A stretch of DNA of 64,000 bases, from contig CAWHAA010000005.1 of the NCBI GenBank assembly GCA_963827275.1, forward strand, positions 32,001 to 96,000. Reading direction: 5' to 3'. Every line of letters begins with the position of its first letter. Position 1 is the first letter of the stretch. The translations under genes were made by a program, and so were the position numbers. The stretch is from an uncultured Spirochaetota bacterium (GTDB lineage Bacteria > Spirochaetota > UBA4802 > UBA5550). Positions 1 to 64,000 of this stretch are shown piece after piece. The notes under the pieces are model-generated. The model saw only the letters and a program-made list of their open reading frames with translations. It made no database searches and was not told the origin of the DNA.

Positions 1-164
1 CGGCTGACCGTGACGGCCTCCGTGCCGGCAACGGTCCTGGCGGGGTCGGAGACGGTTTCGCCGTCGATCTTCACCCATCCGGCCATGATCTCCCGCTTCG
101 CCTTTTCGCGGGTCGGGGAGAGGCCTGCCTGTGCCAGGTATACGTCCAGCCTTGTTTTTTTCAT
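1..164 (-). CDS. tlyA: TlyA-family RNA methyltransferase, N-terminal S4 domain (partial, runs off the window)
   Basis: Manual translation from ATG at 164 gives MKKTRLDVYLAQAGLSPTREKAKREIMAGWVKIDGE, a typical TlyA S4 start; lies directly downstream of dxs. Confidence 0.8.
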   Translation of the reverse strand, partial: MKKTRLDVYLAQAGLSPTREKAKREIMAGWVKIDGETVSDPARTVAGTEAVTVS

Positions 165-198
165 GGTATCCACCGCTGCGCGGGAGTCCGGCGGCGCG

Positions 199-2069
199 TC
201 ATTTCAGCAATTTCGCGAGCCGCTTCGCCAGGGATTCCGCGTCGATGCCGTGCATCTTGAAAAGCTCGTCGTTGCTGCCGTGGGGAATGAAGCTGTCGGG
301 GAACCCGGCGCAGAAGAGGAGCTTCTTCCTGAGGCTTCCCCTCACCGCGGCGAGCAGGGCCTCCCCGGCCCCGCCGGCAATGACGCCGTTTTCAAGGGTG
401 ATGGCGCACCTGACGCCGCCGAGGACCCGCTCGATCCCCCGCACGTCAAGGGGCTTTATGGTAAGGAGGTTGACGACCGCGGTGCCGATGCCGCGGTGGA
501 GCAGTATCTCGCGCACCCGGTGCGCGACCGCGACCATGTCGCCGAAGGTGAAGATGGCGAGGTCGCCGCCCGCGGTGAGCCTCCTGATCTTCCCCGGCAC
601 GAACCGGGCGCCTTCCTCGAAGCTGAAATCGCTTGCGCCCGCCCCGCCCCGGGGATAGCGAATCGCGACAGGGCCCTCGTCATGCCGCGCGGCGAAATAG
701 ATCATGTCGCGCAGCTCCTCCCCGCTTGACGGCGCCAGGAGGATGAAATTGGGTATGTTTTTAATGATGGCGATATCAAAGAGCCCGTGGTGGGTCTCGC
801 CGTCCTGGCCGACCGCCCCGGCGCGGTCGATGAGCAGCCTGACCGGCATGTTCATGATCCCGACGTCGTGGATGAGCTGGTCAACGGCCCGCTGCAAAAA
901 CGTCGAGTAGATCGACACGAAGGGCCTGATGCCGCTCGCGGTGAGCGCGCCGGCGAAGGTGATCGCGTGCTGCTCGGCGATGCCCACGTCGAAAAAGCGC
1001 TCCGGCGTCTTGTTCTCGAACTCGAAGAGGCCCGTCCCGAGCTTCATGGCCGCGGTGATCGCGACGATCTTCCTGTCGCTCTTCGCCAGGTGCGCGAGGG
1101 TCCTGCCGGCGATCTCGGAATAGGAGAGCGCTGCCGCTCCCGCGGGTGAGCCCGGTGGCCCGGTCGAAGGGGCCGATGCCGTGGAAGCGGGCCGGGTTCA
1201 TCTCCGCCGGGAGGTAGCCCTTCCCCTTTTTCGTGATGACATGGATGATCTTCGGGCCGTAATCGATCCTCCTGACGCGCTCGAGCGTCCCGATGAGCGA
1301 GGTGATGTCGTGCCCGTCGATGGGGCCGAAATAGCGGATGCCCATGTCCTCGAACAGCTGGCCCGGGATGAGCATCTTCTTGAAGCTTTCGAAGAACCGG
1401 GAGATGAAATTGAACAGCGCGCCGCCGACGCGCGGTATTTTTTTTACCATCTCCATCGACTTCCGCCGCACCTGGTTGTAGGTGGAGCTCGATATGATCC
1501 GGGTGAGGTAGCGGGACATGGCGCCCACGTTCTGGTTGATCGAATGCTCGTTGTCGTTCAGGATGATGATGAGATCGCTCTCGGTGTGGCCCATCTGGTT
1601 GATCGCCTCGAACGCCATGCCGCCGGTCAGCGACCCGTCCCCGATAATTGCGATCACCTTGTTTTTTTTACGGGTCAGGTCACGTCCCATCGCGGCGCCG
1701 CAGGCGAGGGAAAGGCTCGTGCTGCTGTGGCCCGTGTCGAAGGCGTCAAAGGCCGATTCGCGCCGCTTGGGAAAGCCCGCGATGCCGCCGAGGCGGCGGA
1801 TGTCCCGGAAGTCCTCGCGGCGCCCGGTCAGGATCTTGTGGGCGTAGCACTGGTGCCCGACGTCCCAGATGATCTTGTCGCTGCGGCGTGTTGAAGACGT
1901 AGTGGAGGGCGATGGTGAGCTCGACGACGCCCAGCGAGGAGGCCAGGTGCCCGCCATTGACGGAGATCACCTCGATGATATAGTCGCGCACTTCGGCGGC
2001 GAGCGCATCAAGGTCGCCCGCCGATAATTTCCTCAGGTCCTTAACGCCGTTGATTTTTTCAAGCAACAT
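199..2069 (-). CDS. dxs: 1-deoxy-D-xylulose-5-phosphate synthase, split over three ORFs by two frameshifts (probably sequence errors)
   Basis: [25 protein letters not shown] (1746-2069); [16 protein letters not shown] and [15 protein letters not shown] (881-1957); DVGIAEQHA and DGETHHG (199-1047). Confidence 0.93.
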
Positions 2070-2253
2070 TTACGTAGACCCCCCTGTCCCCCGGAGGGGG
2101 CATGTCAAACAGGCCATCCTTCCATTGTGCGCAACCAACGTGCCGGCCCCGTCATGCTCCGGCAGGCTGAATATGATATTTCGCATAACGTGACTATATA
2201 CAATATTGGATTAAACGGTCCGCTCCCGCGCGCCCCCGCGGGGGCCGGGCGGC

Positions 2254-3031
2254 TCAGGCAATGACCCTGCAAATGCCCTCGGTCCTGCCTTCCTTATTCA
2301 CCTCGAACACCGCCGCGTTGATCTTACTGTTCCCCTCGGCGACTTCGAATTTCACCCTGGTGAAGGTGAGGAAGCGTTTCATGGAATTTTCCTTGTTGAT
2401 CCCGATGACCGAATTGAACGAACCGGTCATGCCGAGATCGGTGATGAACCCGGTCCCGCCGGGCAGGACCTCCTCGTCCGCGGTCATCACGTGCGTGTGG
2501 GTGCCGAACACGACCGATGCCCTGCCGTCCACGTACCACCCGAAGGCCCGCTTTTCGGAGGTCGCCTCCGCGTGCAGGTCGACGACGATGATGTCCGCCC
2601 TGTCCTTGACCTCGTCGTAGATCGCATCGAACTTCTTGAACGGGCAGTCGATCGGCTCCATGAAGAGCCGTCCCTGGAGGTTGATGACGCAGACCCTGAA
2701 GCCCTTCCGCTCGATGATATGGTGCCCGTGCCCCCTGAGCCCCGCGGGATAGTTCGCCGGCCTGAGCAGGGCCGGCTCGGTCGATGATCTTCAGGGCCTC
2801 GCTGTTGTCCCAGATATGGTTGCCGGTGGTGATGACGTCCACGCCGCCGGAGAAGAACTCCTGCGCGATGTCCGGCGTGATCGACTTGCCCCCGGCGGAA
2901 TTCTCGCCGTTGACGATCACCAGGCCGATCCGGTGCGTGTCGATGATGCCCTGGAGCTTGTCCTTCAGCACCTGGCGACCGGGCCGTCCGACGATGTCGC
3001 CGACGGCGAGTATTTTTATTGTCTGAGCCAT
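2254..3031 (-). CDS. ymdB: YmdB/TIGR00282-family metallophosphoesterase (one frameshift near 2760)
   Basis: GDIVGRPGR, NGENSAGG, TTGNHIWD, VDLHAEATSEK and GTHTHV motifs; follows rny. Confidence 0.9.
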
Positions 3032-3094
3032 GTCACCCAGAATGCGGGGTTCATCCGCTCTCAATATTCGGCACGGTAGCCTTCAACCGGCCAT

Positions 3095-4632
3095 TTACTT
3101 CGCGTACTCTATGATCCTGGTCTCCCGTATGACCGTCACCTTCACGATGCCCGGGTACTTGAGCTCGGACTCGATCTTGGTGGCGACTTCTTTCGCGATC
3201 CCTTCGGCCTTTTCGTCGCTGACGATGGAATTGTCCACGATGACGCGGAGCTCGCGGCCGGCCTGGATGGCGTAGCACTTTTCCACGCCCTTGAAGGCCA
3301 GGGCTATCTGCTCAAGGTTGTCGAGCCGCTTGAGATAGGTCTCGAGCGATTCCTTGCGCGCGCCCGGGCGCGAGGCGGAGATGGCGTCCGCGACCTGCAC
3401 CAGGACCGCCTCGAAGGACTCCGGCTCCCGGTCGTTGTGGTGCGAGGCGATCGCGTTCACGCACTTGTCGCCCTCGCCGAACTTCTTGGCCAGCTCCGAC
3501 CCCACGATGGCGTGGGCGCCCTCGCCCTCGACCACGCTCCCCTTGCCGATGTCGTGGAGGAGCCCGGCGCGCTTGGCCAGGTGCACGTCGAGCTTCAGCT
3601 CGCCCGCCATGATGCCCGCCATGTTGGCCACCTCGAGGCTGTGCGAGAGGACGTTCTGCCCGTAGCTCGACCGGTACTTCAGCTTGCCCAGGTTGTAGAG
3701 CGCCTCCTTGGCAAGGCCCGTGATCCCGAGCTGGTAGGCCGCCTTCTCGCCCTTCGTCGAGCATGTTCTCTTCTATTTCAGTGGTGACCTTCTCGACCAC
3801 CTCCTCGATCCGCGCCGGGTGGATACGGCCGTTCTGGATGAGCCGCTCGAGGGAGAGGCGGGCTATCTCGCGCCGCACCGGGTCGAAGCCCGAAATGACG
3901 ACCACCTCCGGGGTGTCGTCGATGATCATGTCCACGCCCGTGAGGTTTTCAAGGGTGCGGATGTTGCGGCCCTCGCGGCCGATGATCCGCCCCTTCATCT
4001 CGTCGGACGGCAGGGAGACCGTGGTGATGGTGCTCTCGGAGGTGTAGTCCGAGGCGTTGCGCTGGATCGCGGTGATGATGATCTCTTTCGCCTTCTTCTC
4101 CGCGGCCCGCTTCGCCTCCTCCTCGATCTTGTTGATGATCTTGGAAGCCTCGAACTTGGTCTCGTTCTCCAGGTTCTTCAACAATACCTGCTTCGCCTCG
4201 TCGGACGTCATGCCGGCGACGCGCTCGAGCTCCTTCTTGTGGCGCTCGAATTCCTTCCGGAGCTCCTCCTCTTTCTCGACGGTTCTCCTGCTCTTTGATC
4301 TTCAGCACCTTTTCCTGCTTGTCGATCTGGTCCAGGCGCTTGTCGATGGTCTCCTCTTTCTGCTGCAGCCGCTTCTCGACGTTCTGGAGCTCCTGCCGCC
4401 GGTCGCGGCCCTCTTTCTCCAGCGCGTTCTTTTCTTTCAGGAGCTGGTCCTTCGCTTCAAGGAGCAGCTCCTTCCGCTTGTTCTCCGCGTCCTTGACCGC
4501 GTCCTGGACGATCCGCTGGGACTTCGCCTCCGCGGAGCTGAGCTTTATCCTTCCAAGATATGCGCGGAAAGCATATCCCACTGTTCCTACGATCGGGAGA
4601 GCTATTATAAGAATGATTGTCAATAGCGTCAT
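3095..4632 (-). CDS. rny: Ribonuclease Y (two frameshifts)
   Basis: N-terminal TM helix, coiled coil, KH motif [15 protein letters not shown] motif [19 protein letters not shown]. Confidence 0.93.
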
Positions 4633-4790
4633 ATAAAACCTCCTGTCCCCCAAGTAATATCCGCCCCGGGCCGGGCCGCATGCGCGGGCCGTTCACGGGG
4701 AGCAATGCCCGTCCGCGTGTCGTTGCGACAGACGCGCACGGGGCACCCGTTGTGCCGCCGTAACGGCGGCATGCCGCCGCTGACCAGGGG

Positions 4791-5279
4791 TCAGCGCTGC
4801 ATGGAGGAGTATTTCTTCTGGATCTTTTGTATGACGAATTGCGGGACCAGGCTGGTGAGATCACCGTTATAGCTCGCGATTTCCTTGACCATTTTCGAAG
4901 AAATAAAAGCATATTCTCCTTTAGTCATCAGGAAAATCGTTTCAATCTCAGGTGCGAGTTTATTGTTCACGGAGGCGTTCGTCATTTCGTATTCGAAGTC
5001 TGTAATGTTCCGTACCCCGCGAATGATATAATCTATCCTCTGTGATTTGCAAAACTCAACCAGTAAACCCGAAAATGAAACAACATCTATTGAGCTGTCA
5101 TCCTTATACTTAAGATTTATGATCTCTAATCTCTCCTCGACTGTGAAGAGAGGTTGTTTCTCGCGATTGATCGCTATTGCCACTACCAGCTTATCACAAA
5201 GCCCCCTGGACCGCTCGATTATATCGAGATGTCCGTTTGTTAAAGGGTCAAAGGATCCTGGATAAATCCCAATCCGCAT
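4791..5279 (-). CDS. coaD: Phosphopantetheine adenylyltransferase
   Basis: MRIGIYPGSFDPLTNGHLDII...IIRGVR...ISSKMVKEIA. Confidence 0.95.
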   Translation of the reverse strand: MRIGIYPGSFDPLTNGHLDIIERSRGLCDKLVVAIAINREKQPLFTVEERLEIINLKYKDDSSIDVVSFSGLLVEFCKSQRIDYIIRGVRNITDFEYEMTNASVNNKLAPEIETIFLMTKGEYAFISSKMVKEIASYNGDLTSLVPQFVIQKIQKKYSSMQR

Positions 5280-5413
5280 ATATAATCCAATTACTCCAGT
5301 CACCGCTAATTTAACAGGTGTATCAATCCTGTCAAGAATTATATTACTATACTGATATTAACTATCGTATAGTAAAATCCGGCATAAACAATAAACCTGT
5401 CATTTTGGCCGGG

Positions 5414-5893
5414 TTACATCATGTCCCGTCTCATGAACGTGACCGCGCCGGCATACCGCTTTTTCCAGTAGGGATTTCTCATGTCAGTGCTGGTCACCCG
5501 CTTGCCGGAGCTCGGCGCGTGGATGAACCGGCGGCCCCCCATGTAGATGCCCACGTGCGACAGGCGGCGCTTCTTCGATGTCCTGAAAAACACCAGGTCA
5601 CCCGGCTTCGCCTGCCCGAGACGCACCGGCCTGCCCGCGTGATACTGGCCCTTCACCGAACGCGGCAGGAGGATGCCGTTTTTCTTGTATACGTACATGA
5701 CGTATCCCGAACAGTCGAACCCCCGCGGCGATTCCCCGCCGTAGCGGTACGGCACTCCCCTGTATTTCTCCGCGGTACGGACAATGCGGCTGCCCTGGTC
5801 CATGCGGGTGAACCAGCCTGTGCTGGCGCAGCCCGTCAGGTTCACAACCGCTATTGCCAATAGCAATGATGCTGAAAAAAGCCGTTTTTTCAT
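5414..5893 (-). CDS. NlpC/P60 (C40) peptidase lipoprotein
   Basis: Lipobox LTGC; PYRYGG...GFDCSG and SHVGIY...FIHAPS motifs. Confidence 0.9.
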   Translation of the reverse strand: MKKRLFSASLLLAIAVVNLTGCASTGWFTRMDQGSRIVRTAEKYRGVPYRYGGESPRGFDCSGYVMYVYKKNGILLPRSVKGQYHAGRPVRLGQAKPGDLVFFRTSKKRRLSHVGIYMGGRRFIHAPSSGKRVTSTDMRNPYWKKRYAGAVTFMRRDMM

Positions 5894-6084
5894 TATCCAA
5901 TACCGTTGGCCGGCCCTATCGCAGGGATGCCCTGAGACCGGGCGGGTCCAGTATATATATCGTACCAATATGTGGGGATATGAATCAATTAATGATGCCA
6001 CCGATCATGGGGAGGGTGTGCGCGGGAGCCGCTTTGCTATTCCCTCTATCGCCGGGCGGCGAGATGGGCCGGCCCGGGCCCTGG

Positions 6085-6118
6085 CATAGGGGGGCCGTTA
6101 CACGACGGCCCCCCTATG
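6085..6118. repeat. Perfect 14-bp inverted repeat (hairpin) at the left edge of the island
   Basis: CATAGGGGGGCCGT-tacacg-ACGGCCCCCCTATG. Confidence 0.8.
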
Positions 6119-6303
6119 AACCCCCCGCGTGGTCGCTCAAACGCCGCGACTGCCTCCGGGCGTAACTCGTGCGAATCCCGCTTCGCGGGAATTCGCCCTC
6201 ATACAGACGCCCGATTGGTTTGTCCGCCTTCGGCGGACGTTTTAATGGCTTTGTTCTGGAATGTAATACGTTATTGAGGAAGTTGTGGCCAGAAGACGCA
6301 TAC

Positions 6304-6463
6304 TGTCCGCTTCGATGGCGTTGACGCGCCGATCTCGCAACGCCGCACCTCGTGTGCGGCGAATGACAGCATAGCAATGACATAAGTTTTTGACCAGAAT
6401 AGCAATCCCGCATAATACACAGACGCCCGAATTGTCCGCTTCGATGGCGCTGACGCGCCGATC
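6304..6463. repeat. 31-bp direct repeat, two copies 129 bp apart
   Basis: TGTCCGCTTCGATGGCG(T/C)TGACGCGCCGATC at 6304 and 6433; partial related copy at ~6203-6230. Confidence 0.75.
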
Positions 6464-6539
6464 GAAGCGAGGCTTCTCCCGGACGATCCCCGCACCGCTT
6501 GTCATGATCTTTCCGGAAGGCCATACCTCAAGCGCGGCA

Positions 6540-6650
6540 CGCCAGTCAGGATGACTTAGTGCGGCGCTCGCACAGGAGGTGCGAAAAAAGCGCCGCCCCG
6601 TCAACCTGGCTTCGCCAGGTTTGGCCATGCGTGGGCACGAGGCGAAGTTT
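6540..6650 (+). repeat. Eroded attC-like site (right arm)
   Basis: CAACCTGGCTTCGCCAGGTT-tggccatgc...acgaggcg aligns with the end of the 13047-13220 site (CAACCTGGCTTCGCCAGGTT-cggctatgc...gttaggcg); also carries the double-AGGA hairpin module seen at 23276. Confidence 0.65.
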
Positions 6651-6729
6651 ACCAGCATATCCAAAATATTAATATTGACATGCATCTACCATGTATATAT
6701 ATTGTATATACTCAATAAAGAGGTGCCGC

Positions 6730-6957
6730 ATGATAAAAAGAATGGTGCAACATGGAAATAGCTCTGCTCTGATAATTGATAAACCCATAATGGAGCTATT
6801 AAATATTGGCCCTGAAACGCCGCTGGAGATCGCTACCGATGGCCAAAATATTATAATTTCACCGGTGCATGACTCCACAAGAATGGACCGGCTGGAAAAG
6901 GCATTGGGAAAGATCAATAAAAAACATAACTCTACCTTAAGAAAATTGGCCAAATGA
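6730..6957 (+). CDS. AbrB/MazE-type antitoxin
   Basis: MIKRMVQHGNSSALIIDKPIMELLNIG; RBS GAGGT; overlaps the doc start (ATGA). Confidence 0.85.
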   Translation: MIKRMVQHGNSSALIIDKPIMELLNIGPETPLEIATDGQNIIISPVHDSTRMDRLEKALGKINKKHNSTLRKLAK

Positions 6958-7349
6958 CACAAAGACCAATTGAATTTATAACCCTGGCAGAAGTTATTGA
7001 AATACATAAAGATCAAACAAGACTCTATGGCGGCCCCGAAGGCATCAGGGATGTTAATCTGCTAACTTCAGCGTTAGCCCTGCCCAAATCTACATTCGAT
7101 GGGGAATACCTGCATAAAAATATATTTGAAATGGCGGCAGCATATGCCTGTCACCTGTGCCAGAACCATCCGTTCATTGACGGGAATAAGCGGGTGGCCC
7201 TGGTGACTGCCCTGGTGTTTTTAGAATTTAATGGCATTGAAATCGATGATCCAAAGGGGCTCTTATATAATGCCATGATGAATATTTCGGAAGGTAAAGC
7301 CGGGAAAAAACAAATAGAAGATATCTTCCGCAAATTGTCAAACAACTGA
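6954..7349 (+). CDS. doc: Doc/Fic-family toxin (death-on-curing)
   Basis: Fic/Doc motif HPFIDGNKR; GIRDVNLLTSAL. Confidence 0.9.
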   Translation: MTQRPIEFITLAEVIEIHKDQTRLYGGPEGIRDVNLLTSALALPKSTFDGEYLHKNIFEMAAAYACHLCQNHPFIDGNKRVALVTALVFLEFNGIEIDDPKGLLYNAMMNISEGKAGKKQIEDIFRKLSNN

Positions 7350-7392
7350 CCTGTAATATTATTATAAACCAGATGACTTATGGCAATAAGCC

Positions 7393-7470
7393 GGTAAAAA
7401 CTTCACGCAACTAACACTGCCCTGCTTTTTGTGGCCACGAAAAGCGGCCCCGTGCCCCGCCTTTCCGGCA
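7393..7470 (+). repeat. Eroded attC-like site (left arm) closing the AbrB/Doc unit
   Basis: GGTAAAAACTTCACGCAAC is complementary to the unit start GCGAAGTTTACC; GGCCACGAAAA and CGCCTTTCCG are shared with the 180-bp attC sites. Confidence 0.5.
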
Positions 7471-7541
7471 ACTGTAGCGAAGCAGAGTCAAAAATGCATA
7501 TCAGCGGACAGCTGTGCTAAAATCCGGAATAACGAGCACCC

Positions 7542-8663
7542 TCACAACGGGCTCCGGATGCCCTTAAGCTGCGGATCATAGACCTTTGTATATATCGAAG
7601 TCGTGGTTATGTTCTTATGGCCGAGCAGCGCCTGTATGTGCCGAAGCGATATGCCGTTCTCGAGCAGGTGCGTGGCAAATGTATGCCGGAGGTCATGCGG
7701 CGACGCCTTTTTATTGATGCCGGCCTCCCTGAGCGCCCTCTCCAGCACCTTCTGCACTGTCCTTCCGGAAAGGGCATGGTGCCTTCCCTGCCTGTCCGTG
7801 CCGGACGAAAGGAATATGAACTCGTCACCACGCTTCCCATCCATAAACCGTCTCAGGTCATCGACAATCTTATCGGAAAAAATGGTGATGCGGTCTTTTT
7901 TCCCCTTCCCCTCCTTCACGTGAATCGACAGGCGCTCACAATCGACGTCCCGCACCCTCAGGCTGAGCAACTCGGAGAGCCTGAGCCCGGACGAGTAAAT
8001 AAGCGCGATCATTGTCCGGTGCTTCAGGTTTTTTATGCTGTCCAATATTCTCGCAATCTCGCCCCGGGTAAACACCACCGGAAGGTGCTTCGAATTCCGC
8101 ACTCCTTCAACAAACGAGAGGTCGATTGTCATGTTCAACATGTTATTAAAATAATACGCGAGCGCGAACCTGTACACTCGTACCGTCGATGCGGATGCTT
8201 CCCTGTCATTATTCAGATAAAGAAAAAACGCGCGGAAATCTGCATGATCCATATCGTCAATGTGTTTATTTTTTTTTGCCATGCTCCAGGCATGGATCAT
8301 TCGCACCGCGCTTAAATAAATTTTTATGGTTTTCCGCGAATATCGTTTCAACTTGAGCGTTTCTTCAAACTCTGTATACTGCCGCGGCAGTGACATCGGT
8401 TGCGCCACACTATTCCCGGACGCAGACACAACGGCCTTATCATTATCCTCATTTGGAAACCATGTTTCGATCTCTTTAAAAGCATTACGATATACACCGA
8501 GCGTTTTTTGAAAATAATCGCGCACCAGCAGAAAATCCCCGTAGCTAATTCTACTCCTGTTTCTTTCAAAAAACTCCATAATATTTTGGTTAGATATAAA
8601 CATTGCCTTTTTCCATGAATATTTCTCCAGCAACATCCCCAATATTCCATTTTCCATTCGCAT
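7542..8663 (-). CDS. Integron-like site-specific tyrosine recombinase lacking the canonical IntI insertion (start could lie up to 8744)
   Basis: N-terminal SAM-like domain (LKRYSRKTIKIY); full catalytic set in GLRLSE, GKGKKDR, HDLRHTFATHLLE, LLGH and IYT; divergent from the cassette array. Confidence 0.9.
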   Translation of the reverse strand: MRMENGILGMLLEKYSWKKAMFISNQNIMEFFERNRSRISYGDFLLVRDYFQKTLGVYRNAFKEIETWFPNEDNDKAVVSASGNSVAQPMSLPRQYTEFEETLKLKRYSRKTIKIYLSAVRMIHAWSMAKKNKHIDDMDHADFRAFFLYLNNDREASASTVRVYRFALAYYFNNMLNMTIDLSFVEGVRNSKHLPVVFTRGEIARILDSIKNLKHRTMIALIYSSGLRLSELLSLRVRDVDCERLSIHVKEGKGKKDRITIFSDKIVDDLRRFMDGKRGDEFIFLSSGTDRQGRHHALSGRTVQKVLERALREAGINKKASPHDLRHTFATHLLENGISLRHIQALLGHKNITTTSIYTKVYDPQLKGIRSPL

Positions 8664-8765
8664 CACCCCCCACATGTTTTCAACTACCATATCAGACCAT
8701 GATAATAAACGAATGGGAGGTTCGTTTAATAAAACATTATTCAATAAATTATGAATTTTTTCTTA

Positions 8766-8794
8766 TTGACTTTCGGCTCGCCTAACAGTAGCCT
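8766..8794 (+). promoter_or_regulatory. Candidate Pc-like promoter reading into the array
   Basis: TTGACT-17 bp-TAGCCT, about 30 bp upstream of the first cassette. Confidence 0.55.
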
Positions 8795-8833
8795 TAAAAA
8801 ATCATTAAGAAATTCGGACAATTTTAGTTAAAC
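8795..8833 (+). other. attI-like site, crossover G/TTAAAC at 8827/8828
   Basis: The repeated cassette sequence begins exactly at TTAAAC with no attC upstream; context AATTCGGACAATTTTAG/TTAAAC. Confidence 0.75.
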
Positions 8834-9300
8834 GCCATTTCGAGCGGCGGCCGCGGTTTTTTTGTTATAAATAAAAGAAAAAAATAGGGTTGGCTTTTCT
8901 TTCGATCATATAATAATTAAGGCAATAATCTTTTCGTTCGGTTGCAGCTTAACATTACGCGGCCGCCTCTGGGCTCGCAGGTCTCTCAGTATCGTTTTAT
9001 TGGGTCTTTCTGTTGATTCATAGATATGGGATAACCGACTGACGATATTGGTATGCAACTACTGTCGGTTGCAATACATCGCATAAAGCTTTAACTGGCA
9101 GGTCCTGCGATCCCAGTCGAAACGGCGCTTAACAAAGCATGGGGCGCTGCGCGCGGCCACGAAAATTTAGACGCTGTGGCCGCGCTTGGCCTCGCGCCTT
9201 TCCGCCAGCGGCGGTACTGATTGGCGGATGTTCTAACGCACCGCCACTGGCGGGGCGCTCGGCACACCGCCCTGCGGGCGGCGTCGCCCATGCTTGGACG
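8828..9300 (+). repeat. ORF-less structured cassette, copy 1 (variant A)
   Basis: Near-identical to the units at 9301, 10838, 11310, 15024 and 19074. Confidence 0.9.
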
Positions 9301-9306
9301 TTAAAC
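9127..9306 (+). repeat. attC-like site 1 (180 bp)
   Basis: GCTTAAC-A-AAGCATGGG...CCCATGCTT-GGAC-GTTAAAC. Confidence 0.85.
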
Positions 9307-9772
9307 GCCATTTCGAGCGGCGGCCGCGGTTTTTTTGTTATGAATAAAAGAAAAAAGAGGGTTGGCTTTTCTTTCGATCATATAATAATTAAGGCAATAG
9401 TCTTTTCGTTCGGTTGTAGCTTAACATTACGCGGCCGCCTCTGGGCTCGCAGGTCTCTCAGTATCGTTTTATTGGGTCTTTCTGTTGATTCATAGATATG
9501 GGATAACCGACTGACAATATTGGTGTGCAACTATTGTCGGTTGCACTACATCGCATAAAGCCTTAACAGACAGGTCCTGCGATCCCAGTCGAAACGGCGT
9601 TTAACAAAGCATGGGGCGCTGCGCGCGGCCACGAAAATTTAGACGCTGTGGCCGCGCTTGGCCTCGCGCCTTTCCGCCAGCGGCGGTGCTGATTGGCGGA
9701 TGTTCTAACGCACCGCCACTGGCGGGGCGCTCGGCACACCGCCCTTCGGGCGGCGTCGGCCATGCTTGGACG
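9301..9772 (+). repeat. ORF-less structured cassette, copy 2 (variant B)
   Basis: Direct repeat of 8828-9300 with diagnostic substitutions. Confidence 0.9.
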
Positions 9773-9778
9773 TTAAGC
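9599..9778 (+). repeat. attC-like site 2 (180 bp)
   Basis: GTTTAAC...GTTAAGC. Confidence 0.85.
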
Positions 9779-9891
9779 GCAATACAGCGCTGGCTTTGGG
9801 TTGGCTTTATGGTTGGTCCGGCCTCCTGCCGGCCTTTAATTATGAATTTCATTTTTAAAATATTCTTTTTCATTATTATAGGTTTTTATAT

Positions 9892-10605
9892 ATGAAAAGA
9901 TTAATTACTATTCTATCAATAACTTTCACTTTAATTTATTGTGAAAAATCTTATTCTAATTATTATCTGGGTCCTTATATATCTGTAGCTGTAGGTCAAA
10001 TGGCTCATACACAATCTTCAATTCGAGAAGTTTATGATAATTATATTTTTGGCGGAGGTGGAATCTTCCAAACATCGATTTATCGACGAGGTTTATATAA
10101 TTATAGATTAAATTTTTGTTTCGAAAAGATTTATATACCACATACGACCAAACTTGGAACTGATTTTAGAAATACAATTCGAGGAAATTTAATTAATACA
10201 ATTGCTTATTCAATTTATAAAAAAAGGAATTATAATTTATGGATCGGGCCGCAAATCGGTCTTCATATTTTATGGGGCGACAATTATCTAAGTGATAATA
10301 AATATAATAAATTGAATACGATCCTCATTTCATCAATAATAATGAATCCTGAACTACCACTAATCATTTTACTATATTCTTCGAATAATTATGTGAAATT
10401 TACTGATTTTATTTTTAGTTTTGCTCCGGAAATTGGCATTGATATAAATGCAACAGACTTTTTAATTATATCATTGGAAAGTGGATTGAGAGTAGGTATT
10501 CATTTGCCAACAAATAAAATATCTAGCTCTGTTACATTGTATAGATTTGAAGGATTTTTTAATCTTTCATTTTTATTTAGAATTAACAAAGAAGAAAATA
10601 CATAA
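9892..10605 (+). CDS. Cassette-encoded hypothetical exported protein, possibly an outer-membrane beta-barrel
   Basis: Signal-peptide-like N-terminus; alternating aromatic/hydrophobic strands; single ORF in cassette 9773-10837. Confidence 0.65.
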   Translation: MKRLITILSITFTLIYCEKSYSNYYLGPYISVAVGQMAHTQSSIREVYDNYIFGGGGIFQTSIYRRGLYNYRLNFCFEKIYIPHTTKLGTDFRNTIRGNLINTIAYSIYKKRNYNLWIGPQIGLHILWGDNYLSDNKYNKLNTILISSIIMNPELPLIILLYSSNNYVKFTDFIFSFAPEIGIDINATDFLIISLESGLRVGIHLPTNKISSSVTLYRFEGFFNLSFLFRINKEENT

Positions 10606-10663
10606 TTTTATTATGCCGCCGCCGTCCTGACGGCGGCAACTTGAACTGGGAGCGCTGTACTGC

Positions 10664-10843
10664 GCTTAACAAAGCATGGGACGCTGCGCGCGGCCACGAA
10701 AATTTAGACGCTGTGGCCGCGCTTGGCCTCGCGCCTTTCCGCCAGCGGCGGTGCCGATTGGCGGATGTTCTAACGCACCGCCACTGGCGGGGCGCTCGGC
10801 ACACCGCCCTTCGGGCGGCGTCGCCCATGCTTGAACGTTAAAC
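10664..10843 (+). repeat. attC-like site 3 (180 bp)
   Basis: GCTTAAC...GTTAAAC. Confidence 0.85.
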
Positions 10844-11309
10844 GCCATTTCGAGCGGCGGCCGCGGTTTTTTTGTTATAAATAAAAGAAAAAAGAGGGTT
10901 GGCTTTTCTTTCGATCATATAATAATTAAGGCAATAGTCTTTTCGTTCGGTTGCAGCTTAACATTACGCGGCCGCCTCTGGGCTCGCAGGTCTCTCAGTA
11001 TCGTTTTATTGGGTCTTTCTGTTGATTCATAGATATGGGATAACCGACTGACGATATTGGTATGCAACTACTGTCGGTTGCAATACATCGCATAAAGCTT
11101 TAACTGGCAGGTCCTGCGATCCCAGTCGAAACGGCGCTTAACAAAGCATGGGGCGCTGCGCGCGGCCACGAAAATTTAGACGCTGTGGCCGCGCTTGGCC
11201 TCGCGCCTTTCCGCCAGCGGCGGTACTGATTGGCGGATGTTCTAACGCACCGCCACTGGCGGGGCGCTCGGCACACCGCCCTTCGGGCGGCGTCGCCCAT
11301 GCTTGGACG
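10838..11309 (+). repeat. ORF-less structured cassette, copy 3 (variant A); its attC-like site spans 11136-11315
   Basis: Direct repeat of 8828-9300. Confidence 0.9.
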
Positions 11310-11781
11310 TTAAACGCCATTTCGAGCGGCGGCCGCGGTTTTTTTGTTATGAATAAAAGAAAAAAGAGGGTTGGCTTTTCTTTCGATCATATAATAATTA
11401 AGGCAATAGTCTTTTCGTTCGGTTGTAGCTTAACATTACGCGGCCGCCTCTGGGCTCGCAGGTCTCTCAGTATCGTTTTATTAAGTCTTTCTGTTGATTC
11501 ATAGATATGGGATAACCGACTGACAATATTGGTGTGCAACTATTGTCGGTTGCACTACATCGCATAAAGCCTTAACAGACAGGTCCTGCGATCCCAGTCG
11601 AAACGGCGTTTAACAAAGCATGGGGCGCTGCGCGCGGCCACGAATATTTAGACGCTGTGGCCGCGCTTGGCCTCGCGCCTTTCCGCCAGTGGCGGTACTG
11701 ATTGGCGGATGTTCTAACGCACCGCCACTGGCGGGGCGCTCGGCACACCGCCCTTCGGGCGGCGTCGCCCATGCTTGGACG
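11310..11781 (+). repeat. ORF-less structured cassette, copy 4 (variant B); its attC-like site spans 11608-11787
   Basis: Direct repeat of 9301-9772. Confidence 0.9.
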
Positions 11782-12491
11782 TTAAGCGCAATACAGCGGC
11801 TTTATTTTTTTGCTTTATTCTGGGGCCGGCCTCCTGCCGGACTATTCTTAAAGAAAATGCTTTTTTATTAATGTCCTGGAAGTCTATATCCACCTTTTCC
11901 ACTCAATTCTTGTAAGAGTGTAGAGATATTTTTTTATTATTAAAGAAATACTAAATAAAATATTCTGAAAAATAGCTCAATCTGTTCTCTTTTAGCTAAG
12001 ACGCAAGAGTAGTCTTTTTGATTTATTTTTTTATGTTTTTCTTGACCAGTATTCTCATGTGCATATATATAATTCTGTATTAAAATACTTTTTAAATATT
12101 AATACAAAAGAAAATGTTTGGACATTTGTTCGCCGTGAATTTATTGTACTGAAACGTAAGAGCATACTTTTTTAATTTATTATTTTCTTGGCTTATTCTT
12201 AACCGTAATAGTTATCTATTTTTTACATACTTCAGTATAAATATTATTTTTTTGCTGTAAGTGTATTTGCCGCCGCCGTCCTGACGGCGGCAACTTGAAC
12301 TGATAGCGCTGTACTGCGCTTAACAAAGCATGGGGCGCTGCGCGCGGCCACGAAAATTTAGACGCTGTGGCCGCGCTTGGCCTCGCGCCTTTCCGCCAGT
12401 GGCGGTGCCGATTGGCGGATGTTCTATCGCACCGCCGCTGGCGGGGCGCTCGGCACACCGCCCTTCGGGCGGCGTCGCCCATGCTTGGACG
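11782..12491 (+). other. Second type of ORF-less cassette (AT-rich core); its attC-like site spans 12318-12497
   Basis: No credible ORF; ends are shared with cassette 9773-10837. Confidence 0.8.
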
Positions 12492-12524
12492 TTAGGCGCA
12501 ATTTGGTTGATATTTAATAATATT

Positions 12525-13034
12525 ATGACAAATTTATTATCCTTAAAAGAAATAGAAAGCGAAGTAAATAATCTTGCAAGATTGATAAATGCACCAAAAG
12601 ATTATTTGCCAACATTTGGCTATACAAATGATTTTGCACAACCTCATATTGAGATAAATTATAATCAGTATCACTATGTAATTGTCGAGCGTGGCCAAGA
12701 ATTTGAAAGAAAATCAACGGAAAATATTCATGAACTTTTATATTGGATATTTGAATCAATAACATTTAATATGGCTATTGATTATGAATTTAAAAATAGA
12801 ATTGAAGATCTTGATTCTAGACGTATTGCTTTTAAAAAACAAGAAGAATTATTAAATCTACTTAATCCAGATTGGAAGAATACATTAGAAAATAAACATA
12901 AATTAATATTAGAAAAACATCCTTTTGATGACTTATCTGGTTTAAGGGCAACATATTGTAGGGAGTTGAGAGAAAAAGGATATTGTGAAGATGATATAAC
13001 TAAAAAGGCTTATGAAAAATATCCTTTGCCTTGA
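12525..13034 (+). CDS. Imm63-like immunity protein (cassette)
   Basis: PHIE...YHYVIVERGQEFERKST...ELLYWIF...DSRRIAF pattern, recognised from memory. Confidence 0.7.
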   Translation: MTNLLSLKEIESEVNNLARLINAPKDYLPTFGYTNDFAQPHIEINYNQYHYVIVERGQEFERKSTENIHELLYWIFESITFNMAIDYEFKNRIEDLDSRRIAFKKQEELLNLLNPDWKNTLENKHKLILEKHPFDDLSGLRATYCRELREKGYCEDDITKKAYEKYPLP

Positions 13035-13046
13035 CAACCAAACTGC

Positions 13047-13220
13047 GCATAACAAAGCATAGCCGCTCCGCTCCTCGCTCGCTAAGGCTCGCTGCGGTGC
13101 TCGGCCTCGCGCTTATCCCGCCAGCTGCGGCGGTGATTTGGGGAGGGTTTTGAGCCGCCTTGCTGGCGGGGCGCTCGGCAACCTGGCTTCGCCAGGTTCG
13201 GCTATGCTGAGACGTTAGGC
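13047..13220 (+). repeat. attC-like site (174 bp)
   Basis: GCATAAC-AA-AGCATAGCCG...CGGCTATGCT-GAGAC-GTTAGGC. Confidence 0.85.
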
Positions 13221-13298
13221 GCCATTTCTGGCTGGCTTTTTTATTTCCTCGCCATCCATGGCTCGGAATTATTATCATATTTTATCAGGAGGACATTT

Positions 13299-13883
13299 AT
13301 GGGTCTAATTGTTCATTCATTAGAAAACATACCTCAATCTTCAAATAGGGATTATATAATATATTTACTCGATTATGGCTGGAGTGAACCAATTGGAAAA
13401 GCTCTTAATGATAATTTTGATCATATGGCTAATATTGCAGCAAATAATCGAGCTGTAATTATTAAGGGAACTAGATTAGGTGATTTTGCAAACGAAGTTT
13501 TTTCTTGGCATCATATAAATAATATTGATGCCGATGACATTCTTCCTGCATTATTAATTACCAATAAACATCCCGTATATTTTAAAGATTATGAGTTTGG
13601 ATATCGCCAAAAAAAGGGATTATATAGAGACACCAAAGATGATGATTTAAAATTAATTCTAATACCTTTTAAAAAGTTTTGTAAAACAACAACTGAGGTA
13701 ATTTCTTTAATCGAAAAAGTATTTTCTGATATAATTAACAAAAAGGATTTATCAAATTTTTCTGTAGCAAAAGAAATGAAAAAAGGAATATGTTCTGCAA
13801 TTGTAGACGCTATAATACTTGAGCCTAATTTTTCCGGAATTGGTTTTAGTTTTAATAAATTCAGGAGTTATTTAAAAACTTAA
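13299..13883 (+). CDS. Cassette-encoded hypothetical protein
   Basis: 194-aa ORF with a strong RBS (AGGAGG); family not recognised. Confidence 0.8.
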   Translation: MGLIVHSLENIPQSSNRDYIIYLLDYGWSEPIGKALNDNFDHMANIAANNRAVIIKGTRLGDFANEVFSWHHINNIDADDILPALLITNKHPVYFKDYEFGYRQKKGLYRDTKDDDLKLILIPFKKFCKTTTEVISLIEKVFSDIINKKDLSNFSVAKEMKKGICSAIVDAIILEPNFSGIGFSFNKFRSYLKT

Positions 13884-13958
13884 AATTAACTTATTTGTAA
13901 TTACTCAAAAGTACATCCATGTACTTTTGAACTTTTTCGTTTTAATGCCAGAAACGGC

Positions 13959-14206
13959 GCCTAACAAAGCATAACCGCTCCGCTCCTCGCCCACTTCGCG
14001 GGCTGCGGTGCTCGGCCTCGCGCCTGGCCGCCTCCGTCGGTGCCGATTTGGGGATGATCTAAAGCACCGACTCCGGCGGCGCGCTCGGCTCATTTTTCGG
14101 CGCTTCTTAGTTTCAAATAAATTAGTACTTGCAAAATTGCTTACAACAGGATAGATAACTTTTCGCGGCCAGGCCTCAAAACGACGGTTATGCTTGGACG
14201 TTAAGC
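13959..14206 (+). repeat. attC-like site (248 bp)
   Basis: GCCTAAC-A-AAGCATAACCG...CGGTTATGCTT-GGAC-GTTAAGC. Confidence 0.8.
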
Positions 14207-14241
14207 GACATTGCCATTTTTTTATGTATTTGGAGTTATGA

Positions 14242-14863
14242 ATGATTCCATCAGAAAGACACCCAATTGTTTCATTCTTCCTTGATGCTTATTTCATTGA
14301 AACATTTTTAAATCTTATAAAAAAATTATATCTGCCGAACGAGTATTTTAATATATCTATAAGAATAATATTTAATGATAATATTCATATTTTACCATGC
14401 TTACTATTATAAAAAAACAAAATTCCGCACTATTGGCGAACTTATTACTGGAACCTATATAGATAGTGATGGTAATAAATATTTTCTTAATCCATTTTAT
14501 TTAAATCGTTTTATTTTATGGGTTCCAATGTTTCTCACCTTTGTTGGTTTAAAATCTGTAAATATAATTCAAATAAATGACTTAAAATTAATTTCATCAT
14601 TAATATTTATTGGCATTTTATTATTAACATATTTTTCATACATCATGTTAAATAGAGGATATGTTATCGGTTTAATTTTATTATTAATAATTTATGCTTC
14701 TTTAATTTTTAATGTAATATACAATAAAGGATTTATTATAAAATTATTTGATTGGGAATTAATAATAGAATTCACATTATTATTGTTATTTATAACAATA
14801 ATAATAGCATATTGGATTATAAGAATGAATAAATTTCAAAATATAAATGGCAACGTCGCTTAA
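14242..14863 (+). CDS. Cassette membrane protein, RDD-like N-terminus; apparent frameshift near 14373
   Basis: MIPSERHPIVSFFLDAYF from 14242 after RBS GGAG, continuing in another frame as YYYKKTKFRTIGELITG plus four TM segments; stop codon lies within the attC R'' box. Confidence 0.6.
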
Positions 14864-15029
14864 CACGGCGTTCACGCTCCGCTCCTCGGGGCTTCGCCCC
14901 TGCGGTGCTCGGCTTCGCGCCTCGCCCGCCGGTTTCGGCGGTTTTCGGAGGAGTGTTCTGAGCCGTTTCACCGGCGGGGGCGCTCAGCAACCTGGCTTCG
15001 CCAGGTTCGTAAACGCCGGAACGTTAAAC
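14858..15029 (+). repeat. attC-like site (172 bp)
   Basis: GCTTAAC-A-CGGCGTTCACG...CGTAAACGCCG-GAAC-GTTAAAC. Confidence 0.85.
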
Positions 15030-15495
15030 GCCATTTCGAGCGGCGGCCGCGGTTTTTTTGTTATAAATAAAAGAAAAAAGAGGGTTGGCTTTTCTTTCGA
15101 TCATATAATAATTAAGGCAATAGTCTTTTCGTTCGGTTGCAGCTTAACATTACGCGGCCGCCTCTGGGCTCGCAGGTCTCTCAGTATCGTTTTTTTGGGT
15201 CTTTCTGTTGATTCATAGATATGGGATAACCGACTGACGATATTGGTATGCAACTACTGTCGGTTGCAATACATCGCATAAAGCTTTAACTGGCAGGTCC
15301 TGCGATCCCAGTCGAAACGGCGCTTAACAAAGCATGGGGCGCTGCGCGCGGCCACGAAAATTTAGACGCTGTGGCCGCGCTTGGCCTCGCGCCTTTCCGC
15401 CAGCGGCGGTACTGATTGGCGGATGTTCTAACGCACCGCCACTGGCGGGGCGCTCGGCACACCGCCCTGCGGGCGGCGTCGCCCATGCTTGGACG
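15024..15495 (+). repeat. ORF-less structured cassette, copy 5 (variant A); its attC-like site spans 15322-15501
   Basis: Direct repeat of 8828-9300. Confidence 0.9.
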
Positions 15496-15547
15496 TTAGG
15501 CGAAAAAACGCCAAAATATAAGTCGAGGTAAAAAGGAAATTTATATT

Positions 15548-17989
15548 ATGGAAATTTATGCTATACTATTAAAATTATTTGATTTTCTTAATAAAATGTC
15601 TAATATTTCCTTTACAACATTTATCGCATTCATAGGAGCTATTACTGGTTCATTAACTTTTTATTATACTTTTTTAAAAAGATTTAATCCAAAATGTATA
15701 ATTAGTGGTGATATTATTTTTCATTGCAACAAAGGTTCTTTAAAAAATAATGATGCCTATTTAAAAGAAATAGAGTTAAATATTACATTCAGCAATGAAT
15801 CTAATAAGTATGGGTTGATTGAAGACCTACTAGTTCGTATATATTCAACGGATGGGATCACAAGAGAAACTGATCCTACCCCACAATTCGACCAGTTTCA
15901 AGTTTAGTTTTCTCGATCACTAACATATCATTATATTGTTTTGGCGTCATCCCTTTTAATCTCTTTTGAGGTCTTTCCTCGTTATATTCTCTCCACCATT
16001 CATGAATAATCTCTCTGGCTGTACTCAGTTTTTTAAAATAATGAGCACTGAGACATTCATTCCGAAATGTTCCATTAAAACTTTCTATGTGGCAATTATC
16101 TGATGGCTTGCCGGGCCTTGTGAAAATTATTTTAATCCCCTTTTCATAGCACCAACGGTCGAGTTCCTGGCTTCTAAATTCAGGACCATTGTCACATTGT
16201 ATAAATTCTGGATACCCAAAGGATTCACATGCTCTTTCAAGTAGTTCAGAAACATCCTTACCCGTTATTGAAAATCCAGTATGAATAAGTGGCGAATGAT
16301 TCGTTACAGGGTCAATCGCTGTCAGTATTTTGAGATTCTTTTTAAAGCCCACCGAGTCATGAATGAAATCTAAAGCCCATATGACGCCAGGTTCATTCGG
16401 CAATTCAACGGGTGATCGTTCTAATGAAGCTATCTTTTTCCGACGTTTCCGCGCTCGTAATTGCAGCCCATGCTCTTTATATATCCTTTCTGTACGCTTA
16501 TGATTAATCAGTATCCCTTTTTGCCTCAGCTTGAGCTGTATCATTCCGCAGCCATATTTTGAATTTTTTGAAAGGATCGAATCTATCTCTCCAATGATTC
16601 GTGCGTCATCATTTGGCTGCGGACTATATAAAAATGTAGAACGAGCCATGCAAGAAACCTTGCATGATCGTCGTATCGAAAACCCGAAGCTACTCATCAG
16701 ATAGCTTACTGCCTCTCTCTTCACTCCGGGTCGCAGAACTTTTTTATGATCTCCTTCTGTGCCATGTTATCCAGGGATAAATCGGCAACCAGTTTCTTTA
16801 ATCGTGTATTTTCATCTTCAAGTAGTCGCAATCGAACAATTTCCTGAGAGCTCATATCTCCATATTTGCGCTTCCAGATATAAAAGGAGTTCTCACTAAT
16901 GCCGTGTTCTCGGGCGATATCCTTTACCTTTTTTCCCGCCTTATGCTCACCAAGGATCCTGACAATCTGCTCTTCTGAGAATCGTTTTTTCATTTTAACC
17001 TCATTAGTCTTGATTATTTATCGGTTAAAACTAAACTATCTCGTGGTACAAATTTAAGGGGTGGGATCAAAACCACTCCTTATTTTATAAGTCTTTTCAA
17101 GGATCATGATAATCCTGATAAATTGCCATTTTACCCTATCGTATTAATCCCTAAAAGTTTTCGTTCATCTACATTTATCTTTATCGATCGAATTGCCGCA
17201 TCAGAAAAAATAATAAATATTGATCGTGATTATAATCTTCAATTATTCATTAAATATAAAAAAGAAAATAATTGGGTTTTAATTGATGATATAACTCTAT
17301 ATTGTAAATTAAAAGATAATACCAATCAATTATTTGATTTAATATTTATGTCTATAAATCAACAGATTATTCGCGATAAGGCTAAAGACTATATTGGGAA
17401 AATTCCAAAACCTTTTTACAGAGGAATAATACATCAATGGTTTAAAATTATATTTGAGGAAGTTAAGTTTTTCATTATAAGGACAATTTATAAATTGTTG
17501 CATTTCATACAATGTATTTACCATCTTATTCTCTCTGGAATTAATTGGCTTGTATCTTTTATTGTAATAAATAACCTATTAATATTTTTATCTTCAAAGA
17601 CTAAGGAAATTAAAACAAGTAGCCAAATTGGTCCCGATGAGCAAACACTGGATTATATAAAAAAACTACACAAAGTAATTTTAAAATTAGTTACTAAAAT
17701 TAATAATAGATCAGAAAGCAAAATTGATATTCAATACAAAGGCAAAGATATTTTATTAAGTCGCAATAATTTTGAAATTATTATTTATGCACCTGGCGTT
17801 AACCATATAATGGCACATGATAAAGAAAGTCATGAATATAAGCTTTTTCTTGAATTTGCGATGGTTGTAAATAGGATTAATCATAAATATTGGACATATG
17901 ATGATAAATTTATATCGATTACGAGAATAGCATTAAAAATTATTGATAGTTTTAGCTTAATGACTCAATATAAAATAATTCCTGAATAA
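15548..17989 (+). pseudogene. Cassette hypothetical membrane protein interrupted by IS3
   Basis: Removing 15871-17073 rejoins ...TDGITRET-TPYFISLFKDHDNPDKLPFYP... in frame. Confidence 0.8.
15871..17069 (-). mobile_element. IS3-family element, copy 1 (1199 bp; orfA 16721-16993, orfB 15876-16724)
   Basis: IRs TGATCCTACCCC/GGGGTGGGATCA; AAAC target duplication; orfA MKKRFSEEQI; orfB DDE motifs WALDF, DNGPEF, IESFNG; A6G slippery site at the orfA end. Confidence 0.95.
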
Positions 17990-18002
17990 TTGACGTTTCT
18001 TC

Positions 18003-18125
18003 GCCTAACAAAGCATAACCGCTGCGCGCGGCCACAAGAAATGAAGCTGTGGCCGTGCTCGGCCTGCGGCACACCGCGCCAAGGGAGGAAGCTGGCGCGG
18101 CGTCGGTTATGCTTGGACGTTAAGC
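18003..18125 (+). repeat. attC-like site (123 bp)
   Basis: GCCTAAC-A-AAGCATAACCG...CGGTTATGCTT-GGAC-GTTAAGC. Confidence 0.85.
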
Positions 18126-18189
18126 GCCATGGAAAAAGAGCTTTTTGCCCGCCATCCGTGGCGGGCTTTTTAAGAAATATATTTTTTTC

Positions 18190-18218
18190 TTGACATGTAG
18201 TCATTATATGACTACTTT
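18190..18218 (+). promoter_or_regulatory. TA cassette promoter with palindromic operator
   Basis: TTGACA-17 bp-TACTTT overlapped by GTAGTCAT-tat-ATGACTAC. Confidence 0.75.
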
Positions 18219-18223
18219 GATTT

Positions 18224-18487
18224 ATGTTCTCAGTTAAAATATCAAAAAAGGCTATTAAGGGCATTCATAAAATGCCCATTAAAATTCAAGAAAGAATGAA
18301 TGTCCTTCTTAAAGATCTACGTGCAAAAGGACCCATGCGATATGAATGGCCAAATTTTAGTAAATTAGATGAAAATCTGTATCATTGTCATTTAGCTCAC
18401 AAATGGATCGCATGCTGGAAATATGAAAAACATACAATCATTATAGAGGTTTATTATGCAGGCTCACGTGAAAACGCCCCATATTAA
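18224..18487 (+). CDS. RelE-like toxin (toxin-first TA cassette 1)
   Basis: 87-aa basic protein ending IIIEVYYAGSRENAPY, upstream of an XRE-HTH gene. Confidence 0.7.
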   Translation: MFSVKISKKAIKGIHKMPIKIQERMNVLLKDLRAKGPMRYEWPNFSKLDENLYHCHLAHKWIACWKYEKHTIIIEVYYAGSRENAPY

Positions 18488-18824
18488 AATTAATATTAAA
18501 GGTGAAATTCATCCCAAAGTTCTTTCTGTTTTAAAAGAAGTCTATGGGAAAAAAGTTAAACTTATCAAGGAAAATGATGAAGAATTAGTTGATGCCTTTG
18601 AAACTGAATGGTTTAAAAATATTGATGCCACCATGTCTCCCGGCAAAAACATGAGGATATATCGAGAAATTCATAAAATGACCCAAGAAGAACTAGGTAA
18701 CAAATTAGGTGGCATTTCTAAACAAAATATTTCTCATATGGAACGAGGTATTAGACCTATTAGTAAAAAAACTGCTAAATCATTGGCTTCAATTTTTAAA
18801 GTTCCGGCAGACCGTTTTATTTGA
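18456..18824 (+). CDS. XRE-family HTH antitoxin (HigA-like)
   Basis: MTQEELGNKLGGISKQNISHMERGIRPIS. Confidence 0.8.
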   Translation: MQAHVKTPHIKINIKGEIHPKVLSVLKEVYGKKVKLIKENDEELVDAFETEWFKNIDATMSPGKNMRIYREIHKMTQEELGNKLGGISKQNISHMERGIRPISKKTAKSLASIFKVPADRFI

Positions 18825-18900
18825 CTATTTTTAAGATATTGCCCTGCCCTCGCCCGTCCTGGACTCGGGCAGTAAATACTTATACTATTTTTTCCACGGC

Positions 18901-19079
18901 GCTTAACACGGCGTTCACGCTCCGCTCCTCGGCGGCTTATTGGCGCCTGCGGTGCTCGGCTTCGCGCCTTGCCCGCCGGTTTCGGCGGTTTTCAGAGGAG
19001 TGTTTTGAGCCGCCTCACCGGCGGGCGCGCTCAGCAACCTGGCCTGCGGCCAGGTTCGTAAACGCCGGAGACGTTAAAC
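18901..19079 (+). repeat. attC-like site (179 bp)
   Basis: GCTTAAC-A-CGGCGTTCACG...CGTAAACGCCG-GAGAC-GTTAAAC. Confidence 0.85.
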
Positions 19080-20482
19080 GCCATTTCGAGCGGCGGCCGC
19101 GGTTTTTTTGTTATGAATAAAAGAAAATAAATAAGGTTGGCTTTTCTTTCGATCATATAATAATTAAGGTGTAATAGACTCGATTTAATCTGACACTCTT
19201 CCGATAAATGGAGCAGAAAATGCTCTGAATAATTATACGGAGGAGTACATGACAACAGAACAGAAAGTCATCAGGAACAAAATGGGGTTATTAAACCTCG
19301 CAGAGCAGATTGGGAATGTCAAAAAAGCATGTCACATTATGGGATATTCCCGAGACAGTTACTACCGGCTAAAGGAACTTTATGATACTGGTGGTGAAGA
19401 AGCGTTAAAAGAAATCAGCAGAAAAAAAGCTAATATAAAGAATCGTGTTGATCCAAGTGTTGAAACTGCAGTTAACAGCATTGCAATTGAGTATCCCGCA
19501 TTTGGACAGGTTCGGGCTTCTAATGAACTGAGAAAACAGGGGATATTTGTCTCACCTACCGGAGTAAGAAGCATATGGCTCCGTAATGATCTTGAAACCA
19601 TGAAGAAGCGGCTCAAGGCACTTGAGGCCAAGGTCGCTCAAGATGGAATCATTCTCACGGAATCACAGCTTGCCGCATTAGAGAAAGCCAAAGAGGAAAA
19701 GGAAGCTCATGGTGAGATTGTATCTGAACATCCTGGTTATCTGGGTTCGCAGGACACAATGTATGTAGGAACGGTCAAAGGTGTTGGCCGGATATACCAG
19801 CAGACTTTTATAGACACGTATTGTAAGGTGGCTTTTGCAAAGTTATACAATATGAAAACACCAATTACCTCTGCCGACATATTGAACGACAGGGTTATAC
19901 CGTTTTATGAAAACAGCAGCATTAAGCTGATCCGAGTATTGACGGATCGTGGTACCGAATATTGCGGGAAAATGGAAAGTCATGACTATGAACTGTTTCT
20001 TTCGATTGAGGATATTGAGCACACAAAGACAAAGACGCGGCATCCTCAAACAAATGGAATATGCGAAAGATTTCATCGAACCATTCAAGATGAATTTTAT
20101 CGCATAGCATTTAGAAAGAAAATTTACAACACTCTTGATGAACTTCAGAAGGATCTTGACATATGGATTGTTCAATATAATAATGAGAGACCGCATAGTG
20201 GAAAATATTGTTATGGCAAAACACCGATAGATACGTTCAAGGATTCGTTAGTGCTTGCAAAAGAAAAACTGCTAAACTTTAACTGACAGGCAGTTTGGAA
20301 GTGATTGGTGAGTGTCAGATGAAGTTCAGAGTTTTACAATTAAGGCAATAATCTTTTCGTTCGGTTGCAGCTTAACATTACGCGGCCGCCTCTGGGCTCG
20401 CAGGTCTCTCAGTATCGTTTTATTGGGTCTTTCTGTTGATTCATAGATATGGGATAACCGACTGACGATATTGGTATGCAAC
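19074..20482 (+). repeat. ORF-less structured cassette, copy 6, interrupted by IS481 and truncated by IS3
   Basis: Repeat sequence is present at 19074-19169 and 20339-20482. Confidence 0.85.
19170..20338 (+). mobile_element. IS481-family element (transposase 19249-20286)
   Basis: TGT...ACA ends with imperfect IRs sharing ATCTGACACT; ATTAAGG duplicated on both sides; TDRGTEY and TNGICERFHRT motifs. Confidence 0.93.
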
Positions 20483-21681
20483 TGATCCTACCCCACAATT
20501 CGACCAGTTTCAAGTTTAGTTTTCTCGATCACTAACATATCATTATATTGTTTTGGCGTCATCCCTTTTAATCTCTTTTGAGGTCTTTCCTCGTTATATT
20601 CTCTCCACCATTCATGAATAATCTCTCTGGCTGTACTCAGTTTTTTAAAATAATGAGCACTGAGACATTCATTCCGAAATGTTCCATTAAAACTTTCTAT
20701 GTGGCAATTATCTGATGGCTTGCCGGGCCTTGTGAAAATTATTTTAATCCCCTTTTCATAGCACCAACGGTCGAGTTCCTGGCTTCTAAATTCAGGACCA
20801 TTGTCACATTGTATAAATTCTGGATACCCAAAGGATTCACATGCTCTTTCAAGTAGTTCAGAAACATCCTTACCCGTTATTGAAAATCCAGTATGAATAA
20901 GTGGCGAATGATTCGTTACAGGGTCAATCGCTGTCAGTATTTTGAGATTCTTTTTAAAGCCCACCGAGTCATGAATGAAATCTAAAGCCCATATGACGCC
21001 AGGTTCATTCGGCAATTCAACGGGTGATCGTTCTAATGAAGCTATCTTTTTCCGACGTTTCCGCGCTCGTAATTGCAGCCCATGCTCTTTATATATCCTT
21101 TCTGTACGCTTATGATTAATCAGTATCCCTTTTTGCCTCAGCTTGAGCTGTATCATTCCGCAGCCATATTTTGAATTTTTTGAAAGGATCGAATCTATCT
21201 CTCCAATGATTCGTGCGTCATCATTTGGCTGCGGACTATATAAAAATGTAGAACGAGCCATGCAAGAAACCTTGCATGATCGTCGTATCGAAAACCCGAA
21301 GCTACTCATCAGATAGCTTACTGCCTCTCTCTTCACTCCGGGTCGCAGAACTTTTTTATGATCTCCTTCTGTGCCATGTTATCCAGGGATAAATCGGCAA
21401 CCAGTTTCTTTAATCGTGTATTTTCATCTTCAAGTAGTCGCAATCGAACAATTTCCTGAGAGCTCATATCTCCATATTTGCGCTTCCAGATATAAAAGGA
21501 GTTCTCACTAATGCCGTGTTCTCGGGCGATATCCTTTACCTTTTTTCCCGCCTTATGCTCACCAAGGATCCTGACAATCTGCTCTTCTGAGAATCGTTTT
21601 TTCATTTTAACCTCATTAGTCTTGATTATTTATCGGTTAAAACTAAACTATCTCGTGGTACAAATTTAAGGGGTGGGATCA
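20483..21681 (-). mobile_element. IS3-family element, copy 2 (encodes proteins identical to copy 1)
   Basis: Same IRs and identical orfA/orfB translations; flanks come from two different cassettes. Confidence 0.95.
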
Positions 21682-21689
21682 AAACCCAT

Positions 21690-22142
21690 ATGAAAATACT
21701 TATAAAACTCCTGCCATTTATATTAGGTGGTGCCTTAGTTATTCAATCTTCACTAAATAAATCAATTGCCCAATCAAAAGGCTTAAGCACAGCATTAGTC
21801 ATAAATGGATTAATTGTTGTATTCTGTTCATTAATAATATTTATTTTATCATATTTTTTCCCACATCACTTCTCGGAAATTATTACTTATAACAACAATA
21901 ATTTGATATTTAAATGGTGGTATATAATTCCTGGTTTTTTAGGATTTTGTGCATTATTAATTCTTCCAATTGGAATTATGAAAATTGGTGCCTTACCAAT
22001 TTTTCTTGGAGTAATTGCTGGGCAAATAATCGTAAGTATTATATATGATTTTTATTTTGAAAATATTTCAATTAATTTAATTCGTGTATCAGGAGCCTTA
22101 TTAACTTTTATTGGAGCCTTTTTGGTAGTTTGGAAAAGATGA
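21690..22142 (+). CDS. DMT-superfamily (YdcZ/DUF606-like) small transporter (cassette)
   Basis: Five TM segments; QSSLN, WWYIIPGFLG, GQIIVSIIYD, RVSGALL. Confidence 0.75.
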   Translation: MKILIKLLPFILGGALVIQSSLNKSIAQSKGLSTALVINGLIVVFCSLIIFILSYFFPHHFSEIITYNNNNLIFKWWYIIPGFLGFCALLILPIGIMKIGALPIFLGVIAGQIIVSIIYDFYFENISINLIRVSGALLTFIGAFLVVWKR

Positions 22143-22317
22143 ATAATTATTCAAATCACAAGTAATAACCAACAAATAACTAATAACTTGACAAAATATG
22201 TATTTATTATTATAGAATATATAAATTACATGCAAAATATTATTTTTTTTTACCTTAATGTTGCTTTTCGCCATCCATGGCTCAAAGCAAATATGCCTTA
22301 ATGTGTATGGCCACTTC

Positions 22318-22455
22318 ACCTAACAAAGCATAGCCGCTGCGCGCGGGAATACCGCGCTTGGCCTCCGCGCCAAGATATGAAGACGGCGCTACGGCACATT
22401 TTCACCTCCGCGAGTACGCTCCGGTGAAAACGTCGGCTATGCTTGGACGTTATAC
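22318..22455 (+). repeat. attC-like site (138 bp)
   Basis: ACCTAAC-A-AAGCATAGCCG...CGGCTATGCTT-GGAC-GTTATAC. Confidence 0.85.
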
Positions 22456-22515
22456 GCCATGGCAAACTTTTCGCCTGCCATCCATGGCGGGCGTGGTATT
22501 TCATAATAAAATATG

Positions 22516-22544
22516 TTGACAAGTAACCCTTATTTGGTTACATT
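22516..22544 (+). promoter_or_regulatory. TA cassette promoter with palindromic operator
   Basis: TTGACA-17 bp-TACATT overlapped by GTAACC-cttattt-GGTTAC. Confidence 0.75.
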
Positions 22545-22549
22545 GCATT

Positions 22550-22813
22550 ATGTATAAAGTAGTAATTACAAAAAGCACCCTCAAAGGCATTGAAAAAATG
22601 CCTAAATTTTCACAATTAGCAATGGGGAACTTAGTTGATGATCTTAAGGAGTGTGGCCCTATTCAAAAACACTGGGCTAATTTTAGTAAAATTGGAAAGA
22701 ATAAATTCCATTGCCATTTATCATATAAATGGGTTGCATGCTGGGAATTTTATGAAAATAATATATTAATTGAGGTTTATTATGCAGGTTCACGTGAAAA
22801 CGCCCCGTATTAA
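22550..22813 (+). CDS. RelE-like toxin (TA cassette 2)
   Basis: Paralogue of 18224-18487 with the same EVYYAGSRENAPY end. Confidence 0.7.
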   Translation: MYKVVITKSTLKGIEKMPKFSQLAMGNLVDDLKECGPIQKHWANFSKIGKNKFHCHLSYKWVACWEFYENNILIEVYYAGSRENAPY

Positions 22814-23147
22814 AATTGATATTAAAGGCGAAATTTCTAAAAAACACCTTTCTTTGCTGAAAAAAGAATATGGTGAAAATCTTCATTTAATTAATAAAGA
22901 TGATAAGTCTATTGATGTCTTTAAAACTGAATGGTACAAAAATATTAAATCTCAAATGACCCCTGGGACAAATTTAAAAGTTTATAGAATAAATAAAGGA
23001 TTAACCCAAGCTCAGTTAGGGGAATTACTTGGTGGCATTCCTAAACAGCATATATCAAATATGGAAAACGGGAGAAGGCCCATTAGTTTAAAAATGGCAA
23101 AAATTTTAGCCAGATTCTTTAAGGTATCAGTTGATAAATTTGTTTAA
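22782..23147 (+). CDS. XRE-family HTH antitoxin
   Basis: LTQAQLGELLGGIPKQHISNMENGRRPIS; paralogue of 18456-18824. Confidence 0.8.
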   Translation: MQVHVKTPRIKIDIKGEISKKHLSLLKKEYGENLHLINKDDKSIDVFKTEWYKNIKSQMTPGTNLKVYRINKGLTQAQLGELLGGIPKQHISNMENGRRPISLKMAKILARFFKVSVDKFV

Positions 23148-23222
23148 TTTTTTATTACCTTTGGCCCGCCTCCGCACGTCCTGTGCTTCGGCGGTAGAGC
23201 TTTTTTACTTCATTGCCACGGC

Positions 23223-23528
23223 GTATAACACGGCGTTCACGCTCCGCTCCTCGGCGGACTTGGGCCGCCTGCGGTGCGCTGATCAGGATGATCGAGTGTC
23301 GAGCCGCAACAGGATGTTGCGAAAAGGCTCGACCTCGGCCTCCCGCCTTTCCGCCTCCGTCGGTGCCGATTCGGGGATAATCTAAAGCACCGACTCCGGC
23401 GGGGCGCTCGGCTCATTTTTCGGCGCTTTTAAGTTTCAAATAAATTCTTCTTGCAAAAATGCTTATAACAGGCTAAATAACTTTTAGCAGCCAGGCCTCA
23501 AAACGACGGTTATGCTTGAACGCTATAT
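23223..23528 (+). repeat. Chimeric, probably inactive attC-like site (306 bp)
   Basis: GTATAAC-A-CGGCGTTCACG left arm paired with a CGGTTATGCTT-GAAC-GCTATAT right arm. Confidence 0.75.
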
Positions 23529-23599
23529 GCAATTGCCCCATTTTATATAGAATAGAAAAATATAGTATAAATATTACAAAAAAATTGTGCATATAAATT

Positions 23600-24355
23600 A
23601 TGTCTGTAGATTATAACCAACTATCAAAACAATATAAAAACTATAGAAGACCTGACACTCGGATTTTAAGGCAAATACAATATTATCTTCAAAATGCTCA
23701 ATGTATTTTAAATGTTGGAGCTGGTATTGGATCCTATGAGCCTGTAGATAGTAAAGTAGTCGCCATCGAACCATCTTTTGAAATGATTTCAAAAAGAGAT
23801 AATTCAAAAGCACTTTTGGTACAAGCAATTGCCGAAAAGCTGCCTTTTAAAAATAATATCTTTGATTGCTCCATGGCAATTTTAACAATACATCATTGGT
23901 CAAATGCAATTTCTGGTCTTAAAGAAATGATCAGAGTTACAAAATATAAAATTGTCTTATTTACTTGGATTGGATATGGCAATAACTTTTGGCTAGAGAA
24001 TTATATACCCGAAATTATTGGAATTGATATAAAATTATTTCCAACAATAGATGAACTTAAACGAATACTTGGAAATGTCATAGTTGAAATTGTTGAAATA
24101 CCTTATGATTGTACAGATGGATTCATGTGTGCCTATTGGAGAAGACCGGAAATGTATTTGGATCCAAATGTGCGGAAGGCCATATCTACTTTCTCACGCA
24201 TACCCGAAAATCCCGAGGGACTAAATAAACTACGAAAGGATATTGAAAGTGGCGAATGGTATAATAAGTACAGCTATTTGCTTGATAAAGAAACTATTGA
24301 TTTAGGATATAGATTAGTTATATCTGAAAACAAAGAATGGGGCAACTGCACATAA
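23600..24355 (+). CDS. Class I SAM-dependent methyltransferase (cassette)
   Basis: LNVGAGIGSYE, AEKLPF, LTIHHW; stop codon lies in the R'' box. Confidence 0.88.
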   Translation: MSVDYNQLSKQYKNYRRPDTRILRQIQYYLQNAQCILNVGAGIGSYEPVDSKVVAIEPSFEMISKRDNSKALLVQAIAEKLPFKNNIFDCSMAILTIHHWSNAISGLKEMIRVTKYKIVLFTWIGYGNNFWLENYIPEIIGIDIKLFPTIDELKRILGNVIVEIVEIPYDCTDGFMCAYWRRPEMYLDPNVRKAISTFSRIPENPEGLNKLRKDIESGEWYNKYSYLLDKETIDLGYRLVISENKEWGNCT

Positions 24356-24474
24356 CAAAGCACACCCGCTGCGCGCGGCCACAAGAAATGAAGCTGTGGC
24401 CGTGCTCGGCCTGCGGCACACCGCGCCTAAGGGAGGAAGACGGGCCCGGCGGCGGCTATGCTGGAACGTTGTTC
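24350..24474 (+). repeat. attC-like site (125 bp, partly degenerate)
   Basis: ACATAAC...GGAAC-GTTGTTC; core similar to the 18003-18125 site. Confidence 0.75.
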
Positions 24475-24515
24475 GAAACCCGGCGGTTTTGAAATTTGAG
24501 AGGAACTCTTTCATA

Positions 24516-25406
24516 ATGAAAAACTTCAAGTTTAAGAAAATCGATGCTTTTACAGATAAGTCATCTCATGGCAATCCGGCAGCTGGCATTTATTTAGATA
24601 ATCTTAATGATATTTCAGACATGGAAATGCTAACTATAGCCAGTGAACTTAAAGGTTTTGTCAGCGAAGTTGTATTTCTATTTCCAGAGAAGGATGGATA
24701 TTTTTTAAAATACTATTCTTCTGAATGTGAAGTTGAATTTTGCGGCCATGGAACTATTGCAATAATGTTTGATCTGATTAAAAATAGCCCGAATCTTTTA
24801 GATGAAAAAGTCATCAATATTAGAGTTAGAAACGAAAATCTTAAAATCTATAATCAAATTAATAATAATAACTCAATTTTTATAACTGCCCCAAACCCGA
24901 CGTATCATTCTTGTAATATTAATCATAATGATCTAATTTCTTGTCTAAATATTTCTTTAGATACAATTAATAGCAATCTGCCAATTGATATAATAAATGC
25001 CGGACTGAATACTCTAATTGTACCAATTATAAATCTTAATAAATGCCTTAATGTGAAGCCTGACCAAGAAGTTCTAAAATATTTCTGCCTGGACAATACT
25101 ATTGATATAATACATATCTTCACAAATGAAGTATCGAAAGGAACCAATAATTATCGAACAAGAGTTTTTGCTCCAAAGTATGGGTATTTGGAAGATCCGG
25201 CAACTGGTTCTGGCAATTCTGCCTTTGGGTATTATTTATTGAAAAATAACCTATGGGCTGGACAATTACTGAAAATTGAACAAAATAAAGAATATGAAAT
25301 GTCTAATTTGGTGAAATTAAATACGGTAATGTTAGATAATAAACTACGTGTTTTATTTGGCGGCTCCGCAACACTAAAAATAGATGGAGCATATACTTTA
25401 TATTAA
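24516..25406 (+). CDS. PhzF-family isomerase (cassette)
   Basis: IDAFT...GNPA, EVEFCGHGTIA, EDPATGSGN. Confidence 0.9.
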   Translation: MKNFKFKKIDAFTDKSSHGNPAAGIYLDNLNDISDMEMLTIASELKGFVSEVVFLFPEKDGYFLKYYSSECEVEFCGHGTIAIMFDLIKNSPNLLDEKVINIRVRNENLKIYNQINNNNSIFITAPNPTYHSCNINHNDLISCLNISLDTINSNLPIDIINAGLNTLIVPIINLNKCLNVKPDQEVLKYFCLDNTIDIIHIFTNEVSKGTNNYRTRVFAPKYGYLEDPATGSGNSAFGYYLLKNNLWAGQLLKIEQNKEYEMSNLVKLNTVMLDNKLRVLFGGSATLKIDGAYTLY

Positions 25407-25425
25407 GGAATTATCGCCGATATTC

Positions 25426-25550
25426 GCACAACATAGCATAGCCGATCCGCTCCCCGGCGGGCTTGGGCCTCCTGCGGTGCGCTGATCAGGGTGATCGAGT
25501 GTCGAGCCGCAACAGAAGGGTGCAGAAAGGCTCAACCTCGGCACTCGCGC
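25426..25550 (+). repeat. Truncated attC-like site (left half only)
   Basis: GCACAAC-ATAGCATAGCCG followed by the double-hairpin module; no matching right arm or GTT. Confidence 0.65.
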
Positions 25551-25599
25551 TTGCATCGCCATCCATGGCATCGAATAATAATAGACACGGGCCAATGTA

Positions 25600-26439
25600 A
25601 TGTTTAATGAACTACTTGAAATCAACAGACGGCCAAAACCATTTGAATATTATACTGCTCCAGAATTATGGACGGACGGGCACACCTCTCAAAAAATGCT
25701 GGAGTTTCATTTGAATGAATCAATTGATGTTTCATCAAGAAATATCAATTTCATCAACAAATCATCCGAATGGATAATAAGCCATTTCGGTCTTGATGCC
25801 GCATCCAAAATAATTGATTTTGGATGCGGCCCGGGACTTTATACCTCCCGTTTTGCCAGGAAGGGCATCCACGTAACCGGCATAGATTTTTCAAAGAGAT
25901 CAATTGAATACGCAAAGCAGGCCGCGCTGAACGAAAAACTTGACTGTGACTATATTTGCTGCAATTATCTTGATTTTAAATCATCGAATAAATTCAACCT
26001 GATAACCATGATCATGTGTGATTTTTGCGCTTTAAGTCATGATCAACGAAGGATCATGCTGGGTAAGTTCAAAAATATTTTAACACCAAATGGATCAATA
26101 CTGCTTGATGTCTATTCCATAAACTTTTACAATGCAAGTAAAGAAAAATCCATATATGAATTTAACCAGCAATCTAATTTTTGGTCAGCGGATGATTATT
26201 ATTCTTTTCAGAATACTTTTAAATATGATGACGAGAAAGTTATTCTTGATAAATATACAATTATTGAAAAATCACGAAAACGTGTTGTCTGCAATTGGCT
26301 GCAATGTTTCAGCGTTGATTCATTGAAGAAAGAATTCGAGGAAAATGGCCTGAAAATTATTGAAATATTTTCAGATGTATCAGGATCAGAATACAGACAG
26401 GACTCTTTGGAGATTGCGGTCGTAGCACGGACCATCTGA
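25600..26439 (+). CDS. Class I SAM-dependent methyltransferase
   Basis: IIDFGCGPGLY, GIDFSKRSI. Confidence 0.88.
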   Translation: MFNELLEINRRPKPFEYYTAPELWTDGHTSQKMLEFHLNESIDVSSRNINFINKSSEWIISHFGLDAASKIIDFGCGPGLYTSRFARKGIHVTGIDFSKRSIEYAKQAALNEKLDCDYICCNYLDFKSSNKFNLITMIMCDFCALSHDQRRIMLGKFKNILTPNGSILLDVYSINFYNASKEKSIYEFNQQSNFWSADDYYSFQNTFKYDDEKVILDKYTIIEKSRKRVVCNWLQCFSVDSLKKEFEENGLKIIEIFSDVSGSEYRQDSLEIAVVARTI

Positions 26440-26645
26440 TCTGCAGCCAGGCTCAACATCCGTGTTCCGCCTGCCTTGCGGCAGGCCCGCTTTCCGCGTA
26501 TAACGCGGCATCACCGCGCCGCTGCGCTCCCCGGCCCCTGGCGGCGCCGCCCGTTGTTTTACATTATGCGCAATGCCCGGTATACATTACCATGGCATCG
26601 CCGTCAGAATATAGTTGGCAATTCATACCACGGGAGGGGTCCTCC

Positions 26646-27422
26646 ATGAAAGTCACCGCATTTATCGGAAACGTCCGGAAGAAGTACACCTACGATGCCA
26701 CCGTGCAGCTTTTGGAAAAACTGCGGTCACACGGCGATATTGAATATGAAATAGTCATGCTGGGTGATTATCGACTGGGAATATGCAGGGGATGCAAGCA
26801 GTGCTTCGAAAAGGGGGAGGAGTGCTGCCCGCTGAAAGATGACAGGGACGTGCTTTTAGAAAAAATCAATAGCTCCGACGGGATTGTCCTGGCGTCCCCC
26901 AACTATTCTTTCAACGTATCAGGCCTCATGAAGGTGTTCCTTGACCGGCTTGGATTCATTTTCCACCGCCCCTGTTTTTTTGGCAAAGCCTACACCAGCG
27001 TCGTGGTCCAGGGGATATACAGGGGCAAAGAAATTTCCAAATACTTTAACTTCATCGGGAACGGGCTCGGGTTCACCGTGGTGAATGGCTGCTGTTTGAC
27101 GGCTATTGAGCCGATGACCGAAAAAGACCGGAAAACCTTCGACAGGGTCCTTGACCGGCTGAGCGGTAAATTCCATGCGGCACTGGCACGAAAAAAATAC
27201 CCGGCCCCGGGGCTTTTCAAATTATTCATATTCAGATACGCGCGGACAAGCATGAAATTGCTGCTTGACGATCGCAGCAGGGATTACGCGTATTATAAGA
27301 AAAACGGCTGGTTCGAATCCGAGTATTATTATCCGATACAATTAAACCCATTTAAAAAATTGGCCGGCAGGCTTTTTGACCGCATGACGGTCCTGACGAC
27401 ACAGACCGACCGGCAGTCATAA
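26646..27422 (+). CDS. Flavodoxin-like / NADPH-dependent FMN reductase family protein
   Basis: CRGCKQC...CPLKDD, DGIVLASPNY, MKVFLDR. Confidence 0.85.
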   Translation: MKVTAFIGNVRKKYTYDATVQLLEKLRSHGDIEYEIVMLGDYRLGICRGCKQCFEKGEECCPLKDDRDVLLEKINSSDGIVLASPNYSFNVSGLMKVFLDRLGFIFHRPCFFGKAYTSVVVQGIYRGKEISKYFNFIGNGLGFTVVNGCCLTAIEPMTEKDRKTFDRVLDRLSGKFHAALARKKYPAPGLFKLFIFRYARTSMKLLLDDRSRDYAYYKKNGWFESEYYYPIQLNPFKKLAGRLFDRMTVLTTQTDRQS

Positions 27423-27454
27423 CAGACCGCGAGGCAACAGCCAGAGGTGGTGCA

Positions 27455-28168
27455 ATGCACGCGAGCGATGTAATTATAAAGATCCGGCAGGAACTGAAGC
27501 GCAGCAGCGACAGGAAAAATACAGCTTCCGCCCGGAAATTTTTTAAAGAAAAAATCAAGCTGTATGGCGCAACAACCGCGGTGACAAGAAAAATCGGGAA
27601 AGAATACTTTAAAGAAATAAAAAATAAAAAGAAAAAATATATTTTCGGCCTGTGTGAAGAGCTCTGGCGATCAGGATACATGGAAGAATCATTTATCGCG
27701 TGCAACTGGTCGTATTATATCCGCGGGGATTACGAGCCGGGTGACATCAGGGTATTTAAAAAATGGGTCAATACATACGTCAGCAACTGGGCATCATGCG
27801 ATACCCTGTGCAATCATACTATCGGCGCGCTCCTGGAAATGTATCCCGGCCAGGTATCACAGCTGAAGCAATGGGCCCGGTCCAGGAACCGCTGGATGCG
27901 GCGGGCCGCTGCCGTGTCCCTCATCATCCCCGCCAGGCAGGGAAAATTCTTAAAGGATGTTATTGAGATCGCCGGGCTCCTGCTCGCGGACCGGGACGAC
28001 CTGGTGCAGAAAGGCTATGGGTGGCTGCTCAAGTCGGCCAGCAACGCGCACCGGAAAGAGATATTCGATTATATCATGAAAGAAAAAGCGGCGATGCCCA
28101 GGACGGCGTTACGGTATGCAATTGAAAAAATGCCGAAAGGGCTGAAGATGAAGGCCATGGCGAAATAA
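27455..28168 (+). CDS. AlkD-like DNA alkylation repair protein
   Basis: VSNWASCDTLC, WMRRAAAVS, DLVQKGYGWLLK, PRTALRYAIEK. Confidence 0.88.
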   Translation: MHASDVIIKIRQELKRSSDRKNTASARKFFKEKIKLYGATTAVTRKIGKEYFKEIKNKKKKYIFGLCEELWRSGYMEESFIACNWSYYIRGDYEPGDIRVFKKWVNTYVSNWASCDTLCNHTIGALLEMYPGQVSQLKQWARSRNRWMRRAAAVSLIIPARQGKFLKDVIEIAGLLLADRDDLVQKGYGWLLKSASNAHRKEIFDYIMKEKAAMPRTALRYAIEKMPKGLKMKAMAK

Positions 28169-28222
28169 TCAGGGGGATCGTTCCTCGCCCTGCCCACGGA
28201 AAACCGCTGCTGGCGGTGCTGC

Positions 28223-28963
28223 TTACGCAGTAGCGGGCGTATGCTTCTGCAGATTGTCCGCTATCACGTTCCGCGCCTTTTCCACGAGCTGGGCCGCCTG
28301 CTCGATGCCGCAGTCCACCGTGGAGATGGCCTCGCCGATGATGATCGTGATCGTCCCCTTCCTGATGGCGAAGGACCCGCTCGGCATGAGGTTAAAGCTG
28401 TTTATGATCGTGACCGGCACGAGCGGCAGCCTGGAGGAGATGGAAAACATCACCCCTCCCTTTTTGAAGGGCTGGAGCCTGCCGTCCCTGCTCCGGTGCC
28501 CCTCGCCGAAGAACAGGACACTGATGCCGTTCCTGAGCTCCCTGCCATAGCGGTTGATGGTCTCGATCGATTTCTTCCCGTCGTTGCGGTCGATGGGGAT
28601 CATCCTGCCCAGCTTGAAGGCCTGCCCCATGATCGGTATTTTCAGCAGGGACCTCTTGATGACGAAGCGGAGGGGCGACGGGAGGCTCGTGCCTATGGCA
28701 AGCCCGTCGAGATTGCTCTGGTGGTTCGAGATGAAGACATACGACGTTTTCCGGTTGATGCGCTCCAGGCCCTCGACCCGCACCCTGACGCCGTTCAGCC
28801 TGAGCACGACCCTGGCCCAGGCCTGGCCGATGCGGTAGGGGACCCTGCCGGTCCTGTCGACGAAGGCCGAAAGGAGCGAGGGGATGCCAAGCATAAGCGA
28901 GGCGACGATCATGATGGTCATGGTCCGCACCGTTCGTAACACATTGATGATTTTTTGCTTCAT
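28223..28963 (-). CDS. plsC: 1-acyl-sn-glycerol-3-phosphate acyltransferase
   Basis: SNHQSNLD, FGEGHRS, FKKG motifs. Confidence 0.85.
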   Translation of the reverse strand: MKQKIINVLRTVRTMTIMIVASLMLGIPSLLSAFVDRTGRVPYRIGQAWARVVLRLNGVRVRVEGLERINRKTSYVFISNHQSNLDGLAIGTSLPSPLRFVIKRSLLKIPIMGQAFKLGRMIPIDRNDGKKSIETINRYGRELRNGISVLFFGEGHRSRDGRLQPFKKGGVMFSISSRLPLVPVTIINSFNLMPSGSFAIRKGTITIIIGEAISTVDCGIEQAAQLVEKARNVIADNLQKHTPATA

Positions 28964-29133
28964 GGCCTGCCCCCTGGATTGTCATCTGTCCCATGAATAG
29001 GTATAGCAGAGGCCGGTAAACAATCAATTATTTTTTTGGTCGCCGTCCAACTCTTTTCCGGGGCAGGGGCACGGGTGAAACCGCCGCGGGCGGTCCCGAT
29101 ACCCGTCATACGGGGACGGCGGACAGGCCGGTC

Positions 29134-29472
29134 CTAAAGGGGATACATCGTGTCGAATTCTTCGCGGGTGAGGATGAGAAATATCTTGTTCAGCTTCGCC
29201 TTGTTGAATATGCGGGATATCGATTCGTTCAGATCAAAAAACAAGAGCTTCATGTTGTGGGACATCGCATAGTGCAGGAACTTGACGAAGGTGCCGATGG
29301 CGGAGGAGTCGACGAACGTCATTTCACTGCAGTCAATCGCCATCACCTCGGGATTGGCCGCGACGGTCTTGTTCCAGGTCTCCTCGACCTGGCGGACATA
29401 TCCGAGGAAGAACTCCCCCCTGATCTTGATTATCTGCAATTTGCCATGATCTTCAACATCGATTGAAACCAC
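29134..29472 (-). CDS. STAS-domain protein (anti-sigma antagonist)
   Basis: IDCSEMTFVDSSAIG. Confidence 0.85.
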   Translation of the reverse strand: MVSIDVEDHGKLQIIKIRGEFFLGYVRQVEETWNKTVAANPEVMAIDCSEMTFVDSSAIGTFVKFLHYAMSHNMKLLFFDLNESISRIFNKAKLNKIFLILTREEFDTMYPL

Positions 29473-29749
29473 GCGGATCTCCTGTTTCGCCAGTGATGGA
29501 TTTCCCGAAGACAGACAGTACCAGATGAATAAATTTTGCCTGTCACAACAAAATTATTGACCTGCGCCGCTGACCATACAATTATTATACCATAGTGAAA
29601 TTTGAGTCAACAAATTTATATAAATTGTAAATAATACGGCCCGCGGACACGAACGCGGGCGGGTCGCGGGCGATCATCGAAGCATGGAGCTGCCGGCTGT
29701 TCCGGACGGCACCCTGCCCGCGGCTCAACAACGGAAACGGGGAAGGCAT

Positions 29750-30940
29750 ATGAAATTTTGTGACGGCGGACTCGAACAGGTTGAAGGCTTCACCTGCGGG
29801 GCGGTGGAATGCGGGATCCGCTACACGGGAAGGCTTGACTACAGCCTGATCGCCGCGGACGGGCCCTGCAACGCCGCGGGAGTATTCACCACGAACCTGG
29901 TTTCCGCGGCCCCGGTCAAGCTGTGCCGCGCCAGGATCGGCGGCCCCGTGCGGGGGATACTGATAAACGCCACCAATGCGAACGCCTGCACCGGCGACCA
30001 GGGGTCCCGGGCGGCGGAGGCGCTCACCGCCGACATTGCGACGCGGCTCGGCGCGGCGCCGGAGCAGGTGCTCATGGCGTCCACGGGCATCATCGGGCGC
30101 CAGCTCCCGCTGGAAAAGATGCTGCAGTCCCACCAGGGGCTCGTATCGTCGCTCTCCCGCGAGGGCGGCAGGCTGATCCCCCGCGCCATCATGACCACCG
30201 ACACCGTCCCGAAAGAGACATGCGTCTCCTTCACCGCGTCCGGCCGGGAATACCGGATTGCCGGTACGGCAAAGGGCTCGGGGATGATCGCGCCCAACAT
30301 GGCCACCCTCCTCTGCTTCATGATCACCGACGCCCCCCTGCGCAGGGAAGACCTCTCGGCCATATTCAGCCGCGTGATCGGGACCACGCTGAACGCCATC
30401 ACCATAGACGGCGACATGTCGACCAACGACACGGCGCTCATACTGTCGCCCCGCTCCGGCGCGCCGCTCACCGGGGACGGCGACCGCGCCGCCTTCGAGG
30501 AGGCCCTGCGCGCCGCGCTCACGCGCATCTCGGAGATGCTCATCGATGACGGCGAGGGGACGACGAAGCGCGTGCGGATCAGCGTTAAAAACGCGCGGTC
30601 CGACGGCGACGCGGCCCGGATCGCCCGGGCGATCGCCCAGTCGCTCCTGGTCAAGACCGCCTTTTTCGGCAACGACCCCAACTGGGGCAGGATCGCCGCC
30701 GCCGCCGGTTACTCCGGGGGCGCGATCGACGAGCGGAAGCTGTCGGTTTCGTTCGACAGCATGCCGCTCCTCGTCAACGGGACGCCGGCGGAATTCGACC
30801 GCGACGGGCTGGTCGCCATCATGAAAAAAAACATCTTCGAGGTGACGGTCGATGTCGGCCTCGGCACGGCGGGGCACTCCATGCTCACCACGGACATCTC
30901 GTTCGATTACGTCAGGATCAACGCCGAATACTCCACGTAA
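29750..30940 (+). CDS. argJ: Bifunctional glutamate N-acetyltransferase / amino-acid acetyltransferase
   Basis: NANACTG, ASTGIIG, IMTTDT, KGSGMIAPNMAT, DGDMSTNDT, NAEYST. Confidence 0.95.
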   Translation: MKFCDGGLEQVEGFTCGAVECGIRYTGRLDYSLIAADGPCNAAGVFTTNLVSAAPVKLCRARIGGPVRGILINATNANACTGDQGSRAAEALTADIATRLGAAPEQVLMASTGIIGRQLPLEKMLQSHQGLVSSLSREGGRLIPRAIMTTDTVPKETCVSFTASGREYRIAGTAKGSGMIAPNMATLLCFMITDAPLRREDLSAIFSRVIGTTLNAITIDGDMSTNDTALILSPRSGAPLTGDGDRAAFEEALRAALTRISEMLIDDGEGTTKRVRISVKNARSDGDAARIARAIAQSLLVKTAFFGNDPNWGRIAAAAGYSGGAIDERKLSVSFDSMPLLVNGTPAEFDRDGLVAIMKKNIFEVTVDVGLGTAGHSMLTTDISFDYVRINAEYST

Positions 30941-31036
30941 CCGGCGCGGCTGAAAACCCAATTTCAGATTGACAATAATATCCGCCCGGGCTAGAGTAAA
31001 AACCGCCCGCCGCAATGCCGTGGCGGCACAGGCCCT

Positions 31037-32188
31037 ATGCAGAAACTATCAATCATAACCGCACTGTTGGTTTTCTCATTTTCCGCCGCCGGAGCGGTTT
31101 CCGGCAGGGAGAAGGTCCTTATCTTCAACCTCGAGATAATCCACGAAAAAAGCATCCTGGTGGATCGGCACGGCAAAAACAAAGAAGAGCGGTATGACTA
31201 CTACTCCCTTATCATTCCCCATACGATCGCCAAGAACCTGAACGCGTCCGGGAACGTCGAGGCGCAGAAGATAGCCGGCACCCTTCCCCTGGCCGACATC
31301 GGCAGCGACGAGTTCTACTCGCAGATGGCGTCGATCGCGGAGCGGCACGCGGCCGGCTACCTGCTCGGCGGAAAAGGGACCATCAGGGGGAAAAAACTGA
31401 CCCTGGAGCTCGCGCTGGTCGATCCCAAGGGAAAAAGCTTCACTCCGATAACGAAGGAAACGTTTGAAACCGGCGCCGAGATGCGGGGCATCATCACCGA
31501 GCTCAGCGCCGATATAGAGCAGAAGCTTGAAGCCGCCATCAGGGAGGCCGGCCCCCCGAAAAAGGGGACGGAGCCCCTTCCGGCCGAAGAGGAGGAGGCC
31601 CGGCCCGCCCCCGGCGAAACGGAGATGAAAAAAGAGACCGCTCCCGGACCGGTGCCGGTATCGCCCTTTCTTGCAATGTACCGGGCGCTTGACGGCCTGT
31701 CGTTCGGCATCATGGCCGGCAGCTTTTTCATAAAAGGCTCCTTCCAGAAGATATACGGGGACGCGGAATATGTCAGCCCCTATATCCGGTATGGCATACT
31801 CCCGTGGCTGGGCGTTACCGCGCAGGTCGATTACCTTGCCGCCACTAACGACACCCAGTTCGTGACCAAGCACAGTTCACTGGCCCTGTGGGGCGTCTCG
31901 CTGAACGCCGACTTTACCTGGTGGCTCTTCAGCCATTTCGGGGTGAGGCTTACCGCCGGCGCCGGGGTTTCGCACGGCAGGCTGTACGTGGGGAGCGCGG
32001 ACAACCCGTTCGACGGCATCACCAGGACGACGACATCGACCGATCCGTACCTGAACATCGCCGCATCTGCCGTCATGCAGTACAGGCCCGTTGAGCTCCA
32101 ATTCGGGGGTTCGTATAAATCAGCCTTCTTCACGGGGAAGGTCCTCTCCCTCATCACCGTCTTTTTCGGCATCGGGTACCACCTCTAA
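31037..32188 (+). CDS. Exported hypothetical protein with a C-terminal beta-barrel-like domain
   Basis: Signal peptide; Pro/Glu-rich linker; C-terminal FGIGYHL. Confidence 0.7.
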   Translation: MQKLSIITALLVFSFSAAGAVSGREKVLIFNLEIIHEKSILVDRHGKNKEERYDYYSLIIPHTIAKNLNASGNVEAQKIAGTLPLADIGSDEFYSQMASIAERHAAGYLLGGKGTIRGKKLTLELALVDPKGKSFTPITKETFETGAEMRGIITELSADIEQKLEAAIREAGPPKKGTEPLPAEEEEARPAPGETEMKKETAPGPVPVSPFLAMYRALDGLSFGIMAGSFFIKGSFQKIYGDAEYVSPYIRYGILPWLGVTAQVDYLAATNDTQFVTKHSSLALWGVSLNADFTWWLFSHFGVRLTAGAGVSHGRLYVGSADNPFDGITRTTTSTDPYLNIAASAVMQYRPVELQFGGSYKSAFFTGKVLSLITVFFGIGYHL

Positions 32189-32374
32189 ACCGGCAGAAAT
32201 GATTTAATATTTTTCTTGACGTGCTGATATATTATATTAGTATGAACGTTGTTCTTTAATACGCTCAATACGCATAATTGTTAATAGAATCGGGACCGTT
32301 CCCGATTTTCTTTTTTTGGGCGGCGCCGCCGGCGCATGCGGGGCAGGCGCAATTTTTATACCGGGATATCGATT

Positions 32375-33592
32375 ATGAGCTCCAGCAAACTGAAAAAGAT
32401 CATGGCGGACGACAAAAGCTACCTGTTCCAGAACTACGGGCAACGGAAGCCGGTCTGCTTTGTCAGGGGCGAAGGCAGCCACCTCTTCGACCAGGACGGG
32501 AAAAGATACGTCGATTTCTTCTCCGGCATTGCCGTGACAAGCCTGGGATACGGCAACAAGGCCTACCGGAACGCCCTGCACCGCCAGATCGACAGCATAG
32601 TCCACAGCTCCAACCATTACTACAACCTGGAGCAGAACCTGGCGGGCAAGCTGCTTTCGGAAGTCTCGTTCCCGGGGAAGACACTCTTCGCCAACAGCGG
32701 GACCGAGGCCAGCGAGGCCGCCATCAAGCTCGCGCGCCGCTACGGGGTGAGCCAGGGAAAAGACCGGTACGAGATAATCACCTTCTCGAACTCGTTCCAC
32801 GGCAGGACCTACGGCGGCATGACCGCGACCGCGCAGAAGAAAATCCATGACGGGTTCGGCCCGCTGGTGCCGGGGTTCATCTATCTCCCGTACAATGACA
32901 TCGAGGCTTTCGCGAAAGAGGTGAAAAAAAACCGCAGCATCTGCGCGGTCATGATCGAGCTGATACAGGGAGAGGGCGGCATCGTGATCGCCGGCAGGGA
33001 GTTCGTGCGGGAGATGTTCCGCCTCTGCAGCAAGCACGGCATCCTTACCATCGTTGACGAGGTGCAGACCGGCGTCGGCAGGACCGGCGCCATGTTCAGC
33101 TACAAGCATTACGGCGTGACGCCGGACATCATCACCATGGCGAAGGGGCTGGGCGGGGGCGTGCCGATCGGCGCCATACACGCGAAAAATTTCCTGACGG
33201 GGTTCTTCCCCGGCGGCGCCCACGGCTCCACGTTCGGCGGGAACCACCTCGCCTGCGCGGCCGCCGCCGCCGTCCTGGCGCAGGTGCGCAAAAAAGGCTT
33301 CCTCGACAACGTGAACGCGGTGAGCGCGTATTTCTTCGATGCGCTGAACGCCCTCGCCAGGAAGGTCGACGTTGTGAAAGAGGTCCGCGGCATGGGCCTC
33401 CACATCGGCATCGAGCTCACAAAGCCCGGCGCGGACCTTGTTGCCGCGGCGCTGGAACAGGGCCTGGTCATCAACTGCACGGCTGAAAAAGTGATCAGGA
33501 TCATGCCTCCCCTGAACATTACCCTGAAGACCGCGCGGGAAGGCATGAAGATCTTTGAACGATTACTCATCGAAGAGGGGGGGAAACCGTGA
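32375..33592 (+). CDS. argD: Acetylornithine aminotransferase
   Basis: NSGTEASE, SFHGRT, DEVQTGVGRTG, AKGLGGG; within the arg cluster. Confidence 0.92.
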   Translation: MSSSKLKKIMADDKSYLFQNYGQRKPVCFVRGEGSHLFDQDGKRYVDFFSGIAVTSLGYGNKAYRNALHRQIDSIVHSSNHYYNLEQNLAGKLLSEVSFPGKTLFANSGTEASEAAIKLARRYGVSQGKDRYEIITFSNSFHGRTYGGMTATAQKKIHDGFGPLVPGFIYLPYNDIEAFAKEVKKNRSICAVMIELIQGEGGIVIAGREFVREMFRLCSKHGILTIVDEVQTGVGRTGAMFSYKHYGVTPDIITMAKGLGGGVPIGAIHAKNFLTGFFPGGAHGSTFGGNHLACAAAAAVLAQVRKKGFLDNVNAVSAYFFDALNALARKVDVVKEVRGMGLHIGIELTKPGADLVAAALEQGLVINCTAEKVIRIMPPLNITLKTAREGMKIFERLLIEEGGKP

Positions 33593-34533
33593 AAATTCCA
33601 GGACTCAAATCAAAAGACCTGGTGACAGTGAGCGACCTGACCAGGAACGAGATACTGGCGCTGTTCAGCCTGACCGCCGGCCTCAAGAGGGACGCGGCCA
33701 GGGGCAGGCACCCGGACTTCTTGAACAAGAAATCGCTCGCGATGATCTTCGAGAAGAGCTCCACGCGCACCAGGGTGTCGTTCGAGACCGGGGTCACCCA
33801 GCTCGGGGGGCACGCGCTCTTCCTCGACGGCAACAGCATACAGCTGCGGCGCGGGGAAACCATCTTCGATACCGCCAAGGTGCTCTCCCGCTACGTTGAC
33901 GGCATCATGATACGGACCTATTCGCACGACAACGTGGTCGAGCTGGCGAAAAGCGCCACCGTGCCGGTGATCAACGGGCTCAGCGACGAGCACCACCCGT
34001 GCCAGGCCCTGGCGGACTTCTTCACCATATACGAGCGGGAGAAAAAGTTCAAGGGAGTGAACCTCGCGTACGTCGGGGACGGGAACAACGTCGCCCATTC
34101 GCTGATACAGTGCGCGGCCATACTCGGCGTGAACATTACGCTGGCCTGCCCGGCGCAGTACGAGCCCGACCCTGACATCGTGGAGGACGCACGGCAGGCC
34201 GCGTCACGCTCCGGCTCGACCGTGGAGATAACCCGGGACCCGGAAAAGGCGGTCAGCGACGCGCACTACATCTACACCGATGTGTGGATCAGCATGGGCG
34301 AGGAAAAAAAGGCGGCGGCCAAGAAAAAGGCGCTGGCGAGGTACAAGATCACCAAGGAGCTCCTCAGCAAGGGACGGGCCGACTCCAAGGTGATGCACTG
34401 CCTCCCCGCGCACCGCAACGAGGAGATCGAGGCGGACGTCCTCGACTCGGGCCGGGCCATCGTTTTCGATGAGGCGGAAAACCGGCTCCACGTGCAGAAG
34501 GCGGTGATGTGCGCCCTGATGGGGAGGCGCTGA
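33589..34533 (+). CDS. argF: Ornithine carbamoyltransferase
   Basis: SSTRTRVSFE, HPCQ, HCLP. Confidence 0.95.
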   Translation: MKIPGLKSKDLVTVSDLTRNEILALFSLTAGLKRDAARGRHPDFLNKKSLAMIFEKSSTRTRVSFETGVTQLGGHALFLDGNSIQLRRGETIFDTAKVLSRYVDGIMIRTYSHDNVVELAKSATVPVINGLSDEHHPCQALADFFTIYEREKKFKGVNLAYVGDGNNVAHSLIQCAAILGVNITLACPAQYEPDPDIVEDARQAASRSGSTVEITRDPEKAVSDAHYIYTDVWISMGEEKKAAAKKKALARYKITKELLSKGRADSKVMHCLPAHRNEEIEADVLDSGRAIVFDEAENRLHVQKAVMCALMGRR

Positions 34534-34857
34534 CCGGCGCGGCGTTTCCATCCGTATCGGCATTACAACATAGGTGATGCCGCTCCACTGGAGGCGCCGC
34601 TGGATCGCGCAGGCAGTCTCATTCGAGTACATGGCCACCAGCGCCGAAATCGTGCCACGGGCATAAAAGAGCACCCCCAGGGCCGCCACAGATAGAATGC
34701 ATGCGTCAATCCCAAGCATATGCGCCGTTTTTAATGCTATCATGATCACGGGAGTTGCGGCGTTCAGCTCCCGGCCCTGAAAAAAACCGTTTTTTTCATT
34801 GAAAAAATATCGCTTTGGAACACGCTTGGCAGGTGCAATTATTAAGCGAGGTAAACT

Positions 34858-36060
<1,203 letters not shown>

Positions 36061-36071
36061 CGGCAGCAGGA

Positions 36072-36111
36072 CCGATAGTTATCGGTTGCGGCCCTCACCG
36101 ATAACTATCGG
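36072..36111. repeat. Inverted repeat of a quasi-palindromic 15-mer; a third copy lies at 42295-42309
   Basis: CCGATAGTTATCGGT-N10-ACCGATAACTATCGG. Confidence 0.7.
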
Positions 36112-36326
36112 ACGAAGGCGGCGTTACGGGACCCCGCCTTCCGTTTAAACAGGCCCGCGAGGGGGCCTGTCCAGACAGGTGATATTTTTTCAATTTTTTT
36201 AAATATATAAAAATTTTTCCGCCCTTTCCCTTATAAAACGACACGTTACTATTGACACTCCCCTGATGAATCGGGGGAGCGGTCTGCATTTATTTTTATA
36301 AAATTTTATATGGAGGGAATAACAGA

Positions 36327-38126
36327 ATGAGAAAATTGCCCGGGTCTCTGGTTGTTTTCCTGTTTATCATGATAGCGGGGGGCTGCTATTACGATATCGG
36401 GAACATGGACAATGAATCTGCCACTGTCGACGAAAATCAATATATCAGCGGCATCATATTGAAAGTAAAGGACGGGGAGTCACTCTCCTCGAGCCAGCTT
36501 GCCCCCCTTCCCATGGATACGGCATCGATAGGGACGCTTTTGAAGGGCCGGAAGGCGCACTCAATACGCCGGCTTGTACCGGATACCGTAATCGAGGGGT
36601 TCCGGAACAGGGCCCGGCGCACCGGGATCATTTCAGCACGGATGATCGAAAAAAGGGCGGAGTCGAAAAAAAGACTGCACCTGGTACAGGTTGACAAGCT
36701 CACTCTGGAACAAGCGAAGGAGATCTGCCGGGAACTTCAAAACGATCCCCGCGTGGAATACGCCGAGCCTGACCACAGCGTCTATGCCACGGAAACGTTC
36801 CCTGATGATCCGAATTTCATGTACGGCTATCAGTGGAGCCTGTTTACGCTTGACATGTATGACGCATGGGACCACACCACCGGCTCCGCGGATGTTATCG
36901 TGGCGGTCATTGACACCGGCGTGGACTATACCCATCCGGACCTTGCCGGCAACTGCATGGCGGGCTATGATTATAGGAATAACGATCCGGACCCCATGGA
37001 TGACCACTTTCACGGGACACACGTTGCAGGCATCATCGGGGCGATGGGAAACAACGGCTTCGGCAACACGGGTATTGCATGGCGCGTGCGCATCATGCCC
37101 CTCAAGTTCATGTCGCTGGTGCCTGAAACAGACAAAAATTACATGTACGGGAGCGCCAGCGGGTCTATTTCAAGCGCCATATCATGCATCAACTACGCTA
37201 TCAGCAACGGGGCGGACATCATCAACGCGAGCTACGGCTCCTACACCTTTAACGCCGCCGAACGGGAGGCCATTCTTGACGCCCGGGACGCGGGGATACT
37301 CTTCGTCGCGGCTGCCGGCAACGGTACCGGGGATGATGATCCGGCGGGGGACAACACCGATACCATGCCTCACTATCCTGCGAGCTACAACGTGGACAAT
37401 ATCATCTCTGTGGCGTCCTCGACAAACGTCGATACCCTGGCAAGCTATTCAAACTACGGGGCCGCCTCGGTGGACCTTGCCGCGCCGGGGTCCGGCATTT
37501 ACTCGACAACGCCCATGACCCTGACAACGTCAATGGATCTTGCCGACGTAGCAGCGCAATGGGCATCACTGGGCGGGACCTCCATGGCATCGCCGCACGT
37601 TGCGGGGGTGGCCGCGCTCATCAAGTCACTCCGGCCCGAATTCAGCTATGCCGACATAAAGCACTGCATCCTGCACGGGGTAGAGGAGAATTCCTACTTC
37701 TCGGGCAAGGTCCTCACCGACGGACGGCTGAATGGCCATAACAGCGTATTGTACGCATCGACCTATACACGGCCGGCCCCCTCGGACATCGCCTTCACCT
37801 TGCCGCCTAACGGGACCTATACAACCCCCTGGCAGTGGCTCGGCCTCAGCACGAAACCGCTGGTGCTCAAATTCACGGTTGACAGCGCGTACCCCGTGGC
37901 TGCGTTTTCGAACGCCCAGTATGTGAGCGGAAACACCTACAGTGTTACGCTGCCTACCACCTATTCGATCAACGGCGTCAACACCCATGAGCTCCTGGTG
38001 AGCTTTGTGGACAACCGGGGGTACATCAAGGAATTCAAGGTCAGCTATTCTGTTAAAATTTCCCTGGGCTACCTGATATACCACTATGTATACAGGAACA
38101 AAATCACCTATACGTTCATACAATAA
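36327..38126 (+). CDS. S8 (subtilisin-like) serine peptidase, probable lipoprotein
   Basis: VIDTGVD, HGTHVAG, GTSMASPHVAG triad; AGGC lipobox. Confidence 0.92.
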   Translation: MRKLPGSLVVFLFIMIAGGCYYDIGNMDNESATVDENQYISGIILKVKDGESLSSSQLAPLPMDTASIGTLLKGRKAHSIRRLVPDTVIEGFRNRARRTGIISARMIEKRAESKKRLHLVQVDKLTLEQAKEICRELQNDPRVEYAEPDHSVYATETFPDDPNFMYGYQWSLFTLDMYDAWDHTTGSADVIVAVIDTGVDYTHPDLAGNCMAGYDYRNNDPDPMDDHFHGTHVAGIIGAMGNNGFGNTGIAWRVRIMPLKFMSLVPETDKNYMYGSASGSISSAISCINYAISNGADIINASYGSYTFNAAEREAILDARDAGILFVAAAGNGTGDDDPAGDNTDTMPHYPASYNVDNIISVASSTNVDTLASYSNYGAASVDLAAPGSGIYSTTPMTLTTSMDLADVAAQWASLGGTSMASPHVAGVAALIKSLRPEFSYADIKHCILHGVEENSYFSGKVLTDGRLNGHNSVLYASTYTRPAPSDIAFTLPPNGTYTTPWQWLGLSTKPLVLKFTVDSAYPVAAFSNAQYVSGNTYSVTLPTTYSINGVNTHELLVSFVDNRGYIKEFKVSYSVKISLGYLIYHYVYRNKITYTFIQ

Positions 38127-38288
38127 AAGTTCAACCTTATTATTCCAGGCGCGGGCGTCCTTCCACGGATGCCCGCGCCACGGCCCTTCCACCGTCAGCC
38201 TTAAAAATAGGTTGACTCCACCGGTTTAACGGCCTATCGTCAATGAATCATCTTTCACGATATTTGTCCCGGGCATAATCATCACCTT

Positions 38289-38894
38289 ATGAAAAAAATC
38301 CTGATCGTCATTGCAATCGCCGCAATTGTATCGGGTGGATACAGGACGCACGCAGCCGATAATCCGGTGAAGCCCGAAGAGCAAAAAAAGACCGAAAGGC
38401 CCCTCTCCCGGGGCTCTGCCGGCGTCCTGTGCGGCATCACCATGGCCGGCGTGCAGGCGGAATACACCCCCCTGCCGGAACTCGGGATCAGGGCAGTGGG
38501 GCTCGGCGTCTTCGGCGCCGGTTTCAACAAGATGAACAGAGGTGAATTCATCCTGTCCGGCATCCTTGCGCCCGTCCTCCACCTGGCGCCGAAATCACGG
38601 ATCATCGACCCGCTCCTCATGATCGGCCTGGTCTATTCATACCACCACTGGGAGACACGGGCATCCGAACTCGGCATCAACCGGCGAACAGCAGTCCGCG
38701 AGGGTGCCATGCACGATGTCACCGTCGGCGCCGGCTTCGGCATACTGTTCAGGTTCGCTGACCGCTTCAAGGCCGGGCTGACACTGTGGCTCAACTACGA
38801 TTACGGGGTCGAAACCACACTGACGTTCAGGAAAAAAAAGGGGAACCGGTTATTGTTCCCCTTCCCGATCGCGGAATGTACCGTACAATTTTGA
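38289..38894 (+). CDS. Exported hypothetical protein, outer-membrane-like
   Basis: Signal peptide; C-terminal Phe. Confidence 0.65.
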   Translation: MKKILIVIAIAAIVSGGYRTHAADNPVKPEEQKKTERPLSRGSAGVLCGITMAGVQAEYTPLPELGIRAVGLGVFGAGFNKMNRGEFILSGILAPVLHLAPKSRIIDPLLMIGLVYSYHHWETRASELGINRRTAVREGAMHDVTVGAGFGILFRFADRFKAGLTLWLNYDYGVETTLTFRKKKGNRLLFPFPIAECTVQF

Positions 38895-38915
38895 AATAGA
38901 CAACGGAGGCCGGGC

Positions 38916-40056
38916 ATGAACAGCAACCGCACCGCTCGATATCAGGGGCCCCGCATAAAACGCCGTCATGCGGCCCTGTTTGCAGTCATGATGATGGCTT
39001 CCTGCATCGGGCCGGCAGAGACCGCCCCGCCGGCCCGCACGGGTCCCGCGGCCAGCCCCGTCAATGCTGCGCCGAAGCCGCTATACGCCAGGAGCAACCG
39101 TCCCCGTTCCCGGCACCTTCTATTCAATGGCCGCCAGCGCTCCCGGCGACGTCGTGTACCTCGCCGGGGACCTGCCGGTGATCATCTCGGTCCCGCACGG
39201 CGGCTCGCTCTCGCCCGACATCCCCTCCCGCGCCAAGCGGTGCAGCATCATCAACACGAACGACGATGACGCCACCATCGACCTTGCGCTGGACATCGTG
39301 AAGGCAATCAGGAACGCCACGGGCGGGGGATACCCTCACGTTATCATGAACAACCTCTCCAGGACGAAGATCGACCAGAACAGGGACCGGGGCCAGGACT
39401 GCAATCCGACCACGGGCAGGGGCGGAGCGGCGTGGACGGACTTCCATGACCGCTTTATCGGCGCGGTCGCGATTCCCGCGGTCCTGAAAAAGCACGGCTC
39501 CGGCCTGTTCATCGACCTCCACGGCAAGCCGGACGGATACGGGTCTGACATCATCATCGGCTACAACCTGACCGCGGCGGAGCTGTCGAATTCCGACAGG
39601 CACCTCAACACCGGGAAGAAATCCTACGCTGACAAGAGCAGCATACGCTTTTTGTCGAAAAAGCTCGGCGCGGCGGTCGATTTCGCGGACCTGCTTCGCG
39701 GCGACAGGACCGGCCATGAAAGCTTCGGTCATCTCCTGCAGAAGGAGCTGCATGCGCCCGGCACGACACGGGGAAGGAAGTACCGCGTGTCTCCCCGTCC
39801 CGGGCTTAAAAAGCCGCTGCTGAACCTGAGCGGCGGGTACAACATCAAGGCGTTCTGCGGCGTGAGGGACGGCTCTTTCAACAACCCGTACGGGTACAAT
39901 GAATCGCGCTTCATAAGCGGTTTCCAGATTGAAGTAAGCCGCGGTCTCCGGGTGAGGGACGCGCGACTGCGGGAGGAATTCGCCCGGGCGCTCGCGGCGG
40001 CGGTCATCACCTACGTGGAGCGGAATTTCGGCATAGCGATGCGGCCGGCTGATTGA
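38916..40056 (+). CDS. N-formylglutamate amidohydrolase-like lipoprotein (frameshift near 39100)
   Basis: IISVPHGG, IDQNR, IDLHG, GGY, FQIE motifs; signal peptide lies in the upstream frame. Confidence 0.65.
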
Positions 40057-40073
40057 CGTGAGCGGATGGGACC

Positions 40074-41021
40074 CTACACCCCCTTCACGTCGCTTTCCGC
40101 CTCGCTCGGAGAAAAATCGATATTCACCATCAGGCCGGCGGTCACGCCGTAGAAATGCTCCCAGAGGCTCCGCTGCCGCCTGACGGATTCGCTGGCATCG
40201 CTATCAAGGAGCTTGAACATCTGGTAGCGGAACCCCGCCGTAAGCGTCGTCCTGATGGGACGGATATAATAGGCGAACGCCGCGCTCGCGTTGCACCCGA
40301 TTTTGTTCAGCGACGTGTCTGACGGCGTCGCCGGGAACAGCAGTATCATGCTGGGATGGAAAAATACCGACTTGACCCTCGTCTCAAGCCGCGTGAAGTT
40401 GTAAATCACCGATCCGTTTATGAGAAGATAAAAGCTCCCCTTGACCAGCGGAATGGTGAAACCGAGGCCCAGTCCCGGCGCGTATTCGTCATATTTCTTT
40501 TTGATATCATCATACATCAAATAGCCCGTGGGATACTGTCCCCAGGGCAGGATCCCGCGTATCTTGTAATCATAATGGATGTACTTGAAGCCAAGGAACA
40601 GATGGAAAAAATTCGTGATGGAATAACTGATCATCGAATCGCTGTCATACCGCCTTATCTTTAAAGAAGTCCTGTTAACCATCCAGGCATAAATCAGGAC
40701 CGAGCCATACCCCTTCCCCGAGCCGGAGAATTCACCATACATAAAAGAAGAGCTTATCTTGAAGTGCTTCGGCAGGGAGAGTGACACCGCGGGGCCGTAT
40801 AATATTGACGGGTCCATGCTGTTCTTTTCATGGTAGTACGTGAGCGCCCCATTGCGGGGAAACCCTCCCCACGATTTCGTGAAATGGGAATTTTTGCCCC
40901 AGTACGGCTGCCACCAGACACGCCAGACAGAGCCGCCCAGTCCCAGGGAAACGGCCTGCGCGGGAATATGCAACCCGATGACAAGCGCCACTCCTGTTGC
41001 GGCGATCAGCAATTTTTTCAT
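40074..41021 (-). CDS. Exported hypothetical protein, outer-membrane beta-barrel-like
   Basis: Signal peptide; amphipathic beta strands. Confidence 0.7.
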   Translation of the reverse strand: MKKLLIAATGVALVIGLHIPAQAVSLGLGGSVWRVWWQPYWGKNSHFTKSWGGFPRNGALTYYHEKNSMDPSILYGPAVSLSLPKHFKISSSFMYGEFSGSGKGYGSVLIYAWMVNRTSLKIRRYDSDSMISYSITNFFHLFLGFKYIHYDYKIRGILPWGQYPTGYLMYDDIKKKYDEYAPGLGLGFTIPLVKGSFYLLINGSVIYNFTRLETRVKSVFFHPSMILLFPATPSDTSLNKIGCNASAAFAYYIRPIRTTLTAGFRYQMFKLLDSDASESVRRQRSLWEHFYGVTAGLMVNIDFSPSEAESDVKGV

Positions 41022-41036
41022 AAAACGCTCCTGTTA

Positions 41037-41564
41037 TTACAGACCCGGCATATGGTCAACCGGCTCATCGGTAAAATCACCCTTCTCCTTGCGTTCTTTC
41101 CCGGAAGCCGGCGGCGCCTTCACGGTTTCACCAGGCGCGGAGACGCGCGCGGGCCGTTCCGGGGCAGCGCCGGCCTCCTTTTTCTGCGCGGACGGCGCGT
41201 GCCGTTCCGGCGCGGCTGCCGCTTCACGCCGCGGCTCCGGCCGTTCAGGGGGAGGCGGCTTCAGACCGGACACCGCAACATACGCGCCGGCGGAGACCAG
41301 GCCGGCGGTGAGCGCCGAAAGCGCCGCGGCAATTACCGCGCTCTGCGCCATGGTAACGTTCACGCCGCACCGCTTCAGGAAAAAAAACAGGTGCGAAACA
41401 ATGAGCAGCAGCAGCGACGAGGCCCCCGCACGCTTGACTGTTTTCCTGTACTGCTGCTTCTTTACCGTCATGATGCGCCGGCGCACCGCCGGGGGGACCG
41501 GCCTGTTAAGGCGGTATTTTTCCAGAATCTTATTGAACAATGCTGCGATGGGGAGCTCTTTCAT
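41037..41564 (-). CDS. Membrane protein, putative anti-sigma partner
   Basis: Overlaps the ECF sigma stop; contains TM segments. Confidence 0.55.
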   Translation of the reverse strand: MKELPIAALFNKILEKYRLNRPVPPAVRRRIMTVKKQQYRKTVKRAGASSLLLLIVSHLFFFLKRCGVNVTMAQSAVIAAALSALTAGLVSAGAYVAVSGLKPPPPERPEPRREAAAAPERHAPSAQKKEAGAAPERPARVSAPGETVKAPPASGKERKEKGDFTDEPVDHMPGL

Positions 41565-42088
41565 AGCAGGTCCTCCAGTTGTGCAATGCCTTTCCCCCTG
41601 AAATACGCGGTGATCCTCTCAAGTATCAGGCCATACCGGTACCGCGCCTGCGTCCTGCTGTAGCCGAGCTGGGCGCCCGCTTCCTCATAGGAAAAATTCA
41701 TGACGGCGATAAGCTCAAAGAGCGTCCGCTCCCGTTCATCCGTAAAGTTGCCGGAATGCTCGATGGCCTCATTGATCATGATCCTGGTGTCCCTGAAACC
41801 GTTCACGAACACGAGCCCCGAATCGTCATCAATATCATCGATGCTGACGTCATGACGCCCCTTTTTGCGGTAATAATTCAAGAGCACAAACTTCATCGTT
41901 CCGTAAAGCCATTTGCGCTGGTTATCGATTTCATCAATTTTATTCAAAAAGTGAATAAAAATCTCCTGGCAGAGGTCTTCCGTGTCATCAGCATTCCCGA
42001 TCTTTCTATAGACAACGCCATAGAGAAGCGGGAAATAATCATTATAGGCCTCTGTGAACCGGCTGCTTCTTGAGAATGACGATGACAA
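41561..42088 (-). CDS. ECF-type RNA polymerase sigma factor
   Basis: DTEDLCQEIF, KWLY, FSYEEAGAQLG. Confidence 0.85.
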   Translation of the reverse strand: MSSSFSRSSRFTEAYNDYFPLLYGVVYRKIGNADDTEDLCQEIFIHFLNKIDEIDNQRKWLYGTMKFVLLNYYRKKGRHDVSIDDIDDDSGLVFVNGFRDTRIMINEAIEHSGNFTDERERTLFELIAVMNFSYEEAGAQLGYSRTQARYRYGLILERITAYFRGKGIAQLEDLL

Positions 42089-42375
42089 ACAACCCTTCCT
42101 TGACTAAGTGTCGTGAAACATGATTAATGAAAAAATATTTTGCAGTATTGAATGAAATTGTGCGGGTCATCCTCCGGTTTTTCCCGGGAATTCCCGTCGA
42201 AAACGATTTTTTGTGCAACATTGTATTTTGATGTTCGATATTTTGCAAGATAAATAATTTACTCTGACCCCGGGGACATACTGCGAGCCAGGCTACCGAT
42301 AACTATCGGCGTTAAAAATCGGGCAGATCCAATAAAAATCCTTGCCAATCAAGGCCGTCCTGCAACAATATCCGC

Positions 42376-43287
42376 ATGTTGTTCGACAGTGTAAAAAGCA
42401 CGATCGAAGGCCTTGCCGGCCAGAGATATATCGCCTCGGAAGACATCGCCACCACCGTGTACCTGGCCCTCAGGATGGAGAAGCCGATACTGGTGGAAGG
42501 CCCCGCCGGCGTGGGCAAGACCGAGCTGGGCAAATGCATCGCAGGCGCTCTGAACATGGACCTCATCCGGCTCCAGTGCTACGAGGGACTGGACGAGTCC
42601 AAGGCCCTGTACGAATGGGAATACGCCAAGCAGCTCCTCTACACCCAGATATTGAAGGACAAGCTCTCCGCCATCATGAAGCACGAAGACACGATGGCGA
42701 AAGCCGTGGAACGCCTTTCCAAAGAGGATGACGTGTTCTTTTCCAACAAGTTCCTCCTTCCGCGGCCCATACTGAAAGCGATCACCGGGAAGAACCAGGC
42801 GCTCCTCCTTATAGATGAAATCGACAAGTCGGACTCCGAATTCGAGGCCTTCCTGCTTGAAGTGCTCTCCGATTTCCAGGTGACCATACCGGAGATCGGG
42901 ACCATCCAGGCCGGCATCAAGCCGCTGGTGTTCCTCACCTCCAACAACGCCCGCGAGATGTCCGACGCGCTGAAACGACGCTGCCTCCACCTCTACATAG
43001 ATTATCCCACCAGGGAGCTCGAGGAACGGATCGTTTCACTCAAGGTGCCGGAATGCGGGGAAAAGCTCCGCGCCGAAGTGGTCGGGGCCGTCCACAAGAT
43101 ACGCGAACTCCAGCTGAAAAAAGAGCCGAGCATCAGCGAGACGCTCGACTGGGCACGCGCGCTCGTCATCCTCGGGATCGACGACCTCACCCGCGAAACG
43201 GCCATCGAGACCCTGAACTTCATCCTGAAATACGAAAAAGACATCGAGCTCGCGAAGCAAAACGCCAAGAACATCTTTCTGCATTGA
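42376..43287 (+). CDS. MoxR/CoxD-family AAA+ ATPase
   Basis: GPAGVGKT, RLQCYEGLD, LLIDEIDK, DALKRRC. Confidence 0.92.
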   Translation: MLFDSVKSTIEGLAGQRYIASEDIATTVYLALRMEKPILVEGPAGVGKTELGKCIAGALNMDLIRLQCYEGLDESKALYEWEYAKQLLYTQILKDKLSAIMKHEDTMAKAVERLSKEDDVFFSNKFLLPRPILKAITGKNQALLLIDEIDKSDSEFEAFLLEVLSDFQVTIPEIGTIQAGIKPLVFLTSNNAREMSDALKRRCLHLYIDYPTRELEERIVSLKVPECGEKLRAEVVGAVHKIRELQLKKEPSISETLDWARALVILGIDDLTRETAIETLNFILKYEKDIELAKQNAKNIFLH

Positions 43288-44684
43288 TCGGGAGGCGCGA
43301 CACGGACACCGCGACCGGCGAATCTGCAATCCAGGCAAAACTCTACGAGTTCATGGACGTCCTCAGGCACGCCGACGTCAGCATCTCGACTGACGAGGTC
43401 CTCTCCATGTTCAACGCCCTCCCCCACATCTCCATGATGGACAAGACGGTGTTCAGGCAGGCCCTGAAGACCACCCTGGTGAAGGACTATACCGACATAC
43501 CCGTGTTCGACCGGTGCTTTGACGAATTTTTCTGCGGCGGCGAAGACGCCCAGGTGGATGTCGCCAACGCGTTCATGGACATGGCCGCGCGCGACACGAT
43601 GCGCGAGCGCACGGGGCTGGACGGCAAGGACGCAGACGCGCTGGAACAGGCCTTTGCCCATTTCATGGAGGGCCTGCCGGACGAGGTCCTGTTCGAGCGG
43701 TCGCCTGAAGAAATCCTGAACCTCTTCCTCGAGGAGATCGAACAGACGGAATCGGCGGGCGGCATGGGACAGATGCTCTTCAATGTCCGGAACCGGAACC
43801 GGCAGTCCGCCGGGCGCGGCATGGGCGGCAAAGACGGAGATGACAACAGGGAGCTCGCCGAGCTCCTGAACGCAATACGGGCCAGGGCGGGCAAGCGCCT
43901 CTCCACCGAAAAAATCGGGACCGCGATCAGCGACCGCGAAGACTATCTCCTCCACAAGGCGATCTACAAGATCACCCCGGAGGAGATACGGGAGATGCGC
44001 GAGCTCATCAAGAGGTTCGGGCAGAAACTGAAGAACAGGATTTCATTACGGAAAAAACGGGTCAAGCACGGGCACATCGACATAAAACGGACGCTCCGCA
44101 CCAGCCTCCAGTACGGGGGGGTCCCTTTCAAGATCTTCCGCAAGGACCGCAAGATGGACCGGCCGCAGCTGGTGGTCATGTGCGATGTTTCCGGCTCGGT
44201 CAACCAGTATTCCCGTTTCATGCTCCTCCTCACCTATACGCTGCAGAGCCTCTTTTCCAAGGTGCGGACCTTTGCCTTCATCAGCAATATCGTGGAGATC
44301 ACCCCGCTGTTCATGGAGATGGACCCCGAGCGCGCGCTCTCATCGATATTCGAGGACACGAATTTCACCTATGGATGGGGCAGCAATTACGGCCGCACGT
44401 TCGACCAGTTCATAAATGATTACAGCGACTCCCTGACCAGCAAGACCACGGTCCTCGTCCTCGGGGACGGGCGGAACAACCATCAGAACCCCGGCCTCGA
44501 CTCGTTCGTGCGGATAAAGGAACGGTCGCGCAACCTCCTGTGGCTGAACCCCGACAGGAAGCACCTCTGGAACTGGAACGACAGCCTTGCCTATCTCTAC
44601 CAGGTCCATTGCGACGAGATGAAAGAAGTTAATAATTTTCTTGACCTTTCCGAATTTATCGATAAATTATTTCTTGATTTATAG
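43284..44684 (+). CDS. VWA-domain CoxE-like protein (start approximate)
   Basis: IDIKRTLR, CDVSGS MIDAS motif, LGDGRNN, WLNP. Confidence 0.88.
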   Translation: MIGRRDTDTATGESAIQAKLYEFMDVLRHADVSISTDEVLSMFNALPHISMMDKTVFRQALKTTLVKDYTDIPVFDRCFDEFFCGGEDAQVDVANAFMDMAARDTMRERTGLDGKDADALEQAFAHFMEGLPDEVLFERSPEEILNLFLEEIEQTESAGGMGQMLFNVRNRNRQSAGRGMGGKDGDDNRELAELLNAIRARAGKRLSTEKIGTAISDREDYLLHKAIYKITPEEIREMRELIKRFGQKLKNRISLRKKRVKHGHIDIKRTLRTSLQYGGVPFKIFRKDRKMDRPQLVVMCDVSGSVNQYSRFMLLLTYTLQSLFSKVRTFAFISNIVEITPLFMEMDPERALSSIFEDTNFTYGWGSNYGRTFDQFINDYSDSLTSKTTVLVLGDGRNNHQNPGLDSFVRIKERSRNLLWLNPDRKHLWNWNDSLAYLYQVHCDEMKEVNNFLDLSEFIDKLFLDL

Positions 44685-44895
44685 GCCGCACTGTGCATTA
44701 TTTAATCCCGGTATGCATTGAAAATGGCCGCAGGACCGGGTCCAGAGGCCCCGCAGGGCGGTTTTGGCAGTGCCATATATAATCCACCGATGAAATTTTC
44801 TGCTTTACAAAGTGGATATTATTTAATGTAATATACAAAATTCCGGACCGTTGATGCCTGACAGTGTATCGGCGTTTTTTTCCCAGGAGGAATTG

Positions 44896-45219
44896 ATGGA
44901 TATAGAATTCAGGGACCTTGGCGAGCACAAGGTAATCCAGGTCGGCGGCGAAGTCGACCTGTACAACGTGAGCGAGCTCAAGCGGGCGCTTTTCAGCATA
45001 ACCGACGGGAAACACCACAGCGTCATTGTCGACATGAGAAATATAAATTACATGGATTCATCCGGTATCGGCGCCCTTGTGGCCGGCCAGAAGAAGATGC
45101 GCGCCCATAACGGCAAGTTCGCCCTGATGAGCCCCACCGAAGACGTCCTGAACATCCTCAAGCTGGCAACGCTGGACAAGTTCTTTAAAATTTATGACAG
45201 CGAAGACGAAGTAGTCTGA
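44896..45219 (+). CDS. STAS-domain anti-sigma factor antagonist
   Basis: GEVDLY, INYMDSSGIGAL. Confidence 0.9.
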   Translation: MDIEFRDLGEHKVIQVGGEVDLYNVSELKRALFSITDGKHHSVIVDMRNINYMDSSGIGALVAGQKKMRAHNGKFALMSPTEDVLNILKLATLDKFFKIYDSEDEVV

Positions 45220-45242
45220 TATCGCAGCCATCAAGCGCCATA

Positions 45243-45278
45243 CACAAAAAAGCCGGGACAGCCCCGGCTTTTTTTGTG
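45243..45278. terminator. Bidirectional intrinsic terminator
   Basis: AAAAAAGCCGGG-acagc-CCCGGCTTTTTTT between convergent genes. Confidence 0.85.
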
Positions 45279-45290
45279 TGCGCCCGCGTG

Positions 45291-46882
45291 CTACAGCACG
45301 CGCTTGAGCACCAGTATGGTCGTATCATCATGGGGCGGCTCCTGCCCCCGGAATGTTTCCAGCTCATCGACCAGGAGCTTAACGAACTCTTCCGCGCTCA
45401 GGGAGTGGTTGTCGACAATGAGCATATTGAGCCGCTGGACGCCGAACTCCTCCCCCTGCTCGTTACGCATCTCGGTGACGCCGTCGGTGAAGAGGATCAC
45501 CATGTCACCGGGATACAGCTTTACCTTTGCCTGCTTGTATTCAAAATCCTCCTCTATGCCGATGGGCACGCCGTCGAGCTTCGCTATGGTGCATGAATTC
45601 ATGGATGCGCGGTAGCAGAAGAGGGGCCCGTGGCCTGCGTTCGAAAAAGCGAGCTCCTCGTTCGCGCGGTCGTAAATGATGAAGAAGAGCGTGGCAAACT
45701 TGTCGATGGCCATCTCCGCGTTCATGGCTTCATTTATAGCGCGGACGACGCTCGCGCAGTCCACGTTGGGCCGGGATATATAGGAGGTGAACACCGTCCT
45801 GATCATCACCATCACCAGGGAGGCCGGCACGCCCTTCCCCGAAACGTCGCTGATCAGCGCGCACACCCTGTTGTCATCCATGTCGATATAATCAAAATAG
45901 TCGCCGCCCACCCCGCGGGCGGCCTTGGTGTAGCCCTTGATCTGGATGCCGCCCTTTTCGTAAAACGTCGTCGGGTTCAGGCCCTCCTGTATCTCCTTGG
46001 CCATTTCGATCTGCTCTTCCATGATCCGCGACTCGATCTCCTTTTCGCGCGCCTCCTTGATCTGCGCGGTCATCTGGTTGAATTCCCGCGCGAGCTGTCC
46101 GAGCTCATCCCTGCTCTTTATCTCTATCCTGTGGTCGAGGTTCCCCTTGCCGATGATCTCCGCGCCGCGCGACAGCGCTTTCACCGGGCGTATGGTCAGG
46201 GTTGCCATGATAATCGAGCCGGCGATCGAGATCAGGAGAAACACCAGCGATATGGGCACGATGATCCAGACCAGGTTGTTGATCTCGTTCCGGATCACGC
46301 TGTCGGAAAGGCCGATAATGACCGTTCCGATCTTTCGTCTGTCGATCTTGTTCAAAACCGTTCTGGAAAAATCGTATATCGTTCCCATCTGATCGGCGGG
46401 GTCTTTCATGTTGAGGACCTGGGTGTCGCCGCTTGCCGTCCTCGATGCGAGCTTGCGATCGACGCCGTCTTCCAGCGGCTGCGTTACGGCGCGCTTCCCC
46501 TCCGGTCAAAATACTGGATGACCATGTCCCCCTTGTCGAGGACAAAGGCGTAGAGCAGGTAATCGATTTTTTTGAGGTCGTTAATGGAGGCCGATCAGCG
46601 ACGAGCTCGTCCACGCCGATGGATTGCTGCGCGGTATTGGCGAGGTGGATGGTCTCCCGCTCCACGAGGTCAACGACCTGCATCGTGAGTATATCGCTCT
46701 CGCGCCAGATGAAAAAGAGCGTAATGGAAACGATGATCAGCACCGACGAGCGATATGATGGCCAGCGAAAACTTGAGCCGTATGCCGAACCTGACGCCGT
46801 GTCGCCTTCGCCCCTTCCCCGGCGCGGACTGCGGCCTCCCGCGTGTCCTGCTTCTGTGCGATCTTTCTCTGTTGTCCATCAT
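45291..46882 (-). CDS. HAMP-SpoIIE (PP2C) membrane phosphatase (frameshifts in the 5' part)
   Basis: SRDELGQLAREFN, VGGDYFD, DVSGKGVPA, FTDGVTE, DDTT. Confidence 0.88.
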
Positions 46883-46885
46883 CCT

Positions 46886-48847
46886 CTACCGCTCCATGAA
46901 TGCCAGCACCTTGCGGATATTGTTGCGCGCCTTGACGTTGCCCGGGTCAATGGCGAGCACCTTGCGCCACTCCTCTATCGCCTTCTGGAAATTATTGTTC
47001 GTGTAATAATTGATGCCGTTGTAATAATACTTGTTCACGAGCTCACGCTGTTTCGCGGTCAGCACCTGCTGCCGCTCGGCCTCTACGCCGCCGATCCGCA
47101 GCTGCGGATTCTATCTTGTTGACGGTGATCACCGCCTTGATGTTCGTCGGGTCCTTCTGGACGACCCAGCGGAACTGCGCCAGCGCCTTCTCGATGTTGT
47201 CCTTTCCGCCCATCTGGTACAGGTTCATTCCCGCCTCGTATCGGCGGTTCGAGTTCGGCCCGGTCCGCCGGGCGTCAGGTCCCTGCCGCTTCCGCTTCTT
47301 TCATCCCGGCGTTGGCCTGCGCGATGAGATTATCCAGCCCCGGATAATTCCTGTCAATTGATTTTATTATATTGAAGGTCCGGAGCGCGTTCCGGTAATC
47401 CTTTTTCTCGAGGTACGCCCTTCCCTCCAGGACCCGCGAGGCCACCACGTTCTCCTTGTTGTCAGGATTGATCATGAGGTCGCACTTGATGATGTACTCC
47501 CGCGCGATCTTGTTCTTGGGGAAAGAGCTTCAGGATGCTGTCCCATTTCTTTCCTCGACTCCGCGTACTGCCCCTTTCATAGAGGCTCCGTGCCCGCGAC
47601 GGTCAGGGAATTGACAACGTCATAGTAGGGCGAATTGTGATCGACCGTCTCCTCTTCCGTTGATCCGCAGCGCGTCCCGGGCCCGCTGGAGGTACTCTTT
47701 TGCCTGGACATTTTTTTTATCGAGGGAGAGTGTCGTGACCAGCGCGTCAATCGCCTCCTTGTACTGCCCCTGCGTGTAGGCCATGATGCCCTCCTGGAAC
47801 TTCTGGTTGATCTCGCTGGAGCCTGCGCGCCTGTTCCCTTTTCTCGAACTCCCTCCTCAGCCGGTCAAGGTCTCCTGGAGGCGCTGCCTTGCGTCCCTGT
47901 AGTCATTGACCAGCGCCAGGGCGGTCTCGAGGTCCTGCTGGGCCTCGTCGAACCTGTTGTTGGCGATGTTCCCGATCCCGGACCGGTAGGCGTCTTCGGC
48001 CTGCTGGCGGCGCTTGGCGTAATCAGGGTGCCCTCTTCTATCGCATCGTCTATCTTTTCCAGATAGTCCCTTGCGTCACGGTGCTTCGGGTCCACCTTCA
48101 GCACCTCGCTCAAATTCCGACTTTCGCTGCGCCGTACTCCTTCTTGTCAAAAAATTCGACCCCCCGCGCCATGAACTTCCGGATTTTTTCGAACTTGATC
48201 CGGTTTTCAATGGCAAAATCGCACTTGCGCTTTCCCTCGAGGGCCTCGTTGTCCTGGGGAACATAGCGGAGCACCTCCTTCCAGATGTCCCGCGCCTTTT
48301 CGTAGTTCGGGATACTCGAGCGGCCATCTCGGCCGTCGCCTCGGCCTTCAGCCGTTCAACTTTTTCCCGCTGCAGCCGGGACAATCTCAGCCGCTCCTGG
48401 ACGGCACGTATCTCCTCGTCGAGGTTCTTCATCTCGTTCAGGGCGTCTTTCATATCGCCGTCGTTGGGGTCCAGCCGGTAGGCATAGACATAGTCATCGA
48501 CGCGCCCTTTTCCCGATCACTATGCCGACCTCGAGTTCTTTGTCGTCATCCTCCCTGAGCTTTTTCCTCGCTATGCGGTAATTGAGCCTCGCCTTCTGGA
48601 ATGAGATGTCCTTCCGCTGCTTGATCTCGTAGACCAGCTCGATCATCTGCTGGATCTTCTCATTCTCGGGCTCGATCTCCAGGCAGTTGAGCCAGAGGCC
48701 GATGGCGCGGTTATAATCCTTGTTATCGAAAAACTCCCGGGCATCGTTGTCCATCTCCCTGACCGTTGCGGCGCGCGGGCCGTCAAACGCCAGGCAGACA
48801 ATCATGGCGGCAAGGATAACAGTGGCATATGTCGGTTTGGGTATCAT
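46886..48847 (-). CDS. Tetratricopeptide-repeat protein, fragmented by many indels
   Basis: TPR-like fragments in several frames (AIGLWLNCLEIEPENEK; VLKVDPKHRDARDYL; ALRTFNIIKSIDRNY). Confidence 0.7.
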
Positions 48848-49011
48848 AATAGCGCTTCTTATTGTCTCACCTGTATATGACAATCAGATGGGCCGGTTAT
48901 CCATCAATTTTCAAGAATTTGGCCGCCATGTCATATAAATAAAATTTTTTTCTTGAAATTATACCAGCCGCCGATTCATTAGTACATTCATAAGGTCGCA
49001 CAAGGCATTCC

Positions 49012-49074
<63 letters not shown>

Positions 49075-49083
<9 letters not shown>

Positions 49084-51510
49084 CATCATTCTTTTCACCG
49101 CACGCCGGTACAGCAGCCCGAGCCTGAACAGCGCCAGCTGAAAGTAAAACGATATCCTTGTCCCATACCCCAGCGTCGTTATCACCAGCCCGATTCCCGC
49201 AAAGGTGAGGGTTATCAGGCCGAACCGGCGCGGGAACTTGTCGATGACCCGCCGCGCGTAATTCACCACCGGCGAGCGCTCCGCCGGGAGCAGTATTGAA
49301 AATCTGGCGACATACGGCCGTGTCCAGAGTTGCGTCTCCGCGCCGTTGACGACCGCCGTGTACTTGCCGCGTACCCGGATGTAATAGTCCCCGTCGCCGA
49401 GGTCTTTCACGTCGACCACGGACCCCTTGTGGTTTATCCGGTCGGGCCCCGCCCTCTTCTCATCATCGATATACAGGGAGTACCCGAGCACCGAACCGGC
49501 GGGGATGTTTCTGGTCACGATGACGGCCCTGAAGGACCTCCTGTCGTACGGTTTCCGCGGATCAAAGGGGAACCGGACCGCCACCATCGGGACCGCTCCC
49601 GTGAACTCCGGCTCCGGTTGCTTGCGGTAGCGGTTCATCTTCTGGAACTTTTTCTCCTCCTCGGCAATCCGCTTGTAGTATTCAGGATCAATGACACGGT
49701 CAGGCGGCCCGATTATGAAATCATACGTCGAGACCCTGCTGACCTGGTTGGTCTTGTCAATGGCCGCCACGCTGAAAAAATAATTCCCCTCTTCAAGCCC
49801 GCTGAATACCGTCCTGAGGTCGGTGGTGAACGTATCGGGCATTTTGATCGAATCTTTCGACAGGCTGACCAGGAAGCCCTTGACCCGTTCCGGCTCATCG
49901 ATGGACCAGTTGAACACCGTTTCCGGCACCTGGGCCGGCTTCCCCTGCGGGTTCGTGGGCGAGACGATGACGGGGCCCGGCAGCGGATTTACCGCGAGCT
50001 GGAGCCGGTAGTGTATCGTCCTGCTGAAGTTGCCGGCGCCGTCAACGGCGCGGATGTGGAAATAGGAGATACCATCGGTGATGTTTTCGCTTATCCTCTC
50101 CATGGTTGCATTCGGCTTCATGTTGACGACCGAAGGGTTGAAGTCGGGAATGGTGTTCATCAGCACCGCGTATCCCGCAATCCCCGACTCGTCGCGGGGC
50201 TGGGTCCATTCCATCTGCACGAACGGAAGCCTTGACCACCTCCCTTCCGGGTTCGTGGGCGAATACACGACGGGTGGCTCAACATACACGTCGGTCTGCT
50301 TGGCCATGACGACGTTCCGTTCCTCCCAGAAGACAAGGAGACGCCTGCCCATGGAAACCACCCAGGGGTTGCGCGAACCGTACCGGGCCTCCGACACCTC
50401 GGCTTCCGGCATGAAGGCCTTTTCCGCGATGGCGTATTTACGCGCGTAAATACGCGCCCCGCCCTCGCGGGTGTCATACCACATCACCATGATGTCGCCG
50501 CCGGTCGCACCGATGCTGGGCGAATAGCAGTTCGCCATGGTGGACGAAACCGTCAGCGGCACGCGGTCCCATGACCAGCCGCGGTCAAGGCCCCTGATCA
50601 TCTTGATCGCCCAGTTCTTTTCGTCGTTATTCTGGTACACCACATAGAGGGTGTTGTCGTGGAGCGTCAATACGGGCGCCGCGTTGTTTCCGCCGCTGGA
50701 GGTGATCTGCTTCTTGAAGCTCCAGGTCGAGCCGTAATCGGATGACTTCATGAAAAAGAGCTCGTCAGAAAAGTCCTCCTCTTTTCCCTGCCAGACCATG
50801 AAGAAATACTTGCCGGATATATGGATCGAGGGGAAGAACGCGCCCCTCATGCTGCCGGTGAGGCGTATGAGAGACCCGGTGGTTTTGAATTTTTCGCCAT
50901 CTTTGCTTATAGCGTGGAAAAGGTTGATGTTATCGCCCCCGCTGCCGTGATAAAAAAGGTGGAGCGCGTTCCTGTCGTCGTAATATACCCGGGGCAGCAT
51001 CTCCATGTCCTTGCCGAGCGGAAGCATCGCCGGCTTGCCCCACGTGGCGCCCATGTCTTTTGACGTGGAGTAAAATATCCTGGTCGTCGATTCCCTGTCC
51101 TGGTACGCGTGCCACATGACCGTCACCTGTCCGGACGGTGAAATCGCCGCGTGGGGATTCATGGAAGTCTTCGACGCCATCCGGGCGACCATCATCGACG
51201 GCATGAAGGTGCGCCCGCCGTTAAACGACTGGGACACGTAAATGCCCCCGGCGCCCCCCGCCCTCCCCTCGTACACGGCGATAATCATGTCTCCCCGTGA
51301 CGCGACGGTCACGTCCCGGGCAACGACGTTGAATGACGACACCTGGAAGCTTTTCTCCCAGCCCACCGGGTTGGTCGAGACCCTGCTGCTCTGGAATATG
51401 AGTGCCGCGGCGATCGAAAAAACGGCGCAGACAAAGACCCCCCACAGGACCTGCCGTATGAAGGCAAACCTGAAAGTGAGGCTCATCACGTATGAAATAG
51501 CTCGTTTCAT
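49075..51510 (-). CDS. Membrane-anchored BNR/Asp-box (sialidase-like) repeat protein
   Basis: Asp boxes SFNGGRTF, SKDMGATW, SSDYGSTW; FN3-like segments; TM helices at both ends. Confidence 0.75.
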
Positions 51511-51836
51511 GAAAGTTGTCGTGTATATTTCAGTCTGTTTCCGCGTTCAGTATTCAAGTTATACAAGCCTGCCGGACACGTCAAGGTATCTCCCTTCTAT
51601 CATCGCCATTTTAAAAAAAAATATTATTCAATTACCGCCATTTGTATAAAAAAATACCGGGACAATGACACGCCGTCACCATGCCGGGGTTCGCGCTGAT
51701 TATCAGACACCCGTTCCTTCCGTGAAGTTAAATTTTAATTGCATTCCTGCTCCATAACCTGTAAAAATGATTTAAAGCAAAAAAAACAGCGTAACATCGG
51801 GCCCGGTAACCGGCCTGATATAAGGTTTGGACGGAT

Positions 51837-54800
51837 ATGGAGATCCAGGACATAATAAAAGCAGACAGCGACCGGGTGTTTATCGTCGACCCTGAATGCT
51901 ATATCATATTCACCGGCGAGACAACGGACGACATCAAGCCCTTCATACGGATCGGGAACTGGAACGACATGCCCGTTGAGCTGATCCCGCTCATAGAGAA
52001 CATCATCATCACCGACGGACTCATCGGGAACCCGGCCCACGAACAGTTCAACATCGACGTGCGGGACCTTCCTGAAAACAGGTACATCGGGAGCCGCGGG
52101 ATCGTGCGAAAGTTCCTCGATTACCAGAGGATTTTCGGCCTCGACCTCACCAACGCATCGATAGTGGACATAGAGAAAGACCTGCCCGAGCTGTCGAAGG
52201 AAAAAAACATATCGCACAAAGACCAGTTCATGGGCGTGTTCTACCGTGACGGGAACTTCAAAATCCTGCTCAATAAAAACACCATCTTCGACCTGAATAA
52301 AATAATCGAGAAGCCCATCAGCTGGCAGAAATTCCATGACATGCTCTCCGCCGCCTATGGCCCCTCGGCGCGGTACGGCGGGTCCGGCATGGTCGTCATC
52401 GGGCACAACCCCATGTTCTATGACCGGGGGCAGTTCCACTCGTACCTGTTTCCCGGCGACTATCTCCGGGACTTTTCTCTCCTGGGCATCGACCCCGGGA
52501 AAATCCGCACGGTCTTCCACCCGTCGCTCAACCTGATCAACATATCGAAACTGCTGAAATGGCTGAACACCGCCGCCAGGAACATCTCCGTGTACTGCAA
52601 CAGCACCGACATCGACCTCGTCAAAAAGCTCTTTTCGAATTCCTCCATGCAGAACAGCGGATTCAACGGCTTCGATTTTACAGCCGCGACCGGCATCTCC
52701 GTGGCCAACTACCCCGGGACCTACAACCTGAAGGTCAGCTACAGCGCGGTCAGGCCGCATGGCGACGCGCTGAACATAGCGTTCATCAAAAGCCCCGCCG
52801 GCATCCAGGAGATCCTCAAGGAGAAGCTGGACGCGATGGTGATTTCCTATTCCGCCTACGAGGACATCCACATGCTCCTCAGGTCCACCGCGACGCCCCG
52901 CGCCATCATCGACGACGGGAACAGGAACGTCGCGAAGCTCGGCGGCGAGGACAGGATCATCCTGTCCCCGGGAACGCAGTACGAGTTCCGGGCCTTCCGG
53001 TCCATCGACGAGATCGTCCCGCTATCCGGCATAGCCGCTGACACCGTCGCGCGCATCACCGGCGACCCGGCTTCCCTCGCGGCCGAGCTTTCGTCCCGGG
53101 AGGCCGATACCGCGGGTCCCGGGCGGCGCCGGGAGCTCTACAACCTGCTCTCCCTTGTACGGGTCCACCTCTACAACACCCGGGACAGGAACCTGTCACT
53201 GCAGCTCAGGTCCATGGCGGGGACCCTCGCGCTCATGGCGGGCCGGGGCGGAAACACGCACGACCCGGCGAACTCTGCGGTGGTCCTTGCCCTCTACAAC
53301 GGCGCGGTCTTTCCCTTTATTGAAGATACCGGCCCCGGCGGCACGATCAGGCTGTTCGACGGCATCCGGAGCGACCAGGGGACCGCGGGCGCACCGGAGG
53401 ACACGGAGATGCGGGAGCACTACGGGCGTATCCTGTCCGACCGCGAGCGGCTCGGGCACCTTATTGAAATATACACGCGGTCGCAGAAATACAATGAGCG
53501 GAACGCCGCCCGTATCCATCCTCTGAAAAAGGCGATACATGCGAGGAAGGAGGAGTACCGCGAGGAATCGCTGAGCCTGGAGAACTCGTGGACGCGCTCT
53601 ATCGCCTCGGCAGCAGCCCCGGCGGCGGGCAGCGCCGCCGGCGGGGGCCCCGCCGCGCGCGGGGAGGAACGGGCCTTCGCCGGGATACGCCCCGCGCCGG
53701 CCCAGGGAACGCACGCATCGCTTGCGGCCAGGGTCCGTTCGCTGCCGGCAGCGGTGAAGATCGGCGCCCCGCTCGCCCTCGTCGCGCTCATCGCCGCCGC
53801 CCTGCTCCTCCTGCTCGGTCCCGGCGTGCCGGGGCTCTTCACGGACCGCACCGCCGGGCGCGGCACAGGCCCCGTCGTGCAGAGCCGCGACCTCGACGCC
53901 CGTTTCCGGGAGGCGGGAAAGCGGATGAACATCCGGATAAGCGACCGCGACATATACCAGTACGCCAACCAGGTGGCGCTGAAAAACGGGTACAACCCGA
54001 TCGCCCCGTCAAAGATACGCGAGCGGAACCCGGACTGGATATTCCCCGAAAATGTCTTTGTCATGCTCGACAACCAGCGCGTGGTGGTGAGCCGCGGGGA
54101 CACGCTCTGGAACCTTGCGAAGAACAAGCTCATCGAATCGACAATCGCGTTTGACGACATCATGAAGCAGGCCGGGGCCGCCGCCCCCGCCGAGAAGCAG
54201 CGGCTCATGCAGGAGGCGCGGCGCCATGCCTTCACGCGGGAGCAGCTGGAGACGCTCAGAACAATGATGGAAGCCATGCCCCGCCACCGGGGGTGGACCG
54301 GCGCGATGATAATAGATAAAAACAGGAATTATTACGTCGAGCCCGTCGAGATCGAGGTATACCTCAAGAAGGCGGGGAAGGTGCGCACCGTCATCAAGGA
54401 CCTCCACGTGGAGCTGATCCCGGTGGAGCCGACCAGCGAGAAAAACAAGGAGATATTCGACGCCTTCTCGCTCAAGGACGAGCCGATCGACCTGATGGAG
54501 GTGCAGAACCTCTACCCGGAATATATCCGCATGATCTACGATTCGTATTACCAGAACATGGAGCTCTTTGAAAAGCTTTCAATGCATTTCAAGTCCGGAC
54601 TGTCCGGGAGCATCGATTCCTGGCGGATGGCGCTCTATTTCACCGAGCTCCTGATGAAATACGAGCCGACGGTGGCATCGAAAGTCATCGGGGACTTCCA
54701 GACGTACAATCTGAACTACCTGATCATCAGGCTGAACCGCTTGAAAGAACCGTTCCTGCTTGAAGACGCCACGGTGGCCTACCTGATCAAGCGACGCAAC

Positions 54801-54887
54801 AGCGCGTACAAGGACCAGCCGAGGGACAAGGAATTTGAAAAGCTCGTTGAATTGTGGGAATACAACGTAAAAGAGAAGTTCTTCTGA
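51837..54887 (+). CDS. Large hypothetical protein with a TM and LysM-like segment; probably two genes (second starting at 54306)
   Basis: NPDWIFP and VSRGDTLWNLA motifs; an abrupt new domain MIIDKNRNYYVEPVE follows an odd linker. Confidence 0.65.
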   Translation: MEIQDIIKADSDRVFIVDPECYIIFTGETTDDIKPFIRIGNWNDMPVELIPLIENIIITDGLIGNPAHEQFNIDVRDLPENRYIGSRGIVRKFLDYQRIFGLDLTNASIVDIEKDLPELSKEKNISHKDQFMGVFYRDGNFKILLNKNTIFDLNKIIEKPISWQKFHDMLSAAYGPSARYGGSGMVVIGHNPMFYDRGQFHSYLFPGDYLRDFSLLGIDPGKIRTVFHPSLNLINISKLLKWLNTAARNISVYCNSTDIDLVKKLFSNSSMQNSGFNGFDFTAATGISVANYPGTYNLKVSYSAVRPHGDALNIAFIKSPAGIQEILKEKLDAMVISYSAYEDIHMLLRSTATPRAIIDDGNRNVAKLGGEDRIILSPGTQYEFRAFRSIDEIVPLSGIAADTVARITGDPASLAAELSSREADTAGPGRRRELYNLLSLVRVHLYNTRDRNLSLQLRSMAGTLALMAGRGGNTHDPANSAVVLALYNGAVFPFIEDTGPGGTIRLFDGIRSDQGTAGAPEDTEMREHYGRILSDRERLGHLIEIYTRSQKYNERNAARIHPLKKAIHARKEEYREESLSLENSWTRSIASAAAPAAGSAAGGGPAARGEERAFAGIRPAPAQGTHASLAARVRSLPAAVKIGAPLALVALIAAALLLLLGPGVPGLFTDRTAGRGTGPVVQSRDLDARFREAGKRMNIRISDRDIYQYANQVALKNGYNPIAPSKIRERNPDWIFPENVFVMLDNQRVVVSRGDTLWNLAKNKLIESTIAFDDIMKQAGAAAPAEKQRLMQEARRHAFTREQLETLRTMMEAMPRHRGWTGAMIIDKNRNYYVEPVEIEVYLKKAGKVRTVIKDLHVELIPVEPTSEKNKEIFDAFSLKDEPIDLMEVQNLYPEYIRMIYDSYYQNMELFEKLSMHFKSGLSGSIDSWRMALYFTELLMKYEPTVASKVIGDFQTYNLNYLIIRLNRLKEPFLLEDATVAYLIKRRNSAYKDQPRDKEFEKLVELWEYNVKEKFF

Positions 54888-55023
54888 CCGTCAGGCGGCG
54901 CGGGTACCGGCGCCCGCCCGGTTAATTGAAGAGCCAGTACAGGATATCAAGAAATATAAGCGTGGAAAAAAGGATTGAAAAGGCCGCGATGGCCGCATAG
55001 ATGACTTTTTTCAACATGACCGC

Positions 55024-55387
55024 CTACTCCCCGCGCACCACGTCAACGACCGCGGTCTCGTCCTTCCTTTCAACGATCAGGGTCACCTTCGTCCCGGCCG
55101 GCCCCAGGAGGAGATTGTTGTAGATATAATCATACTCAAGGCCGTCAATCTCCTTTCCGTTGATCTGCACGATCCTGTCATCAGGGCGCAGGCCGGCGCG
55201 GGAGGCGGGGCTGTCCTCATATACGCCGGTTATGACATAGGGGGTGTCCTTCCCGACATGCTCCTGCCCCACGGGGACCACTATCCCGAGGAGGCCCTTC
55301 TTGCCGCTCTTCCCGCATTCAGCGAGGCCGCATACTATCGCACACACGCGCAAGCAGTGTCATCGCCCGCACCGAAATGTTTTTCAT
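55024..55387 (-). CDS. PDZ-domain protein (frameshift in the signal region)
   Basis: GLLGIVV, DSPASRAGLRPDDRIVQING. Confidence 0.8.
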
Positions 55388-55516
55388 ACGCCACATCCTG
55401 GCACATAGAATAAGAAGCGTGTCAATGGTGTGCGTTCAAGGGATAATTGCAACAATTTTTTGGTGGGACGCGCGGGGCCGCCCCGCGAAATGCACGGCGG
55501 TCCCCATCGCGCGGCG

Positions 55517-56710
55517 CTACTGGATCTTCCCGGCGTCCGTCTTTTCCGGCGCCGCTTCCTTTGCCGCCCCGTCGTCTTGCCCGCCGTTCTTTTCCCCGTC
55601 GTCGTCCTCCGGGATATCGTCCTCGACCGTTACCATGTCAAGGATCCCGTCAAGGGCCGACTTCTTCGAGAACCGGTTATAGTTGTCCGCGAGATGGAGC
55701 TTGAACTTGTCATAATCCGCCTTGAGGAGGCGGTGCCGGTCGGCTTCGGCCGACTCGCCGCTGGCCGCGCCGAGGACGTCGAAGGTCGCGACGATGAGCT
55801 TGAAATTAAAATCGTCGATATGCTCCCGCATGATGTCTTCCGCCATGTCGAAGTCGCCGTTCACGAGATAGCGGGCGGTCCTGGTTTCGTTCCTGAAGCG
55901 GACCCTGCTCTCGACCCTGGATTCATAGGTCTGCCCGCCGTAGCCCTGGGCGGAGAACTTCCCGCTGTCAGTGCTCTCCTGGCCCTGGCGGCGCGCCCGC
56001 TCATCCTTCCTGAAGCTATCGTAATTTTTATCGATCTCGTTGATATAGTCCTGGTCGTTCAGGTCAACAAATCTGGCCATGTAGCGGTTGTCCATGTCGC
56101 GCTCGGACTTGCAGAGCTGGTTGTAGATTTTTTTCTTCATCTCCATATTCTGGCTCTCGAAGAGCGCCAGGAACGCGTAGCGCTTCGCGCGCCGCGCCAT
56201 CTTGATGGCGTCGACATATTTGTACAGCTTGTACGAATACAGCTTCGGGTTCGATGAATCGGCCACGGTGTAGTGCACCCAGCTCACGGTCCGGTCACGA
56301 TAGCCGAGGGTGAGATAGAGGCGCGCCCGGGGGTTCTTGGAGCGGATGATGCCCGGGGCCAGCCGGTCGAGTATCTGCTTTGAATCCTCGAGGTAGTAGT
56401 TCTTCACCAGCTCGCGGTACAGCTTTTCCATGTCCCCCTGCGAGGAATAGACGCGTTTGTAGGCGCGGCGGTAATCTGACTGGAGATACGCGACGTCCGC
56501 GTTAAAATGCTTCTCGTAGGCCTTTTTGAGGTCTTCCTTTTTATCGTCAGCAAAATTGGAAACGCCGACGTTGACAAACTCGACAAAGCGCTTGTTCTCC
56601 TTGAGGATCCGCTCAGTCGTCGTCTGGTCGGAAAAAGGAAAGACGCTTGAAGCAATGAACATAAGCGCGGCCGTCATAAGCGCTGTGCGGATTGTATCTC
56701 CCTTTCTCAT
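55517..56710 (-). CDS. Exported protein resembling the leptospiral OmpL37 family
   Basis: Signal peptide; YLQSDY, LGYRD, RRAKRYAFLAL, DNY pattern recalled from memory, not searched. Confidence 0.55.
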   Translation of the reverse strand: MRKGDTIRTALMTAALMFIASSVFPFSDQTTTERILKENKRFVEFVNVGVSNFADDKKEDLKKAYEKHFNADVAYLQSDYRRAYKRVYSSQGDMEKLYRELVKNYYLEDSKQILDRLAPGIIRSKNPRARLYLTLGYRDRTVSWVHYTVADSSNPKLYSYKLYKYVDAIKMARRAKRYAFLALFESQNMEMKKKIYNQLCKSERDMDNRYMARFVDLNDQDYINEIDKNYDSFRKDERARRQGQESTDSGKFSAQGYGGQTYESRVESRVRFRNETRTARYLVNGDFDMAEDIMREHIDDFNFKLIVATFDVLGAASGESAEADRHRLLKADYDKFKLHLADNYNRFSKKSALDGILDMVTVEDDIPEDDDGEKNGGQDDGAAKEAAPEKTDAGKIQ

Positions 56711-57060
56711 AATTACGGTTCCCCTGCAGATAATGTAGTGCGCGTATACCGATCGGACCAGCCGGTACGGATATCATCCAATATAATTCTCTATATTATA
56801 TATCGTACACAACGGCAATAAATCAAATATTTATTTTATTATGCATACAAATAATTAAAAATATCCAGTTTTAAACAACCCCGCCGGCCCCATCAGGAAT
56901 TCAGCGGCGCGAAGGGCATGGCAGGAGCTGTTCCTTTCGCGGAAGGGCCCATTATCCCCCATTGCTCTATTTTTATATTGACACATAGATGATTTTAGCT
57001 ACAATTAGCTATATAGTAAACATCCATTTCTCTTTTTACATTAAAAAAACGGAAAATCGC

Positions 57061-58053
57061 ATGAACCAGGATCCCATGGACTTCCAGGACATCAAAGACA
57101 ATATCATGATTGTCAAGGGTCGCTTCAAGGCCGGGTCTCTCAATCTCTACGGCCAGTTCATTCTCATTTTTAAAGACAGGAACTCGTTCGAATCCTTCAA
57201 CGCCGTGGTCTCCACCTATTCCGACCTGTACAATACCGAGCCCCACGAGGAATGGACCAAGTACCGTGAATTTATCGCCAACATCAAGTGGAAGGGAAAC
57301 TACAACGCGAACATGACCGCCTCGATCATGGAACATCTCAAGAAATTCTCCGAGGAGATGAACTCCATATCCATCCTGTACGACCATGTCTGCGACTACG
57401 ACTACAACGCCATGGACCTGATGCTCTTCGACCTGGTCAACCGGATCATCCATGACAAGAACCTGATCATCGAAAGCGCGATACAGGAGATTACACCCGA
57501 AGAATTCCGCTCCGCACTGGGGGTCTCGGACCAGGCCAAAGGCGACGAGGGACCGCTCCCGACGGCAAGCGACGGTTTTTCCGTCGAGGACGACGCCGTC
57601 ATCCTGCCGATCAAGCCGATCGTCGCTCCCGTCAAGGGCAAGCCCATATACGAATTGCGCATTGGCGACCGGCTGATGGTATTCATCCAGCCGCAATCAG
57701 ACCGCGCGAACTATTTCATCGACCTGCTGAACCTCCGCGACGGCAAGGAGATAAAACCCACGGCGGGCGAGGTCATCGATATCAAGGCCGGCTCGGGCAA
57801 AAACAATCCCACGGACATACTGACCCTCATATCGCCGGGCATTTACGGGAAATTCACCGAGGCCGAAAAGCAGGTGAAGCTGAAGCTGTACAATCCCGAT
57901 ATCGACGGGCCGCTGAAAAAGAGTACACCGGGAATGGCTGCCGCGTCCGCGGACGACGGCCGCCCCGCCTTCTCGAAAGGCACCATCGCCATGCTGGGGC
58001 TGTTCATGGCGATCCTGGTCCTCTTTATTGTGCTAATAATTTTATTCTGGTAG
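57061..58053 (+). CDS. Hypothetical protein with a C-terminal TM helix
   Basis: Long ORF with genomic codon usage. Confidence 0.75.
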   Translation: MNQDPMDFQDIKDNIMIVKGRFKAGSLNLYGQFILIFKDRNSFESFNAVVSTYSDLYNTEPHEEWTKYREFIANIKWKGNYNANMTASIMEHLKKFSEEMNSISILYDHVCDYDYNAMDLMLFDLVNRIIHDKNLIIESAIQEITPEEFRSALGVSDQAKGDEGPLPTASDGFSVEDDAVILPIKPIVAPVKGKPIYELRIGDRLMVFIQPQSDRANYFIDLLNLRDGKEIKPTAGEVIDIKAGSGKNNPTDILTLISPGIYGKFTEAEKQVKLKLYNPDIDGPLKKSTPGMAAASADDGRPAFSKGTIAMLGLFMAILVLFIVLIILFW

Positions 58054-58147
58054 CCGGCGCCGGCATACCGTCGCGCCCGGGCGGCCGCAGGCATCGCCGG
58101 AGCGGGACACCGCGACAGGACATCCCCCAATCAGGAGTGATTTCTCA

Positions 58148-59474
58148 ATGGATACCGATCAGAACAAGGAATATGTCTTAAAGCTCGCGCACGACAACAA
58201 CGTGAAGTTCATCCGCCTCTGGTTCACCGATATACTGGGCTTCCTGAAAAGCTTCGCGATAACAATCGACGAACTCGAGGACGCCATAACGGAGGGCGTC
58301 AGGTTCGACGGGTCGACCCTCCAGGGCTTCATCCGCTCCGATGAACGTGAGATGATAGCGCTCCCCGACGTATCGACCTTCAAGGTGCTGCCCTGGCGGC
58401 CGAAGGAGGATTCGGTCGCGCGGATCATCTGCGACATCAACCAGATAGACATGCGGCCCTACGACGGGGATTCCCGCTACGTCCTGAAGAAAAACCTGAA
58501 AAAGGCGGCCGCCCGCGGCCTTACCTTTTATACCGGGCCGGAGATAGAGTTTTTCTTCTTCAAAAACTCGCTCCAGCCGGAGACGCTTGACCGCGGCGGC
58601 TACTTTGACCTCACCCCCCTTGACGTGGCGACGGACTACCGGCGCGACGCGGTGCTGACGCTCGAGAAGATGGGGATCGACGTGATATCCTCTCACCACG
58701 AGGGGTCGCACAGCCAGCACGAGATCGACCTCCGGCATGAAGACGCGCTCACGACCGCGGACAACATCATGACCTTCAGGCTGATCGTCAAGGAGGTCGC
58801 GCTCCTGAACAACATCTACGCGTCGTTCATGCCCAAGCCGCTCGCGCACCAGAACGGATCGGGCCTGCACCTCCACCTGTCCCTGTTCAAGAACGAAAAG
58901 AACATCTTCTTCGATAAAAACAGCGAGACCTATCTGTCCAGGACCGCCGAGCATTTTATCGCCGGCCTCCTCAAGCATTGCAACGAGTTCTTTGTCCTGA
59001 CCAACCAGTGGATCAACTCGTATAAAAGGCTCCATGAGGACTTCGAGTCCCCGACGCACGCCACGTGGAGCCACACCAGCCACGATGCGCTGGTCCGCGT
59101 GCCGCAGTGCAGGCCCGACAAGCCGAACGCGATGCGCATCGAGATGCAGAACCCCGATCCCGCGTGCAATCCCTACCTGGTCTTTTCCGCGATCCTTGCG
59201 GCCGGCCTGAAGGGCATAGATGAAAAGTACCGGCTCAACGAGCCGGTTGACTGCGCCCGGGAAGGGACCCGGGAAAATGAAAAGTCCGGCTACCAGCGCC
59301 TCCCGGCCCACCTGCACGACGCCCTCTCCTATTTTGAAAAGAGCGCGCTGATGAAAGAGACCCTCGGCGAGCCTGCTCTTCAACAAGATCATCGAGAATA
59401 AAAAGCTTGAGCTGGACCGGTATAACAGGTACATCACCGATTACGAAATCCAGGAATACCTGCCGATACTGTGA
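58148..59474 (+). CDS. glnA: Glutamine synthetase family (type I-like) protein, divergent; frameshift near 59375
   Basis: VKFIRLWFTDILG, GPEIEFF, HHE...QHEID, FMPKP...NGSGLHLH, PDPACNPY; ends EIQEYLPIL. Confidence 0.85.
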
Positions 59475-59487
59475 CGCCCGCGGCCGG

Positions 59488-60576
59488 ATGAAAAAGCAAC
59501 AGCCCACTATCGCGCTGATCGGGTGCGGCAGGATCGGATTCCTGCTGGAAAACGACCCGTTGCGCTACAAGCCCTGCACGCACTACGGCGGCGCGTCCGC
59601 CGCCGGGCTTGCGGTCACCCACGCCTGCGATATCGACCGCGGCCGGCTTGCCCGGTTCGGCACCACGGCGCGGATCCCGGATGACAACCTGTTCGAGCGA
59701 TTACCGGGACCTCCTGGCCGCGGCCCGCCCCGCCATGGTCATCATCGCGACCTGGACCGGGAGCCATGAGCGGATCGCGGTCGAGGCCGCGCGCGCCGGC
59801 GCTTCCCTCATCGTGCTTGAAAAGCCGATGGCCTCAAGCATCGACGGGTGCCGCGCCATAATCGAGCAATGCCGGCGCAGCGGCACCACGGTCATCATCA
59901 ACCACGAGCGCAGGTATGACAGCAGGTACCGGAAAGCCAGGGAGATCATCGCGCGCGGCAGGATCGGCCGCGTCATGACGGTACACGCGTCGATCCTCAC
60001 CGGCGGCTACGCCGGCCCGTCGGACCCCGCCGAGGGGGGCGGGCCGCTCCTCCATGACGGCACCCACCTGGTGGACATGGTCCGCTATCTCTTCGGCGAG
60101 ATCGCGTCCGTCGAGGGCGAGTTCAGGCGCGACGGCCGGTCACGCGGCTTCGAGGACCGCGCGTGCGCATGGCTGAAGACCGTAAGCGGCACCGACGTAT
60201 TTCTCGAGGCGGGCGGCGGAAGGGATTATTTCGTGTTCGAGCTTGCAATATCCGGCACCCGCGGGAAGCTCATCATCGGCAACGGGTACGAGTCGCTCCA
60301 TCTCGGGAAAAAGTCTCGGCTCTACAGCGGGTTCCGCGACATCGCCGAAGTGCCCTTCCCGCGCTACCGGAAAAACAACTGTTTCCACGAGCTGTACCGC
60401 GAGGCGAAGAAGGCCCTTGCGGGATTCACGCAGGTCAGCTCATCAGGGTCCGACGGCTGCCGGGCCCTGGAGGCGATCCATGCGGTCTACCTCTCATCAT
60501 CACTGAACGGAACGAGGGTCACCCTCCCCTCGAACCCGGCGCGGTCGACCTGAAAAAAATATTCGGCCTGAAATAA
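59488..60576 (+). CDS. Gfo/Idh/MocA-family oxidoreductase (frameshifts)
   Basis: IGCGRIG, LEKPMA, NHERRY, GGGPLLHDGTHLVD. Confidence 0.85.
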
Positions 60577-60618
60577 AAATATTTTGACATTGCGTAATTT
60601 TATTGAAAGACTCCAGCC

Positions 60619-61521
60619 ATGAGAGAAGCAATCGCCGTCATCGGCTCCCCCCTTATCGACAGCTTCATCAGGATCATCCAGAGCCTTGCGGGCCGCGGCA
60701 GGAACGTGTACCACCAGCACCTGATCGACCCGCTTACCCGCTGGTCCCCGTCCGTGCCGGCCGAACCGATCGAGAAGCTCATGACGCTCCTTGACCAGGC
60801 CAAGACATCGAGAAGCAAAAAAGTGCCCCTCCTCTACAAGATGGCGCTGGTCAAGTCGGTTGCGCCCGACCAGTTCGACCTCTCCCTGCCGGGAAACATC
60901 TCGCTGAACTTCCTGAAATCAATGAAAGAGGAACCGCGCGTATCTTCTTCCGATGAGGCCCTGCAGTTCGTGAACATTTTACGCAACCCCTTCAAGGAGT
61001 ACTCCGACAGGGAATTCGTCCGCATGAACAGGAAATTCGAGGAGGAGATCGCAAGCGCCGGCGAGATAGAGGTTGAAAAGCTGATAAAGGCCCACGAGGG
61101 TGAGGAGGCCGAGGCCGCAAAGGCTGAAGAGCAGTCGCGCCAGGCCCTGGAGGCCATCCGGGCCATGCGGAGGACAGCGGACCTTCCCGACATAAAGCGG
61201 GCCGTCGTCGTCTACCTCCTGAAATATTCCGACCCCCGGTCGCCGGGCCTCCACCTGGGGATCAACGATGTCGTCGCCCCCCTCGAGCTCAAGAACAAGT
61301 CCTTCATGAAGGAGGCGATGGACTCGGCCGCGGTCATCATCTACCACGAGGTATTGAAGGCGATCAAGGACAACAACCTCGTGCAGGCGGTGAAATACAT
61401 CGCGAAATTCGCCGTCCTGTTCAGGGGAAACCCGGAGACGCCGAACTACTGCGAGGTTGATTCCTTTGAGAAAAAGTTTTTCCGGATCATCGAAGAACGC
61501 AATCTGTGGGACCGGCTATGA
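60619..61521 (+). CDS. Hypothetical protein
   Basis: 300-aa ORF with genomic codon usage. Confidence 0.75.
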   Translation: MREAIAVIGSPLIDSFIRIIQSLAGRGRNVYHQHLIDPLTRWSPSVPAEPIEKLMTLLDQAKTSRSKKVPLLYKMALVKSVAPDQFDLSLPGNISLNFLKSMKEEPRVSSSDEALQFVNILRNPFKEYSDREFVRMNRKFEEEIASAGEIEVEKLIKAHEGEEAEAAKAEEQSRQALEAIRAMRRTADLPDIKRAVVVYLLKYSDPRSPGLHLGINDVVAPLELKNKSFMKEAMDSAAVIIYHEVLKAIKDNNLVQAVKYIAKFAVLFRGNPETPNYCEVDSFEKKFFRIIEERNLWDRL

Positions 61522-61874
61522 CCAGCCTGGAAATAACGATAGATCGGCCGAAAGATGAAATCGCGGTGGTGCGGCTGAACGGCAAGTATACCATCGAGGA
61601 CGTCAACGACTTCAAGGCCCGGACCGCCCCGCTCATGCAGGCGCCGGTGAGGCATATCCTCCTCGACTGCAGCAAGCTCAAGTACATCGATTCATCCGGG
61701 ATCGGCTCCCTGATCCTCCTGATGAACACGGCAAAAAACGTCGGCATCGGGCTTATCTTCTACGACGTCGCCAGTGATATCGTGAACGTTCTCAGGATCG
61801 CTTACCTGGACAAGTTCTTCCGCATCTCGACGTCGGTTGACCTCGGAAAATCCTTCCCCGGCGTTCAGCTCTAG
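61518..61874 (+). CDS. STAS-domain protein
   Basis: LDCSKLKYIDSSGIGSL. Confidence 0.88.
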   Translation: MTSLEITIDRPKDEIAVVRLNGKYTIEDVNDFKARTAPLMQAPVRHILLDCSKLKYIDSSGIGSLILLMNTAKNVGIGLIFYDVASDIVNVLRIAYLDKFFRISTSVDLGKSFPGVQL

Positions 61875-61889
61875 CGCCCTCCGCGCGCG

Positions 61890-62546
61890 CTACACGAACC
61901 CTCCCTCGCCCAGCTTGCGCATCAGGCCGCCCTCATCGGCGTGGCTGCCGCCCGCGTTCCCCGGCCGCAGCATCCGCTCCACGTACTTCGCGAGGATGTC
62001 CGGTTCGATGTTCACCTCGTCGCCGGCTTTCCACCCCGTCACGATGGTGTTCCCCATCGTCTCGGGGATCAGGTAGAGGGAAAACCCCGCGCCGTCGCAG
62101 GACACCACCGTCAGGGATATCCCGTCGACCGCGACCGAGCCCTTTTCAACAATATACTTCATGATGTCCGGACCGGCGGCGACGCGGACCCGCATCCCCA
62201 TTGAGTCCTTTTCCATCTTTTCGATTTTCCCGCGCCCGTCAACATGCCCCTGGACGAAATGCCCGCCGAAGCGGGACGCGGGGGTCATGGCCCGCTCCAG
62301 GTTCACCTTGCGGCCGGGCGCGAACGAGCCGAGGGTGGTGACCGATGCCGTGACAGCGGAGGCGAACACGGTGAAAGACCCGCGGTCCGCGGCGGTCACC
62401 GTCTGGCAGGCGCCGTTGACGCAGACCGAGTCGCCGGTCCTGACGCCGTCCAGGACGCGCTCGCATGCGACCGTGATAGTGATGCCGCCGCCGGCCCTGG
62501 CAACGCCGGTCACCTTCCCGACCTCCTCGATTAACCCCGTGAACAT
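61890..62546 (-). CDS. ribE: Riboflavin synthase (alpha chain)
   Basis: MFTGLIEEVG, VNLERA, GGHFVQGHVD, KGSVAVDGISLT. Confidence 0.95.
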   Translation of the reverse strand: MFTGLIEEVGKVTGVARAGGGITITVACERVLDGVRTGDSVCVNGACQTVTAADRGSFTVFASAVTASVTTLGSFAPGRKVNLERAMTPASRFGGHFVQGHVDGRGKIEKMEKDSMGMRVRVAAGPDIMKYIVEKGSVAVDGISLTVVSCDGAGFSLYLIPETMGNTIVTGWKAGDEVNIEPDILAKYVERMLRPGNAGGSHADEGGLMRKLGEGGFV

Positions 62547-62557
62547 CCCGCGCCTCC

Positions 62558-63769
62558 TTACATCATTTCGAAATGGTACTGCTCCCGGTACCCGTTATAG
62601 ACGAGATCCTCCTTCACCGGCACGACCGAAACGTCCCGCAGCGCCATCGCATCGGCGATGGCATCGACGCCCGTGCCCGCCAGCGGCGGCGGCCCGTTGC
62701 CCGCGATCTTCGGCGCGATGATATACAGGAACTGGTCTATCTCGCCCGCGTCCAGGAACGAACCCGCGAGCCTACCGCCCCCTTCCAGCATGGCGAACAT
62801 GACCCCGCGGCGCGCCAGCTCGGCGGCGATGGCCCCCGCCTCCTCGGCCGGAGAGGAAGCGTCGACGCAATGCAGGTTGATCGAATTGATCCTGCTCCCG
62901 AGCGTCCCGCCGGCCCGCAGGAGACGCTCAACCGTGTCCCGGCGCTCGAAAAACAGATAGTTGTCATCTGCCATCACGTTGCATCCGGGATCTATCTCTT
63001 CGGGAAGCCCTATCACCACCCGGAGGGGGGAGCGCATGCCCTTCATGTCGCCGGCAAGGAGCGACTTTAGAAAAAAGTTGTCCCTCCCGATCATCTTCGG
63101 AGCGCTCTCCCTGAAAAAGCGGGACACCTCCTCGCTGAACGAACCGAGCCGGACGTTCAGCGACGGATTGTCCCTGATAAAGGTGTTTTTCCCGACAATG
63201 ATTGCGTCCACCTTCGCCCGGAGACGGTGCGCCAGGCAGCGCGAATATTCCGAGGATATCCAGCGCGAGTCGCCGGTCTTCGCCGCGATCCTGCCGTCAA
63301 GCGTGACCGCGCTCTTGCTTACGATGAACGGCCTGTGGCGAAGGATATATTTTTTAAAGGGCCGGATAATTTCTACCGCGTATTCCGCCATCTCTTCCAT
63401 TAATACGACATCGATGCCGGCGCGCTTCAGCTCGGCGACGCCCTTGCCGGAAACCACCGGGTTCGGGTCGAATGCCGGTATGAACACGCGGGTGATCCCG
63501 GCCTTCTGTATGGCCGCGGTGCAGGGGGGCGTTTTCCCGAAATGGTTGCACGGCTCGAGCGAGACATACATGTCGGCGCCGGCGCACTCTCCGCCGGCGC
63601 ATGAAAGCGCCGCCGCCTCGGCATGGTCCGAGCCGAACGGGCCGGTGCCCCCGGTCGCGATGATGGTCCCGTTTTTAACGATCACCGCTCCCACCGGCGG
63701 GTTTGGCGAGGTCTCGCCCATCCGCTGAAACGCGATCTCAAGCGCCATTTCCATGTACTTCGCGTGCAT
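62558..63769 (-). CDS. ribD: Riboflavin biosynthesis deaminase/reductase
   Basis: PNPPVGAV, HAE, LEPCNH...PPC, LEGGG. Confidence 0.95.
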   Translation of the reverse strand: MHAKYMEMALEIAFQRMGETSPNPPVGAVIVKNGTIIATGGTGPFGSDHAEAAALSCAGGECAGADMYVSLEPCNHFGKTPPCTAAIQKAGITRVFIPAFDPNPVVSGKGVAELKRAGIDVVLMEEMAEYAVEIIRPFKKYILRHRPFIVSKSAVTLDGRIAAKTGDSRWISSEYSRCLAHRLRAKVDAIIVGKNTFIRDNPSLNVRLGSFSEEVSRFFRESAPKMIGRDNFFLKSLLAGDMKGMRSPLRVVIGLPEEIDPGCNVMADDNYLFFERRDTVERLLRAGGTLGSRINSINLHCVDASSPAEEAGAIAAELARRGVMFAMLEGGGRLAGSFLDAGEIDQFLYIIAPKIAGNGPPPLAGTGVDAIADAMALRDVSVVPVKEDLVYNGYREQYHFEMM

Positions 63770-64000
63770 TATTGCTTCCCTATTCCATGCCGTTCCAGCA
63801 GTTCCTCCCGGTCACCGTCGAACCGCATCGTCCCGGCGAGGGACCCGCCTGTTTCACCTGACAGCCGCGTATTGAACCGGCGCGCGGAAAGGTAGCCGCC
63901 GGCAATGCTCCCCGCGTAAAAAAAGCACCCCATGGCGCCGGTAACATACCCGATGACGTCATTGCGGGTACGGAAGGCAAAATAGGTCATGAGGACGTCC
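63769..64000 (-). CDS. Hypothetical membrane protein, C-terminal part
   Basis: FYAGSIAGGYLSARRFN; runs off the window. Confidence 0.5.
   Translation of the reverse strand, partial: DVLMTYFAFRTRNDVIGYVTGAMGCFFYAGSIAGGYLSARRFNTRLSGETGGSLAGTMRFDGDREELLERHGIGKQ

Follow-up and report, generated by a model that had tools for sequence, protein, structure and literature searches.

A non-coding frame of matched ends and hairpins around unrelated cargoes in integron cassettes of an uncultured spirochaete

The window analysed here, i.e. the whole stretch of 64,000 nucleotides (G000:C5:32001-96000, G000 being this genome with its 4.13-Mb assembly), carries an integron-type tyrosine recombinase gene, intI, and beside it an AT-rich cassette array that spans positions 8828 to ~25500 (Table 1). 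Close relatives of this intI were present in 14 of the 16 other genomes of the genus. Our own heuristic located 13 attC sites in the region 8400-26500 and a motif scan added three; all point the same way and possess a core site, an inverse core site and paired inner boxes, as expected of integron gene cassettes. The two cassettes that concern us, X and X', have relatives elsewhere with different neighbours, as expected of mobile cassettes: these are preceded by other attC types at loci L053 and L051 and by a non-attC site at L042.

X and X' each follow two ORF-less cassettes, A1 and B1 in the first case and A2 and B2 in the second. A first-pass annotation of this DNA had described the order as A-B-X followed by A-B-X'. 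That order is found in the assembly, but A and B are 95% identical and count as a single kind of cassette, with two alleles of a 306-nt body. None of the contigs listed from public sequencing runs spans the whole A-B-X-A-B-X' order, which is therefore taken from the present assembly only. The attC copies differ at 0-6 of 167 bases, and since the attC of X is no closer to that of X' (5 differences) than to those of A or B (4-6), derivation of one triplet from the other by a single clean duplication was unsupported. Fragments of X were detected in three DNA runs, and a fourth contained a cassette-length contig joining both of its ends; fragments of X', in several alleles, were detected in six runs, each from a different study and one possibly the source sample itself. 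In one metatranscriptome two contigs lay over A/B and over the X gene, but we discount them because they are unstranded and possibly derived from DNA.

Table 1. Positions of the integrase gene and of the parts of cassettes A, B, X and X' in the window.
Feature	Position	Strand	Basis or remark
intI, integron-type tyrosine recombinase gene	7542..8744	-	Pfam Phage_integrase, E 3e-43, and Phage_int_SAM_4; divergent from array
ORF-less cassettes A1 + B1	8828..9772	+	alleles of one 306-nt body + 169-nt attC
X, 5' arm of terminal inverted repeat, begins with core site	9772..9791	+	19/20 complementary to 10651-10670
X, 5' hairpin, bottom-strand loop CAGGAG	9818..9832	-	folding and loop motif
X, AT-rich continuation of conserved leader	9833..9880	+	80% to orthologous cassette L053, 51% to X'
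X, cargo, 237-aa ORF	9892..10605	+	predicted PorT-like outer-membrane beta-barrel
X, 3' hairpin, bottom-strand loop CAGGAC	10614..10638	-	TGCC foot 10614-10617
X, linker and 3' arm of terminal inverted repeat, inverse core site at end	10639..10670	+	
X, attC body	10671..10837	+	same type as A/B and X'
ORF-less cassettes A2 + B2	10838..11781	+	same 306-nt body type as A1/B1
X', leader with 5' repeat arm and 5' hairpin (11826-11840)	11781..11840	+	
X', cargo, non-coding, 25% GC	11841..12267	n/a	diverged ~150-nt tandem duplication inside
X', trailer: 3' hairpin (12268-12292), linker, 3' repeat arm	12268..12324	+	
X', attC body	12325..12491	+	

Cassettes 9773-10837 and 11782-12491 had been singled out as sharing both ends while carrying unrelated interiors, and this description held. 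The leaders are 79.7% identical over 64 nt and the trailers 96.5% over 57 nt, whereas the interiors are a 237-aa ORF and ~430 bp of ORF-less AT-rich DNA, respectively. No blastn match at E<=0.05 and no tblastx match at E<=1e-4 was obtained between these interiors, so that the caveat entered at first pass, homology of the two cargoes, did not materialise. Leader and trailer occur in two copies each in the assembly and each cargo in one. The attC type common to X and X' was likewise confirmed, but it is also that of A and B (96-97%) and is therefore not a special property of the pair.

The product of the X gene may be a PorT-like outer-membrane beta-barrel, which we regard as a lead only: its Atlas feature score to PorT/OMP clusters was 0.97 with a recognition value below the tool threshold, the nearest Atlas clusters were mostly spirochaetal, and there was no Pfam match. 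No start-to-stop frame in X' exceeds 38 aa, and the longest shrinks to 26 aa when an extra base seen in six of six DNA runs is included, which places X' among gene-less cassettes. Its interior contains two diverged units (11947-12093 and 12101-12251; alignment score 74, against a mean of 29.7 and a maximum of 49 in 500 shuffles), and a relative with a single unit is present in L051.

On the top strand, read 5' to 3', the shared frame starts with the core site and an 18-20-nt arm, followed by a T-rich linker, the 5' hairpin, an AT-rich stretch and, in some members, a promoter-like motif, after which the cargo begins. The 3' part comprises the TGCC tetranucleotide, the 3' hairpin, a variable linker and the complementary repeat arm, so that the frame is bounded by terminal inverted repeats of 18-20 bp. 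A leader of ~135 nt and a trailer of 56 nt are common to unrelated cargoes, independently of the attC body. Alignment of the junctions, which had been proposed as a check, gave a clear answer on one side: conservation begins sharply at TGCC in the trailer, but in the leader it runs ~50-70 nt beyond the 5' hairpin, as far as the promoter-like motif, and this boundary is gradual. The motif, TTGTCA-16/17-NACACT, was found in eight of 13 leaders of the family and in none of 50 other cassettes; it is absent from X, where it is truncated within the AT-rich continuation of the leader, from X' and from three more members.

The array parsing yielded 67 cassettes, seven of which were dropped before the counts due to a missed attC or to ends broken by an IS; one of these (22449) was added again, with corrected ends, for the stop-codon, similarity and paired-hairpin counts. 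Long terminal repeats proved to be general in these cassettes, with at least 15 matched bases in 51 of 60 (seven of the 60 had been picked by pattern), compared with 6% of mismatched leader-trailer pairs. The hairpins are rarer and tend to come in pairs: among 54 cassettes not picked by pattern, 11 carry both, three carry a single one (two and one for the two positions) and 40 carry none. The hairpin loops conform to CA(N)GGA(N)G on the bottom strand. In cassette end zones this loop motif occurred 35 times on the bottom strand and twice on the top strand, compared with two and two in cassette interiors, and all seven tandem G-A internal loops found were on the bottom strand. The strand preference of the hairpins was pronounced with RNA folding parameters (bottom 24, top 5) and weak with DNA parameters (19 and 13). 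Covariation in the 3' hairpin was weak (one of ten pairs, a value reached by 56 of 500 shuffles). For both X and X' the fold of the circle junction is a single long stem with one of the two hairpins on each side, somewhat more stable on the bottom strand. Stop codons lie a median of 19 nt before the hairpin foot, and those of unframed genes 28 nt before the cassette end; this similar spacing suggests that the hairpin foot acts as the working 3' end of the cargo.

The GGA-bearing loop on the bottom strand agrees with the consensus for CsrA binding, and csrA is encoded in this genome, so that a role at the RNA level is possible. A search of Rfam returned four matches, all far below the gathering score. 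On contig C7 the loop also occurs in a 291-bp repeat of five copies, which turned out to be coding.

The frame extends beyond this pair. A leader-only pattern, from which the trailer was absent, matched 17 metagenome loci, of which 12 were true cassettes located after attI or attC and five were chance matches; it also matched two places in genome G001, and the array parsing yielded one extra member (L050:219). There are 11 distinct cassettes with both ends readable, and all 11, including L050:219, have the matching 3' hairpin and trailer, although in one of them an IS-like end interrupts the trailer directly after the 3' hairpin. Spread over metagenomes, a relative and this genome, they hold nine cargo classes: the X gene, found in three cassettes, then the non-coding DNA of X', a second ORF-less interior, and ORFs of 81, 90, 93, 112, 172 and 268 aa. 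Cargo lengths range from 295 to 823 nt. Interiors are related only within the X and X' classes; the best nucleotide match between classes consists of 33 AT-rich bases, no translated similarity between classes was found by tblastx, and trailers up to 98% alike flank unrelated genes. X and X' are thus two members of a family in which one non-coding frame surrounds unrelated cargo, and the first-pass expectation that further scaffold-sharing cassettes should exist was borne out. Two family-level matches in genome G027 lay inside another ORF-less cassette and were not the X/X' frame.

The frame was found only as part of cassettes. A trailer-hairpin pattern gave five matches in 185,579 species genomes, two of them with the leader upstream and the other three in GC-rich open frames of unrelated bacteria; no copy outside cassettes was present in G000 or among these matches. 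The trailer pattern had no match in viral contigs, and trailer plus attC had none in plasmids. The sequencing runs contained no hybrid X/X' cassette, no empty frame and no cargo joined to other DNA beyond short AT-rich matches; loose ends at 11842, 12079 and 12234, considered as cargo outside the frame, covered only ~20-35 AT-rich bases.

A search for the source of the cargo had also been proposed at first pass. In the host lineage the X protein has a large chromosomal family, with matches, mainly paralogues of 23-34% identity, in 30 of 122 genomes of the order; a 41% relative (L021) is located in an ordinary chromosomal context with no frame and no attC motif. The 112-aa cargo has frameless relatives of 58% (L068) and 42% (L069) identity in operon-like contexts; another relative, at 39%, lies in a cassette whose frame is of a different kind (L070). 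Cargo genes therefore also occur outside the frame and have acquired a frame on more than one occasion. The search yielded no near-identical donor, and since the closest frameless relative is only 58% identical, none of these can be named as the donor. The 268-aa cargo of L050 had no relative in 122 genomes, and for the X' cargo the genome offered two weak AT-rich matches (E 0.01), one of which was inspected and taken as chance. The suggestion that X and X' record a loading event caught in this genome did not survive, as the X orthologues (65-70% protein identity; L053 and L042) and those of X' are already framed elsewhere, so that X was not loaded here.

The informative sites of X were then scored for agreement with its orthologue L053 or with X'. 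The ratio of orthologue to X' sites was 25:5 in the leader and 23:6 just before the 3' hairpin, but 2:12 from the hairpin foot on (Fisher p 1.3e-4 for the breakpoint; this and the other p values given here overstate the significance because the cassettes are related). On this pattern X is a mosaic, in which the leader and cargo are of its own lineage and the trailer, from the foot of the 3' hairpin, is of the X' type. The 5' hairpin region of X travels with the cargo, as 25 of the 30 informative leader sites side with its own orthologue. Identity with the L042 orthologue extends to TGCC and ends there; this tetranucleotide is the sharp 3' boundary of the frame and the putative point of exchange. 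The placing of the breakpoint within four bases depends on one site, which also varies among other family members, and the 5' side likewise on one site; we therefore treat it as a hint. The repeat arm of X is of the X' subtype at both ends, unlike that of both orthologues, which fits the exchange of one unbroken block of the circle. The idea that cargo is exchanged between two hairpin bookends thus found support for the 3' hairpin, in view of the mosaic, and failed on the 5' side, where conservation continues past the hairpin.

The attC body is a third independent part, which follows the host array and not the frame: it is 96-97% identical among X, X' and A, but only 54% between X and its orthologues. 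The attC bodies may have been swapped separately at the inverse core site; from general integron biochemistry, recombination of the top strand at this site would produce such swaps, and a doubled inverse core in L042 fits them. Exchange of attC bodies after the birth of a cassette is thereby suggested, in which case the attC sequence would be a weaker guide to where a cassette was made.

How, then, may framed cassettes arise? We consider it probable that new members are made by replacing the interior of a whole framed cassette, or of its circle, whatever the mechanism. Leader and trailer stay matched, which argues for a whole cassette or circle as the donor of the frame; an attC copied from the array would not keep the ends matched because the leader that comes after it is that of the next cassette. 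In the excised circle the 3' hairpin, repeat arm, attC, repeat arm and 5' hairpin would form one contiguous single-strand module, lying on the strand that IntI uses, and the near-identity of the X and X' trailers may stem from later exchange between co-resident cassettes. That the replacement proceeds by structure-guided exchange at the foot of the 3' hairpin is a tentative proposal to which we give nearly an even chance; the mosaic structure of X supports exchange at this hairpin.

A more specific version, which we consider unlikely, is that a protein, which might be IntI, CsrA or another, reads both GGA-loop hairpins on the single-stranded bottom strand of the excised circle, makes its cut at the foot of the 3' hairpin and links the extended attC module with the promoter to new host DNA; old cassettes would then act as natural cloning vectors for new ones. 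A dedicated machine is opposed by the gradual 5' edge, the absence of hybrid or empty frames and the lack of correlation between leader and trailer similarity among framed cassettes outside the X/X' family (Mantel r 0.03, p 0.42; within the family r 0.28, p 0.10, not significant). Also, no candidate enzyme was found among the six Y1 transposases and two reverse transcriptases examined. All six Y1 transposase loci (900 nt on each side) were flanked by another motif, one of them with two loose loop matches and none with the frame, and both reverse transcriptases lie outside the array.

Alternatively, the frames may simply be inherited, with interiors replaced by ordinary homologous or microhomology recombination and the 3' edge marking the onset of selection on the hairpin. 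This is somewhat unlikely in our judgement, but it fits the gradual 5' boundary and the failure to find an enzyme; hairpin variants alike at 22 of 25 bases would offer the homology, and the five leader sites of X that side with X' are as expected of short conversion tracts. However, X has the X' base at hairpin position 5, where a crossover within the hairpin or beyond it would have preserved the base of the orthologue, and homology of the frame is not enough to join a wholly unrelated gene at either end. Structure-guided exchange is for this junction the reading we prefer.

The frame could also be a selected expression chassis, in which the 5' hairpin is a weak terminator followed by a promoter and the loops are bound by CsrA on antisense RNA; this would say little about how cassettes are made. 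The resemblance of the loops to the CsrA consensus RUACARGGAUGU (given in the available part of PMC2896534), the presence of csrA, the restriction of the promoter-like motif to family leaders and the bottom-strand preference under RNA parameters all speak for it, as does the flagging of the X and X' 5' hairpins as terminator-like. We nevertheless find it improbable: terminator-like sites were no commoner than in shuffles (4 vs 6.7), the loop motif lies at a distance from ribosome binding sites and, for most cargo mRNAs, on the other strand, X and X' retain their hairpins without the promoter motif, and a route for nine unrelated cargoes into one frame would still be required.

Very improbable is a small mobile hairpin-attC-hairpin element that lands on both sides of a chromosomal gene, which IntI then excises as a framed cassette. 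Such an element would account for the matched ends and for frameless cargo relatives, a few repeated intergenic elements in this genome do contain hairpins with a similar loop, and one framed X orthologue lies outside an array with no attC before it. Yet there is no free trailer-attC-leader unit in G000 or among the trailer matches in the 185,579 genomes, no leader follows that solitary cassette, attC bodies do not travel with the frame, and the loop is barely enriched in hairpins genome-wide (98 of 6848, against 30-59 of 3117-6478 for four control loops). Scarcely credible, finally, is divergence or decay of all interiors from one ancestral cargo, with X' as a dead gene: X' and the L007 cassette are AT-rich and ORF-less, and some gene-less cassettes of Vibrio are decayed genes according to the available part of bioRxiv 2023.11.21.568050, but the absence of nucleotide or translated similarity between classes, the spread of lengths, the near-identical trailers beside unrelated genes and the placing of at least two cargo proteins in distinct families that are also represented in chromosomes largely refute it. 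Replacement of the interior of a framed cassette or circle is thus the explanation that we retain.

Among known integrons, the complementarity of cassette ends comprises the 7 bp of the core sites. Here it comprises 18-20 bp, about a quarter of the cassettes add two hairpins, and leader and trailer recur around unrelated cargoes whatever the attC body. IS200/IS605 and REP/RAYT elements move as single-stranded DNA and have, close to their two ends, a pair of similar hairpins that face the same way. The frame resembles them in these respects, but no Y1 transposase is flanked by the frame hairpins here, and mobility would be conferred by IntI at attC. For cassette formation, the group IIC-attC intron model of Leon and Roy reportedly has the intron join a gene to an attC. 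This model addresses the same question, but alone it would not yield a leader matched to a trailer, and no intron with a reverse transcriptase was present in any attC of the array. Group IIC-attC introns are described in the available part of PMC8876359.

In other respects the array is like the sedentary chromosomal integrons, such as the VCR arrays of Vibrio and those covered by the attC models for Spirochaetes (PMC8352920, in the part available): intI lies beside an AT-rich array, and each cassette ends in a palindromic attC with core and inverse core, bottom-strand folding and a host-specific type. Gene-less promoter cassettes are reported from Vibrio and Treponema (bioRxiv 10.1101/2023.11.21.568050; PMC8876359), and X', A and B are likewise ORF-less with weak sigma-70-like matches; these are 9-of-12 consensus matches only, the one in X' pointing antisense (12261-12234). 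The available parts of both papers describe no frame in common with coding cassettes. In the hairpins bound by CsrA/RsmA, such as the CsrB repeats (PMC2896534, available part), CA(N)GGA(N)G likewise stands at the tip of a short stem in a host with CsrA, but here two isolated hairpins stand at fixed distances from a recombination site, opposite most cargo genes. The TD-1 and TD-2 motifs of Treponema denticola (PMC1950547; Rfam RF03162) are also repeated spirochaete hairpin motifs of unassigned function, and their description makes no mention of integrons in its available part. TD-2 had no match in the array at E<=5 and none in five genomes at E<=1, with 150 candidates scored per genome.

In the literature covered, to which older work on cassette structure is largely external, we found neither a shared leader-trailer frame nor CsrA-type hairpins at attC. 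The frame is apparently an undescribed layer of integron cassette structure, and a variant of a known system. The genesis of cassettes is called largely unknown in PMC5371416 and is placed among outstanding questions in PMC8618304 (available parts of both). Matched ends around nine cargoes constrain it, as the donor would be a whole cassette or circle and not a lone attC added behind a gene, and the frame supplies a defined substrate and a four-base window in which cassette genesis can be tested. A second, distinct frame, which surrounds two different cargoes in L007, favours replacement of interiors, and two toxin-antitoxin cassettes, in which frame and cargo diverge together, speak against it.

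Two toxin-antitoxin-like cassettes of the array are homologous to each other, and both contain the paired GGA hairpins (loop CA(N)GGA(N)G on the bottom strand), with a terminal repeat that is particular to each of them. Since the frames of these homologous cassettes, i.e. their non-coding leader and trailer, were about 68% alike, frame and cargo diverged jointly there.

Features in the window, in the Spirochaetota genome that holds it (G000) and in loci compared from other genomes or metagenomes (L-numbers)
Feature	Location	Detail
Insertion sequence 1 in sixth A/B copy	window 19249-20286	
Insertion sequence 2 in sixth A/B copy	window 20488-21605	
Toxin-antitoxin-like cassette 1	window 18119-18907	small ORF + HTH_3 gene
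Toxin-antitoxin-like cassette 2	window 22449-23229	small ORF + HTH_3 gene
Y1 transposase genes with flanking motif	G000 C4:515137, C1:83512, C5:601300, C9:82135, C10:43359	ACTCTGAC(C/A)CC
Intergenic repeats with tandem GGA-loop hairpins	G000 C10:106050-106300, C4:449219, C8:353542, C10:284845; C10:167051, C5:705435	
ORF-less cassette family	G016 array (L002, L003), L045, L051, L061	237-245 nt
CAGGATG-loop hairpins in long attC bodies	window 23280-23320; L020 1240-1400	top strand

The ORF-less A/B cassette, which is the first in the array, was present in six copies between 8828 and 20482 of the window, the sixth being interrupted by two insertion sequences. A further ORF-less family was widespread, with at least nine copies across arrays. 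As one extra base was found at window position 12117 in all six DNA runs compared with the assembly (6/6), a single base may be deleted from the assembled sequence at this site, or the allele assembled may be a rare one.

A framed orthologue of cassette X (L020 1440-2424, G001:C10) was a lone insertion at a non-attC site; its inverse core site was doubled, and the core site following the attC had decayed. In G000, a lone attC interrupted by an insertion sequence was located beyond the array (C4:745369-746844), two small intergenic repeat families outside the integron contained tandem GGA-loop hairpins, and a common motif flanked Y1 transposase genes, two copies of which showed 99% identity across 894 bases.

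Across the parsed cassettes, an A/C mismatch recurred at position 11 of the terminal repeat on the top strand; on the bottom strand this pair becomes a T-G wobble. Some long attC bodies contained two to three consecutive hairpins of the kind seen in the frames, with a CAGGATG loop, but here on the top strand; such hairpins were absent from 63 parsed attC bodies. The last attC of the array (window 25432-25575), in which no core site was seen, was degenerate and terminated in a GCCATCCATGGC hairpin.
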